From an uncultured Desulfobacterales bacterium (GTDB lineage Bacteria > Myxococcota_A > UBA9160 > JAFDET01): a stretch of 64,000 nt of DNA. The stretch is taken from assembly GCA_964194905.1 (NCBI GenBank), contig CAXMOD010000119.1:6813-70812 (forward strand), read 5' to 3'. The position numbers and the translations under genes are program-made. Under the pieces are notes generated by a model that was not told where the DNA came from, did not search any database, and saw nothing but the letters and a program-made list of their open reading frames with translations. Below, in pieces: positions 1 to 64,000 of this stretch; position 1 is the first letter of the stretch; every line of letters starts with the position of its first letter.

Positions 1-617
1 ACCATGAGCGCAGCGTGCGGCTCCGCGTCGACGCATCCGAGGGCGCGCGCGTAGGCGTCGCGCTCGGGCTTGCCCACGCCCTCCTCGCCCTCGATCTGCA
101 CGTGGTCGAAGAAGCGCGCCAGGCCAAAGCGTTCCATCTTGCGTCGCTGTGGCTCCGAAGCGCCGTTGGTGAGGAGCACCATGCACGGGAAGCGCCGGCG
201 CAGCTCTGCGAGCACCTCGAGAGCACCCGCCTCGAGGCGTTGTGTCGAGTCGCGGTGCCTCTGATACTCGACGGCGGCGTGGGCCACGAGCGCGGGATCG
301 TCGTGGCCCAGCCCCTCGAGCACGCGCCCGAGGATCGCGCGCCGCGCCGCGAGCAGGTCGAGGCGACCGCTGCGGTGCCGCTCCTCATCGGACCAGAACC
401 AGTCCGTGACGCGATCGATCTGCGCCCGCGCCGTCCCTTCGGAGAGCGCCGGACAACCCTCCGCCAACACCACGGCAATGTGGTCCCACGCGGCGGAGAC
501 TCCGCTGCGGTTGTCCAGGATGGTGTCGTCGAGGTCGAGCACCAGGGCCTGAAGTTCGCTGCCATCCGGTAGACGGGGGGGTAGGCGGGGGGGTACACGG
601 GGCGGGAGACCGGGCAT
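1..617 (-). CDS. HAD-superfamily hydrolase (partial; 3' end runs off the left edge)
   Basis: Absent from the ORF track because no stop lies in the window. Reverse-complement translation reads MPGLPPRVPPRLPPRLPDGSELQALVLDLDDTILDN...CMVLLTNGASEPQRRKMERFGLARFFDHVQIEGEEGVGKPERDAY. HAD motif I (DLDDT), motif II (LLTNG) and the motif III Lys (GKP) are present. The start is uncertain: ATG at 617, or an in-frame GTG/CTG closer to DLDDT. Confidence 0.7.
   Translation of the reverse strand, partial: MPGLPPRVPPRLPPRLPDGSELQALVLDLDDTILDNRSGVSAAWDHIAVVLAEGCPALSEGTARAQIDRVTDWFWSDEERHRSGRLDLLAARRAILGRVLEGLGHDDPALVAHAAVEYQRHRDSTQRLEAGALEVLAELRRRFPCMVLLTNGASEPQRRKMERFGLARFFDHVQIEGEEGVGKPERDAYARALGCVDAEPHAALM
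575..614 (+). repeat. G-run cluster (G7-N5-G7-N5-G4-N1-G3-N5-G3), potential G-quadruplex in the HAD/thiI divergent region
   Basis: Read directly: gggggggtaggcgggggggtacacggggcgggagaccggg. If the HAD ATG at 617 is used, the same bases encode the repetitive PPRVPPRLPPRLP tract on the minus strand. Confidence 0.4.
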
Positions 618-653
618 GAGGCCGTGCAGGGTAGCTGGCCATCCAACGTGGGG

Positions 654-659
654 TAGCCT
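654..659 (+). promoter_or_regulatory. -10-like box TAGCCT, 6 nt upstream of the thiI GTG (leaderless candidate)
   Basis: TAGCCT-cgccc... spacing was read from the sequence. There is no Shine-Dalgarno between the box and the start. Confidence 0.3.
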
Positions 660-665
660 CCGCCC

Positions 666-2168
666 GTGGACCCCGCCTTCCCTCACACCTTCCTCGTGCG
701 CCTCTCCGGCGAGCTCAGCACCAAGGCGCGCTACACGCGCGGGCAGTTCGTGCACCGGCTGCGCGACAACCTGCGCGACGCGTTCGGGTCCGAGGGCATC
801 CCCGCCCACGTCCGGTCGACCCGCGCGCGCATCTACGTGGACGCCGCGTCCCCCGATGCCGGCGCTGTAGCCACCCGCGTCTTCGGCGTGTCGAGCGTCT
901 CGCCCGCCGAGCGGCTGGCGAATACCGACCTGGAGGGCCTGGTGGCCGCGGGCGTGGAACGCTTCGCTCCGGCCGTGCGCGGTCGCCGCTTCGCCGTGCG
1001 CGCGCGCCGCGTGGGCGACCGCGAGCACATCGCCACCGCGCCCCGCCACTTGGAGCGCGAGCTCGGCGCGGCACTGCTCGCGGACTCCGCAGGTGTGGAC
1101 CTGACGAACCCCGAGGTGACCGCGTCGTTCGAGCTGCACGCGGACGAGAGCTTCCTGTTCGACGAGCGCCTGACGGGACCGGCCGGGCTGCCGCTCGGTG
1201 TGGAGGGTCGGGCCGTGGCGCTGGTGTCGGGCGGCTTCGATTCCGCAGTGGCGGTCTGGAAGATGGCCCGCCGCGGCGTCGCCCAGCACTGGGTGTTCTG
1301 CAACCTGGGTGGCGCCAGCCACCAGGTCGGGGTGCTGCGCGTAATGAAGGTGCTGGCCGACCGCTGGAGCTACGGCACGCGTCCGCGCCTCCACGCCGTG
1401 GACTTCGAGGACGTGGCCCGGGAACTGCGCGAGCGCACGCAGACGCGCTACTGGCAGGTGCTGCTGAAGCGGCGCATGCTGCGCGCCGCCGAGGCCGTCG
1501 CACGCGAGGTTCGGGGCGAAGCGATCATCACCGGCGATGCGGTCGGCCAGGTCTCGTCCCAGACACTCACCAACCTCGCCAGCATCTCACCCGCGGCGCA
1601 GCTGCCCATCCTGAGGCCCCTGGTCGGGAGCAACAAGGACGAGATCATCGCCTGGGCGACGCACATCGGAACCGCTCCGCTCTCAGCGGTGGTCGACGAG
1701 TACTGCGCGATGGTGCCGCGCAAGCCGGCTACGGCCGCGTCGCTGGCGGTGGTGAACGAGCAGGAGGCGGCCCTCGACCCCGCGCTGTTGGAGCGCGCGG
1801 TGGCGGAGCGGACCGTGTTCGACCTGCGCGCCCTCGACGTGGAGCGCATCGCGATCCCGGAGCTCGAGATGGACACGGTGCCCGACGACGCCGTCGTGAT
1901 CGACCTGCGCGGGCGCGCGGCCTACGACGCCTGGCACTGGCCCGACGCGCTGCATCTGGACTTCGACCGCGCCCGGGCCTCCTACCCCGCCTTCGACCGC
2001 GAGCCCACCTACGTGCTGGTCTGCGAGTTTGCGCTGAAGAGCGCGCACCTGGCGGAGCGCATGCGCGAGGCCGGGCTGCGCGCCTGGAACTTCTCCGGCG
2101 GTTTCGACGGCCTGCTGCGTCACGCCGAGGCCAAGGGCCTGACCGACCGCGCGCTCCTCGGGCTCTAG
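666..2168 (+). CDS. thiI: tRNA 4-thiouridine synthase ThiI (THUMP + PP-loop ATPase + C-terminal rhodanese)
   Basis: 500 aa ORF. N-terminal FLVRLSGELSTKARYTR (ThiI/THUMP), PP-loop ALVSGGFDSAVA, and a C-terminal rhodanese-like VIDLRGRAAYDAWHWPDALHL...YVLVCEFALKSAHLAE with an active-site Cys. Confidence 0.9.
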   Translation: MDPAFPHTFLVRLSGELSTKARYTRGQFVHRLRDNLRDAFGSEGIPAHVRSTRARIYVDAASPDAGAVATRVFGVSSVSPAERLANTDLEGLVAAGVERFAPAVRGRRFAVRARRVGDREHIATAPRHLERELGAALLADSAGVDLTNPEVTASFELHADESFLFDERLTGPAGLPLGVEGRAVALVSGGFDSAVAVWKMARRGVAQHWVFCNLGGASHQVGVLRVMKVLADRWSYGTRPRLHAVDFEDVARELRERTQTRYWQVLLKRRMLRAAEAVAREVRGEAIITGDAVGQVSSQTLTNLASISPAAQLPILRPLVGSNKDEIIAWATHIGTAPLSAVVDEYCAMVPRKPATAASLAVVNEQEAALDPALLERAVAERTVFDLRALDVERIAIPELEMDTVPDDAVVIDLRGRAAYDAWHWPDALHLDFDRARASYPAFDREPTYVLVCEFALKSAHLAERMREAGLRAWNFSGGFDGLLRHAEAKGLTDRALLGL

Positions 2169-2677
2169 CGGGCGCGTTGCTGCTGGCGCATCGCGGCGCG
2201 CTGGTCCGGCGTGAGGTTCCGGTAGCGCTCGCGGATGTTCGCGCGCTGCTCGGTCGACATGGCTTGCCAACGCTCGGCGTTGCGGCGGATGCGCTCGCGA
2301 TCTTTCGGAGGGCGCTCGCGGAAGCTCTGCATCCGATCGCGGAGCTCCTTCTGCTCGGCAGGCGGGAGCCGGCGGAAGCGCGCCACGCGTTCGGCCATCG
2401 CCTTGCGCTCCTCGGCGGGGAGGCGCGCCAGCTCGCGACGCAGGGCCTGGCGCTTGTCGTCCTCGGAGAGCGAGCCCAGCCACTCGCGCGCCCGCCGCCG
2501 GTCCTCCGGCGGAAGCTCGTGCAGCCAGCTGCGCCAGTTCTTGCCCGGCTCCGGCAGCTCGATTCCCGCCGGCGGCCGCGGCGCATCCTCGCCTTGCGCG
2601 CGCACGGGCGCAGCCGTCCCTGCCAGGAGCAGCAGGAACGCGACGACGGCCCACGCGCGCAGAAGGCTTCGCTTCAT
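2165..2677 (-). CDS. Secreted DUF3106-like repeat protein
   Basis: ORF 2165..2968 trimmed to ATG 2677 (MKRSLLRAWAVVAFLLLLAGTAAPVRA, signal peptide). About six degenerate LPxE(E/D)R...R(W/F) repeats follow. The ATG overlaps the anti-sigma stop (ATGA). Confidence 0.7.
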   Translation of the reverse strand: MKRSLLRAWAVVAFLLLLAGTAAPVRAQGEDAPRPPAGIELPEPGKNWRSWLHELPPEDRRRAREWLGSLSEDDKRQALRRELARLPAEERKAMAERVARFRRLPPAEQKELRDRMQSFRERPPKDRERIRRNAERWQAMSTEQRANIRERYRNLTPDQRAAMRQQQRAR

Positions 2678-3246
2678 CAGCTCTCCAGCTCCTCCAACAG
2701 CTCGAGGATCTCCAGGTCCTCCAGCGTCTCGAGCTCCATGACCAGCAGGATTTCCTCGGCGCTGGTGTCGCCCAGGCCGACCAGATGATCGCCGGGCGGC
2801 TCCGTGGTAGGCACCGGCGCGAGCGGCCCGACCCCCGGCGACTCGGGCACGCGTGCCACCTGTGGAGCGCGCACCGTCTCGGGCGCGGAACCCACGCCCG
2901 GCCCCAGGTAGAGCGCCAGCGCGGCGCCGGCCGCCGCTGCGGCGAGAGCGCTGCCCACCACGAGCCAACGGCGTCGCGGACGCGGCGCGCCGATTCCCGG
3001 ACGTGGGCCGGATTCTTCGGCCTCCGCCTGCGCCCTCACTCGTGCCAGCAAGTCGGCGGGTACCGCCGGCTCGGGTACCGCGCGCAACATTTCGTCCACT
3101 CGGGCCAGCTCGTCCAGGCGCCGACGCAGCTCCGGTGAGCGCGCCACGCGCGCGCGCAGCGCCTCGGTCGCAGCATTCGGTTCGCCGTCGAGCAACGCCG
3201 AGAGCGCCTCGTCCAGCCGTTCGTCGCGGGGATCGCGTTCGCTCAT
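2677..3246 (-). CDS. Single-pass anti-sigma factor
   Basis: ORF 2677..3408 trimmed to ATG 3246, which overlaps the sigma-factor stop (ATGA). N-terminal LDEALSALLDGEPN anti-sigma helix, TM segment RRWLVVGSALAAAAAGAALALYLG, and an acidic Leu/Glu-rich C-terminal tail ELETLEDLEILELLEELES. Confidence 0.7.
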   Translation of the reverse strand: MSERDPRDERLDEALSALLDGEPNAATEALRARVARSPELRRRLDELARVDEMLRAVPEPAVPADLLARVRAQAEAEESGPRPGIGAPRPRRRWLVVGSALAAAAAGAALALYLGPGVGSAPETVRAPQVARVPESPGVGPLAPVPTTEPPGDHLVGLGDTSAEEILLVMELETLEDLEILELLEELES

Positions 3247-3857
3247 TCCTCTTCCCCTTCTTCCGCTTGCCTCAATCCGTCGGGCATCGCAAGGGTCCGG
3301 GCCAGGGCGACCCGCGCGCGATGCACCAGCGCCTTGACCGACTTCGGGGTCGTGTCGAGGCTCTCTGCAACCTGTGCGTACGAGAGCCCCTCCACCGCCG
3401 CCAGCCACAGCGCGCTGCGCTGGCGCTCGGGAAGCTCGGCCAAGGCCGCCTCCACGTCACGGCCCAGGCGGCGCGCGTCGGCCACGCGGTCGGGGCCGGG
3501 CTCGTCGGTCACCAGCAGCGCGGCGGCGCCCCCCGTGTCGTCGTCGCGGCTCTCGTGGAATCGCTTTCGGTAGGGGCGGCGCAGCTCGTTCAGCGCGAGG
3601 CGGGTCGCGATCGTGTAGAGCCAGGTGGAGAACTTCGCCTCCGGCCGGTAGCTCTCCCGCGCGCGATGCACCCGCACGAACACCTCTTGCGCCAGCTCCT
3701 CGGCGCAGGCCGCGTCCCGAACCATCCGTTCCAGGTAGTGCAGGACCCGCCCGGTCCAACGCCCGAAGAGCTCGTCGAAAGCGGAGACGTCGCCGTCGCG
3801 GAAGGCAAGCATCAAACGGACGTCGTCGTCCTCCTGCGCGCGCGCGCGAGCCTCCAT
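3243..3857 (-). CDS. ECF-type RNA polymerase sigma-70 family factor
   Basis: Region 2 (FDELF...ELAQEVFVRVH...FSTWLYTIATRLALN) and region 4 (LPERQRSALWLAAVEGLSYAQVAESLDTTPKSVKALVHRAR). The track starts at TTG 3860; the adjacent ATG at 3857 is preferred. Confidence 0.9.
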   Translation of the reverse strand: MEARARAQEDDDVRLMLAFRDGDVSAFDELFGRWTGRVLHYLERMVRDAACAEELAQEVFVRVHRARESYRPEAKFSTWLYTIATRLALNELRRPYRKRFHESRDDDTGGAAALLVTDEPGPDRVADARRLGRDVEAALAELPERQRSALWLAAVEGLSYAQVAESLDTTPKSVKALVHRARVALARTLAMPDGLRQAEEGEEE

Positions 3858-3943
3858 CAAGGATGAAACCCCCGGAATCGCGATGGGTTGCGGTAGCCCC
3901 AGCGTCCCCTCGGGGCCCCGACTTGAGCGCCGGTGTCGAGCGC

Positions 3944-4765
3944 TTAGAGCGGCGGGAGCCCGTTCAGAAAGGCCAGGAGGGCCTGATTGAAGGCCTCCTC
4001 TGCTTCGATGTTGGCGATGTGGCCGGCGCCCGCCACCACTACATGGGTGGCCGCGGGGAGGCGGGCCGCCATCACCTCGCCGGCCCGCAGGTAGGCGGCA
4101 TCGTCCGCGCCCACCAGCACGAGAGCAGGGACGGAGATCTCACCCAGCCGGTCGATCACCGGGGGCGCCGGTCCGGCGACCCGGACACCGAACTCCGCCA
4201 CCGCCCCCGGATCCTGGGCCTCGATGGCGGCGGCGGCCGCCCGCGCCGCGGGCAGCTCGGGGCGGCGGCCGATCGAGGTGCTCGCAGCCTTGCCGGTGGT
4301 GAGCGCCGCCATGCCCTTGGCGCGCAGGATCTCGCCGGTGCGCTGCACCTGCGCCTGCCAACGCGCGGCCGCTTCGGGCTTCTTGAAGCCGGGGCCGCTG
4401 TCGAGGAGCACGAGGGCGTGCACTCGCTCGGGATGGGACAGCGCAAAGTGCAGCGATACGAGGCCGCCCAGGGAAAGCCCCCCCACCACGGCGCGCTCGC
4501 CCGGCGCCAGCGCGTCGAGCACGCAGCCGAGATCGTCCACGACCTGCTCGATCGAGTAGCCGTCCGGATCGGCTGGCGCCTCGGAGCGACCGTGTCCCCG
4601 GTAGTCCCACAGGACCACCCGGAAGCCGGCCTCGACCAGCGGAGCGACCTGCGGTCGGAAGTTCTCGCGGGTCGTCGCGTAGCCGCACGAGAGCACCACG
4701 GGCGTGCCGGTGCCGTGCGCTTCTGCGTCGAGCCGTAGTCCGTCGGAGGCGCGGACCTCGCTCAA
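3944..4765 (-). CDS. Alpha/beta-fold hydrolase
   Basis: 273 aa. Contains HG-type VVLSCGY, RGHGRS, the nucleophile elbow GLSLGG and a C-terminal AGHIANIE His. The TTG start overlaps the stop of the upstream SRPBCC gene (TTGA). Confidence 0.85.
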   Translation of the reverse strand: MSEVRASDGLRLDAEAHGTGTPVVLSCGYATTRENFRPQVAPLVEAGFRVVLWDYRGHGRSEAPADPDGYSIEQVVDDLGCVLDALAPGERAVVGGLSLGGLVSLHFALSHPERVHALVLLDSGPGFKKPEAAARWQAQVQRTGEILRAKGMAALTTGKAASTSIGRRPELPAARAAAAAIEAQDPGAVAEFGVRVAGPAPPVIDRLGEISVPALVLVGADDAAYLRAGEVMAARLPAATHVVVAGAGHIANIEAEEAFNQALLAFLNGLPPL

Positions 4766-5184
4766 GCCCGTCCCAGCCGCTCTCGCAGCGCCGCAGCCAT
4801 CGACTCGAGCTGGTCCTTCATCGGACCCCTGATGGTGAACTCCGGCACCAGCGGCCTGGTGCGACCCTCCATGCGGATCTCGATGCGCGTGCCGTCGCCT
4901 CTCTCGTCGAAAGTCACCTCGCCGCGCAGCTCACGCCACACGTTGCCGTCGCACACCTTCTCGAAGCGCAAGTTGCCGTCCATGAGGAAGTCGAAGTGGA
5001 ACGTCGCCGTGCCCTCTCGACCCAACGCGGTGTAGTGCGACGCGGTGGTCACGCGATCGCCCTTGCGGTCGATCACCTCGGTCTCGCTGTCCGGGAAGAG
5101 GCCCAGCAACGTCTCCTCCTCCGCCACCAACTCCACCGCGCGATCCCGTTCGCACGCGACGTCGAACCCCTTCTCGAGCTTCAT
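4762..5184 (-). CDS. SRPBCC/START-like small protein
   Basis: 140 aa with clean amino-acid composition. Its ATG overlaps the sppA stop (ATGA). The fold assignment rests on overall pattern only. Confidence 0.65.
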   Translation of the reverse strand: MKLEKGFDVACERDRAVELVAEEETLLGLFPDSETEVIDRKGDRVTTASHYTALGREGTATFHFDFLMDGNLRFEKVCDGNVWRELRGEVTFDERGDGTRIEIRMEGRTRPLVPEFTIRGPMKDQLESMAAALRERLGRA

Positions 5185-6896
5185 CAGCGGATCTCCACCG
5201 CCATGGGCGGAAGGAGCAGCGGCGCGTTCACCGGAAGCGCCTCCAACCAGGCCAGGGTCTGGCGCACGGGGCCCGGCAGCGGCAGGCCGGGACCGGCGGC
5301 GCGCACCATCGCGCCGCTGAGCATCTGGGCCAGCTGGGTGGCCAACGGCTGGGGCGGTGGATAGACCACCAACCCCACATCCGCGTCGGCGTCCATGTCC
5401 AGTTCCTTGCGCACGCGCGCCACCGCTGCGTGCAGGCCGCCGAGTTCATCCACCAGGCCGTGCTCGAGCGCCTGCTCGCCCGTCCACACGCGCCCGCGCG
5501 CCACCTTGTCCAGGGCGGCGCGCTCGACACCGCGGCCCGCGACCACGCGGTCGAGGAAGAGCTGGTAGGTGCGCTCCACCTCCTCGCCGAGGCGTTTGCG
5601 CTGCACGTCGTCGAGGGCCACCGACGTCGTGAATAGACGCGCACCGTCGCCGCGGGTCAGCACCTCGGTGGCGATGCCCAGCTTCTCGTAGAGGCGGGCG
5701 AGCACCGGGCGCACCATCAACACGCCGATGGAGCCGGTCACGGTGCCGGGCTGCGCCACGATGGCGTCGGCCCCGCAAGCCACGTAGTAGCCACCCGACG
5801 CCGCCACGTCGGAGAACGACACCACCACCGGCTTGTTCTCGCGTGCCAGCTGGGTTGCGTGCCACACCTCGTCCGAGGCGAGCGCCGAACCGCCGGGGCT
5901 GTCGATCCGGAAGAGGATGGCCTGGATGCTGTCGTCCGCGGCGGCCTCGTCGATGGCCCGCGCCACCGTGCGCCCCGCCAGCACCGGCGCGCCCCGCCGG
6001 GTGCGCTGCGCGTCTCCCGTGACCACGTTGCCGCTTCCGTAGACCAGGGCCACCCGCGCCTTCGGGTCGAAGCCGACCGCGGCGGGGTCGACCGCCGCCC
6101 ACTCCTCCTCTGTCACCAGCGTGCGGTCGCCCAGCGCGCTCATCACGTCCGAGAGGAAGCCGATGTGGTCGATCAGACCGGCCTCCTTCAGATCGGCCGG
6201 CGCGGCGGGAGCCTGGTCCACGAGCGCGCGCACGGTGGCGGGATCGAGTCGGCGGGATTCGGCGATGCCGTTCACGAACTGGGAGTCGATCGAGTCGAGC
6301 AGCCAGTCGGCCATCTCACGAGCGGGCTCGGACATGCCGCGACCCGCCAGCATGTCGGCAGCCGTCTTGTGGGGGCCGACGCGCTCCACCTCGAGGTCGA
6401 TGCCCACCTTGTCGAACAGGCCACCCAGGTACATGTACTCGGCGGCCAGGCCGACGAAGGGGATGCGCGTGCCGGGCGACGCCCAGACCTCATCGGCCGC
6501 ACTCGCGATGTAGTAGGGAACGTTGGCGGCGATGGGCTCGATTTCCACGTAGGCCACGGTCTTGCGGCCCGCCTCGCGCAGGCGGGCGAGCGAGGCGCGC
6601 ACCTCCTGGGCCTTGGCCCAGCCCATCTGCACGGGACCGATGCGCAACACCACGGCCGAGATGCGCGGGTCGCGCTCGGCCTTGCGCAGGTTCGAGTAGA
6701 GGCGCAGGAACGGAGTACCCGTCTCGCCGAGCAGGCGCGCCAAAACGGGCGGCTCCGGGGCTTCGAAGTACTCGCCCTCCACGTCGAGGAGCAGGACGCT
6801 ACCCGCCGCGATCTCGGGGGAGGACTCGCGGAAGAACACGGTCCAGACTCCCGCGATCAGGACCGCGACGATGAGCAGGCGAACGATCACGCGCAT
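5184..6896 (-). CDS. sppA: Signal peptide peptidase SppA, 67K (two-domain) type
   Basis: ORF 5184..6968 trimmed to ATG 6896 (MRVIVRLLIVAVLIAGVW, TM anchor), which is preceded by GGAG 5 nt upstream. Two ClpP/crotonase-like halves are present: IDSPGGSALASDEVW and SFSDVAASGGYYVACGAD...GSIGV. Confidence 0.9.
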   Translation of the reverse strand: MRVIVRLLIVAVLIAGVWTVFFRESSPEIAAGSVLLLDVEGEYFEAPEPPVLARLLGETGTPFLRLYSNLRKAERDPRISAVVLRIGPVQMGWAKAQEVRASLARLREAGRKTVAYVEIEPIAANVPYYIASAADEVWASPGTRIPFVGLAAEYMYLGGLFDKVGIDLEVERVGPHKTAADMLAGRGMSEPAREMADWLLDSIDSQFVNGIAESRRLDPATVRALVDQAPAAPADLKEAGLIDHIGFLSDVMSALGDRTLVTEEEWAAVDPAAVGFDPKARVALVYGSGNVVTGDAQRTRRGAPVLAGRTVARAIDEAAADDSIQAILFRIDSPGGSALASDEVWHATQLARENKPVVVSFSDVAASGGYYVACGADAIVAQPGTVTGSIGVLMVRPVLARLYEKLGIATEVLTRGDGARLFTTSVALDDVQRKRLGEEVERTYQLFLDRVVAGRGVERAALDKVARGRVWTGEQALEHGLVDELGGLHAAVARVRKELDMDADADVGLVVYPPPQPLATQLAQMLSGAMVRAAGPGLPLPGPVRQTLAWLEALPVNAPLLLPPMAVEIR

Positions 6897-6960
6897 GGGG
6901 ACTCCATCGGCTCCATCGGCGGAGGAGCCTCGGCGGGACGCTAGGCTATCATGCGCCGCC

Positions 6961-8559
6961 ATGCCCAAGGAGGTCTACGTCGCGGGCGTCGGCCTCACCA
7001 AGGTCGATCTCACCGGCCGCATCTTCGCCACGGTGTTCGACCTCTTCGCCGAAGCCTGCCAGCGCGCGTTCCGCGACTCCCCGGTGCGCGCCTTCGACGC
7101 GCTCCAGATCGGCATCATGGGCACCGAGGAATTCGAGAATCGCGCGAACATCGCGGCGAAGGTGGCCGACCGGCTCGGATTGGTGGGCGTGCCCGCCGTG
7201 CGCAGCGAGACCGCATCGTCGTCCGGCGCCGCCGCCTTCCACGAGGCGTACTACAAGGTCGCTTCCGGCGAGTGCGAGAACGTGCTGGTGGTGGCCGGCG
7301 AACGCATGAAGACGGTCACCACCGAGGTAGCCACCACCGTCATGTCCAAGACGGTCGATCCGGTGGAGCGCCGCTTCGGCTTCACGATGCCCGCCCTGAT
7401 CGCGCTGATCACCCAGGCCTGGCTGCGGGAACGACGCGTGAAGAGCGAGCGCGTGCCCGAGGTGTTCTCGCGCCTCATGGTCCGCGCCCACGCGCTCGGC
7501 GCAGAGAATCCGCTGGCTGCATTCCACGGGCGGCCCGAGCCACGCAGCGCCTACTTCGACGCGGAGCGCAACCTGCCCGTCGCCACCCCGCTGATGCGCA
7601 AGGACTGCTCGCCCATCTGCGACGGCGCCGCGGCGCTGATCCTCACCTCACGCCCACAGGCAGTGCGGGTGGCGGGCCTGGGCTCGGCGACGGAGACCTC
7701 CTCCATCCTCGACCGCGGTTCCTTGTCGTGCCTGGAAGCCACCCGCCAGGCCGCCCAGGTCGCCTATTGGCGCGCCGGCATCGCCAACCCGCGCGACGTC
7801 GAGGGTCTGGTGGTGGAGGCCCACGACGCCTTCAACAGCCTGCTTCCCATCGGCCTCGCCGACCTCGGACTCGTCGACCCGGAGGACGCCATCGAGGCGC
7901 TAGTGGGCTCACTGCGCGAGGAGCCCGGCGATCCCCTCGAGCACCCGGTCACAGGAGTCGGCGGTCCGTTGCCGACCAACCTGTCGGGGGGGCTCAAGGC
8001 GCGCGGCCATCCCGTGGGTGGGACCGGTCTCTTCCAGATCGCCGAAACCTACCTCCAGATCACCCAGCGCTTTCCCAACTCCGCCGCCCAGGTACGCGGC
8101 GCGAAGATCGGTCTGGCCCATTCCATCGGCGGCCCGGGCAACAACGTCTACGTGACGCTCCTCGAGGCGACGGGATCGCGGCGCCAGCGTTCCGTGGCGC
8201 CGCCGCCGCGGCTCCAGTTCGAGCCGCGCTTCGAGCCGGGTGACGCCGAAGCAAGCACCCTGCACGGCGCGAGCGCCGTGGTGGAGGGAGTGACGACCAT
8301 TCACGTCACCGGCCAGGAGGATCCGGAGCCGGTCCACGTGGCGCTGCTCTCCATCGCGGGGCGCCGGGTATTCGCCACCCTCGACCACGAGCCGGCGGAA
8401 GACGAGTCGCTGGAGGATCTGCTGGGCGGTCGGCGCGTGCGCTTGCTGGTGAAGGACGACGGCGGCCACTATTTCCAGATCCCGCGCGGCCGCGGCTTCG
8501 ACGTGGGGCGCCTGGTGAAAGCGATCCGCCAGCGCGTGACCGGCGGCGAGGCGGCCTAG
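6961..8559 (+). CDS. Thiolase-superfamily protein (SCP-x/archaeal-thiolase-like) fused to a C-terminal DUF35-like OB domain; nucleophile Cys replaced by Ser
   Basis: ORF 6871..8559 trimmed to ATG 6961 (MPKEVYVAGVGLTKV). Thiolase motifs CDGAAALIL, GHPVGGTG and SIGGPGNN are present. The nucleophile position reads ETA-S86-SSGAAAF (TCG at 7216-7218). The C-terminal ~130 aa (GASAVVEGVTTIHVTG...VALLSIAGRRVFATL...GRRVRLLVKDDGGHYFQIP) fit the DUF35 OB pattern and lack a Cys4 Zn ribbon. Confidence 0.8.
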   Translation: MPKEVYVAGVGLTKVDLTGRIFATVFDLFAEACQRAFRDSPVRAFDALQIGIMGTEEFENRANIAAKVADRLGLVGVPAVRSETASSSGAAAFHEAYYKVASGECENVLVVAGERMKTVTTEVATTVMSKTVDPVERRFGFTMPALIALITQAWLRERRVKSERVPEVFSRLMVRAHALGAENPLAAFHGRPEPRSAYFDAERNLPVATPLMRKDCSPICDGAAALILTSRPQAVRVAGLGSATETSSILDRGSLSCLEATRQAAQVAYWRAGIANPRDVEGLVVEAHDAFNSLLPIGLADLGLVDPEDAIEALVGSLREEPGDPLEHPVTGVGGPLPTNLSGGLKARGHPVGGTGLFQIAETYLQITQRFPNSAAQVRGAKIGLAHSIGGPGNNVYVTLLEATGSRRQRSVAPPPRLQFEPRFEPGDAEASTLHGASAVVEGVTTIHVTGQEDPEPVHVALLSIAGRRVFATLDHEPAEDESLEDLLGGRRVRLLVKDDGGHYFQIPRGRGFDVGRLVKAIRQRVTGGEAA

Positions 8560-10419
8560 GTGGACCCGAGGCTCCGCAGGGTGCGCGTCGCGCTGGGCGC
8601 GGTCCTCCTCGGCCTGGTGCTGCACCTGCTGTTCGGGGACAACCCCTGGCAGGACGGTGTAGCGAGTCGCCTGCGCGAAGGTCAGAAGCCGCTCAACATG
8701 GACTATGCCGCGACCTATCGCTGGTGGATCGCGCTCGTCGACGCCGTGGTGGTGGCGACCCTTCTGGCCACCGCCCGGCGCTGGCTCGGGCCGCGCGACG
8801 TCGGCGTACAGAGCGCGCTGGCGCCGCCGGCGAGAGGGCGGCGCCTGGTGCTCCTCGCCTCGCTCGGGGCGATGATCTTCGCAAGCTTCACCACCGTGCC
8901 GCGCCTCGGTTACTCCTTCTGGGACGACGAGCAGTACACGATGCGCCGCTCGGCGGACGGGCAGTACGTCTACAACGCGCGGGGAGAGCTCTCCTTCCGT
9001 GAGCGCAAGTGGCGCGACACCTGGCTCTACACCCTCAGTCGACCGAACAACCACGTGCCCTTCAGCCTGGTGTCACGCCTCTCGCTGGCGACCTGGCGAG
9101 CGCTGGCCGACCCGCCGCTGCGCATCGCCAACGAGGCGGCTGCACGCTTCCCGGCCTGGGTCTTCGGCACGGCGGCGATCGCGGCCACGGCGCTCTTCCT
9201 CTGGCGCCTGGGTTTCGCGGGTGCGGGCGTCCTGGCGGCGGGCATGCTGGCACTGCACCCCTGGCAGCTGCGCTACGCGTCGGAGGCGCGCGGCTACTCG
9301 CTGCTATTGCTGTGCCTGCCTCTGGTTCTGTGGGCGACGCTGGCTGTGCTGCACCGGGGCACGTGGCGGAACTGGATCGCGCTGGGCGCCGCGCAGGTGA
9401 TGCTCCTCTGGGTGTACCCGGGCGGCGCCCTCATCCTCGGGGTGCTGGGCCTCGGGATCGGCGTCGCGCTGCTGCGCGCGGCGCAGAGTGGGGTCCAGCT
9501 CCAACGCTTCGCGGTGACATCGCTGCTCGCAGGCGCGCTCTGGTGGATCCTGATGGGTCCCAACCTGCTCATGCTCATGTGGCACATCGACTTCAAGGAC
9601 GACCCGTTGACGCGCAGCTTCATCGTCCAGACCGTTGCGCATCTCTGGGTCGGAACGGCGTGGTCCTTCCGACACGCGCCTGAGCACTACGCCGAGCTGC
9701 GAGACGTGGCGACGGCCGCGCCCGTCCTCTTCAAGCTCGCGCTGTGGGGCACTCTCGCAGCAGTCGTCGCGGGCGCGGGACGCCTGGCGGCGCGGCGCGG
9801 GGTCGGGGTTCTCCTGCTCTGCGCGCTCGTGATCCCGGCCCCGCTGACGCTGCTCTATGCGCACGTCACCGAAACCAGGACCTACGAGTGGTACGTCATC
9901 TTCGCGCTCCCCTCGGCGGTGATCCTCTTCTCACTGGGTGTGGAAGCGCTCCGGTTCCTGGTACCCGAGCCCCGTGCGCAGCGCGCGCTCGCCGGCGTCG
10001 GGCTCGCAGCGGTCCTGACCGGCTACGCCTGGCTCACCCACGACGTGCGGGCATCGCTGCGCGCGAACCCCATCCAGCACACCCGAGACGCCGTGCTGCT
10101 GACGCGGCCGAACCTCGATCCATTCTCCGAGGAGAATGCCCGCATCACCACGGCCTCCTTCGCGCGCATACCCTTCTACTACGACCCTCTCGTCCGATTC
10201 GTGGGCGAGCCGGACGACCTGCGCGAGCTGATGGAACGCGCCGACGCCGAGGGCACACCGCTCTTCGTCAACTACGGAAGACCCTCCCTGGCTCGGACGC
10301 GCTTCCCCGCGATGATGGCGATGGTCGCGGACGAGACACTCTTCGTCCCGGTGGCGGAGTTCTGGGGCTTCGAGCCGCGCGGGATGATGCGCGTCTACCG
10401 CTACCGGGGTCAGCCCTAG
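8560..10419 (+). CDS. Large polytopic membrane protein, possibly a GT-C-fold (ArnT/PMT-like) glycosyltransferase
   Basis: 619 aa with more than 10 hydrophobic segments. An early loop carries the acidic motif YSFWDDEQY and there is a large C-terminal soluble domain. The GTG start directly abuts the upstream TAG stop. The family call is tentative. Confidence 0.6.
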   Translation: MDPRLRRVRVALGAVLLGLVLHLLFGDNPWQDGVASRLREGQKPLNMDYAATYRWWIALVDAVVVATLLATARRWLGPRDVGVQSALAPPARGRRLVLLASLGAMIFASFTTVPRLGYSFWDDEQYTMRRSADGQYVYNARGELSFRERKWRDTWLYTLSRPNNHVPFSLVSRLSLATWRALADPPLRIANEAAARFPAWVFGTAAIAATALFLWRLGFAGAGVLAAGMLALHPWQLRYASEARGYSLLLLCLPLVLWATLAVLHRGTWRNWIALGAAQVMLLWVYPGGALILGVLGLGIGVALLRAAQSGVQLQRFAVTSLLAGALWWILMGPNLLMLMWHIDFKDDPLTRSFIVQTVAHLWVGTAWSFRHAPEHYAELRDVATAAPVLFKLALWGTLAAVVAGAGRLAARRGVGVLLLCALVIPAPLTLLYAHVTETRTYEWYVIFALPSAVILFSLGVEALRFLVPEPRAQRALAGVGLAAVLTGYAWLTHDVRASLRANPIQHTRDAVLLTRPNLDPFSEENARITTASFARIPFYYDPLVRFVGEPDDLRELMERADAEGTPLFVNYGRPSLARTRFPAMMAMVADETLFVPVAEFWGFEPRGMMRVYRYRGQP

Positions 10420-11993
10420 TCGGCGTCCAGCTCGAGCTGCACGCCGAAGACCTCCTCGAAGAGGCTGCCCTTCTCGCGCGCGGCATCGAGTTCGACGGCC
10501 GGGGGCTGCACGCCGGGGCTCGGATGCACTGCAATCCGCACTCGACCGGGACCGCCCTCCACGCGCACCTTCAGGTCGGCGACCGCACCGCTGTGACTAC
10601 GGTCGAAGGCGTCGGCGAGGCGAAGCAGTGCGGCCAGTACGCACACACGCGCGCGCTCACCCGCGGCGAGCCCACGGTAACCGGGATCGGCATCATCGGG
10701 GTGTTCGCCCGCGTGGTAGCGAGCCACCAGCGCCACGCGCTCGCGCTCCTCAGGGCGCAGGCCCACGAGATCGCTCGCGCGGATGAGATAGGCGCTGTGC
10801 TCCTGGTGACGGTCGGGTGAGACGAAGCGACCGGCGTCGTGGAGCAGCGCCGCCGCCTCGAGCAGGGTGCGGTCCCGGGTGTCGCGGCCGTGCAGCGAAG
10901 CCGTCGCATCGAACAGCGCCGTGGCATGGCGGCGTACGCACTCGGCGTGGTCCAGGTCGCAGTGGGCCCGGCGCGCCAGGGCGGCGGCCGCGGCCAGCAC
11001 CGTCTCACGTCGTTCGGCCAGCGCCTCCGGGCTATCCGGGTCACCGATGACGTCGCGCTGGAGGCCGTCGCGCAGGCCGACCCGTGGCACCCACAAGCGC
11101 TTCACCCGGGCGAGCCTTGCCAGGTGGCGCAACACCACTGCCGCGGGAACGATGACGTCGGCCCGGTCCGGGAGCAGGCCGTGGCGGGCCGCGCGCTCGG
11201 CGCTCGAGAGGGGGCCCAGCTCCTCGATCCAACGCCCCAGCGCCTGGGTGGAGATCCATTCGACATCACCCTCGGCCCGGCGCGCGCCGCGCTCCGTCTC
11301 CAGGTCGGCGAGCGCCTCCACGTTGCCCCCGCACGCCACCAGCCGTTCGATCGGCTGCTCGGCGAGGCGGTCGACAATGCGGTGATCGCAGCGGGCGGCG
11401 TGCTCCTCCAGCAGGCGCACGAACTTGGGGCCGTGGTCGGCGCCGGCCTGCCGCTCCGCCTGCTGCAGGAGGCGTACCGCGCCGAGCGGGTGCGATTCCG
11501 CAACCTCCGGGTGGGCGCCGGCCACCAGCGTCAGCTCCACACTGCCCCCGCCCAGATCGACGAGCAGCGCGCGTCCGCGCGACGTGTCGATCCGCGCTTG
11601 CACCGCGCGCGCCAGCAGCCAGGCCTCCTCGGTGCCGGAGATCACCTCGATGGGAGCCGGCGCGGCGGCGCTGAGCCGCGCCACCACCTCGTCGCGGTTG
11701 CGGGCCTCACGCAGCGCCGCGGTGGCCACCGCGCGGATCTGCTGGACCCCGTACTGGTCGCAGAGCTCGGCGAAGCGGCGCAGCTCGTGCTCGACCGCGG
11801 CCACCGCATCCTCCGGAATGATCCCCCCGCCGAACGCGCCGGCGCCCAGGCGCACGGGCACCCGGTCGCGGGTGAGCAGCACGGGCTCCCCGGATTCGGA
11901 CCGCTCAACGATCTGCAGGCGCAGCGAATTGCTGCCGAGATCGATGACGGCGCCCCGTCTCGGACGACCCCGCCGCGTGCGCGCCCCCTCCAT
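10416..11993 (-). CDS. ppx: Exopolyphosphatase / guanosine pentaphosphate phosphohydrolase (Ppx/GppA) with HD domain
   Basis: 525 aa. N-terminal AVIDLGSNSLRLQIVE, DLGGGSVELT and ACGGN (ASKHA fold), then an HD region LLHDAGRFVSPDRHQEHSAYLI. Confidence 0.9.
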   Translation of the reverse strand: MEGARTRRGRPRRGAVIDLGSNSLRLQIVERSESGEPVLLTRDRVPVRLGAGAFGGGIIPEDAVAAVEHELRRFAELCDQYGVQQIRAVATAALREARNRDEVVARLSAAAPAPIEVISGTEEAWLLARAVQARIDTSRGRALLVDLGGGSVELTLVAGAHPEVAESHPLGAVRLLQQAERQAGADHGPKFVRLLEEHAARCDHRIVDRLAEQPIERLVACGGNVEALADLETERGARRAEGDVEWISTQALGRWIEELGPLSSAERAARHGLLPDRADVIVPAAVVLRHLARLARVKRLWVPRVGLRDGLQRDVIGDPDSPEALAERRETVLAAAAALARRAHCDLDHAECVRRHATALFDATASLHGRDTRDRTLLEAAALLHDAGRFVSPDRHQEHSAYLIRASDLVGLRPEERERVALVARYHAGEHPDDADPGYRGLAAGERARVCVLAALLRLADAFDRSHSGAVADLKVRVEGGPGRVRIAVHPSPGVQPPAVELDAAREKGSLFEEVFGVQLELDAD

Positions 11994-12008
11994 CAGAAGG
12001 GAAGCCTA

Positions 12009-13118
12009 CTACAGGATGATCACACCCCGGGCGTTCACACCCTTTTCGAGGTCCTCGAAGGCGCGCGCGGCGTCATCGATGGAGTAGGTCTGGGTGATCA
12101 GCTCGTCCAGCTTGAGGCGGCCGCGCTGGTAGAGTTTGATCAGCTTCGGGATGTCGGTCTTGGGCGCGCCCGAGCCGTAGGCCGAGCCGAGGATCGCCTT
12201 CTCCTCCATCCACATCATGGCGGCGGGGAGAGTGACCGTGGCGTCGAACTTGGGCACGCCGATCATCACCGCGGTGCCGCCCTTGCGCACGGACATGTAG
12301 GTTTGGAGCATGGTCTCGCCCAGGCCGATGACCTCGAAGCCGTAGTCGGCCCCCAATCCGCCCGTCAGCTCCTTCACCTTGGCCACGGCGTCGCCGTCGG
12401 TGGTGGGGTTGACGGTGTGGGTCGCGCCGAACTGCTGCGCGTACTCGAGCTTCTTGTCCACCAGGTCCACCGCGATGATGGTCTCAGCACCCGCCAGCGC
12501 GCAGCCCTGGATCACGTTGAGACCGACGCCGCCGGCACCGATCACCACGCACGAGGAGCCCGGCTTCACGTGGGCCCGGTTGATGACCGCGCCCACGCCG
12601 GTCATTACGCCGCAGCCCACCAGGGCGGCCTTGTCCGGAGGCGTGTCGGGATCGACCTTGATCAGGTTGTCCACGTGGAGGGTGGAGTACTCGGCCATGA
12701 CGCCCACGCCCGAGAAGGCGTTGAGCGTTTTGCCGTCGGCGTCGCGCCGCGGCATGGTGCCGTCCTTGGGACCGACGAAGCTCTTCATCCAGTCGTCGCA
12801 CAGGGTCGTACGGCCTTCCTGGCAGAACCGGCACTGGCCGCAGATCGGGATCCAGCAGGGGATGATCTTGTCGCCCTCGGCGTAGCCTTGCACGCCCTCG
12901 CCCACCTCGACGATGCGCCCGCACGCCTCGTGACCGAGCACGATGGGCGGAGGAATCGGCATGGTGCCGTTGGTCGCGGAGAGGTCGGAGTGGCAGACCC
13001 CGATCGCCTCCATCTTGATGGTGACCTGGTTGGGACCCGGTGAGTCGACCTCGATCTCCTCGACGCTCACCGGCTGGTTCCACTGACGGCACACGACGGC
13101 CTTGCCCTTGTAGCCCAT
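12009..13118 (-). CDS. Zn-dependent alcohol dehydrogenase (MDR family, class III-like)
   Basis: ORF 12009..13598 trimmed to ATG 13118 (MGYKGKAVVC). Catalytic Zn site GVCHSDL...GHEACG, structural Zn site CGQCRFCQEGRTTLC, and Rossmann motif VIGAGGVG. Confidence 0.9.
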   Translation of the reverse strand: MGYKGKAVVCRQWNQPVSVEEIEVDSPGPNQVTIKMEAIGVCHSDLSATNGTMPIPPPIVLGHEACGRIVEVGEGVQGYAEGDKIIPCWIPICGQCRFCQEGRTTLCDDWMKSFVGPKDGTMPRRDADGKTLNAFSGVGVMAEYSTLHVDNLIKVDPDTPPDKAALVGCGVMTGVGAVINRAHVKPGSSCVVIGAGGVGLNVIQGCALAGAETIIAVDLVDKKLEYAQQFGATHTVNPTTDGDAVAKVKELTGGLGADYGFEVIGLGETMLQTYMSVRKGGTAVMIGVPKFDATVTLPAAMMWMEEKAILGSAYGSGAPKTDIPKLIKLYQRGRLKLDELITQTYSIDDAARAFEDLEKGVNARGVIIL

Positions 13119-13284
13119 GGCTCTTCGCTCCTTGTTCGTGACCGTCACGGGGGGTCCGGACGGGTCCGAGACGCGACAGTCTATTGGAGGGCCCTGCCAG
13201 CCGCCAACGAGCCGAGGGACGCCGACCCCACGGCGCCAATCGGAGCGCGGACTCCTATACTGCCCCGACCCGGAGGAAACCCCG

Positions 13285-14169
13285 ATGCCCGTCCGCGCCT
13301 TCCGACCTGAGGACGCTCCCGTGCTGGCGAGGATCTCCGCCGACTGCCTGCACGGCGAGGCGGACTTCGTCCTGAACCCGCTGTGGGAAAGCGAAGACGA
13401 GCTCGTTGCGGAGTTCGAGCGCCACGGGATCGACCCGTCGGAGCACATCCGGGTCGCCGAAGCGGAGGACGGCACGGTGGTCGGCCTCTCGGGCTTCCTG
13501 CGCCGTCCGGGGTCCGCCATCGCGGGACTGCTCTGCCCGGTGGTCGACACCCCCGAGCGCGGCCGGGGTGTCGGCGGGGAGCTCCTGCGCGCCACCATCG
13601 CTCACGGCCGCACCCTGGGTGTGCAGCTCATCGTGGCGGGCATCGGCACACGCAACCGCTCGGGCTACTCGCTGCTCACCGCCTTTGGCTTCCGGCCGGT
13701 GCGCCAGCACTTCCTGATGCGCTGCGACGAACCCCCCGCCGAGCCGAAGAGCCCGGTGCCCAACATGGAGTTCGCCTGGGCCGAGGCCGAGGACGCGGGC
13801 GAGGTGCTCGCCCTCTACGCGGCGTGCGGGTTCGAGGCACGCACCGAGAAGGTGATGGACAGCGCCATCGCCGACGAGAGACATGTGCACGCGGTGGCGC
13901 GCCTCGACGGGCGCATCGCGGCGTTCGCAGAGATCGAGACCCACTGGCCGAAGCGCGTGTGGGTCGCCTTCGTCGGAGTGGCCCTCGAACAGCGTGGCAA
14001 GGGTGTGGGCTCGGCGCTGGTAGCGTGGGCGTTGCGCCGCCAGTTCCAGGGCCAGGCCGAGAGCGCCCTGCTCATGCTCTCGCCTGCCAACCGCACGGCC
14101 TACCGCGCCTACGAGAAGGTGGGCCTGCGCCGCCATCGCACCTTCGACGTCCTCGAGCTCGGCCTCTAG
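13285..14169 (+). CDS. Tandem-GNAT N-acetyltransferase
   Basis: ORF 13117..14169 trimmed to ATG 13285, which is preceded by GGAGGA (13272-13277) and TATACT (13256-13261). Two acetyl-CoA motifs are present: ERGRGVGGELL and QRGKGVGSALV. Confidence 0.8.
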   Translation: MPVRAFRPEDAPVLARISADCLHGEADFVLNPLWESEDELVAEFERHGIDPSEHIRVAEAEDGTVVGLSGFLRRPGSAIAGLLCPVVDTPERGRGVGGELLRATIAHGRTLGVQLIVAGIGTRNRSGYSLLTAFGFRPVRQHFLMRCDEPPAEPKSPVPNMEFAWAEAEDAGEVLALYAACGFEARTEKVMDSAIADERHVHAVARLDGRIAAFAEIETHWPKRVWVAFVGVALEQRGKGVGSALVAWALRRQFQGQAESALLMLSPANRTAYRAYEKVGLRRHRTFDVLELGL

Positions 14170-14170
14170 C

Positions 14171-15055
14171 GTGGCCGGGCGCCTCGGCAGCCTCATCTGG
14201 CGCGCCGGGCGTCCACTGCGACGGGCACGGCGGCGACTCGCGCGGCGCGGGCGCCGCCGTCTCAAGAGGCTGCGCGCCGGCCCCTGGCTGGCCGCCGGCT
14301 CGCCCCGCGCGGAACGCCTCGCTCCCGCGCGTCTCGCGCTGGGCTTCCACCGCGACGGGGTCGAGCGTCTCCTGCATGCGCTGGCCCACACCGGCCGGCC
14401 GGTGCGCTTCGTCCAGGTGGGCGCTTGCGACGGCGAGGTCGGCGACCCGCTCCACTACTTCGTGCGGCGCAGCGGCTGGACGGGAATCCTGGTCGAGCCG
14501 GTGGGCTATCTCTTCGAGCAGCTCGTCGTCAATTACGCGGGATGCACCGGGCTCGTCTTCGAGCGGGCCGCGCTCTCCCGGGAGTGCGGCACCGACGAGT
14601 TTCACTACCTGCGTGCGGGAGCGGGCGACGACCGTCTACCCGAGCTCTACAAGACGGTCGGCTCCCTGTCGGTGGAAAACATCCTGAAGCACGAGGAGCT
14701 GATTCCCGACGCGCGGGAACGGCTCGCATCCGAGACGGTGCCGATCCTCACGCTCGACGCACTCCTGCGCAAGCACGACGTCACGCGGCTCGAGCTCCTG
14801 GTGATCGACGCCGAAGGCCACGACTTCGAGGTGATCGAGGGCCTCGACCTGTCGCGTGTGCGCCCGGAGCTCCTGGTCTACGAACGGCGCCACCTCTCCG
14901 AGGGCGACGATCGCTCGTGCCGCGCCGCGCTAGAGGCCCACGGCTACCGCGTGGTCGCGCTGCGCCGCGACGCACTGGCGGCGGCTCCCGAGGCCCTGGT
15001 CCATCCGTGGCTCGCGCGCGCCTGGCGAACGCTCGAAGAGTCCAAGGAGCGCTGA
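14171..15055 (+). CDS. FkbM-family SAM-dependent methyltransferase
   Basis: 294 aa with FVQVGACDGEVGDP and LLVIDAEGHDFEVIEG, both typical of FkbM. The GTG start lies 1 nt after the upstream TAG. Confidence 0.8.
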   Translation: MAGRLGSLIWRAGRPLRRARRRLARRGRRRLKRLRAGPWLAAGSPRAERLAPARLALGFHRDGVERLLHALAHTGRPVRFVQVGACDGEVGDPLHYFVRRSGWTGILVEPVGYLFEQLVVNYAGCTGLVFERAALSRECGTDEFHYLRAGAGDDRLPELYKTVGSLSVENILKHEELIPDARERLASETVPILTLDALLRKHDVTRLELLVIDAEGHDFEVIEGLDLSRVRPELLVYERRHLSEGDDRSCRAALEAHGYRVVALRRDALAAAPEALVHPWLARAWRTLEESKER

Positions 15056-16263
15056 ATAGGCTCGTCTACAAGCTCGATGGTGGCGATCTCCCGAGCGCAG
15101 TTGAACCGGATCGCGGGACCCGCGACGCCCAGCCCGCGGTTCACGTAGAGCGTGGAGCCGCCCAGCTCGTAGAGCCCGCGGTGGAACCGAAACATGATTC
15201 GCGCCAGGTTGAAGCGGCCGCCCGGGGTCGGCAACGCGAGCTGCCCTCCGTGGGTGTGACCCGCCAGCACCACGCGAAAGCCCAGGCGCGAGGCCTGGGG
15301 AAAGAGCTCCGGGCGGTGCACCAGCAGCACGGTGGGTCCATCTGCGGGACGCCGCGCGGCCAACGCATTCAGCGCCGGCAGCTCCATGCCGCGCGCGCTC
15401 CAGTCGCGCCCCGGGTCCTCGATCCCCGCCATGTAGAGGGGAGGCTCCAGACCGGGCACGGCCTCGATTTCGTCTCGCAGCAGGCGGATGCTTCGCGCGT
15501 GACGCGCCAGGCCCTTCACCACGAGCTCCGTGCCGGTGTAGGTGTCGTGGTTTCCGAGCACGGCGTAGACGCCGAGGCGGGCACGCAGCCCGGCGAGCCC
15601 GCGCGCACCCTCGTCGACGAAGCGCGGGTCGAAGTCGAAGAGGTCGCCGGTGAGGGCGACCAGGTCGGGCTCGAGCGCGTTCACCCGCTCGATCATGCCG
15701 CGCAGCCTCTCGCCCTCCATACCGTTGCCGATGTGGAGGTCGCTGATCTGAACGATGCGCAGGGCGCGGTGGGCGTCGTGCAGATCCTCCACGCGGATGC
15801 GCACCTGGGTGTGCTCCACCCGCCGCTGTCCTCCCGTGAAACCCCAGACGATCATGAAGGCGAGGGCGGCCACCACGGGGACCGTGAGCAGGCGGAAGGT
15901 CTGGAATACGCTCTCGCCGCTGATGCCGAGTGCCGTGAGCAGGCCAGCCACGGGCAGAAAGCCCGCCCACGCCGACAGGATGGCGAGCCCGAGCAGCAGC
16001 GTGCCCATTCCCGCGGCCATGTACACCCGCGAGACGCGCCCACCCCAGCCGCCGCGCCGGTGCGCGCGGCGCAGCACGGGAATCGCCGCGCCGTTGGCCG
16101 CGACCAGGAGTGCGGCCAGCATCAGGCCCGGCAGTGGGCCCGGCCCCGCGCGCCCGGCCAGCACCACGGTCACCCAGTGGCCCACCACCACCTGCATCAC
16201 ACCGAGCAGAAGCCCCAGCGTGATGAAGAGGTTGGAGAACAGGAGCCTGCGCAGTCGGCTCAC
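14944..16263 (-). CDS. Membrane-anchored calcineurin-like metallophosphoesterase
   Basis: ORF 14944..16371 trimmed to GTG 16263, which overlaps the upstream TAG by 1 nt (TAGTG). N-terminal TM helices are followed by ISDLHIG, LTGDLFD, GNHD and AGHTHGG. The C-terminal tail overlaps the convergent FkbM gene by 112 nt. Confidence 0.85.
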   Translation of the reverse strand: MSRLRRLLFSNLFITLGLLLGVMQVVVGHWVTVVLAGRAGPGPLPGLMLAALLVAANGAAIPVLRRAHRRGGWGGRVSRVYMAAGMGTLLLGLAILSAWAGFLPVAGLLTALGISGESVFQTFRLLTVPVVAALAFMIVWGFTGGQRRVEHTQVRIRVEDLHDAHRALRIVQISDLHIGNGMEGERLRGMIERVNALEPDLVALTGDLFDFDPRFVDEGARGLAGLRARLGVYAVLGNHDTYTGTELVVKGLARHARSIRLLRDEIEAVPGLEPPLYMAGIEDPGRDWSARGMELPALNALAARRPADGPTVLLVHRPELFPQASRLGFRVVLAGHTHGGQLALPTPGGRFNLARIMFRFHRGLYELGGSTLYVNRGLGVAGPAIRFNCAREIATIELVDEPIQRSLDSSSVRQARASHGWTRASGAAASASRRSATTR

Positions 16264-17252
16264 TAGAAACGATCCGCCGGCCAGAAGAGCGTGCGGTCGG
16301 GCGGCAGGACCCTTCCCAGCAGGTCCTCGTCGCTCTCGCCGAGCCGCGTGGCCAACCCGGCGGCGGCGCACAGTGACTTGGCGTCGAGGCAGCGCAGCAT
16401 CGCGTTGGGGTCGCCCATGGGCTGCACACGGATGCCGCGCGCGGCCAGTGCCGACGCGAGCGCGCCGTCCGCAGGCGCGGGCCCGTAGGCGCCGCCGCGC
16501 TCCGCGAAGGCGTCCACCAGCAGGGTTGCCAGCCCGTCGGCGCCCGCGGCGTCGGACGCGCGGGCGAACTCCGCGAGGATGGGATGTCCCTCGAGCGCGA
16601 TGAAGCGCGCGTAGGCCACGGGCACGTCGGCGGCGAGCGCCACACGGAAGTCCTCACCGGGATTGCCCGCCAGACGCAGGCTGCCCTCCCAGGTGTCGGC
16701 GTCGCGCATCACCGTGCCCGGACGCGCTGCCGAGTAGGCGGCGTGCAGGTCCCGCACCGCGTCGAGGTGTTCCGCCTGTTCGAAAGGCTCGACGCGCACC
16801 GCGCCATTGGCCGCGGGCGCGTCACTCTCGCGGATGTAGAGCGCGTTCGCCATCGGCCAGGACACCCAGCCGAACTGGGCGTAGAACGTGAGGCGACCCG
16901 TGAAGAGCAGGCCGAGCGCCATGCCGCGCTCCCGCATGGCGTCTTCGGCGCGGGCAAGCACCGCGCTGGCGATACCCCCGCCGCGGTGCTCGGGGTGGGT
17001 GAAGACGCTCCCTATTCCGCCGAGGGAGACGACGCCCTCGCCGAGCCGCAGCGGCCGCGGGAAGATCTGCACGCACGACACGAGGCGACCGCCTTCTTCG
17101 GCGACCCAGAAGTTCTCTTCGCGGAACGAAGGATCGAAGTCCATGTAGCGCGCGAAGAAGTCGCGCCCACGCCAGCCGTCGGGCAGGTCCCAGCGGTCGA
17201 GCAGTTCCAGCACGTGGTCGCGCTCGCCGGGTTCGAGGGTTCGGATCTTCAC
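16263..17252 (-). CDS. GNAT acetyltransferase with Eis-like C-terminal extension
   Basis: 329 aa. Contains THPEHRGGGIASAVL (acetyl-CoA site) followed by about 190 aa resembling the Eis-type second GNAT/SCP2 region. Confidence 0.8.
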   Translation of the reverse strand: MKIRTLEPGERDHVLELLDRWDLPDGWRGRDFFARYMDFDPSFREENFWVAEEGGRLVSCVQIFPRPLRLGEGVVSLGGIGSVFTHPEHRGGGIASAVLARAEDAMRERGMALGLLFTGRLTFYAQFGWVSWPMANALYIRESDAPAANGAVRVEPFEQAEHLDAVRDLHAAYSAARPGTVMRDADTWEGSLRLAGNPGEDFRVALAADVPVAYARFIALEGHPILAEFARASDAAGADGLATLLVDAFAERGGAYGPAPADGALASALAARGIRVQPMGDPNAMLRCLDAKSLCAAAGLATRLGESDEDLLGRVLPPDRTLFWPADRF

Positions 17253-17263
17253 GGGGGGCCGAG

Positions 17264-17269
17264 TATACT
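17264..17269 (+). promoter_or_regulatory. -10 box TATACT, 6 nt upstream of the ATG at 17276 (leaderless candidate)
   Basis: gagTATACTgcctccATG read directly. There is no room for an SD. Confidence 0.35.
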
Positions 17270-17275
17270 GCCTCC

Positions 17276-17602
17276 ATGGCCGACGCCCGTTCGCTCTACC
17301 AGGAGGGCCTCCAGCACTTCGTAGCAGAGCGCTACGACGATGCCATCGCCTGCTACCGGCGGGCCTGCCAGGCCGAGCCCGACGACGCGCTGGCCTGGAA
17401 CGGTCTCACCATGGCGCTCCAGCGCAAAGGCGATCTGGACGGCGCCCTCGAGGCCGGGCGCCGCCTGGTGGAGCTCGAGCCCGACGACGCGCTCGCCCAC
17501 ACCAGCCTCTCCATCATCTACCAGCAGAAGGGCATGATCCAGGAGGCGGAGGATGAGAAGGCGCTGGCGATGCAGCTCCAGATGAAGGCGCAGCGAAAGT
17601 AG
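17276..17602 (+). CDS. Small TPR-repeat protein
   Basis: 108 aa with about three TPR units (AIACYRRACQAEPDDALAWNGLTMAL..., ALEAGRRLVELEPDDALAH...). Confidence 0.75.
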   Translation: MADARSLYQEGLQHFVAERYDDAIACYRRACQAEPDDALAWNGLTMALQRKGDLDGALEAGRRLVELEPDDALAHTSLSIIYQQKGMIQEAEDEKALAMQLQMKAQRK

Positions 17603-17608
17603 GCGCTG

Positions 17609-18457
17609 CTAGCCGCTCCTGCGGGCCCTTGCCTTCTCCACGGCAGCCATCAGCTCGCGGTGCCGCCCTTCGAGGAACTCGCCGTAGCGCGGGTGGGTGA
17701 GGATGAAGGCGTCGTTGGCGCGCACTCCCTCCACCAGCGCCCGTGCCACCTCGGACGGGTCCATCATGTCCTCGGCGTCCGCCTGGGCGTTGCCCGCGAC
17801 CGAACGAACCGTTCCCTTGGCGCGCCCCTGGCCGCCGCCGAGCGACTCGGGACGGCTGCGGTGGGCTTGGAGGATCCCGGTCTGCACGCCGCCGGGGCAC
17901 AGCACCGAGACGCCGATACCGTGGCGTGCCAGGTCGGCGCGCAAGCTCTCCGAGAGTCCCACGACGGCGTACTTGGTGGTGGCGTAGACGCCCACCATCG
18001 GCATGGCCATCAGCCCGCTGATCGACGCCGTGTTGACGACGTGGCGCGCCTCGCCCTCGCCCATCTTCAGCATGCGTGGAACGAAGGCCTGCACGCCGTG
18101 GATCACACCCCACAGGTTGACCTGGATCACCCATTCCCAGTCCTGGTCGCTGCGTTCCTCCAACGGACCCAGCACGATGACACCCGCGTTGTTGTGCAGC
18201 AGGTGACAGGCGCCGAACTCGTCCCAGGTGCGTTTCGCCAGATCTTCAACGGAGTCGCGCTTGGACACGTCGGTCGCCACGGCGAGCGCTCGGCAGCCGG
18301 CCGCCCGCACTTCGTCGGCCACGGCCTCGACGGCGTCTGCGTCCAGGTCCGACACGACCACGTGCATGCCCTCGGCCGCGAGTGCCAGGGCGGTGGCGCG
18401 GCCGATGCCGCCCGCGGCTCCGGTCACCACCGCGACGCGACCGCGCAGCTCCTTCAC
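17609..18457 (-). CDS. Short-chain dehydrogenase/reductase (SDR)
   Basis: 282 aa with VTGAAGGIGRA, NNAG and YATTKYAV (YxxxK). Confidence 0.9.
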   Translation of the reverse strand: MKELRGRVAVVTGAAGGIGRATALALAAEGMHVVVSDLDADAVEAVADEVRAAGCRALAVATDVSKRDSVEDLAKRTWDEFGACHLLHNNAGVIVLGPLEERSDQDWEWVIQVNLWGVIHGVQAFVPRMLKMGEGEARHVVNTASISGLMAMPMVGVYATTKYAVVGLSESLRADLARHGIGVSVLCPGGVQTGILQAHRSRPESLGGGQGRAKGTVRSVAGNAQADAEDMMDPSEVARALVEGVRANDAFILTHPRYGEFLEGRHRELMAAVEKARARRSG

Positions 18458-18463
18458 CCGGCG

Positions 18464-18979
18464 TTACTTCCCGGCGGCCTTCCGGGCTGCTTCGAGCGCG
18501 GCGTCGTAGTCCGGGTGCTCGGCGATCTCGCCCACATACTCCACGTGAACCAGCTTGTCGCGCGAATCCACCACGAAGATCGCCCGCGCGTCGAGGCGCA
18601 GCTCCTTCACGTGGGTGCCGTAGGCATCGCCGAAGGACAGGGCGCGGTGGTCGGAGAGGCACTGCACCTTGTCCACGCCCGCGGCCCCGCACCAGCGACC
18701 CGCCGCGAACGGGAGATCGGCAGAGATGGTGTAGATCGACACGTCGTCGCCCAGCGCCGCCGCCTCCTCGTTGAAGCGTCGCGTCTGCTGGTCGCAGACG
18801 GGAGTGTCGAGGCTCGGGATCACGCTGAAGATGCGCGTCTTGCCCTTGGTGTCCGCCAGGCTCACGTCCTGGAGCTTGGTGTCGATGACCTGGAAGTCCG
18901 GTGCGTCGTCGCCCGCCGTCAGCTCGGGACCGAGCAGGGTAAGCGGGTTTCCGCGCATGGTTACGCTGCGGTTGGCCAT
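18464..18979 (-). CDS. tpx: Thiol peroxidase (atypical 2-Cys peroxiredoxin)
   Basis: ORF 18464..19081 trimmed to ATG 18979 (MANRSVTMRGNPLTL). Contains SVIPSLDTPVCDQQ (peroxidatic Cys) and FAAGRWCGA (resolving Cys). Confidence 0.9.
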   Translation of the reverse strand: MANRSVTMRGNPLTLLGPELTAGDDAPDFQVIDTKLQDVSLADTKGKTRIFSVIPSLDTPVCDQQTRRFNEEAAALGDDVSIYTISADLPFAAGRWCGAAGVDKVQCLSDHRALSFGDAYGTHVKELRLDARAIFVVDSRDKLVHVEYVGEIAEHPDYDAALEAARKAAGK

Positions 18980-19038
18980 GGGGGGTCTCCTCGAAGGTTG
19001 GTCGCGGGAGTCTAACTCTCCGGCCTGAGAAGGGGGAG

Positions 19039-19047
19039 TGGTAGACT
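19039..19047 (+). promoter_or_regulatory. Extended -10 TGgTAGACT, 6 nt upstream of the ATG at 19054 (leaderless candidate)
   Basis: agTGgTAGACTcgccggATG read directly. Confidence 0.35.
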
Positions 19048-19053
19048 CGCCGG

Positions 19054-19716
19054 ATGCCCGACACCCCCAAGTCATTCGCACTCGGCGCCGAGATCCACTC
19101 CTACCTGGTGGAGCACGGCACGCCGCCCGACGCTGTGCAGCGCGAGCTGATCGAGGAGACCACCAAGCTGGGCGGTATTTCCAGAATGCAGGTCGCCCCC
19201 GAGCAGGGCGCCTTCATGACGCTCCTGGCGCGCCTCATCGGCGCGCAACGCGCCGTCGAGGTCGGCACCTTCACCGGCTACTCCACCCTCTGCATCGCCC
19301 GCGGCCTCCCCGACGACGGGCAGGTGCTGGCCTGCGACGTATCCGATGAGTGGACCTCCATCGGGCGCCCCTTCTGGGAGAAGGCGGGCGTGGCCGATCG
19401 CATCGACCTGCGCATCGGGCCGGCGCTCGAGACGCTGCGCGCGCTGCCGCGCGAAGAGACCTTCGACATGGCCTTCATCGACGCCGACAAGGGAAACTAC
19501 GCGAACTACTACGAGGAGATCCTGCCGCGCCTGCGGACCGGCGGCGTCATCCTCGTGGACAACGTACTGTGGAGCGGCTCGGTCGTGGAGCCCAACCCGG
19601 ACGACCCGAACCGGGAAGCGATCCGCGCTTTCAACGACAAGGTGGCTGCGGACGAGCGAGTCGACCGCGTAATGATCCCGCTGGCCGACGGCCTGACCCT
19701 CGCCCGCAAGCGTTGA
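19054..19716 (+). CDS. Class I SAM-dependent O-methyltransferase (caffeoyl-CoA OMT-like, family 3)
   Basis: 220 aa with VEVGTFTGYSTL, the metal site FIDADKGNY, and VDNVLWSG. Confidence 0.9.
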   Translation: MPDTPKSFALGAEIHSYLVEHGTPPDAVQRELIEETTKLGGISRMQVAPEQGAFMTLLARLIGAQRAVEVGTFTGYSTLCIARGLPDDGQVLACDVSDEWTSIGRPFWEKAGVADRIDLRIGPALETLRALPREETFDMAFIDADKGNYANYYEEILPRLRTGGVILVDNVLWSGSVVEPNPDDPNREAIRAFNDKVAADERVDRVMIPLADGLTLARKR

Positions 19717-20259
19717 CTAGGGGGCCTCTTTCTCGAGGCCCCAACGGGTTGCGCATTGGACTACCCAGGCGCCGTGGGCACGGGCCGCGGTCAGGTGCTT
19801 GGGCGTCGGGCCTGCTTCGCCGCGCCTCGGGCTGGTCCAGGCGAGCGGGCCCCAGTGGCAGCCGGCGTCGCGGAAGCCTTCGAGCCGGTTGTGCATCGGC
19901 ACGGTCAGCATGCCCTGCTCGGCGAAGTGCGCCCATATGTTGATCAGCGCCAGCTCCGCCCCACCGCGCCCGCCGACGCCACCGCTCACGAACGCCGCGC
20001 CCAGCTTGCCCACGAGGTCGCCGCGCAGCCAAGCCGGTGAGAGACGCTCGAAGAAGCCGCGCAGGCTCGCTTCGACCCCCGCCATGTGGACGCCGCTCCC
20101 CACGGCGAGCACGTCGGACGCCTGCACGTCGGCTTCCTCGGCCTCCTGGGCGGCCCGCACCGTGACGTCGGCGCCGGCCTCGCGAGCGCCCTCGGCGAAG
20201 GCGTCCGCCATGCGGCGGGTGCGACCGGTCTGCGAGGCGACGACGACGAGGACGCGCAC
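19717..20259 (-). CDS. Flavodoxin-fold NAD(P)H-dependent oxidoreductase (WrbA-like)
   Basis: Only the C-terminal 180 aa of the 1124-aa track ORF look real. GTG at 20259 opens VRVLVVVASQTGRTRRMA (flavodoxin P-loop-like), then VGSGVHMAG. Its stop abuts the OMT stop (TGA|CTA). Confidence 0.7.
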   Translation of the reverse strand: MRVLVVVASQTGRTRRMADAFAEGAREAGADVTVRAAQEAEEADVQASDVLAVGSGVHMAGVEASLRGFFERLSPAWLRGDLVGKLGAAFVSGGVGGRGGAELALINIWAHFAEQGMLTVPMHNRLEGFRDAGCHWGPLAWTSPRRGEAGPTPKHLTAARAHGAWVVQCATRWGLEKEAP

Positions 20260-20303
20260 GGCGCGCAGTGTATCCGCTATCGGCACTGCACGCGCCTTCG
20301 GCG

Positions 20304-21251
20304 CTAGCGGCGGCGCAAGCGATCGAGCGCGGCTGCGAAGTCCGGGGGGTCCGGACTCGTGGCGCGAATCTCGTCGAAGGCGAGCTCGGCCGCGTGCAGC
20401 AGCTGGCGCGCGGCAGCCGAAGGATCCTCCGCGTCGGCGGATCGGGCGCCCGGACCGTAGTCGCGATCTCCCAACACCGGGCAGCCCAGGTGCGCCAGGG
20501 TGGCGCGCACCTGGTGCAGGAAGCCCGTTTCCAGATCGATCTCCAGCAGGCTCGCCTCCGGGAAGCGCTCCCGTATCTGCCAGGAAAGGCGCCCGAGGCG
20601 CACGTCGCCGTTGCGCGAAGCGCGCTCGGCGTCCACCACCTCCACTCGCGCAGGCCGGTGGCGCGCCACGCGCAGACCCACCTCCGCACGGCCCTCGTCG
20701 GGAGGAGCACCCAGCACCACCGCCCGGTAGCGCTTGGTGACGCGGTGGTTGCGGAAGGCGCGGCGCAGGCGGCGCCAGCTGCGTTCCTCCGTCGCCACCA
20801 GCAGAGCGCCGGAGGTATCCACGTCGAGGCGGTGCACGACGCCACTGCGCAGGCCGCCCTCTCCCACGCCCTGCACTTCTGGCTGTCGCGCCGCCACGAA
20901 GTTGAGCACCGTGCCCCTCTCGTCTTCCTCGTAGGGATGCACGGGCATGCCGGCGGGCTTGTCCACGACCAGCCAGCCCGGCCCCTCGGCCAGGACCCCG
21001 AGGGCGGGCTCTCGAGCGGGCGCCACGCGCTGCTCCGCGCGGGGAGCGAACGCCTCCACCGCCACCCGCGCGCCCGACGTCAGCTTCAGCCCCTTGGCGC
21101 CTGCGTCCTGGCGTCGCCCGTCCACCGACACCTTGCCCCGCGCCAGCAGGCGGCGCGTCTCGGCGCGCGAGAGTCCCAGCCGCTGCGCCAGGAAAGCGTC
21201 GAGACGTGCCCCCGACGCGTCGCGCTCCACCTCGAAGTCCCCGCCTTGCAT
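20304..21251 (-). CDS. RluA-family pseudouridine synthase with N-terminal S4 domain
   Basis: 315 aa. S4-like RLDAFLAQRLGLSRAETRRLLARGKVSVDG, the catalytic HRLDVDTSGALL, and KRYRAVV. Confidence 0.9.
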   Translation of the reverse strand: MQGGDFEVERDASGARLDAFLAQRLGLSRAETRRLLARGKVSVDGRRQDAGAKGLKLTSGARVAVEAFAPRAEQRVAPAREPALGVLAEGPGWLVVDKPAGMPVHPYEEDERGTVLNFVAARQPEVQGVGEGGLRSGVVHRLDVDTSGALLVATEERSWRRLRRAFRNHRVTKRYRAVVLGAPPDEGRAEVGLRVARHRPARVEVVDAERASRNGDVRLGRLSWQIRERFPEASLLEIDLETGFLHQVRATLAHLGCPVLGDRDYGPGARSADAEDPSAAARQLLHAAELAFDEIRATSPDPPDFAAALDRLRRR

Positions 21252-21403
21252 GGGAAAAGTCTAGCGGGTACGCTGCGACGTGATGTCCGGCACGGGTTCC
21301 CTCACGATCCATTCCCGCGTGATCCAGAGTGCGATCGGGTCGATTATCGGCCGGGGGCCCCGGTCTGCCGGACGCTGACGCCCAGCGCGTCACACCATTC
21401 CGC

Positions 21404-21438
21404 AGGCCGTGGGTGAGATGCCCGCGGCCTTTGTTTTT
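21404..21438 (+). terminator. Intrinsic-terminator-like hairpin plus U-tract inside the 5' leader of the citramalate/IPMS synthase gene (attenuator candidate)
   Basis: AGGCCGUGGG (21404-13) / loop UGAGAUG / CCCGCGGCCU (21421-30) gives a 10 bp stem including one G-U pair, followed by UUGUUUUU (21431-38). The start codon lies 12 nt downstream. The upstream gene is divergent, so this hairpin cannot be an ordinary 3' terminator. Confidence 0.55.
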
Positions 21439-21450
21439 GGGGACGATTCC

Positions 21451-23001
21451 ATGAGCAGCGACGACACCCGACGCATCCAGGTGATGGACACCACCCTGCG
21501 CGACGGGGAGCAGACGCCCGACATCGCCTACACGCCCGAGGAGAAGCTCCAGCTCGCCCGGCTGCTGCTCTCCGAGGTGAACGTGGACCGCATCGAGATC
21601 GCCCAGGTGAAGGTCTCCGAAGGCGAGGCTTCCGCCGCGCGGCGTATCACGACCTGGGCGCGCAAGCAGGGCTGGGTCGAGCGCATCGAGATCCTCGGCC
21701 TGGCCGACGGAACGTCCTCCGTGGACTGGATCGCGAAGGCGCGGGGCAAGGTGCTGAACCTGCTCACCAAGGGATCCGAGGCGCACTGCCGGGGCCAGCT
21801 GGGCGTCGCGCCCAAGACCCATCGCGAACGCGTCGCGACCACCGTGGGCTACGCGCGCAAGCGTCGCATGAAGGTGAATGCCTACCTCGAGGATTGGTCG
21901 AACGGCGTGCGCAACTCGTTCGACTACGTCTTTGCACTGGTTGAGACCCTGCGCGAGGCGGGCGTGCAGCGCATGTACCTGCCCGACACCCTCGGTATCT
22001 TCTCGCCCCACCAGGTGCAGCGCTACGTGGGGCTGATGACAGCGACCTGGCCGGACGTGCACTTCGAGTTCCACGCTCACAACGACTACGGACTGGCCAC
22101 GGCCAACTGTCTGGTCGCCATCGAAGCCGGGGCGCGCGGCGTGCACACGAGCGTCAACGGCATGGGCGAGCGCGCGGGCAACGCGCGACTCGCCGAGGTG
22201 GTCGCTTCCCTGAACGACCAGACCGACTTCCACACCGGCGTCGACGAATCGCGCCTGGGCACCGTGTCGAGCATGGTGGAGAGCTTCAGCGGCAAGGACA
22301 TGCCGGGGAACACTCCCATCGTTGGCCGCGACGTATTCACCCAGACCGCCGGCATTCACGCCGACGGCGACGTGAAGGGCCAGCTCTACCACAGCCGCCT
22401 GGCGCCGGAGCGCTTCGGGCGCCGCCGCCGCTACGCGCTGGGCAAGCTCTCCGGGAAGGCGTCGCTCAACCAGAACCTGAAGGAACTGGGTATCGATCTG
22501 CCCGAAGCCCACCGGGACCTGGTGCTGCGGCGCATCGTGGAGCTGGGCGACAAGAAGCACACGGTAGGGCCGGAGGACCTGCCCTACATCATCGCGGACG
22601 TGCTCCAGACGCCCGCCGAGCAGCGAGTGCGGGTGGAGTCCTACCGGGTCCACGTCTCGACCACCGAGCATCCTTCTGCGGAGGTGGCGGTCGCCTATCA
22701 GGGTCGCATCGCCAAGGCCCAGGCCGAAGGAGACGGCGGTTATGACGCCTTCATGAACGCGCTCAAGAAGGCGCTGAAGACCTTCCGCATCGCGGTGCCG
22801 CGCCTGGAGGACTACCGCGTGCGCATCCCGCCGGGGGGGCGCACCGCGGCTCTCGTCGAGACGGTGATCACCTGGGAGAGCGAGCAGGGCTCGTTCAAGA
22901 CCCTCGGGGTGGACTCGGACCAGATGGCGGCGGCCGTCCTCGCCACCGAGAAGATGCTGAACCTGGTCGTCGTCGGCGGCCGCCGGCGCGGCACGGATTG
23001 A
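21451..23001 (+). CDS. Citramalate synthase / 2-isopropylmalate synthase family (CimA/LeuA-like, with C-terminal LeuA-dimer regulatory domain)
   Basis: The track ORF starts at GTG 21409, inside the hairpin, so ATG 21451 (MSSDDTRRIQVMDTTLRDGEQ) is preferred. DRE-TIM motifs LRDGEQ, HAHNDYGLATAN and GMGERAGNA are present, with a C-terminal GDGGYDAFMNALKK regulatory domain. Confidence 0.9.
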   Translation: MSSDDTRRIQVMDTTLRDGEQTPDIAYTPEEKLQLARLLLSEVNVDRIEIAQVKVSEGEASAARRITTWARKQGWVERIEILGLADGTSSVDWIAKARGKVLNLLTKGSEAHCRGQLGVAPKTHRERVATTVGYARKRRMKVNAYLEDWSNGVRNSFDYVFALVETLREAGVQRMYLPDTLGIFSPHQVQRYVGLMTATWPDVHFEFHAHNDYGLATANCLVAIEAGARGVHTSVNGMGERAGNARLAEVVASLNDQTDFHTGVDESRLGTVSSMVESFSGKDMPGNTPIVGRDVFTQTAGIHADGDVKGQLYHSRLAPERFGRRRRYALGKLSGKASLNQNLKELGIDLPEAHRDLVLRRIVELGDKKHTVGPEDLPYIIADVLQTPAEQRVRVESYRVHVSTTEHPSAEVAVAYQGRIAKAQAEGDGGYDAFMNALKKALKTFRIAVPRLEDYRVRIPPGGRTAALVETVITWESEQGSFKTLGVDSDQMAAAVLATEKMLNLVVVGGRRRGTD

Positions 23002-23050
23002 CGGGAGGACCTCTCGGCCTACCTTTCCCGGCCACTCCCGGGACGCGCCT

Positions 23051-24013
23051 GTGAACCTCCTCCGCGCCGTCATCCCCCCGCTGTTGCTCACCTTCTCGCT
23101 CGCGTGCGGGGGCAGGCAGACCGATCCGCACTACCAGCCCACCGAGTCGGTGCTGGAGGTGGTGGCGGTGCTGCGCCGCCACGTGCCCGACGACACCTAC
23201 CGATTCCCGCCGGCGGTGGACTTCACCGGTCGCAACGTCTACCGCGCCTCGCTGATCCGATTGGAGAATCTCGAGTGGATCCACAAGGATGCGCTGCGCG
23301 CGGGCTACATGGACGAGGTCATCGCGTTCGCCAAGGGCCGTGCTCTGGAGCGCCTGCGCGCCTTCGACCTGGCCGCCCAGGCCTATCGCAGCGCGGCCCG
23401 GCACAGACGCGCGCTGGAGATGGAGGCGCTGCGCAGCGCCTCCATCTGCGACACCCTGGACGAGGCGGCGCGCATCGGATTCGATCCATCACGACCACCG
23501 GACCTCGAGGCCATCGACCCGCCGCTCCCCACGGACGAGTCGCAGGTGCTCGAGGCCTTCGAGCAGCGCGTGGCCCTATTGGAAGCCCTGGGGGAAGAGG
23601 GCGACGAGTCGCACTACGCTTACCTCGTGCAGGAGGAGATCGAGCGAGCGGACCTGGCGCGTTCGCGCTGGTTCGACGCCGTGCGGCGCCTTTCCGCCGA
23701 CGGCGACGTGCGCGCTCTGGCGGAGCGGCAGCGCGTCGTGGTGCGCCACCGCGAGAGCAAGCTCGCCAACCGCCACATGCTCGCCCTCGGCGACCTGTAC
23801 GCGGAGCTGGCGCAGGACTACGTGGAGGCCAACCCGCCCGAGGGCCTGCGCTTCGATCCCCCGACCTTCCAGGAGCTGGTGGAAGGTGCGTCGCGCCTCT
23901 ACGAAGCCGTGGCCAACCAGGACGGAACGCCCGAGAAGCTCGAGGCCAGACAGCGTCTCGAGGCCTTCCTCGCCTTCACCCTGCGAGTGGATCGTGATCG
24001 CTTCACGCGTTAG
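23051..24013 (+). CDS. Lipoprotein of unknown function
   Basis: 320 aa with a GTG start. Signal peptide with lipobox LLTFSLAC. The rest is helical and charged, with no motif I recognise. Confidence 0.65.
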   Translation: MNLLRAVIPPLLLTFSLACGGRQTDPHYQPTESVLEVVAVLRRHVPDDTYRFPPAVDFTGRNVYRASLIRLENLEWIHKDALRAGYMDEVIAFAKGRALERLRAFDLAAQAYRSAARHRRALEMEALRSASICDTLDEAARIGFDPSRPPDLEAIDPPLPTDESQVLEAFEQRVALLEALGEEGDESHYAYLVQEEIERADLARSRWFDAVRRLSADGDVRALAERQRVVVRHRESKLANRHMLALGDLYAELAQDYVEANPPEGLRFDPPTFQELVEGASRLYEAVANQDGTPEKLEARQRLEAFLAFTLRVDRDRFTR

Positions 24014-26291
24014 CCGGATTGCGTCGCTGAGCGTGCTGGGCCTGTGGCTCGCAGCCTGCGCCACGCCGGCACCGATGCCGAGCGGCTCGGCGCTCCAGCC
24101 CCTGCCGCCCGTAGGGGCGCGCATCCCGGAGGAGGCGGACCTGCTGGCGCGCGACCTCGCCGCGGCGGCGCTGGTGGAGCCGCGTTCGAGCAGTCAGGCG
24201 CTGCTCGGGCGACTCGAGGAGTTGGAGAAGGCGCGCGCCGAGGAGGGTCTCTTGCCCACCGGCCTGGTCCCGGTGGCCGCCGATCTGGTCAACACCACCC
24301 TCGACGACCCCATCGCCTACCGCGTCGCCACAGCGGCGCTGCTCGAGCGCGACGATCTGCCCAGCGGCCTCGAGAAGCGTCTTCAGGACGACGTGCGCGA
24401 CGATCCGCTGCGCCTCGCCGACGCGCGCCTGCGCGAGGCGTTCGTGAAGGACGCCGCCGAGGTCTTCAACGCCATCGTCGCCCCGCTCTCCAAGGCGGCC
24501 TACACGCCCATCGCCGCGGGCATCGGCCTGGCGCGCTCGCTCGTCAACCTGGCCCTCTCCGAGCGGGCGGAGCCGGAGCTCGAGTTCCGCGAGCGCCAGG
24601 CTCTGGCGCATTGGAAGCGCTTCCTCGACGAGAACCCGGAATCGCCGCTCGCCGCCGAGATTGCGGGGCGGACAGAGCAGACCCAGCTGCGCTGGAATCG
24701 CACACGTCGGGACGAGGACCTGCGCCTGGCTCGCCACGCGATGCGCCTGAAGAGGTGGGACGTGGCCTACCTGCTCGCCGTGCGCGCCGAGCGCTACTGG
24801 CCCGAGGACGGCGACGCCATCGAAATCCGCGAGCGCGCCGCCGTGGAGCTCTCCGCGTTCCACGCCGACCGTGCGCGGACGCTGGAGGTCTCCACGGAAA
24901 AGGTCGCCGCGGAAGACACACCGCTGGCGCGCGACCTCGCCGTGGCGCTGCTCTTGCCGGATTCCGACCTGGAGGCGGCTGCTCGATCGCTGCTGGGTTC
25001 CGCCCCCGACGGTCCGCTGGTCGACGAAGCGCGCTGGGCGCTGGCGCTCGCGTACCACGAAAGCGGCGCCGGCGGCCACGAGGTGCAGAGCTGGAAGATT
25101 CTCGACGAGGTCGCCCGGGCGCCCGCCGATGAGTCGAACATGTCGCGTCACGCGAACGCGCTGCTCCGGAACCCGCGCCAGAACCCGTACGCGGCCTTCC
25201 GCACCGCACAGTCGAGCGACATCGGCTCCAAGCTCGGCTGGGTCTTTCTCGGCCCCTACTCGAAGGGTCCGCGCTCCCGCGACCTGCCGCGCCCCCTCGA
25301 ATGGCTGATTGATCTGCCTTCGATGGCCCAGGCGATCACCACCTTTCCGAACCGGCTGTTGCAATACCCCTGGATGAAGAAGAAGCCCTTCGGGCGCGGC
25401 GCCGCGGTGCACGCGCGCAACTACCTGGCGCGACACCCCGACGGCGCTCACGCCGACGAGGTGGCGGATTGGCTCGGCCAGTGGGAAGGCGGACAGGGCA
25501 ACTGGCTGGCCGCGTGGGACGTGGCCAAGGGCGCGACCCAGGAAGACGACCGCGGCGGACTGCTGGGCCTGCGCTTGCGCGCATCATTCCAGGCTCTGGC
25601 GAGCGCGCAACGTCAGACGCGAGGCGACGTGCGCCTCTCGATGTTGCGCCACGTGGCGCGCGAGTTTCACGGCACCGACGCCGGACGCGAAGCCGCAGGC
25701 CTGGCGCGCGACGAGCTGCGCAAGGCGACCGCCCAGCGCATCCGCATCTCGCGCGGCTTCCTCACGGAGAATCCGGAGGTGGCGGGCCCCGACGGCCTGG
25801 CGCTGCGGCCGGAGCTGCTCGACGGAAAGACCCAGAACGGCGAGCTGCACCCGGAGGGCGTGGTGCTCGCCGGCGGCCGCATCCTGGAGTTCAACTACGT
25901 GGGCGCGAGCGGCAGCCTGCGCAAGCCGCCGGTCGTGCGCCGCCAACGCGTGTCCGAGGAGCGTCTGGGCCGGCTGGTCGCCCTTCTGCACGAGACCGCG
26001 GTCAGCAACTTCGCCGAAGATTCCGGGGACGTGCTCGGCCCGGACGCGGGCCGCGACCTCTTCTTCGAACGCGCGCGCCTCGGCGTGGCGGACCACCCCG
26101 ACCGGCGCGCGTCCGCACGTTCCACCTACACCTTCCTCGGCCTGCGCGAGCGCTACGGCGTGGTGCGCGGCCGCGAGCCGATCCTGCCCTTCGACATCGT
26201 CCTCCAAGGCTCGCTGCCGGATCTCTCCGTCGCGGTCTTCCCCCGCATGCGCGCCCCGCGCCCCACCCCCGACGCCATCCTCTACAAGTAG
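23994..26291 (+). CDS. Large lipoprotein of unknown function (about 765 aa)
   Basis: The real frame of track ORF 23289..26291 begins at GTG 23994 (VIASRVSRIASLSVLGLWLAAC, lipobox LAAC) and overlaps the preceding gene by 20 nt. No motif I recognise. Confidence 0.65.
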   Translation: MIASRVSRIASLSVLGLWLAACATPAPMPSGSALQPLPPVGARIPEEADLLARDLAAAALVEPRSSSQALLGRLEELEKARAEEGLLPTGLVPVAADLVNTTLDDPIAYRVATAALLERDDLPSGLEKRLQDDVRDDPLRLADARLREAFVKDAAEVFNAIVAPLSKAAYTPIAAGIGLARSLVNLALSERAEPELEFRERQALAHWKRFLDENPESPLAAEIAGRTEQTQLRWNRTRRDEDLRLARHAMRLKRWDVAYLLAVRAERYWPEDGDAIEIRERAAVELSAFHADRARTLEVSTEKVAAEDTPLARDLAVALLLPDSDLEAAARSLLGSAPDGPLVDEARWALALAYHESGAGGHEVQSWKILDEVARAPADESNMSRHANALLRNPRQNPYAAFRTAQSSDIGSKLGWVFLGPYSKGPRSRDLPRPLEWLIDLPSMAQAITTFPNRLLQYPWMKKKPFGRGAAVHARNYLARHPDGAHADEVADWLGQWEGGQGNWLAAWDVAKGATQEDDRGGLLGLRLRASFQALASAQRQTRGDVRLSMLRHVAREFHGTDAGREAAGLARDELRKATAQRIRISRGFLTENPEVAGPDGLALRPELLDGKTQNGELHPEGVVLAGGRILEFNYVGASGSLRKPPVVRRQRVSEERLGRLVALLHETAVSNFAEDSGDVLGPDAGRDLFFERARLGVADHPDRRASARSTYTFLGLRERYGVVRGREPILPFDIVLQGSLPDLSVAVFPRMRAPRPTPDAILYK

Positions 26292-27502
26292 CGCCCAGTC
26301 AGACCGTAAGCCTCGGCGAGGAGATCTACGGGGTGGCGCAGTTGTGCGCGGAGCCCGCGCGTGGCCGCGCCGGCGCGCAGCTGCATCAGGCAGCCGGGAT
26401 TCCCGCTGACGATCACATCGGGATCGACCGCAGCGAGCGCGTCCATCTTGCGCGCCAGGACGGCAGCAGACATCTCGGCCTGAGTCAGGTTGTAGGTGCC
26501 CGCGGCGCCACAGCATGAGGTCGGGTCCGCGTGGGGCACGAGCTCGAGCCCCCCAATCGCCTCGAGCAGCCGGCGCGGGGCGTCGCGCACACCCTGGCCG
26601 TGCACCAGGTGACACGGATCGTCGTAGCAGACGCGCAGCGGCAGCTCGCGCTCGAAAGGGCGCGCTCCGTGGGCGTCGAGCCACTCGCACGGATCGCGCA
26701 CGAGGTCGGCCAGCGGCGTTCCCGAGTCGCGCACGAAGGCGCCGCAACCCGCGGAGTTGACGACCACCGCGTCGAGCGTCTCCTCGCCGAAGGCAGCCAC
26801 GTTGACCTCCAACAGGTCGTGGGCGAACTGCGCGTCGCCGGCGTGGGCCTGCAACGCGCCGCAGCAGCCCTGGCCCCGCACCACCACCACCTCGAAGCCG
26901 TTGTGCGCCAACACGGCGGCCGTCGCTGCATTCGTCGCGCCGAAGAGCTCGGGCATCACGCAGCCGGTGAGCAGGCCCACGCGCCCGCGCTTCGCACCAC
27001 GTGCCGGCACGAGGGAGGGCAACGCGCGGCGCTCGCGACGCGGCGGGACGCGCGGCGCCAGCGCGCGCAGGCGGGGCGGCAGCAGCGCCAGGAGCGGCCG
27101 GTCGAGGTGCAGGCGCTGTCCTACCGCGACCAGGTCGAACAGCGCGCGCAGCCGGCGCGGCTTCGGCACCAGGTGACGCAGCGCCAGGCGCTCGACGCGG
27201 GCCTTCCGCCCGACGCGCAGCCCCGCCTCCTGTACTTGAGCGCGCGTCTGCTCGAGAAGCGCCCCATAGCGGACACCGGACGGGCAGGCCGTCTCGCAGG
27301 CGCGGCAGCCGAGGCACAGGAACGCTTCCTCCGCGACCACGTCGCCCAGCTCGATCTGCCCTTCCGCCACGCCCCGCATCAGATACACGCGGCCGCGCGG
27401 CGACGAGGTCTCGCGGCCGGTCTCCCGAGAGGTGGGACAGTCGGGCAGGCACAGGCCGCAGTGCACGCAGTCGAGCGTGTCGGGGTAGAGCGCGCCAGCC
27501 AT
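26282..27502 (-). CDS. glcF: Glycolate oxidase iron-sulfur subunit
   Basis: 406 aa with 2x[4Fe-4S] motifs CVHCGLCLPDCP and CLGCRACETACP, plus two CCG domains (CCGA). The ATGA overlap with glcE is present. Confidence 0.85.
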   Translation of the reverse strand: MAGALYPDTLDCVHCGLCLPDCPTSRETGRETSSPRGRVYLMRGVAEGQIELGDVVAEEAFLCLGCRACETACPSGVRYGALLEQTRAQVQEAGLRVGRKARVERLALRHLVPKPRRLRALFDLVAVGQRLHLDRPLLALLPPRLRALAPRVPPRRERRALPSLVPARGAKRGRVGLLTGCVMPELFGATNAATAAVLAHNGFEVVVVRGQGCCGALQAHAGDAQFAHDLLEVNVAAFGEETLDAVVVNSAGCGAFVRDSGTPLADLVRDPCEWLDAHGARPFERELPLRVCYDDPCHLVHGQGVRDAPRRLLEAIGGLELVPHADPTSCCGAAGTYNLTQAEMSAAVLARKMDALAAVDPDVIVSGNPGCLMQLRAGAATRGLRAQLRHPVDLLAEAYGLTGRYL

Positions 27503-28797
27503 CAGATCCCCCCCACGAAGCGGCCGGGGTTCAGGACGCCGTGGGGATCGAAACGCTCCTTCACGGCGCGCATCACCGAAAACGCAGACGGCGGCTCCCC
27601 GAAGACGTCGCGACCACGCTTGGCCCAGACCGGCGCCGCCTCGAGCACCAGGCTGCCTCCACCCGCACGCGCACCCACGCGCGCGGCGCGGAACGCGTCG
27701 TCTACCGTCAGCTCATCGGCGCCCTCGAAGAGCGGGAAGCCGGCGTAGAGAAAGGGCGTCCCGGGCCAGGCCATCACCACGGCGCCCGCATTCACCAGGG
27801 GTGCGGCGGCTGCGTCGAGCCGCGTCGGACGCACCGCCAGGCGGAAGCGCATTCCGCGCGCCGACCCGGGGCCATCTTGGAGCGCCGTGAGGCGAGCCAG
27901 GGTGGCGTCGTCGCCCGAGCGAACGTCGAGACCCTCCGCGAAGCGCGCGCGATCGTCGGCCAGCGTGGTCGACGCGGCGCCGAGCTCGGCCACCAGCAGC
28001 CAACGACCGCCGACCGGCTCCTCCTCCGCCACCCGCGCGGCCAGTGCGGGATCCACCAGGGCGACCGCGCGCGCGCTCGGCAGGGCTGCCGCGCGCATCC
28101 CGCGGGCGAACCCCTCGGCGGAGTCCGGCAGCCAGGCGTGCAGCACCGCGCGTTCCTCGGGGCGCGGGCGCAGGCGAACCCACGCCTCCTCCACCACACC
28201 GAGGGTGCCGAACGCGCCGGTGTGGAGCTTCATCAGGTCGTAGCCGGTCACGTTCTTCACCACGCGGCCGCCGCAGGCGGAGCGCTCACCGCTCGGGTGC
28301 GCCACGCGCATGCCCAGCACGTGATCGCGCGGTGCTCCGTGACACAGCACGCGCGGCGCGACGGACGCCGACGCGATGCAGCCGCCCACCGTGGCCGCGG
28401 CACCCGGACTGGCCAGGGGGAGCTCCCAGCCCGCGTCCTCGGCCGCCGCCGCCAACTCCGCGAGTGGCGTTCCCGCGCCCACGCACGCCACGCCTTCGTC
28501 GCCGTCGAGCTCGCGGATGCCGGCGAGGGCGTCGGTGCGCAGCAGCACGTCGCCGCGGCGCGGCGGGTTCCCGACCCCCAGCCGCGTGCCGCCTCCGCAC
28601 ACGAGTGCGGCCGCGCCCTCGTCCCGAAGCACGCGCAACGCCTCTACCAGGGCGGCGCCGTCGCCTGGGCGCAGCGTCAGGGGCGGCTTCACACCGTCCA
28701 CCCCGGTCTCCAGAGCGGCGTCCAGCGCCGCGTCCGGCCAGGCTTCGACGACCTCGGCACCCAGCGCGCGCCGCAGCTTCTCGGGATCGATGTTCAC
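27502..28797 (-). CDS. glcE: Glycolate oxidase FAD-binding subunit
   Basis: 431 aa with a FAD_binding_4 pattern (CGGGTRLGVG, KNVTGYDLMKL). The GTG start overlaps the glcD stop (GTGA). Confidence 0.85.
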   Translation of the reverse strand: MNIDPEKLRRALGAEVVEAWPDAALDAALETGVDGVKPPLTLRPGDGAALVEALRVLRDEGAAALVCGGGTRLGVGNPPRRGDVLLRTDALAGIRELDGDEGVACVGAGTPLAELAAAAEDAGWELPLASPGAAATVGGCIASASVAPRVLCHGAPRDHVLGMRVAHPSGERSACGGRVVKNVTGYDLMKLHTGAFGTLGVVEEAWVRLRPRPEERAVLHAWLPDSAEGFARGMRAAALPSARAVALVDPALAARVAEEEPVGGRWLLVAELGAASTTLADDRARFAEGLDVRSGDDATLARLTALQDGPGSARGMRFRLAVRPTRLDAAAAPLVNAGAVVMAWPGTPFLYAGFPLFEGADELTVDDAFRAARVGARAGGGSLVLEAAPVWAKRGRDVFGEPPSAFSVMRAVKERFDPHGVLNPGRFVGGI

Positions 28798-30239
28798 AGC
28801 GGCACGCCGTCGTAGCCGCGTGCCTTCGGGTTCGACTCGACGCAGAAGCGCGTCGTCGGGAAGATCTTGCCCGGGTTGGAGACCCCGTCCGGGTCGAAGG
28901 CGGCCCGCAGGCGGCGCATGGGCTCGAGGTCTTCCTCGTCGAAGAGCAGGCCCATGAAGTCGCGCTTCTCGGTGCCGATACCGTGCTCACCGCTGATCAC
29001 GCCGCCGGCCTCGACGCACGTGCGCAAGATCTCCTCGCCGGCCGCCAGCACCCGTGCCAGCTCATCCGGGTCGCGGCGGTCGAACGAGATGTTGGGGTGC
29101 AGGTTACCGTCGCCGGCGTGGAACACGTTGGAGAGTTTGAGGCCGTAGCGGTCGCCGATCGCGCAGACCGCCTCGAGCACTTCGGGCAGCTTGGGACGCG
29201 GCACCACCGCATCGTGCACGTAGAGGTCCGGCGCGAGCCGCCCCATCGCACCAAAGGCGCCCTTGCGCGCGCCCCAGAAACGCTGGCGCTCGGCTTCGTC
29301 GCGCGCCACCTCGACCCGCGCCGCGCCGGACTCGTCGCAGAGCGCGCGCACGCGCTCCACCTCGCGCGTCACGGCCGCGCGCGGGCCGTCGAGCTCGGCC
29401 AGCAGCACGGCGCCCGCGTCCCGCGGCAGCCCCGCGGCGTACACACTCGCCTCCACCGCCTCGATGGTGCGCCGGTCCACGATCTCGAGGGCCGCGGGCA
29501 GCAACCCGGCCTTGATCACCGCACCTACCGCGCGACAAGCGGAGACCACGTCGGGAAAGATCGCCAGAAGCGTCTCGACGGCGTCCGGCCGCGGGACCAG
29601 ACGCACCGTCACTTCGGTCACCACGCCCAGCGTGCCTTCGCTCCCCACGACCACACCGACCAGGTCGTAGCCGGAATCCCAGGCCACGGCGGAGCCCATG
29701 CGCACGACCTCTCCGTCTGGCAGAACCATTTCCAGCGCGAGCACGTGGTTGGTCGTCGTCCCGTACTTGAGCGTGTGCGGCCCGCCGGAGTTCTCGGCCA
29801 CGTTGCCACCGATTGTGCAGGCTGCCTGGCTGGAAGGATCGGGCGCGTAGAAGAGGCCGTGGGGGGCCGCCAGCTCGGAGAGGTGGGCGTTGATCACGCC
29901 GGGCTGCACCACCGCGAGACGCTCCAGCGGGTCGAGCTCCAGAACCCGATCCATGCGCGCGCACTCGATCACCACGCCGTTCTCCAGCGCGAGGGCGCCG
30001 CCCGAGAGGCCGGTCCCGGCGCCGCGCGCAACGAACGGCACACCCGCGCGGCGGCACGCCTTCACCACACGGGCCACCTGGTCCGTGTCGCGGGGGAGCA
30101 CCACGGCGGAGGGCCGCGCACGGTGCAGAGTGAGCCCGTCGCACTCGTACACGAAGAGCTCTTCGGCACGGTGCAAGCAGGCACCCGCGCCGACGACGTC
30201 GACGAGGTCTGCGATCAGTCCGCTGGGTGTGGCGCCCAT
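28794..30239 (-). CDS. glcD: Glycolate oxidase / FAD-linked oxidase subunit GlcD
   Basis: ORF 28794..30392 trimmed to ATG 30239 (MGATPSGLIADL). Contains ARGAGTGLSGGA, TIGGNVAENSGG, and a C-terminal GEHGIG FAD-oxidase_C motif. Confidence 0.9.
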   Translation of the reverse strand: MGATPSGLIADLVDVVGAGACLHRAEELFVYECDGLTLHRARPSAVVLPRDTDQVARVVKACRRAGVPFVARGAGTGLSGGALALENGVVIECARMDRVLELDPLERLAVVQPGVINAHLSELAAPHGLFYAPDPSSQAACTIGGNVAENSGGPHTLKYGTTTNHVLALEMVLPDGEVVRMGSAVAWDSGYDLVGVVVGSEGTLGVVTEVTVRLVPRPDAVETLLAIFPDVVSACRAVGAVIKAGLLPAALEIVDRRTIEAVEASVYAAGLPRDAGAVLLAELDGPRAAVTREVERVRALCDESGAARVEVARDEAERQRFWGARKGAFGAMGRLAPDLYVHDAVVPRPKLPEVLEAVCAIGDRYGLKLSNVFHAGDGNLHPNISFDRRDPDELARVLAAGEEILRTCVEAGGVISGEHGIGTEKRDFMGLLFDEEDLEPMRRLRAAFDPDGVSNPGKIFPTTRFCVESNPKARGYDGVPL

Positions 30240-30280
30240 GCTTCCGAGTCTAGCCCGGCGACCGCGGCACGATGGGCGTC

Positions 30281-31321
30281 CTAGCCCAGGCCGAGCCGCT
30301 CGAGGTCCTCCTCGGAAAGGCCGAGGTAGTGACCGACCTCGTGCTGCACCGTGATCTGGATCTGCTCGATCAGCTCCGCTTCGTCGCGGCACATCCTCTC
30401 GAGGTTGCGCTTGAACAGGATCACCTGGTCGAGGACGGGCTCCGGCTGCGAGACGCTGGCCTCGGTGCGCGGCACGCCGATGAAGATGCCCAGGATCTGG
30501 GGCGAGACGTTCTCTTTTTCGACCAGCTCGACGTCCGGGAAGTCCTGGACGAGGACCGGCACGTTGGCCACGTAGTCGCGGATGGAGCGCGGCAGGTTGC
30601 GTAGCGCTGCCTCGGTGGCCTGGTCGAAGGCCTCCGCGCCGATGGCGGTGGGAAGCGGATAGTGGTCGGGGTCCAGCGCGTCGGCCCGCTCGAAGCAGCG
30701 GCTCACATCGTTCTCGTCAGCGCCCACCCGCTCCAGCGAGAGGGCCAGGTGGTAGACGGCGTGGCTCGACTCCGGCTCCATGGCCACGGCGCGCTCCAGC
30801 GGCCGACGGGCCTCCTCGAAGGAGCCCATCTCGAAGAGGATCTGGCCCTCGAAGGCCCGGTAGATGGCCTGCTCGCCGCCCGCCTTGAGCGCGCGGCGCA
30901 CCAGGAAGAGCGCCCCTTCCAGATCGTCCAGGTAGAAGAGCGCCTTGCTCTTCAGGTAGAGGACCTCCGCCTCCATCGTGCGATCCGGCCGCGGCAGCTC
31001 CTCGCTGCCCGCGAGCAGGCGGTCGCAGTGGTCGATGGCCTGCTCGTGCTCGCCGAACTCCTCCACCAGAAGCTCTGCGCGGTTCAGGTGGGCCGTCGTG
31101 AACTTGGGATCCGCCTCGAGCGCGCGCTCGAACTCGTGCAGCGCCTGCTCCACACGGCCTTCGTCCCACAGGATCTCGCCGCGACCGTTGTGGGCCTCGG
31201 CGCCGTCGGGATGCTCCTGCAGCGCCTGATCGAGCCATGCCAGCGCGGCGTCGGTCCGCCCTTCCTGGGCGGCCGTCATCGCCTCATCGAGGCAGTCCCA
31301 GTATCGATCCTTGTCGCGCAT
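30281..31321 (-). CDS. TPR-repeat protein fused to a minimal zincin (DUF1025-type) metallopeptidase domain
   Basis: 346 aa. The N-terminal ~230 aa are TPR units. The C-terminal part reads ILGIFIGVP...ITVQHEVGHYLGLSEEDLERLG (HExxH). Confidence 0.8.
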   Translation of the reverse strand: MRDKDRYWDCLDEAMTAAQEGRTDAALAWLDQALQEHPDGAEAHNGRGEILWDEGRVEQALHEFERALEADPKFTTAHLNRAELLVEEFGEHEQAIDHCDRLLAGSEELPRPDRTMEAEVLYLKSKALFYLDDLEGALFLVRRALKAGGEQAIYRAFEGQILFEMGSFEEARRPLERAVAMEPESSHAVYHLALSLERVGADENDVSRCFERADALDPDHYPLPTAIGAEAFDQATEAALRNLPRSIRDYVANVPVLVQDFPDVELVEKENVSPQILGIFIGVPRTEASVSQPEPVLDQVILFKRNLERMCRDEAELIEQIQITVQHEVGHYLGLSEEDLERLGLG

Positions 31322-31503
31322 CGCTCTCCGAGGGGCCCCGCCGGGGAGGTACGGGGTGCAAAGCCCAAGCAGGATAGCAGACCGGGATTACACTATATCG
31401 CGTATGCGTCCGTCGAAGAGATGCTGCAACTGGCTGGAACAAAAAGATAAAACGAGATTTCGAGAAGCCCCGATCCCCGAGGGGTCGGCAGGGCGTTGGC
31501 CCG

Positions 31504-32253
31504 CTAAGACGGCTCGGCAGGCTGCGCGGGCGCTGCGCCTGGCTCCACCAGCACCGTCTCGTGGACCAGCACCCGCTTGCAGCTCCCGCACGAGACTACG
31601 CGCGCGGCCGAGATGAGATCGACATAGTCCTGGGGCGGGATCCCCACCCGACAGCCGCTGCACAGCTCCTTCGAGACGATGGCTACGGCCGGACGGCGAC
31701 GCGCGGCTACGCGCTCGTAGCGCGCGAGCGTGGACGAATCCAGCTCGGCCGCGGCGGCGTCCCGGGCCGCGCGCAGGCGCTCGCTCTCCTTCCCGAGCTC
31801 GTCTCCACGGGCCGCGAGGCGCTGCCCCTCCGCATCGACGCGCTGCCCGACGCCGGCGGCGGCGGCCTCCGCCTCGGCGAGTCCCCGGCGCGCCTCCGCG
31901 ATCGCTTCCATCGCCTCGAGGATCGTGTCCTCGAGGGCGCTGGCGGTGGCCTTCGCCTCATCGATCTCCCGCAGCAGGGTCGTATACGCCTCGTTGCTCT
32001 TCACCTGGGCCGTCTGGCCCTCCAGGTGACTCGCGCGCTCCTCCGAGTCCGCCAGCCGGCCCTCCAGCGCGCGCTGCTCCAGCTCCTGCGCCTCCACCGC
32101 CTGGCGTGCCTCGTCCGCGCGCGCGTCGGCGCTCCGGCGCTCGTTCTCGGCTGCCTCACGGCGGCCCGGCAGCCCGGCGGCCTCGTCCTCGACCCGCTTC
32201 AGCTCATCGTCGACGCGAGCCAGGGAAACGAGCTTCCGCAGGGTGTTACGCAC
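31504..32253 (-). CDS. Coiled-coil C4 zinc-ribbon protein (COG1579/DUF164-like)
   Basis: ORF 31504..32529 trimmed to GTG 32253. A long coiled coil is followed by CSGCRVGIPPQ...SCGSCKRVLV. Confidence 0.75.
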   Translation of the reverse strand: MRNTLRKLVSLARVDDELKRVEDEAAGLPGRREAAENERRSADARADEARQAVEAQELEQRALEGRLADSEERASHLEGQTAQVKSNEAYTTLLREIDEAKATASALEDTILEAMEAIAEARRGLAEAEAAAAGVGQRVDAEGQRLAARGDELGKESERLRAARDAAAAELDSSTLARYERVAARRRPAVAIVSKELCSGCRVGIPPQDYVDLISAARVVSCGSCKRVLVHETVLVEPGAAPAQPAEPS

Positions 32254-32323
32254 GCAGCCTCCGTCGGCGCCAGGATCGCCGCGCGGGAGAGTAGCGCGCC
32301 CTCGGGCCGGACCGGAGTATGCT

Positions 32324-32749
32324 ATGGCGGCCTTCGGTGAGTCTTGGAGGAGGAATCGGGTGGAGTGGGTGGCCATCGTGACCGGGCTGGTGCTGGCCGA
32401 GTACGTGTTCTTCATGATGCACACGGGCATGGCCCGGGGGCGCCATGAGGTCCCCGCTCCCTCCACCACCGGCAACCCCGATTTCGAGCGCAGCTTCCGG
32501 GCCCAGGGCAACACCGTCGAGCAGCTCATCGTGTTTCTGCCCGCGCTCTGGCTCTTCGCCCACTATGTCTCGGCCCCGCTGGCGGCCCTGCTGGGGCTCA
32601 CCTTCGGTGTGGGCCGAGCGCTCTACTGGCGGGGCTACGTGATGAACCCGCCGCGCCGCGGCCCGGGCTTCCTGATCGGACTGATCGCCTCCTCCATCCT
32701 GCTGCTCGGTGGAATCCTGGGCGCCCTGGTCGCAGCACTGTCCGCGTGA
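32324..32749 (+). CDS. MAPEG-family membrane protein (microsomal GST-like)
   Basis: ORF 32243..32749 trimmed to ATG 32324. 141 aa with 3-4 TM segments, plus RAQGNTVEQLIVFLP and VGRALYWRGY, both typical of MAPEG. Its stop overlaps the next start (GTGA). Confidence 0.7.
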   Translation: MAAFGESWRRNRVEWVAIVTGLVLAEYVFFMMHTGMARGRHEVPAPSTTGNPDFERSFRAQGNTVEQLIVFLPALWLFAHYVSAPLAALLGLTFGVGRALYWRGYVMNPPRRGPGFLIGLIASSILLLGGILGALVAALSA

Positions 32750-34146
32750 ACCCCTCACGCACCGAGCGCATCCTCCGCATCTTCACCGATGTGAAGCCCG
32801 GCGAGGCCACCACCGCTCTGGTGATGTTCGCCAACGTCTTCCTGATCCTGTGCGCGTACTACCTGATCAAGCCGTTGCGCGAGGGCTGGATCGCCATCTC
32901 GGACGTGAGCGGCCTCTCGAAGATGGAGGTGAAGGCCTACTCCGCCTTCGGGCAGAGCGTGCTGCTCCTCGTGGTGGTGCGCTACTACGGACGGCTCGCG
33001 GCGCGCGTGAACCGGGCGCGCCTCATCGCCGGCGCCACGCTGTTCTGCATGAGCAACATGCTGGTCTTCTGGGCGGTCCAGCCGGACTTCTTCCTGCGCC
33101 ATCTGCCCGGCCCCGGCGTCGCCTTCTACCTGTGGGTGGGCATGTTCGGGGTCTTCATCGTGGCGCAGTTCTGGACCTACGCCGCTGACCTCTACGACGA
33201 CGAGCGCGGCAACCGGCTCATACCCATGATCGCGATCGGCGCCACGGCCGGAGGCGCGTTCGGCTCCCAGATCACCGAAACGCTGGTGGGCAGCGGGCTC
33301 GTCCCCACGAAGTGGCTGCTCATCGCGGCGATGGTGCCGCTCTCGCTTTCCATGCTGCTCACGCTCTGGGCCGAACGGCGCGGGCCGCTGGGAGCGGGGC
33401 CCGAGCCCTCGGAAACCGGACCCGCGGCGCCCGGACCCGGCCTGGGGGAGGCGGGCGGCTCGCAGCGCGAATCGCTCTCCACGGTGCTCAGCAACCGCTA
33501 CCTGCTGATGGTGGCGATCATCACCCTGCTCATGAACTGGGTGAACACCAACGGCGAGAACGTGCTCTACCGGGTGGTGCAGGAGGCGCTCGCAGGCGAC
33601 GCGCTCGCCCAGGGCATCACCGACCCCGTGGAGATCCGAGCCTTCACCCAGGACCAGACTACGCTGTTCTACAGCAACTTCTTCCGCTGGGTGAACTGGG
33701 TCGCGCTGCTCCTCCAGGCGCTGGTGGCCTCCAGGCTGCTGAAGTACGGGGGCTTCGGGGCGATCCTGATGCTGCTCCCGGCGATCGCGCTGGTCTCGTA
33801 CGGCGTGATGGCCCTCCTGCCGGTCATGGCTGTGATCAAGCTCATGAAGGTCGCGGAGAATGGAACCGATTACTCCATCAACAACACCGCGCGCCACGTG
33901 CTGTGGCTCCCGGTGCCGACCGAGATGAAGTACAAGGGCAAACCAACCGTGGATACGCTGTTCGCGCGGCTGGGCGACGGCGCGGCAGCGCTGACGGTGC
34001 TGGTGGGCGAGCGACTGCTGGGCCTGCCCACGAAGGGCTTCCTGGCCTTCACCGTGCTGCTCGTGCTGCTGTGGATCGGCCAGGCCGCGCCGGTGATCGC
34101 CGAGAACCGGCGCCTGTGCCGCGAGGCCGGGATCGACAATGGCTAG
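32746..34146 (+). CDS. NTT/TLC-like (Npt1/Npt2 family, ATP/ADP-translocase-like) MFS carrier
   Basis: 466 aa with about 12 TM segments. The N-terminal VKPGEATTALVMFANVFLILCAYYLIKPLREGW matches the TLC-family opening helix pattern. Confidence 0.8.
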   Translation: MNPSRTERILRIFTDVKPGEATTALVMFANVFLILCAYYLIKPLREGWIAISDVSGLSKMEVKAYSAFGQSVLLLVVVRYYGRLAARVNRARLIAGATLFCMSNMLVFWAVQPDFFLRHLPGPGVAFYLWVGMFGVFIVAQFWTYAADLYDDERGNRLIPMIAIGATAGGAFGSQITETLVGSGLVPTKWLLIAAMVPLSLSMLLTLWAERRGPLGAGPEPSETGPAAPGPGLGEAGGSQRESLSTVLSNRYLLMVAIITLLMNWVNTNGENVLYRVVQEALAGDALAQGITDPVEIRAFTQDQTTLFYSNFFRWVNWVALLLQALVASRLLKYGGFGAILMLLPAIALVSYGVMALLPVMAVIKLMKVAENGTDYSINNTARHVLWLPVPTEMKYKGKPTVDTLFARLGDGAAALTVLVGERLLGLPTKGFLAFTVLLVLLWIGQAAPVIAENRRLCREAGIDNG

Positions 34147-35152
34147 GGGCCGCAGCTCGAGGGCGTGCGCCTGTCTGCTCGCGGCGGCCGTGCTGGCCCT
34201 GGCGCCGCCCGCGCTGCCGGCGCGCGCGGAGTCCGCCGAGGGCTCGGACGACTACGATCTCTTCGACGACCCGCGACTCGAACAACTGCGCCGCCTCGAC
34301 CGGATCGCTCCGTTCGAGGACCCCGCACCGCTCTGGGACTACGTGGATGACGGGCTCGAGTCCGACGTCCGCAAGGCGCTCGACACTCTCGGCCTCAGCG
34401 CTGCCGTGCGGCGCCAGAAGCTCGCGGTGGTGCTGGTGGACATCAGCAAGGTCAGAAGGCCCCGCGTCGCGTCGATCAACGGCGACACCATGCTCTACGC
34501 CGCGAGCCTGCCCAAGATCGCAGTGCTGCTCGGCGCCTTCGAGAAGATCGCCGAGGGGCGCATGCCCGACGATGCGGAGACCCAGCGCCAGCTGGTGAAC
34601 ATGATCCGCGTATCGTCGAACGCGTCCGCCACCCACATGATGAATCGCGTAGGCAAGGACTACATCGCGCGCACGCTCCTCTCGCCGCGCTACCGGCTCT
34701 ACGACCCGGACCACAACGGAGGCCTGTGGGTGGGCAAGGACTACGGCAAGGCCGGCCTGTGGAAGCGCGACCCCCTCCACAACCTCTCCCATGGCGCCAC
34801 GGCCATGCAGGTTGCGCGCTTCTACTACATGATGCAGACGGGAAAGCTCGTGACGCCCGAGTACAGCGCGCGGATGAAGGAGATCCTCTCCGACCCGGCC
34901 TTGTACCACAAGTTCGTAGGCGCGCTGATGCGGGTGAACCCCGCGGCCACGCTCTTCCGCAAGTCCGGCACGTGGCGCACGTTCCACGCGGACAGCGTTC
35001 TGGTCGAGCGTGGGCGTCACGCCTACATCGCCGTGGCCCTGGCCGACTCCTCGGAGGGCAGCCGCTGGATGAAGGAGATCATCGTCGCCCTGGACGGGAT
35101 CGTCTTCGGCAAGAGCTGGCTGCACCGCCTGGCGGGCTGGCCCCGGCGTTGA
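34139..35152 (+). CDS. Secreted class-A beta-lactamase-fold serine hydrolase
   Basis: 337 aa. Signal peptide (CLLAAAVLALAPPALPARA), S-x-x-K (ASLPK), S-x-N (VSSNAS) and K-S/T-G (RKSGTW). The ATG overlaps the NTT stop by 8 nt. Confidence 0.8.
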   Translation: MARGRSSRACACLLAAAVLALAPPALPARAESAEGSDDYDLFDDPRLEQLRRLDRIAPFEDPAPLWDYVDDGLESDVRKALDTLGLSAAVRRQKLAVVLVDISKVRRPRVASINGDTMLYAASLPKIAVLLGAFEKIAEGRMPDDAETQRQLVNMIRVSSNASATHMMNRVGKDYIARTLLSPRYRLYDPDHNGGLWVGKDYGKAGLWKRDPLHNLSHGATAMQVARFYYMMQTGKLVTPEYSARMKEILSDPALYHKFVGALMRVNPAATLFRKSGTWRTFHADSVLVERGRHAYIAVALADSSEGSRWMKEIIVALDGIVFGKSWLHRLAGWPRR

Positions 35153-36574
35153 TCAGGGGCGCGAGGGTGCTTCCATGTCCGTGCCGTCCGGCATCTGGTT
35201 CATCACCTCGGCGTCGTCCGGGATGTCGTCCTCTTCCATCGGTTGATCCGCGAGGATCTCCTCGGCGCTGCGCTGCGGCTTCGCCTCCTCGCCCTCCAGC
35301 GGGTGCCGCGACTCGATCAGCTGGTGCACCTGGGTCCCCAACAGGCGGTGCGCCTCCGATGAGTTCTTGCGCAGCACGTTGGAGAGGACCACGGCGATGT
35401 AGTGGAGCTTCTGCTTCTGATCGACGCTCTCCACCATGGTCACTGAGTTCATGAAGTTGCGGACGTTACCCTTGTACTTCTCGCAGTGGAAGCCCTTCTC
35501 GGGCCTGCAGCCGTACCAGGAGCCGGACTTGAAGTAGATGGCGTAGTCCCAGAGCACCGGCGTGGACCCGTAGCGAATGCGCTTGTCGGTGATGTACAGA
35601 AGCTTCTTCATCTTCAGGCTCGACCATTCGTCGATCAGCTTGCCTTGCTCTGCGAGCAGCATCACACGCAACAACTCCTGGGCGCTGGCGTGACTCGAGA
35701 TGCCCGGGATGCGTCCCTTGCCGGTGCGGGTGAAGAGGCTGCCCTGACGGAGCTGGGCGGGGTCGAGCCCACTCCCCGTCGTGCCGCGCTTCATCGCCTC
35801 GATGAAGATCGCGCCCAGCCGCGACTTGGGCGTGCCCTTCAGGAACGCGTTCGCCGCCTCGGGGCTGGACGGGTACGCGGTGCCGAAGTGCTTGAGCAGC
35901 ACGAGTTCCTTCTGGAGCACCGCAGCACCGGCGTTGGAGCTGGTGGAGAGCATCCAGTCGAGCCAGGTATACAGGTTGGCGGTGTCGCCGAGGGCGATGG
36001 GCCGGCGGATGTACTGGCGGTCGCCCGGCGCCCAGAAGGGCACGTTGTGGGAGTCGCGTACGATGTATTCGTCCGCGGTCACCTGGGTCTCGCGCAACAC
36101 CCGGTGGCGCGCGTCCACATCGTCCGGGTACAGGTCGGCCAGCGCCTGGAACCAGGCGAGGCCCACCATGATCTTTCCCACGCTCCCCGGATTCTGCAGC
36201 TTGGTGGGGTTCCAGGCCGCGTAGGCCGGTGCGTCGGGGTCGGACAGATCGAGGATCGCCACGCCGTACGCGTCGGCGTCCGCCCCCAGCAGCTCCCGCA
36301 CCTGGCTGGTGAAGCGGGCGTGGCGCTGCGGCAGAGTGAACTCCGGGCGGTCCAGCATGCGCAGCTTCAGTTCCTTGCTGTAGAGCTGTGCTCCCCAGTA
36401 CAGGATGATCCCGGGGATCACACCGTCCTGCGCCAGCTTGTAGGCCTCCAGCCGCGCAATGCCCGTCTCCGGGTAGGCGTCCAGCGGATAGGCGTAGGCG
36501 CCGCCCGCGGCGAGTCCGGCCAGCAGCAGTGCAGCGAGCGCAACGCCCGCAAGGAAGGGCCTGGACCGACCCAC
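35153..36574 (-). CDS. Secreted beta-lactamase-fold serine hydrolase with acidic C-terminal tail
   Basis: 473 aa with a GTG start immediately after the dikinase TAG. Signal peptide (FLAGVALAALLLAGLAAGGAYA), GSVGK (SxxK), STSSNAG (SxN) and FKSGSW (KSG). The tail EEDDIPDDAEVMNQMPDG is acidic. Confidence 0.75.
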   Translation of the reverse strand: MGRSRPFLAGVALAALLLAGLAAGGAYAYPLDAYPETGIARLEAYKLAQDGVIPGIILYWGAQLYSKELKLRMLDRPEFTLPQRHARFTSQVRELLGADADAYGVAILDLSDPDAPAYAAWNPTKLQNPGSVGKIMVGLAWFQALADLYPDDVDARHRVLRETQVTADEYIVRDSHNVPFWAPGDRQYIRRPIALGDTANLYTWLDWMLSTSSNAGAAVLQKELVLLKHFGTAYPSSPEAANAFLKGTPKSRLGAIFIEAMKRGTTGSGLDPAQLRQGSLFTRTGKGRIPGISSHASAQELLRVMLLAEQGKLIDEWSSLKMKKLLYITDKRIRYGSTPVLWDYAIYFKSGSWYGCRPEKGFHCEKYKGNVRNFMNSVTMVESVDQKQKLHYIAVVLSNVLRKNSSEAHRLLGTQVHQLIESRHPLEGEEAKPQRSAEEILADQPMEEDDIPDDAEVMNQMPDGTDMEAPSRP

Positions 36575-39532
36575 CTAGTGCCCCTTCGCCACGTCGCCGA
36601 GATCGACCTTGGCGGAGCCTCCGACCGAGGCGTCGAGCTCGAGGAGGTGGGTGTTGCGCCGCGCGGACTTGTTCTCCACGAAGGGGCGCAGCTGGAGCAG
36701 CGCGAGCTTGCCGTCCTTGAACGCGAACTCGATGTCGGCGGGCCGGTTCTCCCCGCCTTCGCGCAGGCTTGGGAATTTGTCCGGGGCCTTGCGCGCCAGA
36801 TCGACGAGCTGGGCGATCTCGCCTTCGGCGAGGATGGTCTCCGTCCCCGAAGCGGGCCGCTTCACCACGCCGCCGTTCCCAGAGAGCAAGGTACGACTCG
36901 GCGCCGTAGCGCGCGCCAGGTAGATCACCTCGGACCCGTCCGCGCGCACCGCGAGGGACTCGGTCGCCTGACCGTCGACGGCGCCGCCCACGCCTTCGTT
37001 CACCGCCACCGACAGCCATTTGCGACTGCCCGTGTCCACGTCGGCCGTCACCATCACGCCCGACTTCTCCGCGGCAAAGCCCAGCTGCACGACCACCGCC
37101 GGAAATACGTACTCGGGATCCTCCATGTGGGACTGCCGCCAGCTGTACGCCCGCTCGCTGAACGGCGACGCCCACACTTCACGCACGGCCGTCGAAATGC
37201 CCTTCACGCCCACCACGTTGGGAACGGTCTTGTTGAGTCCCGCTCCGGTGAAGCCGGCCAGGTCTTCCACGTTGGTGTCGCTGCGTACGAAGACGCCGTA
37301 CGTGCCGTCCTTGCCGAAGGTCTTCTTCAGCATGGCGACGAGGCGGCGGTCGAAGTCCTCGCCGAGATCGGCTTCGGTCAGCCAGGTGCGCAGGCGTGAC
37401 AGGAACTCGTTCACAACGCGCTTCTGGGCCTCGGGCCGATCCTCCATGCGAGTGATGAGCCCGTAGCGCGCACGCATCCAGTCCCACACCGAGAGTCCGT
37501 CCGGCTCGATGGGCTGGTCCAGAAGCTCGCGGAACACGCCGAACGGGATGACGAAGCCGGCGGGCACCGTTTCCCCGAAGTTGTGGCGCAGCTCTCCGAG
37601 GTTGGCGCCTTTGGGGCCGGACAGGCGCCCGGAGTCGCTGGCGCGCAGATCGTCGAGCGACACGAAATCCTTCACCGAAAGGTCCAGCTGCTCGAGGTCC
37701 GGCCGGATCACCACTTCGTCACCGGGCTCGACCGACTTGCCGATCGTCTTCTTCGTGCCGAACACGGCGTCCCACTCGGGCCCGTCCTTCTCGAGCTGCA
37801 CCACGCCGCCGGGCGAGACCGCGAGCACCACGTGCTGGCCCACGTTGCGCTGAACCGCCGGCAGCAGCGACTCGCGAACCACGACGTTCGGGATGCCCAG
37901 GTTGCGCGCGAGGAGCTGAACGTGGGAGAGCGAGCTGCCCTCGCCGCGGGTCAGGATGCCCGACACCGGCGGCAGCTCGGAGACCGTCTCCGGCAGGAGG
38001 TAGATGCCGTCGCGCCGCAGCGACTCCACGTGGCCGCCGCTGGGCACGAGCAGCGTCCCGCGGGCCAGGCCCGGATTGAGTGCGCGCAGACCCGCGCCGG
38101 CGCGCTTGCCGAACATGCGGTGCTCGATGCCGGCCACGCGGTTCGCGTCGTTGACCAGGCCATCGAGGTTGGCGCCGTAGAAGAGCAAGGGGCTGCCGCG
38201 CAGGCGGTCCTGGGGATAGAGGTGGGAAACAGGCTCGATGGCGGCCCATTTCTCCACGACGTCGCCGAAGTGGAAGCGCACCCAGCGATCGGCCCACTCC
38301 GGCGCGCGCCCCAGGTAGCGCAGTTCCTTGCGGTAGGCGTCCACCTTCAGCTTGCGGTTCGCCTCGAGCCGGTCGAGCGAAGCTTCGAGGCCGCTCAGCT
38401 GGCGCTCGCCGATCAGACCGGCGCCGTACAGTCCGCCGGCCGCGGTGCGCAGCCACTCGAGGCGGGTGCGTCGATCCGCGCCCGCAAGGCGGGCGACCAG
38501 CGTGTTGCCCGCCGCGTACGCCTCGTCCTCCATCGCCAGGCTGGCCATCAGCAGCACGTGACCGCGGGCCACCGAGGTGGTGGCCCCGATGCGTGCCCGG
38601 TACTCGCGCAGCAGCCGGCATGCCTCGGCGTAGCGCGCGTCGGTCGTACCGGCGGCGGCCAGGGCCTCGGCGTCCTCGCGAAGCAGGCCGGCGACGGACG
38701 ACTCGCCCGTGCCCTGCGCCTTCTGGGCCAGGGCGCGCAGCTCGTCCGGCCCCGACTGCGCCGAGTAGAGCTCATCGATGGCGCCGGCGAGGCGCGCGTA
38801 CAGCTCGGTGGCCCCCGGCTTGCCGCGCTGTGCGGCGTGGTCGCGCACAGCCTTGGCATCCGCCGCGGAAGGCGCGTTGTGGATCTTGGCACGCAGCTTG
38901 TTGAAGCCCGAGTCCGCGTTGGCCACCTCGATGGCGAGCTCCCGCACTTCCATGGCGGTGGCGCCGGCCAGCTCGCGCGGGAGCAGCCGCACCGTCTCTC
39001 GCAGCAGGTAGAAGCGCACCTCGCTGCGCCACCCCGGATCGGCGAGCAGGGCATCCAGCACGCGGCGCGTGCCGGCCTCTTCGTCCTCGACCTGGAGCGC
39101 GCCGCGATACGAGAGAGCACCGCGGAAGATCCAGCCGTCGTCCATGCCGATCAGGAATCGCTCCAGCAGGATCTGCTTCAGCTGGTCGAGATCCGCCGAC
39201 TTCCCGACGAAGGTCTTCCCTTCGAGGCGCGCCAGCACGTTGCCCAGCGTGTACCCGCCCTTGCGCATGGCGACCACGCGGTCGTTCCACTGGCCGTGCT
39301 GTATGCCGCCGCCGTGCTTGGCGCAGGCGAAGGCCTTGGGCGGCTGCACGCTGTCATCGTTGCAGAACCAGCGGATGCGGATGAAGGGACCCTTGGGAGA
39401 GGCCTTCATTTCGGTCACCCAGGTCCGCAGCTTCTCGGGCGGAGGGAGGGCGGCGAGGGCCGATGAGGCCGCTGCGAGCAATAGGACGAGAGCCAGGAAC
39501 ACGGGTGCCAGCGGGGGGCGCGATTCGATCAT
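36575..39532 (-). CDS. PPDK/PpsA-type dikinase-like protein with N-terminal signal peptide. Domain order: unknown ~500-aa domain, then swivel phospho-His domain, then C-terminal ATP-grasp (PPDK_N). No PEP/pyruvate TIM barrel.
   Basis: ORF 36575..39793 trimmed to ATG 39532 (MIESRPPLAPVFLALVLLLAAASSALA|AL). The swivel motif is GILTRGEGSSLSH(537)VQLLARNLGIPNVVV, with the His codon at 37922-37924. The ATP-grasp reads GPKGANLGEL...VFVRSDTNVEDLAGFTGAGLNKT...VREVWASPFSERA...ADIEFAFKDGKLALLQLRPF. Confidence 0.8.
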   Translation of the reverse strand: MIESRPPLAPVFLALVLLLAAASSALAALPPPEKLRTWVTEMKASPKGPFIRIRWFCNDDSVQPPKAFACAKHGGGIQHGQWNDRVVAMRKGGYTLGNVLARLEGKTFVGKSADLDQLKQILLERFLIGMDDGWIFRGALSYRGALQVEDEEAGTRRVLDALLADPGWRSEVRFYLLRETVRLLPRELAGATAMEVRELAIEVANADSGFNKLRAKIHNAPSAADAKAVRDHAAQRGKPGATELYARLAGAIDELYSAQSGPDELRALAQKAQGTGESSVAGLLREDAEALAAAGTTDARYAEACRLLREYRARIGATTSVARGHVLLMASLAMEDEAYAAGNTLVARLAGADRRTRLEWLRTAAGGLYGAGLIGERQLSGLEASLDRLEANRKLKVDAYRKELRYLGRAPEWADRWVRFHFGDVVEKWAAIEPVSHLYPQDRLRGSPLLFYGANLDGLVNDANRVAGIEHRMFGKRAGAGLRALNPGLARGTLLVPSGGHVESLRRDGIYLLPETVSELPPVSGILTRGEGSSLSHVQLLARNLGIPNVVVRESLLPAVQRNVGQHVVLAVSPGGVVQLEKDGPEWDAVFGTKKTIGKSVEPGDEVVIRPDLEQLDLSVKDFVSLDDLRASDSGRLSGPKGANLGELRHNFGETVPAGFVIPFGVFRELLDQPIEPDGLSVWDWMRARYGLITRMEDRPEAQKRVVNEFLSRLRTWLTEADLGEDFDRRLVAMLKKTFGKDGTYGVFVRSDTNVEDLAGFTGAGLNKTVPNVVGVKGISTAVREVWASPFSERAYSWRQSHMEDPEYVFPAVVVQLGFAAEKSGVMVTADVDTGSRKWLSVAVNEGVGGAVDGQATESLAVRADGSEVIYLARATAPSRTLLSGNGGVVKRPASGTETILAEGEIAQLVDLARKAPDKFPSLREGGENRPADIEFAFKDGKLALLQLRPFVENKSARRNTHLLELDASVGGSAKVDLGDVAKGH

Positions 39533-39586
39533 GGGCCGGAGGATAGACCCCCAAACGGGCCCGGGGGTAGCCCCAGCCGAACTCCG

Positions 39587-39595
39587 TGATAGGGT
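39587..39595 (+). promoter_or_regulatory. Extended -10 TGaTAGGGT, 7 nt upstream of the ATG at 39603 (leaderless candidate)
   Basis: cgTGaTAGGGTgcgctcgATG read directly in the 70-bp divergent region. Confidence 0.35.
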
Positions 39596-39602
39596 GCGCT
39601 CG

Positions 39603-42600
39603 ATGCTGCGCCGAATCGGCATCCGGCCTGGAGAACTTCCCATCGTAGGGTGGGCGGCCCTGACCCTCTTTTTGCTGGGCTGGGCGGACGTCTCGATGAA
39701 GAACGTCTCGGAGGTGTTCTTCGCGAAGCGCGTCGGCGTGGAATTCTTTCCCGCCGCCTTCCTGCTGAGCTCGCTCCTGCTGGTGGGGACCACCTACCTG
39801 GTGGCGGGGCTCGCCGGCCGCACGGACCGGGTCCGCCTGCTCCCCAAGCTGCTGCTGGGACTGGCGGTGTCCCTGCTGCCCTTGTGGTTGCTGCTGCGAA
39901 CCGGCCACGTGGTGGGAGCGGCTCTCCCGCTCTTGCTGAGCAAGCAGGTGGAATCGATCGCGCTGATCTCCTTCCTGCTCGCCCTGGGCGACCTCCTCCA
40001 CCAGCGCCAGAGCAAACGCCTGCTGGCGCCGCTGATGGCGGGCATGACGCTCGGCTACATGTTGGGGAGCTTCGCGTCGGACCCGATCGCGGACGTGCTC
40101 GGGATCGACGGACTGCTGCCGTTCTCTTCGGGGGTGATGGCCCTCGCCGCGCTGTGCGCGCTCCCGCTGCGCAACGTGGGGCGTCCGCGCCTGGCCGGCG
40201 AGTCCGGCGCCGGCCCCGAGGTGCCGACCCTCGCGCCTCTACCCGTGGCGGCGCGCAGCGAGGCCACCGGCGTGCGCCGCCTGTGGCGCGAGAGCCAGCT
40301 GTTCCGGTTGCTGGCGCTGCTCACCGCCTTCAACGCGCTGCTCGGACCCATGCTCTACTACCAGTTCCAGTACGTGGCCGACATCGCCACGGCCGGAACC
40401 GACGGAGAAGATCGGCTGCTCGCCATCTACGCGCAGTTCCGCGGCTGGATCAGCGTCGGCATCCTGGTGATCCAGCTCGGCCTGGCCTCGAACCTGTTCA
40501 AGCGCATCGGCCTGCCACTGGCCGCGGCCATCTCGCCCGTGGTCTATCTGCTGGGCTTCGCGGGCCTCTCCATCCAGCTCTCGCTCACGGCGGGCGTCGC
40601 CGCCCTCGCGGGAACCAAGCTGGTCGACGACGCCGTCTTCGACCCGGCCCTGCGCGTGCTCTACAACCTCTTCCGCGAGGGCATCCGCGCGCGCGCCAGT
40701 GCGCTCCTCGAGGGACCGGTGAAGCGGATGGGCGGCGTCGTCGGAAACGTGCTCACCCAGGCCGCCATCGCCTTCGGTGGCGCGGGGCTCGTCGGGTTCC
40801 TGGCCCTGCCGGCCGCGGCCGCCTGGGCCGGGGTGGCCATCCTGCTCTGGCGCATCTACCCCAGGCTCCTGCTGGGCGCCGCCGGCACGCGGGGCGCGCG
40901 CGGCCTTGATCCCCTGCCGATCAGCGAGCTGCTCGACCGCGGCACCGAACGCCTGCTGGCGCAGCAGCTCGTGAGCCCCGACCCCGAAGTCTGCCGCGTA
41001 GCCATGGACCTGTGTGCCGAAGCCGATCCCCTGCGTGCGGTGGGCGGATTCGCGCGGGCGGCGGGGCAGGCACCCGAGACGACGCGGCCGTTGTTGGTCC
41101 TGGGTCTCGACCGCCTGCTCGAGGCGGCCGTCGCCGACCCCATCACCAGCCGCGACGCCGCCGAAGACCTGGTTCCGCTGCTCGCCCGCGACGAGGTGCG
41201 GGGCTTGGAGCGCGCCAACCTCGTTCAGGCCTACGGTCGCCTGACCCTCAGCCAGCCAGCCCCGGAAGACCGGGCGCTCCTGGAGGAAGCGCTGGCCTCG
41301 CCGGAGGCGGCGGTACGCCTGGCCGGGCGCACCGCTCTCCACCGCCGCGGGGAGGAGAGCGAAGCGACGATCGCCCAGACACTTTCCGAGGCCGTGGCCG
41401 GCGAGGATCCGGACGAGCGTCACATTGCGCGCGAAGAGCTGCGCGCGTTGCTCCTGCAGCACTCGCCCGAGACCGACGGTCCGGCATTCGATGCGCGCGC
41501 CGAGTTGCTGACCCGGCTTCTCGAGCGCCCCGCGGATCGCGCCGACGCGGCCGAGGCGCTCGCCGACGTGGTGCGCCACCACGGCGCGAGCGCCGTGAAG
41601 AGCGCCGAGCCCGTGCTGGCGCTGTGGGGCGACCCGGACCCCCGGGTGCGCGCGGCCGCGCTGATCTGCGCCGGCCACGGCGGTCTGCGCGAGCGCGCCC
41701 GCGCCGTGCTCGAGTGCATCGACGATCCCGACGAGCTGGTGGCCGCCGCCGCGCACGAAGCCGTGCTGGCTCTCGGCACAGCCGCGGCGGACGTACTGCT
41801 CGTGGAGCTGAGCTACGGCCGGCGCAGCCGCCGCGAGGCCATCCTGCGCCTCGTGCGCGAGATCGAGGTGGGCCAGACGGCCCTGCGGGCGTTGTACCTG
41901 CGCGAACTCCAGGAGGTGCACCGCACGCTGTTCAACCGCGCGGTCCTCGATTCCGCCGACCTCTCGCCCATCGTCCTACAGCGGCTCGACGAACGCCTGG
42001 ATGAGGGCCTGCACGCGCTGCTCCAGCTGCTGTCCGCCCTGCACGATCAGGAGTCGCTCGGCGACGTGGGTTCCCAGCTGCGCCGCTCCCGCGACCCGCG
42101 CCGCCGCGCCATCTTCATCGAGGCGATCGAGGCCTTGCTGGAGGGCGAGGAACGCCGCGCCATCGTCCCGCTTCTGGAGGACCGACCCCTGCGCCACCGC
42201 GCAGAGGCCATCGCGTCGTCCCGGGGCATGCCTCTCCCGCCGATGGACATCGCGCTCGACAGCCTGCGGGACGACCCGGACGAGCTCACCCGCATCCTCG
42301 CAAACGCCGGTCAGAGGCGGCCGCTGGCCGCCGCCGGAGATCTCGGGGATCATGCGGCGATGCTCGAACCCGTGGAGGTCGCACTCTATCTCCGCAAGAC
42401 GCCTCTCTTCGAAAGCCTCTCCACGCGCAACCTCATGGAGATCGCCAGCGTCACCCGCGAGGAGCGTCTCGCGGCGGAGGACATGCTCTTCCGCGAAGGC
42501 GAGAGCGGCACCGCCATGTATCTCATCGTGGCCGGCCGCATCCGCATCGTGCACGGTGAAACGACCGTCGCCGAACTCGGACCCGAACAGTTCTTCGGCG

Positions 42601-42782
42601 AGATGGGGATGCTGGAAGGGCTGGAGCGCTCTGCCGCGGCGATCGCTGCGTGCGACGTGCATCTGCTGCGGCTGGAGCGCGACGACCTGCTCGCGCTGAT
42701 GGAGGAACTCCCGGCGATCGCGATCGGCGTGGCGCAGGAACTGTCGCGGCGCCTCCGCCAGGCGACCGAACAGATCGCCTAG
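39603..42782 (+). CDS. Tripartite protein: NTT/TLC-like carrier domain + HEAT/ARM repeats + C-terminal cyclic-nucleotide-binding domain
   Basis: Track ORF 39069..42782 trimmed to ATG 39603 (MLRRIGIRPGELPIVGWAALTLFLLGW...NVSEVFFAKRVG). About 12 TM segments in the first ~430 aa. HEAT-like repeats follow (DPDPRVRAAALICAGHGG, DDPDELVAAAAHEAVLALG). The cNMP domain reads LRKTPLFESL...FFGEMGML...ERSAAAIA. Confidence 0.8.
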   Translation: MLRRIGIRPGELPIVGWAALTLFLLGWADVSMKNVSEVFFAKRVGVEFFPAAFLLSSLLLVGTTYLVAGLAGRTDRVRLLPKLLLGLAVSLLPLWLLLRTGHVVGAALPLLLSKQVESIALISFLLALGDLLHQRQSKRLLAPLMAGMTLGYMLGSFASDPIADVLGIDGLLPFSSGVMALAALCALPLRNVGRPRLAGESGAGPEVPTLAPLPVAARSEATGVRRLWRESQLFRLLALLTAFNALLGPMLYYQFQYVADIATAGTDGEDRLLAIYAQFRGWISVGILVIQLGLASNLFKRIGLPLAAAISPVVYLLGFAGLSIQLSLTAGVAALAGTKLVDDAVFDPALRVLYNLFREGIRARASALLEGPVKRMGGVVGNVLTQAAIAFGGAGLVGFLALPAAAAWAGVAILLWRIYPRLLLGAAGTRGARGLDPLPISELLDRGTERLLAQQLVSPDPEVCRVAMDLCAEADPLRAVGGFARAAGQAPETTRPLLVLGLDRLLEAAVADPITSRDAAEDLVPLLARDEVRGLERANLVQAYGRLTLSQPAPEDRALLEEALASPEAAVRLAGRTALHRRGEESEATIAQTLSEAVAGEDPDERHIAREELRALLLQHSPETDGPAFDARAELLTRLLERPADRADAAEALADVVRHHGASAVKSAEPVLALWGDPDPRVRAAALICAGHGGLRERARAVLECIDDPDELVAAAAHEAVLALGTAAADVLLVELSYGRRSRREAILRLVREIEVGQTALRALYLRELQEVHRTLFNRAVLDSADLSPIVLQRLDERLDEGLHALLQLLSALHDQESLGDVGSQLRRSRDPRRRAIFIEAIEALLEGEERRAIVPLLEDRPLRHRAEAIASSRGMPLPPMDIALDSLRDDPDELTRILANAGQRRPLAAAGDLGDHAAMLEPVEVALYLRKTPLFESLSTRNLMEIASVTREERLAAEDMLFREGESGTAMYLIVAGRIRIVHGETTVAELGPEQFFGEMGMLEGLERSAAAIAACDVHLLRLERDDLLALMEELPAIAIGVAQELSRRLRQATEQIA

Positions 42783-42787
42783 GCGAC

Positions 42788-43558
42788 CTAGCTGCCGTCC
42801 GACCTGGCGAGCACGCGCACCAGGTAGTTTCCGCGGCGCTCGTCCAGGTCCAGGTCCACGAGCCCGCGCTTCGAGAGGTCTTCGAGAAGCGCGGCGAAGG
42901 AATCGTATCCGAAATACTGCTCGTTGAAGCTCGGGTACACGCGGCGCACCGTCTGCTTGACCATGGATCCCCAGACCTGGTCGTAGTCGCGTTCGAGCGA
43001 CTGGACGATCTCCATGACCTGTTCGACGCCCTCGTCCTTCTTGCTGGGCTTCTGGTTTTGACCCCGGCTGCGCTTGCGCGGGGCGTCGGCGGCCTTGACC
43101 AGGTCGTCGTAGTAGATGAACTCGTCGGCGGCGGCGATGAGCAGATCCGACGTGGAGGCCTTCACGCCGCAGGCGATGACGCGCTTGTCGTTCTCCTTGA
43201 GCTTGGAGACCAGCGGTGAGAAGTCGCTGTCGCCCGACAGGAGCGCGAATTGATCGATGTGCTGCTTGGCGTAACAGAGATCGATGGCGTCTACGACCAT
43301 GCGGATGTCGGCGCTGTTCTTGCCCGACACCCGAGTGGCCGGCACGTCCACCACCTCAATGCCGTGCTTGTGGAACGCGCGCGCCTCGGCGCGGTAGTCC
43401 GACCAGTCGCAGTAGGCGCGGCGGAAGACCAGGCGCCCCTTCTCCAACAGGCGCTTCAGAACCAGCTCGACCTTGAAGCTACCGAGGCGGCTCTTGCGCG
43501 CGCCGATGGCCAGGTTCTCGAAGTCGACGAATACGGCGATGAGCGGTTCGCTGGCCAC
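42788..43558 (-). CDS. NYN (LabA/DUF88) ribonuclease-like domain + OST-HTH/LOTUS domain protein
   Basis: 256 aa. The NYN core is IAVFVDFENL...GKNSADIRMVVD...LLSGDSDFSPLV. The C-terminal OST-HTH-like region is WGSMVKQTVRRVYPSFNEQYFGYDSFAALLEDLSKRGLV. Confidence 0.85.
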   Translation of the reverse strand: MASEPLIAVFVDFENLAIGARKSRLGSFKVELVLKRLLEKGRLVFRRAYCDWSDYRAEARAFHKHGIEVVDVPATRVSGKNSADIRMVVDAIDLCYAKQHIDQFALLSGDSDFSPLVSKLKENDKRVIACGVKASTSDLLIAAADEFIYYDDLVKAADAPRKRSRGQNQKPSKKDEGVEQVMEIVQSLERDYDQVWGSMVKQTVRRVYPSFNEQYFGYDSFAALLEDLSKRGLVDLDLDERRGNYLVRVLARSDGS

Positions 43559-43655
43559 GGCGGTCTCCCGGCCGGCACGATAGCAGAACCCACCACCGCC
43601 AAGACGAACCCCCGCCGCCGTCGTCGGGGTCTATACTCCGGCCGGGGAGGTACCC

Positions 43656-43904
43656 ATGAGCAGATGGATCATCGCGACGGCCGCGCTGGCGCTCGCCTTG
43701 GGCTGCGCAGGGAGCGGCGCCCGTTGGGAGCGTCCGGGGAACAGCCCCGAGCAGCTCGAGCGCGACCAGAACGACTGCATGAACAAGGCCACCATCGGGG
43801 GCGATCCCGGCTCATCCGATCCCAATGTGCTGGCGCGCGCCCAGAAGGACTACGAAAACTGTCTCATGCGCAGGGGCTACAAGCTCACCGTCCCCGACAA
43901 ATAG
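43656..43904 (+). CDS. Small lipoprotein (82 aa)
   Basis: Lipobox LALALGC. GGGGAGG lies 5 nt upstream of the ATG, and TATACT is at 43632-43637. Confidence 0.65.
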   Translation: MSRWIIATAALALALGCAGSGARWERPGNSPEQLERDQNDCMNKATIGGDPGSSDPNVLARAQKDYENCLMRRGYKLTVPDK

Positions 43905-43905
43905 G

Positions 43906-44673
43906 CTACTTCTTCGTCGGCTGGCGGATGTTGATGGAGAACTGCGGCGCGTAGCCGCCGGGCAGGTCGAAGGAGCCCTTCGGGAAGACCTTCTGCTTCA
44001 GGCTCGTCACGGTCGTCTCGCTCTCGAACTGCCCGGACTCGTAGGTGCGCACGCGCATCGGAATCCCGTCGAGCCGCGCGAACGACTCGATCACCGCCGC
44101 GCCCTCCGCGCGAGCGTCCGACGGCATCAGGGCGGTGACCGAACTCCCCAGGAGCTGCTCCAGGTCGCGCACCGCCTCGAAGCTCTCGCGCTCCACATTG
44201 GCGTCGGCATAGCTGGCGCGGCACACATCGGCGATGCGCACGCCGGCCGCCAGCACCTGCAGCTCCGCGCAGGGGATGCCCCGGACGCTGCCGCGGCGGC
44301 CGGTGTCCTTGATCTCCACCCCGCCGGACAGGCCGGCCTCTGCGAGCGCACGCTGGTCCGGCGACAGCGAGTCCATGCGCGCCTTCGCCTGGCCGGCCAG
44401 GGCCTCCGCGGTCGGTCGCTCCACCTCGATGAAGTTCTTGTGCTTGTGATCGAGCACCCAGAGCAGGCCGCGGTCACCGCGGTACACGATGGCGCGCCGC
44501 CCGCCCGCCGTCTCCACACGCATGCGCATGCCGTCGAACAGGGCCGTGCCGGCCCGGGTGCTGCCGTCCGGCCTGCGGGTCTCGGTGAGCACCTCGGTCC
44601 CGGCCGCAGCCGGCAGTGTCACCAGCAACACGGCCAACGCGAAGAACACGGCCAACATAGATCGGGCACTCAC
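43906..44673 (-). CDS. Secreted protein, DUF4412-like
   Basis: 255 aa with signal peptide MLAVFFALAVLLVTLPAAAG. The GTG start overlaps the upstream stop (GTGA). The family call is tentative. Confidence 0.6.
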   Translation of the reverse strand: MSARSMLAVFFALAVLLVTLPAAAGTEVLTETRRPDGSTRAGTALFDGMRMRVETAGGRRAIVYRGDRGLLWVLDHKHKNFIEVERPTAEALAGQAKARMDSLSPDQRALAEAGLSGGVEIKDTGRRGSVRGIPCAELQVLAAGVRIADVCRASYADANVERESFEAVRDLEQLLGSSVTALMPSDARAEGAAVIESFARLDGIPMRVRTYESGQFESETTVTSLKQKVFPKGSFDLPGGYAPQFSINIRQPTKK

Positions 44674-45773
44674 GGCGTACTCCAGGCGGCGACGGGATCG
44701 AACAGCACCGCCGGACGGCGGTACTCCTGGTCGAGCAGATAGAAATACATCACGGCCATGGAATCCTGGTCTACCCCGCTGGTGTTGTCGTAGACGCTCA
44801 CGATCTCGTACTCGTGGGTGGCGTAGAGGGGAATTCCCTCGGCGCTCGAGAAGTAGTCCACATGGGCGAGCCCAATGCCCGCCTCCGGCGGCCGCGCGTG
44901 GCTCTTGAAGAGCGTCTCGCCTGTGGTGAGGTCGCGAAGCGTGAGCGACTCGGCGAACGGGTGCAGGTGCACGGCGATGTAGTGCAGGGTGGTGTCGAAG
45001 GGCAGGTTGATCCAGCGCGTCACGTTCGTGCGGTTGACCTCGTGCCCGGGCTTCACCACCCAGTGGCCTGCGAACGTGCGGCCCTGGGCGTCCTCGATCA
45101 CACGCGCGCTGGCGTTCTCTCCGGGCAGACAGCCGGGTCCGTGCACCCCTTCCTCGGGCTCCTCGGTCGCGAAGAACCCCCGCTCGCCGTCGAGCGACAC
45201 GAGCCCTGCGGCCGCAGAAGGAAAGAGTGGGCGCATGGGCTCCTTCAGTTCGCGGTCGCGCACGTAGCGGATCGTGACATGGTGGCGAACCTGGAACTTC
45301 TCATCCGGGCGATTGTGATTTAGCACCTGGGTGGTGAGGTCGAGCTTCTCGGTGGAGAGGATGGGGACGCCGAACCCTTCGGGAAAGTCGATCTCGAACT
45401 GACCCTGGGAGAGCGTGAAGATGCGCGCGGCGGTCGTCTTGGTCCACCCGAAGAGCTGCCGGTGATTGTCGATGTCCAGGTCCAGATTGCTGTGACACAT
45501 GAACTCCTGGGACAGGGGCGTGCTGCCGTCCGCCGCCACCATGCGCGCCTCGTAGCCCACGATCCAGAGAAGCTCCGGGAAGAGGCTCTCCTCGATGCTG
45601 ACCTTCTGGGTGCTGTAGGGGCCGCGCATGGACTTGTACAGCTTGTCCACGTCGTACACGTCGGAAAGGATGGTCCGCTCGTGCACCGGAGGGCTCGCCT
45701 GGGCGAGCGCGGGGACGACGAGGCCGGCGACCAGGGCACCTGCGGCCAACCGGCGTCGGCAAGAAAGGAGCAT
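44670..45773 (-). CDS. Secreted protein with a possible PHM/DBH-like copper-monooxygenase C-terminal half
   Basis: 367 aa with signal peptide LVAGLVVPALAQA. H269-x-H271 (AVHLHPF) and DSM339AVM342YFY lie about 70 residues apart, resembling the CuM site of peptidylglycine monooxygenase. The N-terminal His pattern (H94, H164-H165) does not match cleanly. Confidence 0.55.
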   Translation of the reverse strand: MLLSCRRRLAAGALVAGLVVPALAQASPPVHERTILSDVYDVDKLYKSMRGPYSTQKVSIEESLFPELLWIVGYEARMVAADGSTPLSQEFMCHSNLDLDIDNHRQLFGWTKTTAARIFTLSQGQFEIDFPEGFGVPILSTEKLDLTTQVLNHNRPDEKFQVRHHVTIRYVRDRELKEPMRPLFPSAAAGLVSLDGERGFFATEEPEEGVHGPGCLPGENASARVIEDAQGRTFAGHWVVKPGHEVNRTNVTRWINLPFDTTLHYIAVHLHPFAESLTLRDLTTGETLFKSHARPPEAGIGLAHVDYFSSAEGIPLYATHEYEIVSVYDNTSGVDQDSMAVMYFYLLDQEYRRPAVLFDPVAAWSTP

Positions 45774-45784
45774 GGCGCCCGAGT

Positions 45785-47221
45785 CTATCGCATCAACTCC
45801 TGACGGCGCTCGTAGGTCGCCGTCTCGGTGCGGTAGGCGACGTAGTACTTGAAGATATTGCTCACGTAGCGCACAGGCTCGCGGCCGACGCGCCGCGCCA
45901 CCACCACTTCCACGTTTTCGAACCAGCGGTTCGGGTCGAGCCCGATCCGCTCCGCCTCGCCGCGCAGACGTTGGATACGGTTCGGACCGGCATTGTAGCC
46001 GGCGAAGGCGAGCAGCTGACGGTTCAGCTCGTCGAGTCCCGGATCGTTGAAGTAGTTGTTCACCAGCACGCGCAGGTACTTCACACCGGCGTGGATGTTG
46101 TTCTCGAGGTCCTGGATCTCGGGGATGCCCACCTCGTGGGAGGCCGCCGTCGAGGGCAGCACCTGCATCACCCCCACCGCTCCCGCCGAGCTCACCAGGT
46201 TCTGGTCGAGACCCGACTCCTGGAACGCCTGCGCCGCCACCATCAACCAGTCGAACTCGTAACGGTTGCCGTATTGCTGAAAGAGGTGGCCCATCTCCTC
46301 GAGCCGCTGGAGGGAGCGCTCGGTACGGTTGTTCTTCACCCAGGGATTCTTCTTGAAGTAGCGCTTCATCAGGACGTTCCCGAACAGGGTCCCCTTGCGG
46401 TGCGTACGCATGAAGGCGTCCACCTCCGCCTTGAGCTTCGGCGCATCCTGGGGCAGCGCCCAGGCGATCTCGACGTCGTCCCGGAGAGCGGCTTCATCGT
46501 ACACCGTGAGCGTGTCCCACACGTCGGCCCAGAACGCCGCAAGGTACGAGTCCGCGACGGTGAGGGGCGCGGTGCCCGCGGCCGTGAACTCCAGCAGGTC
46601 CTCGGTCTCCAGCGCCTCGTCCGCGGCCACGATGCGCACCGGTGCGCGGCCCTCCGCGGCAAAGCGGGCGTTGAGCGCGGTGAGACTCTCGTAGAAGCTG
46701 CTCGACCGCCGCACCCAGATCTCGCGGCCCGACAGGTCCTCGATGGAGCGGACCGGCTCGCTCTCCGGGCCGCCCACGACCAACTCGCGCACACCCGTGA
46801 TTGAGGGGCTCCCGAACGCCACCTCACGTTGGCGCAACTCGGTCACGCTCAGGTTGGCGGCGGCCATGTCGCCCTTGCCTTCGACGAGGCGCGAGATGAG
46901 CTCGTCACGGGCGACGGGAATGTAGACGACCCCGATGGGTCGGCGGCGCAGTTTGAGCTTCTTGTTCAGCTGCTTGACGAATTCCTCGACCGCCTCGAAG
47001 GTGAGGCCCCGCGGAGTGGCGCCGTCGAGGAAGTAGTTGGTGCGGCTGTACGTGGTGAGAACCCGCAGGCGGCCGCGTTCGATGATCCCGTCGAGGTCTC
47101 CGTACCAGACCTCGTCGAAGCGGATCTCAGACTCGAACGGATCCACCGAGTCCTTCGGTTCCGCCCATGCGGAGAAGGAGAGCTGCACGACTGCAGCGAC
47201 GACGCCGATCCAACGAAGCAC
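45785..47221 (-). CDS. mltF: Membrane-bound lytic murein transglycosylase F-like (SBP_bac_3 domain + SLT domain)
   Basis: 478 aa with a signal peptide and a periplasmic-binding-like N-terminal half. The SLT catalytic region reads AQAFQESGLDQNLVSSAGAVGVMQVLPSTA...AGYNAGPNR. Confidence 0.85.
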   Translation of the reverse strand: MLRWIGVVAAVVQLSFSAWAEPKDSVDPFESEIRFDEVWYGDLDGIIERGRLRVLTTYSRTNYFLDGATPRGLTFEAVEEFVKQLNKKLKLRRRPIGVVYIPVARDELISRLVEGKGDMAAANLSVTELRQREVAFGSPSITGVRELVVGGPESEPVRSIEDLSGREIWVRRSSSFYESLTALNARFAAEGRAPVRIVAADEALETEDLLEFTAAGTAPLTVADSYLAAFWADVWDTLTVYDEAALRDDVEIAWALPQDAPKLKAEVDAFMRTHRKGTLFGNVLMKRYFKKNPWVKNNRTERSLQRLEEMGHLFQQYGNRYEFDWLMVAAQAFQESGLDQNLVSSAGAVGVMQVLPSTAASHEVGIPEIQDLENNIHAGVKYLRVLVNNYFNDPGLDELNRQLLAFAGYNAGPNRIQRLRGEAERIGLDPNRWFENVEVVVARRVGREPVRYVSNIFKYYVAYRTETATYERRQELMR

Positions 47222-47230
47222 GGGTTTCTC

Positions 47231-49330
47231 CTAGTCCGCCGGAGCACCCTTCTCTGCGTAGAGGGCGCGCGCGCGGTCGATCACGTAGGCCTGCACGAGC
47301 CGGGTGCGTCCGGCGTCGAGGATCCCGGCGAAACTCGGCATTCCGCGGCGTTCGAAGCCACCGCGTAGCACTGCGTCGTCGAAGACCGCGTGCCTCTCGG
47401 CCGGCATGTAGCGCAGGTCCGGCACGACGCGGCTGCTCATGGCGAAGGGGCCGTGGCAGGACCCGCAGTAGCGATGGTAGAGGGTGTTCCCCTCGGCAAC
47501 CTCCGCCTCCGACGCTTCCTGGCGCGGGGGGACCGGTACACGCAGATCGCGGGGCGTGGACTCCGGGAGGGGTGCCGCACCGTCCAGCTTGAAGACGAGG
47601 ACGCGCCCTTCGTTGAGACGCTCCTCGATCACGGCGCCCTCCGCCGGGCCCGTCGGAACCGCGACGCCTCCCCACCCGACGGCCACCGCCAGGTACTGCT
47701 CGCCGTCGAGGGCATAGCTGATCGGTGGCGCGATGATGCCCGTGGTGGTCTGCACCTCCCACACCTCCCGGCCGTCGCGAGCGTCGTGGGCCACCAGGCG
47801 TCCGTCACCGCCACCCGCGAAGACGAGACCGCCGCCCGTCGAGAGGACGCCGCCGTTCCAGTAGCCCGCCTGGGGCGCGCGCCAGGCGGCGCGTTGGGTC
47901 ACCGGATCCCAGGCGAGCAGGTGCGCGGTCATCTTCGGCAGCCTCTTCTCCACGTGCGCGGCAACGCCTTCCCAGCTCAGGCCTGTCGGCCAGATACCCG
48001 GCTGGGGAGAGAACTCGGGGTCGTTCACGTACCAGAACTCCGCGTCGCGGGCCGGCACGTAGACGAGCCGCGTGTCCGGGTTGTAGGCCATCGGCTGCCA
48101 GTTGTGAGCGCCTGCCGGCGGAGGGAACACCAGCTTCGGCGATTCGCTGTAGTCACCGAGTCCGGTCTCCAGCGGACGGCCGGTCACCGGGTTCACGCCG
48201 CTGGCCCAGCTCACGCTGACGTAGGCCTGAGCGGAGAGCAGCTTGCCGGTCTCGCGATCCAGCACGTAGAAGAAGCCGTTCTTCGGCGCCTGCATCAACA
48301 CCTTGCGCAGGCGGCCGCCGATCTGCAGGTCGGCCAGGATGATGTGCTGGACCGCGGTGTAGTCCCAGTTGTCGCCCGGCGTGGTCTGGTAGTGCCAGAC
48401 GAGCCGTCCCGTGTCGGGGCGCAGCGCGAGGATCGACGAGAGGAAGAGGTTGTCGCCGCCGCCGGGGCTGCGCACGTGGCGGGTCCACGGCGAACCGTTT
48501 CCCGTTCCGACGTAGAGCAGGTCGAGCTCGGGGTCGTAGGCCATCGAGTCCCAGACCGTCCCGCCTCCACCGATCTCCCACCAGCGACCGTTCCACGTGG
48601 TGGCGGCCTTCTCCAGCTCCGGGTGCTCGAAGGGCAGCGACGGGTCGCCCGGCACGGTGTAGAAGCGCCAGGCCTGCTCGCCGGTGTCCGCGTCGTAGGC
48701 GGTGACGTAGCCACGCACCCCGAACTCCGCTCCGCCGTTGCCGATCACCACCTTGTTCTTCACCACGCGCGGGGCGCCGGTGATGGTGTAGGGCATTCCC
48801 GGCGGAGTCGTGCGCACGTCCCACACGGGCTCTCCGTTGGCCGCGTCCAGCGCGACCAGGCGTCCGTCGAGCGTACCCACGTAGACACGGCCGTTCGACA
48901 CGGCCACTCCGCGGTTCACCACGTCGCAGCAAGCCCAGCGGGCCCACGCCCCCGGCACTTGCGGGTCGTACATCCACAGCCGCTTGCCGGTGCGCGCGTC
49001 CAGTGCGTGCACCTTGCTCCACGGCGCAGTGACGTACATGACCCCGTCCACCACGATGGGCGTCGCTTCCACACCGCGCATCGAGTTGAACTCGTACGAC
49101 CAGGCCAGACCCAGGCGCGCCACGGTCTCACGGTTGATCTGGTCGAGGGGGGTGTGGCGTTCCTCGGCGTAGGTGCGGCCGTGCAGCGGCCAGTCCGCGG
49201 CGAGTGCCGGGGCCTCATGCGAGGCACTCTGGTCGTCGGCCGGCCCCGGCCCGCAGGCCAGGACGAACCCGAACAGTACCGACGCGCAGGAGAACAGGAC
49301 GCGGAAGCGGGCGCAGCGCGGACTCATCAT
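47231..49330 (-). CDS. PQQ-dependent quinohemoprotein alcohol dehydrogenase (type II, C-terminal cytochrome c)
   Basis: ORF 47231..49720 trimmed to ATG 49330 (MMSPRCARF..., signal/lipobox LACG). Contains W-repeat propeller motifs, the vicinal disulfide WACCDVVNRG, and the heme site CGSCHG. Confidence 0.9.
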   Translation of the reverse strand: MMSPRCARFRVLFSCASVLFGFVLACGPGPADDQSASHEAPALAADWPLHGRTYAEERHTPLDQINRETVARLGLAWSYEFNSMRGVEATPIVVDGVMYVTAPWSKVHALDARTGKRLWMYDPQVPGAWARWACCDVVNRGVAVSNGRVYVGTLDGRLVALDAANGEPVWDVRTTPPGMPYTITGAPRVVKNKVVIGNGGAEFGVRGYVTAYDADTGEQAWRFYTVPGDPSLPFEHPELEKAATTWNGRWWEIGGGGTVWDSMAYDPELDLLYVGTGNGSPWTRHVRSPGGGDNLFLSSILALRPDTGRLVWHYQTTPGDNWDYTAVQHIILADLQIGGRLRKVLMQAPKNGFFYVLDRETGKLLSAQAYVSVSWASGVNPVTGRPLETGLGDYSESPKLVFPPPAGAHNWQPMAYNPDTRLVYVPARDAEFWYVNDPEFSPQPGIWPTGLSWEGVAAHVEKRLPKMTAHLLAWDPVTQRAAWRAPQAGYWNGGVLSTGGGLVFAGGGDGRLVAHDARDGREVWEVQTTTGIIAPPISYALDGEQYLAVAVGWGGVAVPTGPAEGAVIEERLNEGRVLVFKLDGAAPLPESTPRDLRVPVPPRQEASEAEVAEGNTLYHRYCGSCHGPFAMSSRVVPDLRYMPAERHAVFDDAVLRGGFERRGMPSFAGILDAGRTRLVQAYVIDRARALYAEKGAPAD

Positions 49331-50493
49331 CGCACCTCGTGACGCGCGCCCCCGTCGAGGAGCGCGATGTCGGAGTAGGCACAGCGGCCTTCGCGGCGCT
49401 GGAACAAGCTCACCGCGATGAGCCACACCCGCACCACGCGCTGCGGCGGGTCGCCCACGTGCTTGGCGTAGTCGCGGCGCAGGAAGCGCTCCTCGTCGAG
49501 CCAGCGGCCGAGGTCCGAGTCGCCGGAGCGGATCACCACATGGGTCTCGCGGTCGGTCCAGTTCGCCAACGGACAGGCGTAGCCGGTCTCGGGGGGAAGG
49601 GCACAGCTCCAGGTGTAGGTGATGTCCTTCCCGTTCTCGAACTCGGCTGCGATGCTCACATAGTCGTGGGTGATGGGAGTGTTCTCGGCCGTCTTCGACG
49701 GCAGCGCGTCCACCTTCCACGACCAGGCCAGGCGGGTCCCCGCTGTGAGCGGAACGTCCACGTCGCGCTGCAGGATCGCGACGTCGCCCTGGGTGCGGCA
49801 GTCGATGGCATCTCGCCCGTCCTCACTGCGGCGGCGGTACACCTCGGCGGGACCCAGGAACCAGAGGTAGCGCCAGCCGTCGGGCGTGGCGTCGGGCTCG
49901 GCGAGGCGTTCCAGCTCGCCGCTTACGAGACCGCCGGGATCGCCCAGCGCCGCGAGAGAGCGAAGTCCGGCGACGGGGTCCACGGCCCAGCGCACCGCCA
50001 ATACGCAAAGGCCTCCGCGCACCGCGCTCCACGCCTCGGGCGGAGTTTCGAACCCGCCGTGCTCGTCGCTCCACTCGCCCGGGAAATAGCTCGCGAGCTG
50101 AAGCTGGCCCGAAGCGTCCGCCTCGAAGGTGTGGGTGTCGCGGGTGCCGCGCAGGATGCGCCCGGTCTGCGCTCCATCCCCGCCTTCATCTATTCGCGCC
50201 CAGACCTGGAAGGCCGGCGGCATCCAGAGATCGAGCTCCTCGGAGATCCACGCCCGCCCCGCACTGAAGAGGGTCACGCGATCGCCCTTCTTCGCCTGAA
50301 GGCCGGTGGCATGCCAGGGGGGCCGGTCCACCGGCAGATCCGCGAAGCCGTGCTGCGCCACCACCCCTTCCGGCAATCCGGCGAGCAGGGGCTGGAACGC
50401 GTCACGGAATTCCTGGGGGTCCACGGCGGGCAGCCTATCACGGCAGGGTGCGGCCGCGTGCGCCCGTGGGGCAGCGCTACCCTGCGCGGCCAT
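49327..50493 (-). CDS. DUF3047-containing protein with an N-terminal extra domain
   Basis: C-terminal WKVDALPSK...HDYVSIAAEFENGKDITYTWS...VWLIAVS resembles DUF3047. Its stop overlaps the ADH ATG (ATGA). The start is uncertain: ATG 50493 forms a CATG with the divergent EamA start, and GTG 50424 is the alternative. Confidence 0.65.
   Translation of the reverse strand: MAAQGSAAPRAHAAAPCRDRLPAVDPQEFRDAFQPLLAGLPEGVVAQHGFADLPVDRPPWHATGLQAKKGDRVTLFSAGRAWISEELDLWMPPAFQVWARIDEGGDGAQTGRILRGTRDTHTFEADASGQLQLASYFPGEWSDEHGGFETPPEAWSAVRGGLCVLAVRWAVDPVAGLRSLAALGDPGGLVSGELERLAEPDATPDGWRYLWFLGPAEVYRRRSEDGRDAIDCRTQGDVAILQRDVDVPLTAGTRLAWSWKVDALPSKTAENTPITHDYVSIAAEFENGKDITYTWSCALPPETGYACPLANWTDRETHVVIRSGDSDLGRWLDEERFLRRDYAKHVGDPPQRVVRVWLIAVSLFQRREGRCAYSDIALLDGGARHEVR
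50478..50483 (+). promoter_or_regulatory. -10-like TACCCT, 8 nt upstream of the ATG at 50492
   Basis: gcTACCCTgcgcggccATG read directly. This is the weakest of the set. Confidence 0.25.
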
Positions 50494-51412
50494 GGTGCGG
50501 CACCAGGCATCGGGACGCTTCGGACTCGGGCTCGCGCTCGCCTCCTCCACCATGGTGCTCTGGGGTGTCCTGCCGCTCATCCTCCAGGGCGTCCTCGGGG
50601 TCCTCGACGCCGTCACGATCACGTGGTTCCGTTTCACGTTCGCCACGCTGGCGTTGCTGCCGTTTCTGGTGCTGCGCGGCCAGCTGCCGCGCCTGCGCGC
50701 GCTCGGCGGTCGTGAGCTGGCGCTGCTCGGCGCCGCCACGGTCTTCCTCGCCGCCAACTACATCACCTACCTGCTGGGTCTCGACCGCACCAATGCGCCC
50801 AGCGCCCAGGTGCTCATCCAGGCCGCGCCGCTGCTGCTGGCGGTCGGCGGCATCTTCGTCTTCCGCGAGCACTTTACGCGCCTCCAGTGGATCGGGCTCG
50901 GCGTACTGGTGCTGGGCATGGGGGGCTTCTTCGCCAGCCAGCTGCGCGCGCTGGCAGACGACCTGGATCGCTACCTGTCGGGTGTGGCGCTGATCGGGGT
51001 CGCGTCGGTTACCTGGGCGATCTACGGACTGGCGCAGAAGCAGCTCCTGCTCTGGCTCCCCTCCCAGGCGATCATGCTCTGCATCTACGCGGGCAGCGCG
51101 CTGATCTTCGCGCTGGGCGCGGAGCCGGTCGCCCTCGCGCAACTCGACGCCAATGGCTGGCTGCTGCTTCTGTTCGCGTCGGCCAACACGCTGCTCGCCT
51201 ACGGGACGTTCGCGGCGGCGCTGGAGCACTGGGAGGCCTCGCGCGTCTCCGCGGTGCTGGCGCTGACGCCTCTGGCCACCCTCGGCTTCACCGTGGTGGC
51301 CGCCGCGCTCTGGCCCGGGCACGTGGACGCGCGCAGCGTCTCGCCGAGCGCTCTCGGCGGCGCCGCTGCCGTGGTGGCGGGCTCGCTGCTGGTGGCCCTG
51401 GGCCGGCGCTAG
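50492..51412 (+). CDS. EamA/DMT-family transporter
   Basis: ORF 50306..51412 trimmed to ATG 50492. 306 aa with 10 TM segments in two EamA halves. Confidence 0.85.
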   Translation: MVRHQASGRFGLGLALASSTMVLWGVLPLILQGVLGVLDAVTITWFRFTFATLALLPFLVLRGQLPRLRALGGRELALLGAATVFLAANYITYLLGLDRTNAPSAQVLIQAAPLLLAVGGIFVFREHFTRLQWIGLGVLVLGMGGFFASQLRALADDLDRYLSGVALIGVASVTWAIYGLAQKQLLLWLPSQAIMLCIYAGSALIFALGAEPVALAQLDANGWLLLLFASANTLLAYGTFAAALEHWEASRVSAVLALTPLATLGFTVVAAALWPGHVDARSVSPSALGGAAAVVAGSLLVALGRR

Positions 51413-54400
51413 CGGCAGGTTGCGAGCGGGTCCTCGAGGAGCCGCGCGCCGAAGTCCTGCAGCCGACGGCGAATCTCCTCGTCGCCAAGCGTCCCCGCCG
51501 CCGCCTCCAGCCGGCTGCGAGACAAAGCGCGCGCGCGGTCCGCACCCGACCCGTCGCCCGTTCGCTCCGCCAGCTCGCCGAGCAGCGCCGCCGCGCGCCA
51601 CATCGCCGGCGGGTAGCCGATGGCCTCTGCCTCTTCCAGCGCCTCGCGCAGGCTTGCCTCTGCGGCGTCCCGGTCGTCCATCACCAAGCACGCGCGGCCG
51701 CGCAGTTCGAGGCCGCGCGCCACCAGCTTGCGGGCGCTGTTGCGGCGGGCGGCTTCCACCTCCGCTTCCGTGTGGCGCAGCGCAGCCTCCGGGTCGCCGC
51801 GCGCCAACGCCAGGCGCGCCTCGGCGTCTGCCAGATGGATCGACCAGCGCCAGCGCATCCACGGATCCACGCCCTCGTCGTGCTCGAGCCGCACGGGCTC
51901 CAGCAGCTCGTCGGCCAGGTCCACGTCTCCCACGGCGATGCGACTGCAGGCCAGGTTGACTGAGGCGTTGCAGTGGATCTCCGCTATCCCGGCCACCAGG
52001 TCCAGCTCCAGCATCTCCTCGGCCAACGTGACCGAGCGGCGGTCGTGCTCGGCCGCCCGTTCGTAGGCCGCAATTTCTCCGTACACCCAGCCCAGGGTGT
52101 TGAGCATCCGAGCGCGGTGCGCGTGGTCTCCGAGACGCTCCGCCAGACCGCACGCTTCCTGCAGCTGGTTCAGCGACTCGCCGTACTCGCCGGTGCAACA
52201 GAGCGCCTTGGCGCGGAACCACTGGATCAGGATCATTAGCCCGGGGAGGGAGTGCTTCTTGGCGAGCTCGATCCCCGCCCGCTGCACGACCGCGCTGGTG
52301 CGGTAATCGCCGGTCCACTCGGCGGCCTGGCCGTGCAGGTAGTGCAGCACGACCTGCACTTCCGGGTGGGTCGGATCCAGCTTCGTCACCTCCCGAATCC
52401 CGGCTCCGTACTCCTCCCAACGTCCCCGGGTGGCGCACTCGAAGGTGCTCATCGCCTTGGCGAAGGCAAGCCCGTCGGTCAGCCCGTGCTCGATGGAGAA
52501 GCGCTCACCTTCGGCCACAGCAGCCTTCAGGGCCGAATAGTGGTGGCCCCAGAAGAAGCTGTGGGCGGCGCGGCCCAGGTTGATCGCGCGGTCCCCGGGC
52601 ACGCTGGCCAGCTCAGCCGCGCGCAGCAACGCATCGCCCGACTCCTGGAAGCGGCTCATCGCCATGTTGGCCATGCCCTGCAGCTCTTCGATCTGGCGGC
52701 GGGTGTCGCTGTCGACGGCGTCTCCCAGACGGTCCGCGATCTCCAGCGCGCGCCGCGCGTGCTCCACGGCCGACTGGTTGGCGAACGCTCCCGCCGCCTT
52801 CTCGGCGGCGCGCACGGTGTACAGGAAGGCCTTGTCCCACTCCTCCGCCGCCGTGAAATGGTGGGCGAGCTGCTCCACGTGCTCCGCCAGCCGGTCCCTG
52901 TAGAGCTCCTCGATCGCCAGGCCCACGATGCGGTGGAGCACTCTGCGGCGCCCCTCGAGCACGCTGTCGTAGGCGACGTCGCGAGTGAGGGCGTGCTTGA
53001 ACATGAACGCGAGCTCGGGATGCGAAGCCTTCTCGTAGATGAGCTCGAGCGCGCGAAGCTCTTCGATCATGGGTCCGAGCCGGTCGCCCGCCTCCACGAT
53101 GCGATCGAGCAGGCGCAACGCGAACTCGCGTCCGATCACAGCACCGATCTGGAGGGCGCGCTTGGGCTCTTCGTCCAGTCGATCCAGGCGCGCCATCAAC
53201 ACTTCCTGGATCGATCCGGGCACCGAGAGGCTGCCGACGTCGCGCACCAGCTCCACGGTGCTGCCGCCCTTGCGCACGGAGCCGTCCTCCACGAGCGACT
53301 GCACCATCTCCTCGATGAAGAACGGATTGCCCTCGGCGCGGTCCGCGATGAGCCCGCTCAGCGCTTCGGGCACGCCCGACGAATCGAGCATCGCCTCCGC
53401 CATGCGGCCCATCTCCGGCTTCGAGAGAGGTTGGAGTGCCAGACGCGTGTGGTAGCTCCGGTCGCCGAACGGATGGTTGTAGCCGGGGCGGTGCGTCAGC
53501 AGCAGAAGTGAGCGCGACGCCGGAATGGAGTGGATCATGTACTGGAGGAACTCTTCCGACGCGCGGTCGATCCAGTGGATGTCCTCCACCACCAGCACGA
53601 AGGGCACCTGCTCGCACAGGCGCTGGAAGCGGGCGCAGACCGCGCGGAAGGTCTCACTGCGCCGCGTCGCGGCGTCCTGCGCATCGACCTCTTCGTCACC
53701 GCTGGGCAGCGAGAGCAACAGGCGCATGTAGGGCAGGGTCCACTCGAGGCCACCTCCAGAACGCGCCTCGTCTGCCTCGATCTTGCGCTGGATGGTCGGG
53801 TCGTCGTCTGCCTCTTCGATCCCGAAGCGCCGCCGCAGCCCGTCGACGATGGGGTGGAACGGGAAGTCGCGCGCGTACGTCATGCAGCGCCCCTCTACCC
53901 ACTCGTGCGGCCGGCCCTCGAGGGTGCGCTGGAACTCGTAGCGAAGTCGCGACTTGCCGATGCCTGCCTCGCCTACCAGGAAGACGACCTGGCCCTTGCC
54001 CTCGGCAGCAGAGACGAAGGCGCGCTCCAGCGCGGCGAGCTCGTGCCTGCGCCCGACCAACGGCGTCAGCCCGGCGCGTGCACGCGCCTCCACGCGCCCG
54101 AGCCCCTCCCGGGCTTCGAGCACGCGGTACGCGCGGACCGGCTCGGACTTCCCCTTCACCGACAGGGCCCCCAGGTCCTCCAGCTCGAAGTAGCCCTCCA
54201 CGAGGGCCTTGGTCGCGTCGGAGATGATCACCCCACCCGGCGGAGCGAGTCCCTCGAGCCGAGCGGCCAGGTTCGTGGTATCGCCGATCGCGGTGTAGTC
54301 CATGCGCAGGTCGTTGCCGATTCGCCCCACCACGACCGGGCCCGAGTGGATGCCGATCCGCATCCTGAAATCGACGCCGTGGCTGGCACGCACCCCGGCC

Positions 54401-54975
54401 GCGAACGGCTCCAGCTCGCGCTGGATGGCGAGCGCCGTGGTCACCGCCCGGTGCGGCGCATCCTCCAGCGCGAGCGGCGCGCCGAAGAGCACCATCACCC
54501 CGTCGCCGAGGAACTGATTGACGGTCCCCTCGTAGTGGTGGACCTGGTCCAGGATCACCGCGAAGCAGCGGTCCATGATCTCGTGCATCGCTTCGGCGCC
54601 CACGCGCTCGGCCAGCGGCGTGGAGTCCACCAGATCGCAGAAGAGCACCGTCACGTGCTTGCGCTCGCCCTCGAGCGCAGCGCGCGTCTGGAGGATGCGC
54701 TCCGCCAGGTGCTTCGGCGTGTAGGCGCGCGGATCGCGCTCGGCGGACGCCGGCGACGCGGCCTCGGACGCAGCGGGCTCTTCGATTCCGGCGCCGCACG
54801 CGCTGCAAAACGACGCGTCGGCCGGGTTCGGGTGGCCACAGACGCTGCAGCCGCGCTCCAGGGCACGCCCGCACCCGTTGCAGAAACGGGCGTCCTTCGG
54901 GTTCTCGCGCCGGCAGGCCTGGCACTGCACGGGCTGAGTATAGGCTGAGTCGGCCGGTTCCTGGGTCGGCGCCAC
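51409..54975 (-). CDS. Double zinc-ribbon + class III adenylate/guanylate cyclase + P-loop (STAND-like AAA) NTPase + TPR protein
   Basis: ORF 51409..55080 trimmed to GTG 54975 (1-nt TAGTG overlap with the PLD stop). Zn ribbons CQACRREN...CNGCG and CSVCGH...CSACG. Cyclase motifs VTVLFCDLVDST, FLGDGVMVLFG and AIGDTTNLAARLE. Walker A is VGEAGIGKS, followed by a long TPR-like C-terminus. Confidence 0.9.
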   Translation of the reverse strand: MAPTQEPADSAYTQPVQCQACRRENPKDARFCNGCGRALERGCSVCGHPNPADASFCSACGAGIEEPAASEAASPASAERDPRAYTPKHLAERILQTRAALEGERKHVTVLFCDLVDSTPLAERVGAEAMHEIMDRCFAVILDQVHHYEGTVNQFLGDGVMVLFGAPLALEDAPHRAVTTALAIQRELEPFAAGVRASHGVDFRMRIGIHSGPVVVGRIGNDLRMDYTAIGDTTNLAARLEGLAPPGGVIISDATKALVEGYFELEDLGALSVKGKSEPVRAYRVLEAREGLGRVEARARAGLTPLVGRRHELAALERAFVSAAEGKGQVVFLVGEAGIGKSRLRYEFQRTLEGRPHEWVEGRCMTYARDFPFHPIVDGLRRRFGIEEADDDPTIQRKIEADEARSGGGLEWTLPYMRLLLSLPSGDEEVDAQDAATRRSETFRAVCARFQRLCEQVPFVLVVEDIHWIDRASEEFLQYMIHSIPASRSLLLLTHRPGYNHPFGDRSYHTRLALQPLSKPEMGRMAEAMLDSSGVPEALSGLIADRAEGNPFFIEEMVQSLVEDGSVRKGGSTVELVRDVGSLSVPGSIQEVLMARLDRLDEEPKRALQIGAVIGREFALRLLDRIVEAGDRLGPMIEELRALELIYEKASHPELAFMFKHALTRDVAYDSVLEGRRRVLHRIVGLAIEELYRDRLAEHVEQLAHHFTAAEEWDKAFLYTVRAAEKAAGAFANQSAVEHARRALEIADRLGDAVDSDTRRQIEELQGMANMAMSRFQESGDALLRAAELASVPGDRAINLGRAAHSFFWGHHYSALKAAVAEGERFSIEHGLTDGLAFAKAMSTFECATRGRWEEYGAGIREVTKLDPTHPEVQVVLHYLHGQAAEWTGDYRTSAVVQRAGIELAKKHSLPGLMILIQWFRAKALCCTGEYGESLNQLQEACGLAERLGDHAHRARMLNTLGWVYGEIAAYERAAEHDRRSVTLAEEMLELDLVAGIAEIHCNASVNLACSRIAVGDVDLADELLEPVRLEHDEGVDPWMRWRWSIHLADAEARLALARGDPEAALRHTEAEVEAARRNSARKLVARGLELRGRACLVMDDRDAAEASLREALEEAEAIGYPPAMWRAAALLGELAERTGDGSGADRARALSRSRLEAAAGTLGDEEIRRRLQDFGARLLEDPLATCR

Positions 54976-56534
54976 TAGAGCTGTCCCTCGATGGGCAGCA
55001 GGGCCAGCAGCCCCACCGAGAAGCGCGCCCACCAGCTGGTGTCGGGCTCGTGCGTGCGTCGCTCGTCGCCGGCCTCCCATACGAGCCGCCCTTCGTCGAG
55101 GGAGAGCCGCCAGGCGAACTCCGGTCCTGTGAGCTTCTCGAAGCCGATCGCCTGTCGCTCCGCGAGCTCGGCGCTCTCGACCACCAGACCGAGCTCCGTG
55201 TTGAGGTCCACGGAGCGGGGATCTAGGTTCAGCGAGCCGACGAAGACCGTGCGCCGGTCGAAGCCGAAGGTCTTCGCGTGCAGGCTGGCGGACGACGACC
55301 CGAGGAGCCCCGAACGTTTGGCCTCCCGGAACGCCTGACCGCCGCGCTTCAACTCGTAGAGCTCCACGCCCGCCTCGAGCAGCGACTTGCGGTAGCCCTT
55401 GTACCCCGCGTGCACCGCGGGGACATCGGTGGCAGCGAGCGAGTTGGTGAGGATCCGCACGCGCACGCCGCGTTCCCGCGCCGCGCGCAGGTAGTCGGTA
55501 CCCGAATCGCCGGGAATGAAGTACGGCGAAACGATGAGCAGCTCCGAGCGCGCGTCATCGAAGAGCGGTCCCAGGCGCTTGGAGAGGAGTGTCCGCTCCA
55601 GGTCGGCGCCGCGTGCCTCGATCTTCTCGGGCAGGTCCGCCACCGCCCGCGTGGGTGCCCAGGTCACCTCGAGTTTCCCGTCCGCGACGTCGAGCACCAG
55701 GGTCGAAGAGCGCAGGCGCTCTGCGTACGGAGAGTCGCGGTGCTCCTCCACGTGCTCGGCCAGCTCCGCGCGCAGCGCATCCAAAGCATCCCGATCGGCG
55801 CGCAGCGAGCCGAATGTGGAAGCGGGGACCGCGTAGCGGCCGTTCCAGTAGAGGTCGAAGCTCTCGCCCAGCTGGGGCAACACGGGGCCGAAGGCCAGCA
55901 GGTCGAGGTCCGCGAAATTCACGCCTTCGGCCGCGTCGAAGTACTCGTCCCCGATGTTGCGCCCGCCCACGACCGCGCCCACTCCGTCCACCGCGAGCAT
56001 CTTGTTGTGCATGCGGTGGTTCAGCCGGAAGGGACGGCTCATCAGGTCGAGCGGGCGCAGCAACGCGCCGCGCCGCAGTGGGTTGAAGAGGCGTACCTCC
56101 AGGTTGGGGTGGGCATCGGCGGCCGCGATCAGGGGATCCATGCCGGCGGACCCGAGATCGTCCAGCAGCAAGCGCACGCGCACTCCGCGGTCGGCAGCGG
56201 CCAGCAGCACCGACAGGAAGATCCGGCCCGTCACGTCGTCGTGGAAGATGTAGTACTGCACGTCCACCGCGCGCTCGGCCGCCTCGATCAGCAGGATGCG
56301 CGCGGCGAAGGCATCGAGTCCGGGGCCCAGCGAATACAGCGCCGAAAGCCCCGGGTGGGCCGTTAGACGCGGCGCTGCTCGTCGTCCGAGGGAGGTCTCT
56401 TGCGGACGGTCCCACGCCGACGTGCGCGGCGGAGGCTCGCTGGGCACGGGGTGGGCGCAGCCGGTCAAAGAGACGAGGAGCGAAAGTGCGGCCATGGCAA
56501 GGAGGGAGGCGCGGGACCCAGCAAGTTCGAGCAC
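54975..56534 (-). CDS. Phospholipase D-family lipoprotein (two HKD motifs)
   Basis: 519 aa. Lipobox LVSLTGC, HKD-1 HNKMLAVDG...GGRNIGDEY, and HKD-2 SLHAKTFGFD...GSLNLDPRS. Confidence 0.9.
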   Translation of the reverse strand: MLELAGSRASLLAMAALSLLVSLTGCAHPVPSEPPPRTSAWDRPQETSLGRRAAPRLTAHPGLSALYSLGPGLDAFAARILLIEAAERAVDVQYYIFHDDVTGRIFLSVLLAAADRGVRVRLLLDDLGSAGMDPLIAAADAHPNLEVRLFNPLRRGALLRPLDLMSRPFRLNHRMHNKMLAVDGVGAVVGGRNIGDEYFDAAEGVNFADLDLLAFGPVLPQLGESFDLYWNGRYAVPASTFGSLRADRDALDALRAELAEHVEEHRDSPYAERLRSSTLVLDVADGKLEVTWAPTRAVADLPEKIEARGADLERTLLSKRLGPLFDDARSELLIVSPYFIPGDSGTDYLRAARERGVRVRILTNSLAATDVPAVHAGYKGYRKSLLEAGVELYELKRGGQAFREAKRSGLLGSSSASLHAKTFGFDRRTVFVGSLNLDPRSVDLNTELGLVVESAELAERQAIGFEKLTGPEFAWRLSLDEGRLVWEAGDERRTHEPDTSWWARFSVGLLALLPIEGQL

Positions 56535-56565
56535 GGCGCCACCCTAGGAGCCATCGGGGCCGTGG

Positions 56566-57579
56566 TCAATCAGCCCGAGGACTCTCCGCGGGATGGGACA
56601 AGAGCGTGATCGCGAGGCTTCCGATCATCGCGACCACTGCGGCGATCAGATTTCCCACCGCAAGGCCCTCCGCCGACGAACCGGCGGCGTCCACCGCGAA
56701 GTAGATGTCGAACTTCGCGATGTAGATGTAGAGGTGTCCCACGACGTACACGAGTGGGAAGATCATCAACAAGCGGTCGCGGCTGACGTTCGGCTTCTTG
56801 AAATTGAAGACGAAGACCAGGCCCGCCAGGCCGAAGAGGATCCCGTACAACGCAGCTGCCTGGGGGATCATGCCGTTGCGCGCAAGAAGGTTGTACGGAA
56901 CGAACAAGGCCATGCCGAGCAGGCAGACGAGAACGGGAATCGCAGCGACACCGGCGGCGATCACTTGGGTGCTCCTCCCCCGTGCCACCCAGTCCCAGCA
57001 GATGATCCGGCTCACGAACGCGAACGTCCCGGTGAACGCGAAGAACCAGAAGTAGCTGGTGATGGGAACGGCGTTCAGATACGGCCAGGTGGTGGGGTCG
57101 GCGCGGTCCCAGATCCACCAGCCCAACATCGGACCGAGGTTGTCGAAGATCAGATACGTCAGCCCGCCGTAGAAGCCGACGCTGATCGCCTCGATCAGCG
57201 GAGAGAACCCGTAGCGCCGGATGGTCATGCACGCGTGGTAGATGAACGCCGGATAGAAGAGCGCGATGTAGAGCGGAAGCCTGTTGTACAGGAACATCAC
57301 CGAGAACTCGCCGTGCCAGAAGTTCTCGACGGTGTAGTACGACGCGATGTCGATGAGCAGGCCGTAGGTGAAACAGCTCAGGAGCGTGAGGAGGGCGGAA
57401 GCGTTGCCGTGCTCTCGTCGATGGCGAACAGCGTGGGCAACCGCGCAGACGGTCCCGATCACCAGGATCGCCTCGATCGCCAGGAAGCTCCAATCCTTCA
57501 GCGCGCTGGGGGCGTTGAAGTACACCAGAGCCTGCAGGGCTTCGGTGTTGCGCATCGCATAGGAGATGTGGTCTTCCAA
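56566..57579 (-). CDS. Polytopic integral membrane protein of unknown function
   Basis: 337 aa with about 9 hydrophobic segments. It is rich in aromatic residues (WWIWDRADPTTWPY). I cannot assign a family. Confidence 0.7.
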   Translation of the reverse strand: MEDHISYAMRNTEALQALVYFNAPSALKDWSFLAIEAILVIGTVCAVAHAVRHRREHGNASALLTLLSCFTYGLLIDIASYYTVENFWHGEFSVMFLYNRLPLYIALFYPAFIYHACMTIRRYGFSPLIEAISVGFYGGLTYLIFDNLGPMLGWWIWDRADPTTWPYLNAVPITSYFWFFAFTGTFAFVSRIICWDWVARGRSTQVIAAGVAAIPVLVCLLGMALFVPYNLLARNGMIPQAAALYGILFGLAGLVFVFNFKKPNVSRDRLLMIFPLVYVVGHLYIYIAKFDIYFAVDAAGSSAEGLAVGNLIAAVVAMIGSLAITLLSHPAESPRAD

Positions 57580-57604
57580 GAGCGTATTCCTTCCCCGTCC
57601 TTCC

Positions 57605-58768
57605 CTAGAACGGCAACGGTTCGAGGCCGAGCCTCGCCTTCACGGTCTCGACATAGTTTCGCTCGTCGAAGACGAGGTGGGCCGCCCCGACGTACATGTC
57701 CCGGAAGCAACGCTGAAGCAGACTCGGATTGCGCATCCCGTGGCTACCCGAAGCCTCGTAGGCAAACGTGACCGCGGCCTTCGAGACTTCCGTCGCCCAG
57801 CTGGCGGCGGCGCGCGTCTCGCGGATTCGCACCTTGCACTCTTCCTTCGATTCGCCGCGCTCGATGGCTGCGACGGTGCTTCCGTAGACCTCGTGGGCGA
57901 GCAGGCGCGCGGCCTTGAGCGCCATGCTGTGAACGCCGAAGTCCCGCTGGAAGATCTGCTGCTCGCGCAGCGCGGGCGAGCCCATGCGGGTGCGCCCCGC
58001 CTTCACGATCTCCACGATCTCCGAGAGCGCGCGTTCGGCCACGCCCAGCGCCCAGGCAACGGAACTGATCGTCCCGAGCGGAATGGGCCCGAGGCCGTAG
58101 AGCGCACCGCCGGTCGTGGGATCGGTCTCGAAGATCGAGAAGGTCATGCCGGCGTGGACGGTCTGCTCGGGAACCTCGTAGTCGAAGCTGCCGGTTCCGC
58201 TCAGCCCCATCACGTCCCAGTTGCCCTTGAACGCCACGCGATCCGCCGGGACGATGAAGGCGCGGATGCCGGGAAGGCCGTCTACGAACGGAGCCATCTC
58301 GCCGTCGTGCATCTCCATGCCGGCTCCACCCATGAACTCGGAGTGGCTGCAGCCGCTGCCGAACTGGAAGCGGCCGGAGACCCGGAAGCCGTCGCGCTGT
58401 TTGTGGACGACGCCCAGCGGCGCAAACTGGCCCGCGCCTGCCCGCGATCGGGCCAGCGGAAGCGCGAACTCGGGGTCGAGGTAGGCCGAGTAGCCCAGAA
58501 CACTCGTGTTCTGCGCGTAGGCCCAGCCGACGGAACCGTCGGCGTACGACAACTCTTCGCAGACATCGAGGATGGTGCTCGGGTCGGCCTCGAAGCCGCC
58601 CAGGGCTTCGGGCACCAGCAGGCGAAAGAGGCCCGACTCCACCAGCGCATCCACGATCGGCGGCGTCATGCCCAGGCTCTTCTCCACCTGGTCGGCCTCG
58701 GATTCGATCAGCTCACGGAGGCTTCGGGCGGCGCTTCGCAGGTCGGCCGGCGGATCGGTCACAGACAC
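57605..58768 (-). CDS. Acyl-CoA dehydrogenase-fold flavoprotein (ACAD or DszC/HpaB-like group)
   Basis: 387 aa with a GTG start preceded by AAGGAG 7 nt upstream. The ACAD middle-domain pattern is GFRVSGRFQFGSGC...WDVMGLSGTGSFDY, followed by a C-terminal helical domain. Confidence 0.85.
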   Translation of the reverse strand: MSVTDPPADLRSAARSLRELIESEADQVEKSLGMTPPIVDALVESGLFRLLVPEALGGFEADPSTILDVCEELSYADGSVGWAYAQNTSVLGYSAYLDPEFALPLARSRAGAGQFAPLGVVHKQRDGFRVSGRFQFGSGCSHSEFMGGAGMEMHDGEMAPFVDGLPGIRAFIVPADRVAFKGNWDVMGLSGTGSFDYEVPEQTVHAGMTFSIFETDPTTGGALYGLGPIPLGTISSVAWALGVAERALSEIVEIVKAGRTRMGSPALREQQIFQRDFGVHSMALKAARLLAHEVYGSTVAAIERGESKEECKVRIRETRAAASWATEVSKAAVTFAYEASGSHGMRNPSLLQRCFRDMYVGAAHLVFDERNYVETVKARLGLEPLPF

Positions 58769-58794
58769 GGCTGGGCTCCTTTGGCCGGCAGTCT

Positions 58795-58830
58795 ATCATA
58801 CGTTCATACATTTGTTGAATGATGTATGAT
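58795..58830. promoter_or_regulatory. AT-rich composite operator: four TCAT(A/T)C half-sites arranged as nested inverted repeats (probable TetR site)
   Basis: TCATAC at 58796-801 and 58804-809 on the top strand. GAATGA at 58817-822 and GTATGA at 58824-829 are bottom-strand copies. The symmetry centre is about 58812/13. The site sits in the 99-bp divergent region between the ACAD and TetR genes and is by far the most AT-rich patch nearby. Confidence 0.5.
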
Positions 58831-58867
58831 ATTCTGCGCTCGAGGCCGGAACCCAGGAGAACCCTCC

Positions 58868-59464
58868 GTGCAGCGACGAAAGGCGTGGAACGGCGAGCCG
58901 CCCAGGACCCAGGCCGAGGCCCGGCGCTTCCTGCTCGACGTCGCGCGCGGCTGCGTCGAGCGCTTCGGCATGTCCAAGGCCAGCCTCTCCGACGTGGCGG
59001 AGGCGGCGGGCGTGACCCGTCAGACCGTGTACCGCTACTTCGACGACGCCGACGACCTCTTCCAGTCCGCAGCCGTCCTCGCGAGCGGGGGCTTCCACGA
59101 ACGCCTGCGCCGGCGGGTGCTGGCGCGCGGCAGCCTGGCCGAGCGCATGGTCGAAACACTGGTGCTCGCCATCCAGGAGATCCCGAACGATCCGCACCTC
59201 AGCGCCCTCGTGAAGTCGCGGGACCATTTCACCGTCTCCTCCACGCTCCCGCTCTTCTTCGTCCAGGAGGAGATGATGGCGCTGGCGGACGGGGATCTGA
59301 GCCTCAGCGAGGTCGAGCGCGACGAGCTCTCGGAGATCCTTCTGAGGCTGCTTCACTCGTTCCTCTCCGATCCGGGCGAGCCCCGGACCGAGGAAGAGCT
59401 GCGCGCCTTTCTCTACGAGTGGCTGGTCCCGATGATCGAGGAAAAGCTCGGCGCGACGGCCTGA
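58868..59464 (+). CDS. TetR/AcrR-family transcriptional regulator
   Basis: HTH SLSDVAEAAGVTRQTVYRYF. The track starts at ATG 58826, but GTG 58868 has AGGAGA 7 nt upstream and is preferred. Confidence 0.85.
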   Translation: MQRRKAWNGEPPRTQAEARRFLLDVARGCVERFGMSKASLSDVAEAAGVTRQTVYRYFDDADDLFQSAAVLASGGFHERLRRRVLARGSLAERMVETLVLAIQEIPNDPHLSALVKSRDHFTVSSTLPLFFVQEEMMALADGDLSLSEVERDELSEILLRLLHSFLSDPGEPRTEEELRAFLYEWLVPMIEEKLGATA

Positions 59465-59477
59465 GCTGCGCGCCCGT

Positions 59478-60911
59478 TCATGAGCCCGTCACGGCCGGCG
59501 TCGCCGACTCCTTCTCCACCGCTTCCACGAGTTCCGCCAGTGCGCCGGGCACCTCCTCGGCCAGCGCCCAGACGTCGTCCACCAGGTCCGGGTCGGCGAC
59601 GAAGCCCACGTCCACCTTTCCCATGTAGCTGACGACGGTGATGTTCAGGCCCTGGCTGGGCATGAGGATCGAGAGCGGGTACATGGTCTCGATCTTCGCG
59701 CCCGCCACGTACAGCGGAACCGGCGTCCCGCGCACGTTGGAGACCAGAACGTTCCCGGGCGTCATGACCGAGGCCATGCTCGGGGCGAAGGTTCGCATGA
59801 AGAAGTTGGTTAGGCCGGGCGGGAGGGCGTCGCCCACTCCGGCCAGCATGTCCGCGTCGTAGTTCGCAGACACCTCCTTGGAGACGTCGGCGTTGCGGTG
59901 GATCTTCTTCAAGCGCTCGACCGGGTCCGGCTCGTCGGTGGCCCACACGCAGGGAACCATCGTGACCCGGTTGCCCGTTGCGTCGTCGCCCTCGGCTCGC
60001 GTGGAGACCGCGATGATGGAGACGAGGCTCTCGTCGGGGAGCTCGCTTCGCTTCAGCAGGTAGTTGCGCAGCGCCGTGCCGGTAATGGCCAGCACCACGT
60101 CGTTGACTGTGACGTCGTAGTGCTTCTTCACGGTCTTGACGTCGTCCAGGCAGACGCTGGTGCCGGAGAACGAGCGGCGCGGTCCGACGTCCCGATTGAA
60201 CGGGGAGTCGGGGATGGAGAACGGGAGCGGCGGCGCGCCCTCCTGGCCCGACGCGAGCAGCATTCCCGCGGTCTGGCGCAGCATCCTCGCGCCGAAGCCG
60301 AGCAGCTTGCCCGGGCCCTCGGCCAGGTGCCTGGCCGCGCGCAGTCCGATCTCGAGATCGCTGTAGGTGGGCTCGGCCTTCTCGTCGGCGGCGGCACGAG
60401 CCAGCGCCGCCGGCGGGAGCTGGCCCGGCGTGGGGTTGGGCTCGAGATCGCAGAGGAGCTCGCCCATGCCGGCGCCGGAGGCGCCGTCCATCAGGCAGTG
60501 GTGGCTCTTCATGAACATGGCGCACTTGCCGCCTTCGACCCCCTCGATGAACCAGAGCTCCCAGAGCGGGCGATCGCGGTCGAGAGGCCTGCTGTGCAGA
60601 TAGCTCGCCAGCTCGGCCAGCTCGCGCAGGCCGCCGGGGCTGGGAACGGCGATGCGGTGGATGTGGTTGCGGGTGTCGAAGTCCGGGTCGTCCACCAGGT
60701 AGGGACGATCGAGGCCCAGCGGCAGCTCGAAGAGCTTGCGCGTGAGGCGCGGCTCGAGGCGGATGCGTTGGTCCACCGTCTTCACGAGCTTCTCGAAGCT
60801 GAAGTCCGAGCTCGTCGTCGGGTCGAGGATGGTGAGGCCGCCCACGTGAGCGGGGGCTCCGGGGGTTTCGAGCGCCAGGAAGGCGGTGTCCGAGCCGGGA
60901 AGCTGTTCCAT
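59478..60911 (-). CDS. Wax ester synthase / diacylglycerol acyltransferase (WS/DGAT)
   Basis: ORF 59478..61235 trimmed to ATG 60911 (MEQLPGSDTAFLALE). Canonical catalytic motif HHCLMDGASG, with PLWELWFIEG upstream and the C-terminal NVPGP-like SNVRGTPVPLY. Confidence 0.9.
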   Translation of the reverse strand: MEQLPGSDTAFLALETPGAPAHVGGLTILDPTTSSDFSFEKLVKTVDQRIRLEPRLTRKLFELPLGLDRPYLVDDPDFDTRNHIHRIAVPSPGGLRELAELASYLHSRPLDRDRPLWELWFIEGVEGGKCAMFMKSHHCLMDGASGAGMGELLCDLEPNPTPGQLPPAALARAAADEKAEPTYSDLEIGLRAARHLAEGPGKLLGFGARMLRQTAGMLLASGQEGAPPLPFSIPDSPFNRDVGPRRSFSGTSVCLDDVKTVKKHYDVTVNDVVLAITGTALRNYLLKRSELPDESLVSIIAVSTRAEGDDATGNRVTMVPCVWATDEPDPVERLKKIHRNADVSKEVSANYDADMLAGVGDALPPGLTNFFMRTFAPSMASVMTPGNVLVSNVRGTPVPLYVAGAKIETMYPLSILMPSQGLNITVVSYMGKVDVGFVADPDLVDDVWALAEEVPGALAELVEAVEKESATPAVTGS

Positions 60912-60928
60912 GCTGTCTCTCTCTTTCT

Positions 60929-62734
60929 CTAGAACTTGAGGTCGCCGCCGCGGATGGCGGCAAGGACGTTGGGGGTGATGGGCTTGTACGTCCGGGAGGT
61001 GTCGTCCCGGTAGTAGAGGGGGTCGGTCACGCGGTCGGGGTCGAAGCCGCCGGCCTGCAGCTCCACCTTGCGCACCTTGAAGGTGCCGGTGAGCTCGGCC
61101 TTCGCCTGCACGCGCAAGAAAGCCGGGCGAGCGTAGGCGGGCAGCGCCTCCGCGATACGCGCGTACAGGGTCCGAGCGTCGAAGCCCGCGCCCTCTCCCA
61201 GCACCAGGGAGGCCATGCCGGCGCGGCCGTCGCAACCGGGAATCTCCACACCGTACACGGCGGCGAGCTCGACCGACGGGTCGGCGGCGAGGGCCCCGGC
61301 CACCTCCTGCGTGGAAACGTTCTCGCCCTTCCAGCGAAAGGTGTCCCCGAGGCGGTCTACGAAGTAGTAGAAGCCCCGCTCGTCACGGCGCAGGAGATCG
61401 CCGCTGCGGAACCAGGCGTCGCCTGCTTCGAAGACGTCCCGCAGAACCTTCTTCGTGGTGTCTTCCTCGTTCGTGTAGCCCTCGAAGCGCCCCGCCGCGG
61501 TACGCCCTTCGCTGATCCTGCCCAGCAGCTCGCCGGTCTCACCGACGCCCGCGGCGACGCAGCGGCCGCCTGCCGCCCTCAGATGCCGCTCCTTCTGGAC
61601 GTCCCAGCGGACCAGCGCGGCTTTCGTGCCGGGCGCGGGGCGGCCCACGCTGCCGACGACGCCTTCGAGGTTGACGAGCGAGACGTTGCTCTCGGTAGCG
61701 CCGTAGAACTCGGTGATGTGGGGGATGCCGAAGCGCTTCTGGAAGGTCTCCCAGATGTCGGGTCGCAGGCCGTTGCCCACGCAGAAGCGAACCTTGTGGC
61801 GGGTCTCCCACTCGCTCGGCGGAACGCCCAGGAGGTAGCGGCAGAGCTCGCCGATGTACTGGAAGGCCGTGGCCTCCATCTCCACCACTTCGCGCCAGAA
61901 TCGGCTGGCGCTGAAGCGACGCGTGAGCGCCAGGGTGCCGCCGCTGCGGAGCACCGCGTTGACGCACATCACGCCGCCGACGGTGTGGTAGAGGGGGAGC
62001 GGGCAGTAGATCGTGTCCCGGCCGGTCATGCCCGACAGCAGGCTGTAGAGCCCACCGCCCATGAAGCGCGCGTGGCTGAAGCGCGCGGCCTTGGGGAGGC
62101 CCGTCGTGCCCGAGGTGTAGATGTAGAAGAGCGGGTCGGCGCCGCGCAGCTCGCTGCGGACCGAGCGCGGCGGGTTCTTGTCGCTGTAGCGCTGCGTCTG
62201 CTCGTGCAGGCTCTTGGCGCCGGGGGGCGGGGCCACGGAATCGTGGTGCGGGTCTTGCGCGATGAAGACGTCCACGTCGGCCGGGCGCTCGAGACCCATG
62301 CCGGCCCACGCCTCGATGCACTCGGAGCCCAGGATGACGGTCTTGCACTGCGCGGCTTCGATTACGCGCGCGAGGGCGCTGCCCGTGAGGTTGGTGTTGA
62401 GGAGCGCACTGGTGGCGCCCACCTTGGCCAGGCCCGCCCACACCTCCAGGTACTCGGGCCGGTTGCCCATGAGGACCGCGACTACGTCACCCTTCGCGAT
62501 GCCGCGTTCCAGGGCCCAGTGGGCGATGCGGTTGGCGCCGGCGTTGTACCGGTGATAGGTGCGATTGCGACCCTCGAAGCGCACGAAGCTCTTGTTGGGA
62601 CGCTTGCGGGCAGCGCGCTCGATGAGATCAGCTGCGGTGCGCCGGCTTCCGGGGCCGGCCAGCGCGATACCGGGCATCCAGCGGAGGCTGCGGCCCAGGA
62701 TGCGGAGTCGCTTGCTGAACAGGGACGTCGACAT
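60929..62734 (-). CDS. FATP-type (very-)long-chain acyl-CoA synthetase
   Basis: ORF 60929..63247 trimmed to ATG 62734 (MSTSLFSKRLRIL). AMP-binding motif YIYTSGTTGLPKA. FRSGDLLRRDERGFYYFVDRLGDTFRWKGENVST is typical of FATP/FadD6-like enzymes. Confidence 0.9.
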   Translation of the reverse strand: MSTSLFSKRLRILGRSLRWMPGIALAGPGSRRTAADLIERAARKRPNKSFVRFEGRNRTYHRYNAGANRIAHWALERGIAKGDVVAVLMGNRPEYLEVWAGLAKVGATSALLNTNLTGSALARVIEAAQCKTVILGSECIEAWAGMGLERPADVDVFIAQDPHHDSVAPPPGAKSLHEQTQRYSDKNPPRSVRSELRGADPLFYIYTSGTTGLPKAARFSHARFMGGGLYSLLSGMTGRDTIYCPLPLYHTVGGVMCVNAVLRSGGTLALTRRFSASRFWREVVEMEATAFQYIGELCRYLLGVPPSEWETRHKVRFCVGNGLRPDIWETFQKRFGIPHITEFYGATESNVSLVNLEGVVGSVGRPAPGTKAALVRWDVQKERHLRAAGGRCVAAGVGETGELLGRISEGRTAAGRFEGYTNEEDTTKKVLRDVFEAGDAWFRSGDLLRRDERGFYYFVDRLGDTFRWKGENVSTQEVAGALAADPSVELAAVYGVEIPGCDGRAGMASLVLGEGAGFDARTLYARIAEALPAYARPAFLRVQAKAELTGTFKVRKVELQAGGFDPDRVTDPLYYRDDTSRTYKPITPNVLAAIRGGDLKF

Positions 62735-62748
62735 CGTTCTCTTCCTTC

Positions 62749-64000
62749 CTACGAGCGATCCAACCGCGCGGCTTCGTGCGTGGCGGCCTTGCGCAGCTCC
62801 TCGAAGGAGGCTGCGATCATGTCTGCGAGGCGCGGCAGGTCGGGCACGGCCGTGGGGCACGCGTAGAGGCCGAAGTTGAGCTTCCCGTCGTAGCTCCACA
62901 CCGTGACGTTGAGGCTGGCGACGAACTTGACGTGGCCGACCGAGATGAGGTTCTCCACGGGGCCACCGGGGGCGTAGAGCGTTCCGGCGGGACCGGCCAC
63001 GCTGGTCACGCTGATGCCGCCCGGAAACTCGGGGCGCATGCGCACGAAGGCGCGGGCCAGCCGGCCGACTCCCTTGGCGGCGTAGGGGGGGAGCCAGCGC
63101 AGCCAGTCCTCGAGGTTTGCGCCGCGGCGGCGCTGGAGGTCTTCTTTGGCTTCCCGCACGATCTCCGAAACGGCGCGCAGGCGCACGACGGGATCGGCGA
63201 TGTGCGTGGGCAGCGAGATCGGGCGCGAGGTGATGCGGTTGCCCCACTCGCTGCGCTCGTCGTCGGTGCGGATGCTCGCGGGCATGTGCGCCAGCGTGGG
63301 CAGGCCCGGAAGTTCACAGCGGCGCTCCAGGTAGCGACGCACGCCGCCCGCGGTGCTGGCGAGCACGACGTCGCTGATGGTGCAACCGAGGTCGCGACGC
63401 ACGTCCCGGGCAGCGTCGAGGGAGACGGTGGCGAAGTGAAAGCTGCGCTTCTCGCTGGGACGTCCGGCGAAAGGCGTGATGGGGCTCGCCAGCATGGAGA
63501 TGCGGCGACCGTGGTAGAGGCGAGCGATGGGGTTGTGGCGAAGCGCGCGCCGGACGCGCCGGGTGGTGCGGCCGAGCCGGGGGATCTCGCCCGTGGCGGC
63601 ACGCATGCGGTCGCGGGCGGCGTCCTTGAGCAGGGTCCAGCGCGAGGGCGGGGCGTCGCCCTCCCCAGCCCACGGCTGCGCGTCGGCGTCGGGCGGAGTG
63701 ACCCCGTCGAACGGTGCGTCGGCGTAGAGCGCCTCCATGAGGCGCTTGCTCGCAGATCCGTCCGCCAGGGCGTGGCTCATCTTGAGCACGGCCACGACCT
63801 TGTCGCCTTCGTAGCCCTCGAGCATCCACAACTCCCAGAGCGGGCGCTCCGGGTCGAGCGGGACGCTGGCGATGTTCGAGATCTCCTCGCAGAGCTCCGC
63901 GCGGCCGGCAGGCTCGGGGACTGCGCGCCGGCGCACGTGGTGGGCGAGATCGAGGTCGCGGTCTTCCACCCAGACGGGGTGGTAGAGGTCGAACGGGACG
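62749..64000 (-). CDS. WS/DGAT paralogue (partial; 5' end beyond the right edge)
   Basis: The reading frame stays open past the track's ATG at 63969 (upstream reads ...VPFDLYHPVWVEDRDLDLAHH). The motif is S-H-ALADGSAS: the first His of HHxxxDG is Ser and the second His is kept. PLWELWMLEG is present, with the C-terminal TSVAGPAGTLY. Confidence 0.85.
   Translation of the reverse strand, partial: VPFDLYHPVWVEDRDLDLAHHVRRRAVPEPAGRAELCEEISNIASVPLDPERPLWELWMLEGYEGDKVVAVLKMSHALADGSASKRLMEALYADAPFDGVTPPDADAQPWAGEGDAPPSRWTLLKDAARDRMRAATGEIPRLGRTTRRVRRALRHNPIARLYHGRRISMLASPITPFAGRPSEKRSFHFATVSLDAARDVRRDLGCTISDVVLASTAGGVRRYLERRCELPGLPTLAHMPASIRTDDERSEWGNRITSRPISLPTHIADPVVRLRAVSEIVREAKEDLQRRRGANLEDWLRWLPPYAAKGVGRLARAFVRMRPEFPGGISVTSVAGPAGTLYAPGGPVENLISVGHVKFVASLNVTVWSYDGKLNFGLYACPTAVPDLPRLADMIAASFEELRKAATHEAARLDRS

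Follow-up and report, generated by a model that had tools for sequence, protein, structure and literature searches.

Genes for a signal-peptide-bearing dikinase, two serine enzymes with export signals and a carrier of the TLC/NTT family occur together more often than chance would allow, and we regard it as about an even call that they form a four-component cell-envelope module, in which the carriers feed ATP to a periplasmic dikinase acting with the two serine enzymes. The set lies in a window of 64,000 nt (contig CAXMOD010000119.1 of assembly GCA_964194905.1; "the window" means this whole stretch), within a six-gene block at 32324-42782. Textbooks treat the periplasm as free of ATP. Where periplasm-targeted enzymes obtain their ATP is acknowledged to be an open question (bioRxiv 10.64898/2026.03.22.713542; PMC4289276), to which a co-encoded candidate nucleotide carrier would be a genetic answer, and the gene content suggests that some bacteria may deliberately supply ATP to this compartment.

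Gene arrangement and its recurrence

The six genes, their overlaps and motifs and the 70-bp divergent gap were each verified in the sequence as the initial annotation had described them (Table 1). MAPEG and carrier 1 meet in a GTGA overlap, carrier 1 and the first hydrolase gene (hyd1) overlap by 8 nt, and the TAG stop codon of the dikinase abuts the GTG start of the second hydrolase gene (hyd2), the last two pairs being translationally coupled; the dikinase and carrier 2 diverge across 70 nt at 39533-39602. The five proteins other than MAPEG, taken from these exact starts, have identical counterparts among independent gene calls in a public protein collection. The expected Pfam families (MAPEG, TLC, Beta-lactamase2, PPDK_N, PEP-utilizers and cNMP_binding) were all found, for the hyd2 of the window only by way of its orthologues.

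Table 1 Genes and features of the six-gene block (positions in the window)
Feature	Position	Strand	Description
MAPEG	32324-32749	+	Pfam MAPEG 4.5e-21; membrane protein
Carrier 1	32746-34146	+	466 aa, polytopic, TLC/NTT-family
hyd1	34139-35152	+	337 aa, predicted exported class-A beta-lactamase / PBP-A-like serine enzyme
hyd1 signal peptide			aa 1-30; orthologues have signal peptides as well
hyd1 motifs	SLPK 34505-34516, SSN 34613-34621, KSG 34961-34969	+	
hyd2	35153-36574	-	473 aa, predicted exported divergent beta-lactamase-fold serine enzyme
hyd2 motifs	SVGK 36173-36184, SSN 35933-35941, KSG 35522-35530	-	
Dikinase	36575-39532	-	985 aa, signal peptide + swivel-His + ATP-grasp
Dikinase signal peptide	39452..39532	-	aa 1-27, MIESRPPLAPVFLALVLLLAAASSALA, next residue A
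Dikinase N-terminal domain	38099..39451	-	aa 28-478, ~450 aa
Dikinase swivel phospho-histidine domain	37763..38095	-	aa 480-590; Pfam PEP-utilizers
Catalytic His537 codon	37922-37924	-	inside GEGSSLSHVQLLARNLGIP
Dikinase ATP-grasp domain and stop codon	36575..37705	-	aa 610-985, C-terminal; Pfam PPDK_N
Carrier 2	39603-42782	+	1059 aa, NTT-like membrane domain + HEAT + cNMP-binding
Carrier 2 parts	membrane ~39603-40892; HEAT repeats ~41505-41762; cNMP-binding 42462-42704	+	

Conservation was assessed in a census of 98 loci encoding a relative of the dikinase (43-85% identity), the denominators of the fractions that follow being the loci with enough flanking sequence. In 64/70 loci the dikinase is immediately followed by hyd2, in 45/48 hyd1 is found in convergent orientation, and in 35/38 a TLC/NTT-family carrier adjoins hyd1, the carrier being absent from L008, L010 and L051 despite ample flank. 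The set is also kept where the N-terminal domain of the dikinase is only 31-32% identical, and the carrier link is present in three of these most divergent members with enough flank; membership is retained under altered order or orientation (L026, L027, L028, L112, L113 and L115), the carrier link itself surviving other gene orders in L026, L027, L028 and L115. The module spans Myxococcota and Gammaproteobacteria, in uncultured marine and sediment bacteria, the gammaproteobacterial MAGs including Halioglobus and Thiotrichales.

The co-occurrence that the initial annotation proposed to look for thus holds for the dikinase, both hydrolases and a TLC-like carrier, across phyla and rearrangements, but its six-gene unit has to be trimmed: among the 98 related loci a MAPEG homologue is found only in L007, and because the homologue is limited to the window and this one close relative, MAPEG is a neighbour of the module and not a conserved member of it. 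Similarly, of the two carriers said to bracket the set, the one on the hyd1 side is general, whereas carrier 2, in divergent orientation to the dikinase, occurs in 15/47 loci, every one of them with the window-like (Myxococcota-type) layout to which it is confined, and is a lineage-specific accessory. Housekeeping genes (ABC-F, PanB) recur in subsets of loci, and in one locus an M23 peptidase is inserted within the module. Phosphatases are sporadic (a 5'-nucleotidase in L027, a class B acid phosphatase in 4 loci), and no other nucleotide-handling partner is consistent across the census loci.

It might be argued that the neighbourhood is simply inherited synteny, with carriers and dikinase functionally unlinked. 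Many loci do come from related Myxococcota MAGs, the housekeeping genes recur as well, and the correlated divergence of dikinase and adjacent carrier (Mantel r 0.76, p 0.001) is what any pair of co-inherited genes would show. Membership nevertheless stays constant while order and orientation vary, the set is kept across two phyla and at the lowest N-terminal-domain identities, the genes flanking the module are completely different between loci, and the translational coupling of carrier 1 and hyd1 indicates co-expression; we attach hardly any probability to this explanation.

The dikinase and its serine-enzyme partners

Pfam recognises PPDK_N (3.9e-33) and PEP-utilizers (3.8e-5) in the dikinase. 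The motif around His537, GEGSSLSHVQLLARNLGIP, is aligned with TSHAAIVSRELGIP in PpsA (8a8e), and in 55 sequences there is no variation at S536, H537, Q539, L541-N544, G546 and P548. Foldseek matches the ATP-grasp domain to the ATP-binding domain of rifampin phosphotransferase (5hv1/5hv2/5hv6, ~5e-14) and also to PpsA (2ols), while K641 (in GPKGANLGEL), R750 (in RSDTNVEDL), D933/E935 and Q947/R949, which comprise all the nucleotide/Mg ligand equivalents, are invariant. Taken together, the PPDK_N score, the structural match and the invariant ATP/Mg ligand equivalents and His argue for an ATP-dependent enzyme. The N-terminal domain consists of a small beta unit (containing Cys57/Cys70) and a large all-alpha domain; its AlphaFold2 model (pLDDT 92.9) finds no match in the PDB with Foldseek (best E 0.48, TM <0.2), a profile search of PDB sequences found nothing, and on the model it would be a novel, mostly helical fold, presumed to bind the substrate. 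It is found in 570 clusters at 50% identity, and among the matches listed the full-length proteins have ~920-1050 aa, with the domain beginning at about residue 25-75 where a leader exists.

Signal peptides were called by heuristics and conservation, for the dikinase as for hyd1 and hyd2, and on that basis the export signals claimed for all three are conserved family-wide. The dikinase leader is of the Sec type, with n-h-c organisation and an AxA; what is conserved is the feature and not the letters, an h-region being present in 179/186 full-length family members with a leader, and the n-region being net-positive in 162/179. The signal peptide is also seen in family members that are 30-33% identical. 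The median Cys count of mature dikinases is 2, corresponding to the conserved pair C57 (invariant in the family) and C70 (in 96%), and the mature chain is otherwise Cys-poor.

The hyd1 protein matches Beta-lactamase2 (3.4e-12), as do 32/32 orthologues. S123xxK126, S159xN161 and K275/G277 are invariant and S276 occurs in at least 90%; among proteins of solved structure, hyd1 comes closest in sequence to cyanobacterial Tll2115 (2j7v, E 9e-4). For hyd2, the Pfam search with the window protein gave no match and there is no PDB sequence match, but 40/43 orthologues match Beta-lactamase2; no variation is seen in S131xxK134, S212xN214, K349-S-G351 and C356, and C364 is found in 98%, the pair C356/C364 making up exactly its Cys content. 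Its signal peptide (aa 1-28) has a predicted cleavage site before a conserved YPLDG, and a leader precedes YP[LIVM]D in 57/57 orthologues (median 22 aa, with A/G/S/T at -1). The C-terminal tail is acidic, and two orthologues carry a C-terminal PG_binding_1 domain. Both proteins are predicted to be exported serine enzymes of the PBP / class-A-beta-lactamase fold with intact catalytic motifs.

The puzzle of periplasmic ATP would of course disappear if the hydrophobic N-terminus of the dikinase were an uncleaved anchor, leaving its catalytic domains, and the ATP that they use, in the cytoplasm; the n-region of the window protein, with a net charge of zero (E3, R5), would fit such an arrangement. 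This must however be considered very improbable, given that the n-region is net positive in most of the family, with a short h-region and small residues at the predicted cleavage site, that the N-in orientation of the family leader is one that exports the remaining chain, that the mature chain is Cys-depleted apart from its single conserved pair, and that the gene is coupled to hyd2, whose leader is of the textbook cleavable kind. Public gene callers place the dikinase start at the same codon, and the evidence points neither to a mis-called start nor to an N-in anchor, the two pitfalls named in the initial annotation.

Carriers and a possible supply of ATP

Carrier 1 scores 1.3e-5 against Pfam TLC (PF03219; 24.6 bits, cutoff 21) and 25 against a cutoff of 387 for TIGR00769. 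Its PDB sequence matches are the NTT structures 9j3j and 9j3n only, and its orthologues, most of them with PF03219, are named either "AAA family ATP:ADP antiporter" or "Npt1/Npt2 family nucleotide transporter". In carrier 2, Pfam finds cNMP_binding (1.1e-18), HEAT_2 below cutoff (9.5e-5) and a weak MFS_1 (6.7e-4), and hhalign relates its membrane domain to the carrier-1 family (probability 98.2%, E 2.8e-14); with hhalign probabilities of 99.9% and 98.2%, homology extends over the carrier-1 family, the type-B carriers and this membrane domain. Gammaproteobacterial loci have a different carrier subtype (TLC 1.7e-14, NTT structures 5e-7). TLC-like carriers are not exclusive to the module, as two (L114, L116) of three carrier-1 orthologues located independently of the dikinase have no dikinase within 8 kb. 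The NTT-HEAT-cNMP architecture has already been described, its function being unassigned there (PMC5381601).

We infer export of ATP and a phosphorylated substrate, along the following lines. One or both carriers would swap adenine nucleotides across the inner membrane, ATP moving out and AMP or ADP back, and the inside-negative membrane potential would favour a net outward movement of ATP as the more highly charged species. The periplasmic dikinase would pyrophosphorylate His537 from ATP, releasing AMP; the gamma-phosphate would pass to water, the His domain would swivel to the N-terminal domain, and the beta-phosphate would be transferred to a substrate that is probably wall-associated, possibly peptidoglycan-linked, and bound or processed by the two serine enzymes. 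By analogy with the action of glucan-water dikinase (GWD) on starch for hydrolases, phosphorylation may open the substrate to these enzymes, and carrier 2, through its HEAT and cNMP-binding tail, could link the flux of nucleotides to a cyclic-nucleotide signal in the cytoplasm. Peptidoglycan is weakly hinted at, because the partners have a PBP fold, PG_binding_1 occurs on two hyd2 orthologues and M23 in one locus. Against this scheme stand the weak TLC score of carrier 1, its orthologues with no dikinase nearby, the three carrier-less loci, the inconstancy of any other nucleotide-handling partner and an N-terminal domain without a structural relative. Moreover, characterised NTTs import nucleotides and do not as a rule carry AMP, which counts against the proposed exchange.

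An alternative, which would leave the dikinase periplasmic and the module real, is that the TLC-like carriers move some other pathway-linked solute, importing the phosphorylated product or a released nucleotide-like or anionic compound, or exporting a substrate precursor, while the dikinase takes its ATP from leakage or lysed neighbours. The TLC match is indeed weak and far under equivalog cutoffs, carriers are found without the module, the TLC family has carriers for NAD, SAM and other nucleotides (according to references given in PMC5381601), and nanomolar extracellular ATP has been reported and invoked for Lig E (bioRxiv 10.64898/2026.03.22.713542). ATP-grasp enzymes typically have affinities for which such concentrations are far too low, a point that the Lig E authors make for Lig E itself. 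The near-obligate pairing of ATP-grasp enzyme and carrier is most simply explained by nucleotide supply, and every characterised member of the carrier family moves nucleotides or adenosine-containing cofactors; on balance we think this alternative unlikely.

Myxococcota include predators, and periplasmic-type nucleotide phosphatases do occur sporadically in the loci, both of which would suit a scheme of nucleotide scavenging. The exported enzymes would then process extracellular or prey material and the carriers would import ATP, ADP or AMP much as in energy parasites, while outside the cytoplasm the dikinase would draw on ATP from prey or the environment; every NTT characterised is an importer (PMC5381601). 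There would seem to be only a slim chance of this, however, in that the module is also present in Halioglobus and Thiotrichales MAGs (Gammaproteobacteria), which are not known to be predatory, the phosphatases are not among the conserved partners, and spending scarce external ATP on phosphorylation would be energetically odd.

Comparison with known systems

Overall the interpretation given in the initial annotation is partly supported, and in keeping with its belief that the combination was undescribed, no published description of the module as a functional unit was found. In GWD an N-terminal substrate-binding region is followed by the phospho-His domain and a C-terminal PPDK_N ATP-grasp. The dikinase shares this order with GWD and PWD, unlike PpsA, and like them it has no PEP/pyruvate TIM barrel; GWD acts with hydrolases on a polymer, and the dikinase has two hydrolase-fold partners. 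It differs in having no CBM45 or CBM20 but an apparently novel, mostly helical N-terminal domain, in being bacterial and by its leader Sec-exported (GWD and PWD are plastidial, where ATP is available), and in having PBP-fold serine enzymes as partners in place of amylases; the likeness is one of shared domains and their order, and no descent is claimed beyond these. The best structural and sequence matches of the ATP-grasp domain are to RPH and PpsA/PPDK (5hv1, 5hv2, 5hv6, 2ols, 8a8e), and the dikinase has their swivel-His motif and ATP/Mg ligands in conserved form. The dikinase is nevertheless permuted relative to these enzymes (its ATP-grasp comes last, theirs first), has neither the rifampin-binding domain of RPH nor a PEP-binding barrel, carries an export signal and reaches NCBIfam scores of only ~100 bits against cutoffs of 600-1700.

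Compared with the TLC/NTT carriers of Rickettsia (Tlc1), Chlamydia (Npt1) and plastids (NTT1), carrier 1 lies above the Pfam TLC threshold and is very divergent, while carrier 2 has exactly the NTT-HEAT-cNBD architecture that Major et al. 2017 (PMC5381601) described in free-living bacteria. The hosts of the module are free-living, and the direction proposed is export or exchange toward the periplasm, whereas the characterised TLC/NTT proteins are importers; no earlier report links such a carrier to an exported enzyme that consumes ATP. With class A beta-lactamases and PBP-A-type DD-peptidases (Tll2115, 2j7v) the two hydrolases share SxxK, SxN and KSG, Beta-lactamase2 and signal peptides, but the relation is very remote (E 9e-4 for hyd1 against 2j7v), and hyd2 is longer by ~100 residues and contains a disulfide-type loop that is conserved. 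We know of no carrier encoded beside the gene for Lig E. Lig E resembles the dikinase in requiring ATP, in its conserved signal peptide and in its ATP-poor compartment, and its gene is without syntenic co-localisation with DNA-repair genes (bioRxiv 10.64898/2026.03.22.713542); the dikinase differs in that a candidate nucleotide carrier is almost invariably co-encoded with it.

Gene arrangement in the window and its conservation

The window has a G + C content of about 70%, and a six-frame ORF listing contains many spurious frames; gene starts were set from start-codon context, third-position G + C and the N-termini of orthologues, and all five proteins other than MAPEG are, with the same starts, identical to independent gene calls in a public collection. 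The six adjacent genes from which the initial annotation had proposed a periplasmic ATP-supply and phosphorylation module are present (see table), as are the junctions described for them: carrier 1 overlaps MAPEG by GTGA at its start and hyd1 (one of the two beta-lactamase/PBP-fold serine enzymes) by 8 nt at its end, TAG is followed directly by GTG where dikinase and hyd2 meet, and the divergent dikinase and carrier 2 are 70 nt apart. The short stretch 39528-39535, GATCATGG, holds an ATG on both strands, one being the dikinase start at 39532 (-) and the other an in-frame upstream ATG of carrier 2 at 39531 (+); were carrier 2 to begin at 39531 (the public call is 39603), the start codons of the two divergent genes would overlap.

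Positions, strands and product lengths of the six adjacent genes
Gene	Positions	Strand	Product (aa)
MAPEG	32324-32749	+	141
carrier 1	32746-34146	+	466
hyd1	34139-35152	+	337
hyd2	35153-36574	-	473
dikinase	36575-39532	-	985
carrier 2	39603-42782	+	1059

In the remainder of the window, the region upstream of the module is occupied by a three-gene GlcDEF-like glycolate/lactate oxidase operon (26282-30392, -; two FAD-linked oxidase subunits and an Fe-S/CCG subunit), which is ordinary housekeeping context. Downstream of carrier 2 lies a block of four genes (42788-47221, -), comprising genes for an NYN-domain protein, for an MltF-like lytic transglycosylase (SBP_bac_3 + SLT) and for two proteins without a Pfam match, of 255 aa (43906-44673) and 367 aa (44670-45773); its synteny extends only to the closest relatives (L001, L007 and L012), and for that reason it is not counted in the module. 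Two further reading frames, 23289-26291 (+, 1000 aa) and 8560-10419 (+, 619 aa), have gene-like codon bias and no Pfam match.

Conservation was assessed in a sample of 98 loci carrying relatives of the dikinase at 43-85% identity, taken from GTDB genomes, JGI metagenomes and long contigs; their ORFs were classified by iterative HMMs, and the counts take in only those loci having enough flank. The proposed co-occurrence of dikinase, hydrolases and an NTT-like carrier is borne out: hyd2 lies directly downstream of the dikinase in 64 of 70 loci, hyd1 is convergent in 45 of 48, and a TLC-like carrier stands beside hyd1 in 35 of 38 (in three loci with ample flank, L008, L010 and L051, there is no carrier). 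Two main layouts recur. In type A, which is that of the window, the dikinase and carrier 2 diverge, hyd2 follows the dikinase, and carrier 1 and hyd1 converge on them, the named genome records of this type being mostly Myxococcota or “Deltaproteobacteria” MAGs; in type B the dikinase is followed by hyd2, hyd1 is convergent, and the TLC carrier is divergent from hyd1, the named genome records here being Gammaproteobacteria MAGs (the metagenome contigs are untyped). Of the two carriers proposed to bracket the set, the one beside hyd1 is widely kept; carrier 2 occurs in 15 of 47 loci, all of type A. In four rearranged loci the same members are kept: L026 retains dikinase, hyd1 and a TLC carrier, carrier 2 being about 8 kb off; L027 has two TLC carriers, one of them upstream and co-directional; in L028 an M23 peptidase and a protein kinase are inserted in the module; and the fourth is L115. 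Even among the most divergent dikinase members, three with enough flank (L110, L112 and L113, 31-32% identical over the N-terminal domain) have both hydrolases and a TLC-like carrier adjoining the dikinase.

Pairwise divergences of the dikinase and of its neighbouring carrier are correlated (Mantel r 0.76, p 0.001), which shows long co-inheritance and is by itself no evidence of function; the flanking genes are otherwise unrelated between lineages. That the neighbourhood reflects mere synteny is still a live explanation, but one that is poorly compatible with these census data and with the export data described in the next section. MAPEG, the protein of which gives a Pfam match (4.5e-21), drops out of the set that had been proposed, a homologue being found in only one close relative (L007) among the 98 loci, and clustering of all other locus ORFs yielded no further universal partner. 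The recurrence of ABC-F ATPase, PanB and EipA-like genes is limited to sublineages, and 4 loci have a class B acid phosphatase; 5'-nucleotidase, PpnN, M23 peptidase and alpha-amylase are each confined to a single locus or to duplicates of it. None qualifies as a core partner. Individual loci do have such genes beside the module, for instance a 5'-nucleotidase C-domain protein (L027:17639-19210), a class B acid phosphatase (L115:9463-10128, with homologues in L089, L098 and L104) and a PpnN-type nucleotide nucleosidase (L112:12273-13643); these sporadic nucleotide-monophosphate enzymes would fit AMP turnover, none of them being a conserved partner. Two loci of type A layout whose dikinases are 55-57% identical (L003 and L005) belong to MAGs that bear the labels “uncultured Opitutales” and “uncultured Spirochaetales”, which points to binning error or horizontal transfer.

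Predicted export and active sites of the dikinase and hydrolases

Of the Pfam families looked for, TLC was found in carrier 1, Beta-lactamase2 in hyd1 and both PPDK_N and PEP-utilizers in the dikinase, whereas hyd2 of the window and the TLC domain sought in carrier 2 went unmatched. The dikinase matches PPDK_N (PF01326) at 3.9e-33 (115.5 bits vs a cutoff of 27) and PEP-utilizers (PF00391) at 3.8e-5 (23.6 bits vs 23.1). The order of the domains is unusual, with the phospho-His domain (aa 480-590) preceding the ATP-grasp (aa 610-985) and the first ~450 residues lacking any Pfam match. An AlphaFold2 model of the whole protein, calculated with 55 homologues, is confident (pLDDT 85.7, pTM 0.85); used as a Foldseek query it matched ATP-grasp domains alone, the C-terminal domain finding the ATP-binding domain of Listeria rifampin phosphotransferase (RPH; E ~5e-14) and also PpsA and HpeI.

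The His motif of the dikinase aligns with the catalytic motif of PpsA (SHAAIVSRELGIP, also written TSHAAIVSRELGIP). H537 and its neighbouring motif are invariant over 55 sequences, as are K641, R750, D933/E935 and Q947/R949, which align with the matching motifs of RPH and PpsA; these correspond to K22, R92, E323, Q335 and R337 of PPDK, and their equivalents in PPDK and PpsA bind ATP and Mg2+. Having a PPDK_N ATP-grasp together with an invariant H537 and invariant ATP/Mg2+ ligands, the dikinase is predicted to possess everything needed for ATP-dependent pyrophosphorylation of histidine, and by its domains, motif and ligands it belongs to the swivel-histidine (PEP-utilising) dikinase superfamily. 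The chemistry of such enzymes converts ATP to AMP, Pi and a phosphorylated substrate by way of His~PP.

As to where this chemistry might take place, the dikinase begins with MIESRPPLAPVFLALVLLLAAASSALA, followed by ALPPP. Leaders were judged by a heuristic analysis of hydropathy, charge and the -1/-3 positions in 186 dikinase homologues and 57 hyd2 orthologues, looking for a positive n-region, an h-region of 7-15 residues and small residues at -3/-1, all kept across orthologues. In the top 120 dikinase homologues a leader is kept without its sequence being conserved, the pattern being a positive n-region, a short h-region and an Ala-rich c-region, after which comes a conserved mature start. 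Eight of 194 full-length family members begin at an internal Met (probably mis-called starts); the h-region is present in 179 of the remaining 186, with a net-positive n-region in 162 of those 179, and the leader is found even in members just 30-33% identical. Mature dikinases have a median of two Cys residues, these being the conserved pair C57/C70, a pattern typical of extracytoplasmic proteins. All 57 hyd2 orthologues have a leader (median 22 aa, with A/G/S/T at -1) followed by an invariant YP[LIVM]D mature N-terminus, and hyd2 has one conserved Cys pair, C356/C364; hyd1 orthologues, the N-termini of which were inspected by hydropathy, have leaders too. The window proteins contain neither an RR motif nor a lipobox, which speaks against Tat or lipoprotein export. 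The export signals proposed for the dikinase and both hydrolases are thereby upheld across the families, at the level of this heuristic analysis, and leader conservation makes predicted export of all three well supported. An anchored dikinase with its catalytic domains in the cytoplasm is a live alternative; it sits poorly, however, with the conservation of the leader, the Cys pattern and the census.

In both hydrolases the active-site Ser, Lys, Asn and Gly of SxxK/SxN/K(T/S)G are invariant and in the correct order (32 hyd1 and 43 hyd2 orthologues); at least 90% of hyd1 orthologues have the middle Ser of KSG. Beta-lactamase2 is matched by hyd1 (3.4e-12) and by all 32 of its orthologues, and by 40 of 43 hyd2 orthologues. 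The nearest solved sequence to the hyd1 profile is the cyanobacterial Tll2115 protein (2j7v, E 9e-4), which is the class-A-like penicillin-binding protein PBP-A; neither sequence nor profile searching found a solved-structure relative of hyd2. True beta-lactamases are distinguished from PBPs by a general base in the omega loop (the equivalent of Glu166). Two hyd2 orthologues, L085:6905-8491 and L104:8793-10307, carry a C-terminal PG_binding_1 domain (E 3e-13 and 4e-15), in place of which hyd2 of the window ends in an acidic tail of low complexity (aa 425-473). These fusions, with the M23 peptidase inside the L028 module, are weak pointers to the peptidoglycan layer.

Relationships and wider distribution of the carriers

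Carrier 1 matches TLC (PF03219) at 1.3e-5 (24.6 bits vs a cutoff of 21) over aa 241-416 only, and scores 25 against a cutoff of 387 for TIGR00769. Against the whole PDB its sole matches are the NTT structures 9j3j (E 2.8e-3; annotated “ADP,ATP carrier protein 1, chloroplastic”) and 9j3n. Its orthologues, most of which contain PF03219, are annotated by JGI as “AAA family ATP:ADP antiporter” and by NCBI as “Npt1/Npt2 family nucleotide transporter”. The type B carrier is a more canonical TLC protein (PF03219 at 1.7e-14, NTT structures at 5e-7), and in profile-profile comparison the carrier-1 family matches the type B carriers at 99.9% and the membrane domain of carrier 2 at 98.2% (E 2.8e-14, 381 columns). 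Pfam finds in carrier 2 a cNMP_binding domain (1.1e-18), a weak MFS_1 and, under its cutoff of 27.7, HEAT_2 (9.5e-5, 23.1 bits), so that the HEAT part is weak; it is thus through the profile match of its membrane domain, taken with the Pfam domains, that carrier 2 is classified from sequence as an NTT-HEAT-cNBD fusion of the architecture described in PMC5381601.

Three carrier-1 orthologues picked regardless of any dikinase proved to lie one in a module, one with a carrier-2 homologue only and one alone. The second of these situations is seen at L114:8001-12672, where carrier-1 and carrier-2 orthologues converge on each other and neither a dikinase nor a hydrolase lies within 8 kb, suggesting that the two carriers cooperate regardless of the module. 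The loci L114 and L116 do not support exclusivity of the carriers to the module, and the role of the carriers appears to reach beyond it. Some 8.6 kb from carrier 2 in the window is a gene for a 1223-aa protein (51409-55080, -) comprising a double zinc ribbon, an adenylate/guanylate cyclase catalytic domain, AAA_16 and TPR, which could be the source of a cyclic nucleotide regulating carrier 2; such cyclases are common in Myxococcota, and its nearness may mean nothing.

A possible periplasmic role, and comparison with known systems

The comparisons establish a deeply conserved four-gene module, coding for a dikinase that is by prediction exported and catalytically intact, two PBP-fold serine enzymes predicted to be exported likewise, and a putative NTT-family carrier. 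In the mechanism proposed, the carrier would supply the periplasm with ATP, or retrieve AMP or ADP from it, or both, and the dikinase would phosphorylate an envelope substrate, possibly wall-associated, which the PBP-fold proteins also handle. The carriers may instead move another solute, the dikinase obtaining its ATP from leakage, or the module may scavenge external nucleotides; both are live alternatives. The ATP-supply interpretation offered in the initial annotation is partly supported, in that all the in-silico tests came out in its favour, with delivery of ATP to the periplasm as its core proposal. Its more general form, that free-living diderms (Myxococcota and some Gammaproteobacteria) run periplasmic ATP-dependent phosphorylation, fed through NTT/TLC-type carriers dedicated to ATP export and AMP/ADP retrieval, is put forward tentatively, as a serious possibility that falls somewhat short of being probable. 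If true, it would make the “energy-parasite” translocases a family whose ancestral or alternative role is energising the cell envelope, and the no-ATP rule for the periplasm would not be general.

That rule is a premise on which Gram-negative envelope biology rests: reviews state that the periplasm lacks ATP, and explain Tol-Pal, TonB, Bam, Lpt and Lol as workarounds (e.g. PMC7391070). For Lig E, a periplasm-targeted ligase, the source of ATP is called an outstanding question (bioRxiv 10.64898/2026.03.22.713542), and an older hypothesis paper gathers scattered claims of ATP-dependent periplasmic processes, noting that non-parasitic bacteria are assumed to be without ADP/ATP transporters (PMC4289276). 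Major et al. did find NTT genes in free-living bacteria, proposing no periplasmic ATP-supply role for them, and reported that the NTT-HEAT-cNBD architecture is widespread there, including in Deltaproteobacteria, and uncharacterised (PMC5381601). The expectation that the combination is undescribed held for the literature searched, where no account of an exported dikinase or of a dikinase-hydrolase-carrier module was found. In the module an ATP-grasp enzyme predicted to be exported and a co-encoded candidate nucleotide carrier make up a genetically defined pair, through which the question of whether and how the periplasm can get ATP becomes directly testable. It also suggests what the numerous uncharacterised proteins of NTT and NTT-HEAT-cNBD type in free-living bacteria (PMC5381601) may do physiologically, bears on how the ATP/ADP translocases found in Rickettsia, Chlamydia and plastids arose, and may involve a new phosphorylated cell-wall modification.

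The components of the module are members of known superfamilies; it is the architecture of the dikinase, its predicted export and its near-obligate pairing with NTT-like carriers that have no described counterpart. The N-terminal domain on its own gives an AlphaFold2 model of pLDDT 92.9 for which Foldseek found no match in the PDB (best E 0.48, TM <0.2), and a profile search of PDB sequences found no relative. When 1.84 billion representatives were searched exhaustively with HMMER, the domain was found in 570 clusters at 50% identity. The matches listed are full-length proteins of ~920-1050 aa, in which it begins at about residue 25-75 if a leader is present, or truncated fragments; among them it is always N-terminal after any leader, with no other context. 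A new dikinase family of ~570 such clusters is thereby defined, with a putative substrate domain of novel fold.

NCBIfam scores lie about ten-fold under every equivalog cutoff. Identity with PpsA is rejected on this ground (PpsA models 95-105 bits vs cutoffs of ~600-950), and membership of PpsA/PPDK proper by the lack of a PEP-utilizers_C match and by an ATP-grasp C-terminal to the His domain; PpsA and PPDK have the order ATP-grasp, His domain and C-terminal PEP/pyruvate TIM barrel, whereas the window dikinase has no barrel. Rifampin phosphotransferase is rejected likewise (NF041857, 101.5 bits vs a cutoff of 999, covering the ATP-grasp alone), its order being an N-terminal ATP-grasp, a middle rifampin-binding domain, which the window dikinase lacks, and a C-terminal His domain. 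The starch-binding modules of plant glucan water dikinase (GWD), CBM45/CBM20, were sought by Pfam in aa 1-478 without a match. Glycosidase genes are found near the dikinase in a single case each, an alpha-amylase-family gene directly upstream and co-directional in one Gammaproteobacterium (L011:8090-9829) and a GH31 glycosidase nearby in L028 (6984-8660), and are intriguing given a GWD-like domain order. GWD has a substrate-binding N-terminus, then the His domain, then a C-terminal ATP-grasp, and it is to this arrangement, that of GWD and phosphoglucan water dikinase (PWD), that the domain positions of the window dikinase, taken from Pfam and the AlphaFold2 model, correspond.

Follow-up and report, generated by a model that had tools for sequence, protein, structure and literature searches.

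A gene from an uncultured Desulfobacterales bacterium encodes a dikinase with a predicted export signal and lies in a conserved cluster with two PBP-like proteins and an ATP/ADP-carrier-like transporter. The open reading frame covers positions 36575..39532 on the (-) strand of the window, which is the whole stretch of 64,000 nucleotides analysed here (GCA_964194905.1, CAXMOD010000119.1:6813-70812), and its translation gives 985 amino acids. On balance, with slightly better than an even chance of being right, we regard the protein as the core, signature enzyme of a compact and self-contained envelope module, and as a periplasmic 'X, water dikinase' that would obtain ATP via the linked transporter and phosphorylate an envelope substrate handled by the PBP-like enzymes. 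The family is large. At E<=1e-3, a library of 1.84 billion proteins contained at least 1165 clusters of the dikinase at 50% identity, so the features described here are not due to chance. The gene is carried by at least 586 species genomes.

Pfam matched the protein in two places only. The phosphohistidine swivel domain (37778..38098, (-) strand, aa ~479-585) was recognised as PEP-utilizers (PF00391) at aa 512-552 with E 3e-5 and 23.9 bits against a cut-off of 23.1. It contains the motif GEGSSLSH, whose His is residue 537 (codon 37922-37924, (-) strand). H537 was invariant in two sets of 66 and 41 homologs, and in the set of 66 it was among the residues conserved to at least 97%, together with S536, G532, N544 and P548. 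The second match was PPDK_N (PF01326) at aa 639-958 with E 3.3e-33 and 115.8 bits against a gathering cut-off of 27, marking an ATP-grasp nucleotide-binding domain at 36653..37660 on the (-) strand (aa ~625-960). K641, R750, T769, E935, Q947 and R949 were, like H537, at least 97% conserved in the 66 homologs. In the PDB alignment the first four coincide with K22, R117, T136 and E297 of RPH-Lm, the residues that bind the phosphates of ATP (PMC4844700), and the whole domain aligns with the ATP-grasps of rifampin phosphotransferase and PEP synthases. Beyond the ATP-grasp the protein has only a tail of about 25 residues (aa 961-985 with the stop codon, 36575..36652, (-) strand) that contains no further Pfam domain. 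The TIM barrel PEP-utilizers_C (PF02896) was not found in the protein, even at E<=10. The preliminary description, which was made from the DNA alone, had named the swivel motif, a complete C-terminal ATP-grasp and the missing PEP/pyruvate barrel, and all three are borne out. Judged by its sequence, the protein is a member of the dikinase superfamily, with a PPDK_N ATP-grasp and a phosphohistidine swivel domain, and its catalytic residues are intact.

The region ahead of the swivel domain had been described as some 500 residues of novel, helical character, and it kept this character. No Pfam or NCBIfam model matched aa 1-500. An AF2 model of aa 28-480 reached a pLDDT of 92.3 and a pTM of 0.84 and was mostly helical with a small beta element, and the first 160 residues modelled separately reached a pLDDT of 93.9. 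When the models were compared with the PDB by Foldseek, no fold match was observed for aa 28-480, nor for the first 160 residues (best E 0.9). In the model, the N-terminal domain is a confident, autonomous fold and not a TIM barrel. Part 1 (38813..39451, (-) strand, aa 28-240) is the family-specific conserved core. It includes WFCNDD...FACAKHGGG at aa 55-76, HGGGIQHG with H79, DDGWIFRGAxSYRGALQxEDE at aa 130-151 and LRAKIHNxPDAxDA with R214, K216, H218 and D225. C57 and C70 were invariant in the homologs; with H73 and H79 they could form a metal site instead of a disulphide. Part 2 (38099..38812, (-) strand, aa 241-478) is all-helical in the model, lies immediately upstream of the swivel domain and terminates in the motif DRLRGSPLLFY, which contains R445.

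The domains are arranged as N-terminal domain, His swivel and ATP-grasp. PpsA and PPDK have the PF01326 ATP-grasp, the mobile PF00391 His domain and the two-step phosphotransfer in common with the dikinase, but in these enzymes the ATP-grasp comes first and is followed by the His domain and the TIM barrel. The order is reversed in the dikinase, which has no barrel, begins with a new domain and is predicted to be exported. That it is nevertheless an ordinary PEP synthase or PPDK with a diverged PEP/pyruvate-binding N-terminal region is hardly credible. Homologs are named 'phosphoenolpyruvate synthase' or 'PEP/pyruvate-binding domain-containing protein' in public records, and the best NCBIfam matches are indeed PEP synthase models. 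However, the NCBIfam matches are confined to the ATP-grasp and lie far under every family cut-off, with ~100 bits where 600-1000 are required (105 bits against 883 for the best PEP synthase model). The reversed order, the predicted export and the absence of PF02896 also speak against it. A fold search of the N-terminal region had been set beforehand as a test of this explanation, and the helical model matched no PDB chain of PPDK or PpsA. The identity as PEP synthase or PPDK is refuted by the NCBIfam scores, the N-domain model, the fold search and the lack of PF02896, and the databases currently mis-name the family as 'phosphoenolpyruvate synthase'.

The same order from the substrate side through the phosphohistidine domain to a C-terminal ATP-grasp is found in the glucan, water dikinases GWD and PWD. 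GWD and PWD occur in plants and algae, and GWD-like proteins in Planctomycetes and Nitrospirales. Their presumed chemistry is also alike, with the beta-phosphate passed to the substrate and the gamma-phosphate to water. The GWD-like order claimed from the DNA was confirmed by a collinear alignment with verified GWD sequences, in which the homologous stretch spans the His domain and the ATP-grasp (hhalign prob 99.4%, E 1e-21; BLASTP 23% over 484 columns, E 3e-8). Part 2 of the N-terminal domain was collinear with the region preceding the His domain of GWD in the full-length hhalign alignment and, when aligned alone, fell into the same register, although below significance (P 0.07-0.12). The helical regions ahead of the two His domains may therefore be related, whereas the first ~210 residues showed no similarity to this region of GWD (hhalign, P 0.51). 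Other features set the proteins apart. GWD1_pHisD (PF22973) was not found in the dikinase at E<=10, where the His domain scores as PF00391; the same search gave 172 bits with the plant GWD P0205 and 118 bits with the bacterial GWD-like P0302. No starch-binding module of the CBM45 or CBM20 type was found by Pfam in aa 1-500. The motif R-S-D-x-N-x-E-D...AG is at the position known from PpsA and RPH, whereas it is shifted C-terminally in GWD. GWD is plastidial or cytoplasmic and has different partner genes, whereas the dikinase is predicted to be exported. A solved structure of GWD is not available (PMC12892837).

Rifampin phosphotransferase (RPH) and its relatives, PigC/RedH and the flavonoid and other small-molecule dikinases, likewise have three domains without a TIM barrel and, in common with the dikinase, a swivelling phospho-His that serves a family-specific helical substrate domain. 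The RPH ATP-grasp is similar in sequence, with K22, R117, T136 and E297 conserved. RPH, however, runs from the ATP-grasp through the RIF-binding substrate domain to a C-terminal His domain and is cytoplasmic, and the dikinase scored 101.8 bits with the rifampin phosphotransferase model NF041857 against a cut-off of 999 (E 3e-29). The dikinase is best read as a protein with the domain order of GWD that is neither a GWD, a PpsA nor a rifampin phosphotransferase. The family also brings the substrate range of swivelling-His dikinases within reach of a direct test, and its confidently folded substrate domain has no solved relative. The interpretation given in the preliminary description, a dikinase of GWD order that transfers the beta-phosphate of ATP to a substrate held by the N-terminal domain, was supported in every part that could be tested.

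The dikinase is predicted to be exported by the Sec pathway and to be periplasmic. Its predicted signal peptide (39452..39532, (-) strand, aa 1-27, MIESRPPLAPVFLALVLLLAAASSALA, followed by AL) has a single Arg (R5), a hydrophobic core and A25-L26-A27 ahead of the predicted cleavage site, as had been noted before. In 82 of 84 homologs a hydrophobic signal-like segment was observed immediately ahead of the conserved mature start, in many of them with AxA-type sites, and a predicted export signal is common to the whole family. An upstream in-frame ATG at 39643 had been named as a start that would deprive the protein of its signal peptide. It was rejected, since the extension overlaps the N-terminal coding region of a divergent transporter gene on the (+) strand, which is supported by homologs from about 39603, and since the hydrophobic segment would stay in any case. 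Alternatively, the N-terminal segment could be an uncleaved anchor of a membrane-bound enzyme that has its catalytic domains inside the cell and uses cytoplasmic ATP, while the neighbouring NTT would import or exchange some nucleotide for an unrelated reason. As a rule, enzymes that depend on ATP are found in the cytoplasm, and the periplasm is generally considered free of ATP, but we consider this explanation unlikely. In the window protein and in many homologs the hydrophobic core follows positive charges and is itself followed by small residues at positions -3 and -1 (AxA, AFA, ALA), which is typical of a cleavable Sec signal with the mature part outside. Stand-alone paralogs of the N-terminal domain have signal peptides too, which also argues against a cytoplasmic enzyme.

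The dikinase belongs to a conserved module that also contains two proteins resembling PBP-A and class A beta-lactamases, both predicted to be exported, and the NTT-family transporter. The module was found in Myxococcota, Desulfobacterota, Gammaproteobacteria and Nitrospirota. Synteny was counted in 49 loci with sufficient flank. BlaL337 was present in all 49, BlaL473 lay downstream of the dikinase in 46, and the NTT gene was present in 48, the single remaining locus having an NTT-HEAT-cNMP gene instead, so that an ATP/ADP-carrier homolog is linked to the dikinase in 49/49. No further conserved neighbours of the dikinase were found in these 49 loci. There is little space between the genes, with BlaL473 starting directly after the dikinase stop codon and BlaL337 starting before the NTT gene has ended. 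This context of an NTT-type transporter and two PBP-like proteins was missing from the preliminary description. With the transporter and the PBP-like proteins, predicted to be exported, as neighbours, it becomes plausible that an enzyme dependent on ATP is exported, and there is a first lead on its function.

BlaL473 is encoded at 35153..36574 on the (-) strand with a GTG start right after the dikinase stop. Its SVGK, SSN and KSG motifs and the pair C356/C364 were invariant in the homologs. PF13354 matched 27 of 28 homologs, the copy in the window being itself unmatched, and 57 of 60 had a signal-like segment. BlaL337 is encoded convergently at 34139..35152 on the (+) strand and matched PF13354 with E 3.4e-12. 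Its motifs SLPK, SSN and KSG were likewise invariant, and a signal-like segment was present in 48 of 54 homologs. The BlaL337 profile weakly matched PBP-A Tll2115 (2j7v, E 7e-4), its closest solved relative, and the two partners were related to each other in hhalign (prob 98.5%, E 2.8e-15). By SxxK, SxN, K(T/S)G and PF13354, the partner genes fall into the class A beta-lactamase/PBP-A-like group. PBP-A is a DD-carboxy/endopeptidase (PMC11189452). The partners also argue against a cytoplasmic dikinase: both belong to the exclusively extracytoplasmic PBP/beta-lactamase class with predicted signal peptides, and BlaL473 as well as the dikinase has an invariant Cys pair.

Since the partners match a family named 'Beta-lactamase enzyme family' (PF13354) with SxxK, SxN and KSG retained, and since the ATP-grasp is equally similar to the rifamycin phosphotransferase and PEP synthase models, a periplasmic module that inactivates xenobiotics was considered. 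Here, the dikinase would phosphorylate an antibiotic as RPH does and the two partners would hydrolyse beta-lactams. We find this quite unlikely. In hundreds of environmental chemolithotrophs, sulphate reducers and Myxococcota the genes lie on the chromosome in strict synteny, and identity between phyla is 40-60%. Such a pattern is that of a housekeeping function in the envelope and not of mobile resistance genes. The N-domain model had no match to the RIF-binding domain (5FBS/5HV1) in Foldseek, among solved structures BlaL337 is closest to the DD-peptidase PBP-A and not to a beta-lactamase, and the obligatory NTT partner would be left unexplained.

The NTT-family (TLC, ATP/ADP-carrier-like) inner-membrane transporter is encoded at 32746..34146 on the (+) strand and has 466 residues. 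Its match to PF03219 is weak (24.6 bits against a cut-off of 21), and for this reason the window protein could have a substrate other than ATP. The family profile matched the solved ADP/ATP carriers 9j3n (E 1.2e-24) and 9j3j (E 7e-19) over ~390 of 399 positions and thus over the whole 12-TM core. A second transporter, an NTT-HEAT-cNMP-binding fusion with MFS_1, HEAT and cNMP_binding matches, is encoded divergently at 39603..42782 on the (+) strand. An alternative ATG of this gene at 39531 overlaps the dikinase ATG inside a CATG. Its N-terminal part resembles the TLC466 family, and it was found divergently upstream of the dikinase in the Myxococcota-type loci (14 of 49). The NTT-HEAT-cNBD architecture has been described as function-unknown, and NTTs of free-living bacteria have no assigned function (Major et al. 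2017, PMC5381601).

Both transporters belong to the same family as the NTTs of Chlamydiae, Rickettsiales and plastids. All NTTs characterised so far carry nucleotides into bacteria or plastids (PMC5381601), which would suit a cytoplasmic dikinase, whereas the module is found in free-living hosts and its conserved partner is a predicted exported, ATP-dependent enzyme. This suggests the opposite physiological direction, and from topology and synteny we infer that the module NTT exports ATP. The known nucleotide import by the family (PMC5381601) would also fit a salvage pathway, in which the enzyme acts on extracellular or periplasmic nucleotides, for instance by making ATP out of AMP and Pi with an energy-rich phosphodonor, and the NTT takes up the product as in intracellular parasites; PPDK-type reactions are reversible. 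This seems very unlikely, because the dikinase has no domain for a PEP-type high-energy donor and thermodynamics disfavours running the reaction backwards from ordinary phosphoesters. Moreover, the large conserved N-domain resembles a specific substrate site, and the two PBP-like partners would remain without explanation.

For the periplasmic X, water dikinase that we favour, the NTT would export cytoplasmic ATP and probably take up AMP/ADP and phosphate in return, and the Myxococcota-type version in the window would add a second, cNMP-regulated NTT-HEAT transporter. The ATP-grasp would pyrophosphorylate H537, the gamma-phosphate would leave as Pi and the swivel domain would carry the beta-phosphate to the N-terminal domain. 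A conserved basic/acidic site there, with R143, R214, K216, H218, R312, E335 and R445 as candidate residues, would hand it on to an oxygen nucleophile in a substrate of the cell envelope. Since the partners are PBP-like by family membership (closest solved relative at E 7e-4), the acceptor may be peptidoglycan or a peptide or glycan related to it. As with GWD and starch, the phosphate might mark a polymer, or loosen it, for action by the serine enzymes. Alternatively, a carboxylate might be activated as an acyl phosphate and used by the PBP-like enzymes as acyl donor; acyl phosphates are substrates for class A and C beta-lactamases and for the R61 DD-peptidase (PMC6268044). Should peptidoglycan be the acceptor, the cell wall would be modified or repaired in a new way, with energy spent outside the cytoplasm and PBP-like enzymes involved.

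A full extracytoplasmic ATP economy, in which the NTT exports ATP and retrieves AMP/ADP and Pi while the dikinase phosphorylates or acyl-phosphate-activates an envelope substrate for the PBP-like enzymes, is a tentative reading to which we give somewhat less than an even chance. If true, it would provide the first function for NTTs of free-living bacteria and overturn the assumption of a periplasm without a managed ATP supply. The module points to a deliberate use of ATP chemistry outside the cytoplasm in some bacteria. It opens the role of NTTs in free-living bacteria, including the widespread NTT-HEAT-cNBD fusions, to direct test, and likewise periplasmic ATP use and supply in Gram-negatives, as a predicted exported ATP-grasp enzyme is tied to a carrier homolog. 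A precedent exists in Lig E, an enzyme with a signal peptide that depends on ATP beyond the cytoplasm and for which the availability of periplasmic ATP is acknowledged as an outstanding question (10.64898/2026.03.22.713542). Its fold and chemistry are unrelated and it has no syntenic partner, whereas the module described here encodes a candidate ATP supplier.

The predicted exported, stand-alone paralogs of the N-terminal domain are ~448 residues long. They have kept the N-terminal invariant core and have lost R445 and P448, which lie beside the swivel domain in the dikinase.

The dikinase ORF lies at 36575-39532 on the minus strand and its translation gave a protein of 985 residues. Pfam recognised only two domains, the PEP-utilizers mobile domain at residues 512-552 (E 3e-5, slightly over the gathering score) and a PPDK_N ATP-grasp at residues 639-958 (E 3.3e-33). 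No Pfam match was obtained for residues 1-500, and a PEP/pyruvate TIM barrel was not detected by Pfam even at E<=10. Among the NCBIfam models, those for PEP synthase, rifamycin phosphotransferase and PigC/RedH covered the ATP-grasp only, with scores near 100 bits where the cut-offs are 600-1700. The histidine of the swivel motif GEGSSLSH is residue 537. In an alignment of 66 homologs, H537, K641, R750, T769, E935, Q947 and R949 were at least 97% conserved. K641, R750, T769 and E935 align with K22, R117, T136 and E297 of the Listeria rifampin phosphotransferase (RPH), which position the ATP phosphates and Mg2+ (PMC4844700). The natural reading is that the dikinase would use the two-step swivelling-His mechanism of its superfamily. 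The domains, motifs and His537 were all located as in the preliminary description, so that every sequence feature named there, including the complete C-terminal ATP-grasp and the missing TIM barrel, is present; the finding is real and its interpretation is supported. On sequence grounds, the dikinase is a new family in the swivelling-His dikinase superfamily. The family combines the domain order of alpha-glucan, water dikinase (GWD), an ATP-grasp of the type found in PEP synthase (PpsA) and RPH, a structurally unmatched putative substrate domain and an export signal.

The relation to GWD was analysed with a reference set of verified sequences, in which the plant entries carry the name alpha-glucan water dikinase. 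The profile of the dikinase family aligned with the C-terminal 700 or so residues of GWD with a probability of 99.4% (E 1e-21, 527 columns), and the alignment was collinear from residue 238 to 841 of the window protein. By BLASTP, the dikinase and a bacterial GWD-like protein are 23% identical across 484 columns (E 3e-8). Both alignments indicate that the common order of His and ATP-grasp is true homology and more than analogy. The helical region ahead of the histidine kept the same register to the pre-His region of GWD in the trimmed and the full comparison, pairing LDxSLxLE with LDLALE, IEPxa with LQPxAE and DRLRGSP with EEIIRGG, but this region alone was not significant (P 0.07-0.12).

The GWD-like domain order was thus confirmed, but membership in GWD failed several tests. 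GWD1_pHisD (PF22973) had no match in the dikinase, against 118-172 bits for true GWDs in the same search, and a carbohydrate-binding module was not found in the protein. In addition, the VRSDTNVEDLAGFTGAGLNKT motif occupies the same position in the dikinase as in PpsA and RPH, whereas in GWD it lies near the C-terminus. There, the GWD form R-S-D-S-N-G-E-D-L-E-G-Y-A-G-A-G follows the VWASKWNERAY and AVLVQ segments; in PpsA, RPH and the dikinase family the equivalent motif precedes segments of this type, which is a sequence permutation inside the ATP-grasp. For GWD, no structure has been solved (PMC12892837). Five GWD-like proteins with PF22973 and PF01326 (P0269, P0274, P0290, P0292 and P0302) were encoded in metagenome bins of Planctomycetes/Gemmataceae and Nitrospirales and had 44-49% identity to plant GWD across the C-terminal 420 residues, showing that GWD-type dikinases extend beyond plastid-bearing eukaryotes.

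The N-terminal domain had been described as novel, helical and about 500 residues long. With residues 1-496 as the query, 57 relatives were found, the best with 55% identity. All are uncharacterised and labelled "phosphoenolpyruvate synthase", "PEP/pyruvate-binding domain-containing protein" or "hypothetical protein". An AlphaFold2 model from a 38-sequence alignment (pLDDT 92.3, pTM 0.84) predicted a small two-strand N-terminal element followed by an all-helical body. When the whole model was compared by Foldseek with 350,542 PDB chains, no match below E 0.4 was obtained and the best TM-score was 0.17. The first 160 residues were modelled separately (pLDDT 93.9) and likewise gave no match to the PDB below E 0.4. 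The structure search proposed in the preliminary description therefore did not support a diverged PEP/pyruvate domain; a diverged TIM barrel was rejected by the helical model, the lack of a PDB match and the lack of a Pfam TIM barrel. Despite the labels of its relatives, the dikinase as a plain PEP synthase is refuted. The modelled domain is also without resemblance to the rifampin-binding domain.

The invariant positions of the N-domain concentrate at residues 48-230. They include C57 and C70, HGGGIQH79G, D131-G-W-I-x-R-x-A-x-x-Y-R-G-A-x-Q-x-E-D-E151, R214-x-K216-I-H218 and D225; R312, E335 and R445 are conserved as well. Eighteen relatives are stand-alone, predicted-exported proteins of about 448 residues that end just ahead of the position of the swivel domain. 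They retain the N-terminal core, whereas in the DRLRGSP motif both R445 and P448 are substituted. This fits split roles, in which the core would bind the substrate and the R445 region would serve the phosphotransfer from the swivel domain. The stand-alone proteins occur in Myxococcota (P0010-P0029, P0034, P0039, P0042; locus L003, 10001-11344). At L003 the neighbours are TauD, CHRD, SCO1/SenC and PCuAC-like genes, and nothing around the stand-alone gene is in common with the gene module of the dikinase.

The N-terminus of the dikinase, MIESRPPLAPVFLALVLLLAAASSALA followed by AL, has a single Arg and a hydrophobic core, and A-L-A stands ahead of the predicted cut, as first described. The conserved mature start L-P-x-x-x-L-R-x-W-I-x-x-M-K is immediately preceded by a hydrophobic segment in 82 of 84 homologs, often with Arg or Lys before the segment and AxA-like sites after it. 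The upstream ATG at 39643, considered earlier as a start that would remove the signal peptide, was rejected. It is inside the coding region of the divergent plus-strand transporter gene, the N-termini of the homologs give it no support, and it would lengthen the n-region only, with the hydrophobic segment retained in any case. One CATG (39531-39534) contains both the dikinase start ATG at 39532 (minus strand) and, at 39531 (plus strand), an ATG in frame with the divergent gene. Alignments of the homologs of the divergent gene begin at Met 39603, which leaves a spacer of about 70 bp to the dikinase, similar to the spacing in related loci. The divergent gene more probably starts at this ATG than at 39531. 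With this start, merely about 70 bp remain for the two divergent promoters.

Next to the dikinase are two PBP-A/class-A-beta-lactamase-like proteins. The gene for the 473-residue protein BlaL473 (35153-36574, minus strand) has a GTG start directly after the dikinase stop codon. BlaL337, of 337 residues (34139-35152, plus strand), is convergent with BlaL473, the two genes ending back-to-back. BlaL337 matched Beta-lactamase2 (PF13354); this match was absent in the window copy of BlaL473 and present in 27 of 28 homologs. The two families aligned in hhalign with 98.5% probability (E 2.8e-15), and the SxxK, SxN and KSG motifs are invariant in both. Searches of the PDB with the single sequences gave no match for either protein. 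With profiles, BlaL337 had a weak match to cyanobacterial PBP-A, its nearest solved relative and a DD-peptidase (PMC11189452), and BlaL473 had none. Their kinship is settled at the sequence level by hhalign and the Pfam scans of the homologs. Signal-like N-termini were found in 48 of 54 BlaL337 and 57 of 60 BlaL473 homologs. An orientation of the dikinase to the cytoplasm, with the hydrophobic segment not leading to export, is disfavoured by the charge distribution and the AxA sites, and also by the predicted-exported partners and the invariant Cys pairs.

The stop codon of a 466-residue membrane protein, NTT (32746-34146, plus strand), overlaps the BlaL337 start. NTT matched Pfam TLC, and its family profile aligned over the whole core with solved NTT ADP/ATP carriers (9j3n, E 1e-24; 9j3j, E 7e-19). 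The divergent membrane protein of 1059 residues (39603-42782, plus strand) is an NTT-HEAT-cNMP-binding fusion by Pfam, a widespread architecture described as of unknown function (PMC5381601). Its residues 945-1058 resemble the cNMP-binding domains of Pycsar effectors (PADLOC, E 1e-13), a likeness at the domain level only. A role in anti-phage defence was rejected, as PADLOC matches just this domain.

When GTDB was scanned with a single genome for each species, relatives of the N-domain were present in at least 586 genomes. The hosts include Myxococcota, Desulfobacterota, Nitrospirota, Mariprofundus, Hyphomicrobiales and Gammaproteobacteria, the latter with Halothiobacillus, Thioalkalivibrio and cultured Guyparkeria. 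In Guyparkeria sp. TX1 the complete module spans about 2,277,600-2,284,100 of NZ_CP144142.1 (locus L081). The nearest relatives of the dikinase are from Myxococcota MAGs (63-64% identity), which makes this phylum the probable source of the window. An exhaustive profile search gave 1165 clusters at 50% identity, mostly of 960-1000 residues. For synteny, the window proteins were searched against the ORFs of the 80 best loci and three earlier ones. The same gene arrangement was observed nearly everywhere among these 83 loci. Partners were counted where the downstream sequence reached 7.5 kb or more, which was the case at 49 loci. BlaL337 was present in all 49, NTT in 48, with the NTT-HEAT-cNMP form in the other one, BlaL473 in 46 and the divergent NTT-HEAT-cNMP gene in 14. 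All-against-all clustering of the flanking ORFs of the 83 loci showed no further conserved partner such as a phosphatase or an outer-membrane protein, and the next commonest family occurred in 13 loci. As judged from these sequences, the three predicted-exported proteins and the nucleotide-carrier homolog form an obligate unit. Of all the results on the dikinase, this conserved partnership with NTT transporters and PBP-like enzymes holds the greatest interest. Literature searches gave nothing relevant on the gene cluster or on any dikinase that is exported or periplasmic, and the partnership is undescribed in the literature searched. In long-read metagenome contigs (L001, L002, L005, L029, L055, L074 and L076), the dikinase or BlaL473 gene was broken up into two or three ORFs by what look like frameshifts. 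Assembly errors are the probable cause, and not pseudogenisation, because the pieces remain collinear and conserved.

The periplasm is commonly regarded as free of ATP. Where the exported ligase Lig E obtains its ATP has been termed an outstanding question (10.64898/2026.03.22.713542); here, a candidate supplier is encoded within the module. In the simplest mechanistic reading, the NTT carrier would bring ATP to the periplasm and take back AMP/ADP and Pi, the dikinase would use this ATP to phosphorylate an envelope component, and both PBP-like serine enzymes would work on the same component. Conceivably, a polymer hydroxyl is phosphorylated and the polymer thereby opened to hydrolases, as GWD makes starch accessible to hydrolases (PMC12892837). 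It is also conceivable that a carboxylate is converted to an acyl phosphate. Transfer from phospho-His to a carboxylate is textbook chemistry in succinyl-CoA synthetase. Class A and C beta-lactamases and the R61 DD-peptidase accept acyl phosphates as substrates (PMC6268044), so an activated stem-peptide carboxylate could be the acyl donor for the PBP-like enzymes. Antibiotic resistance, which the beta-lactamase-like partners might suggest, is disfavoured since the distribution resembles that of housekeeping genes and the transporter is an obligatory partner. Nucleotide salvage by the dikinase reaction in reverse has no energy-rich donor domain to draw on and would leave the PBP-like proteins without explanation.

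A further peptidoglycan enzyme, an MltF-like protein with SBP_bac_3 and an SLT lytic transglycosylase domain (45788-47230, minus strand), is encoded about 3 kb from the module in the window; at other loci it is outside the conserved module. At 47234-49822 (minus strand), an ORF joins a PQQ-dependent dehydrogenase beta-propeller to a cytochrome c domain at the C-terminus. An ORF of 1011 residues at 23256-26291 (plus strand) has a coding-like GC3 of 0.87 and no Pfam match. Upstream of the module, at 27502-32562 (minus strand), are genes for an FAD-linked oxidase, a TPR and Zincin_1 protein and a CT398-like/Zn-ribbon protein. The first two also adjoin the module in L002 (429-3455; the contig with P0048), which indicates that this locus is from a related Myxococcota genome.
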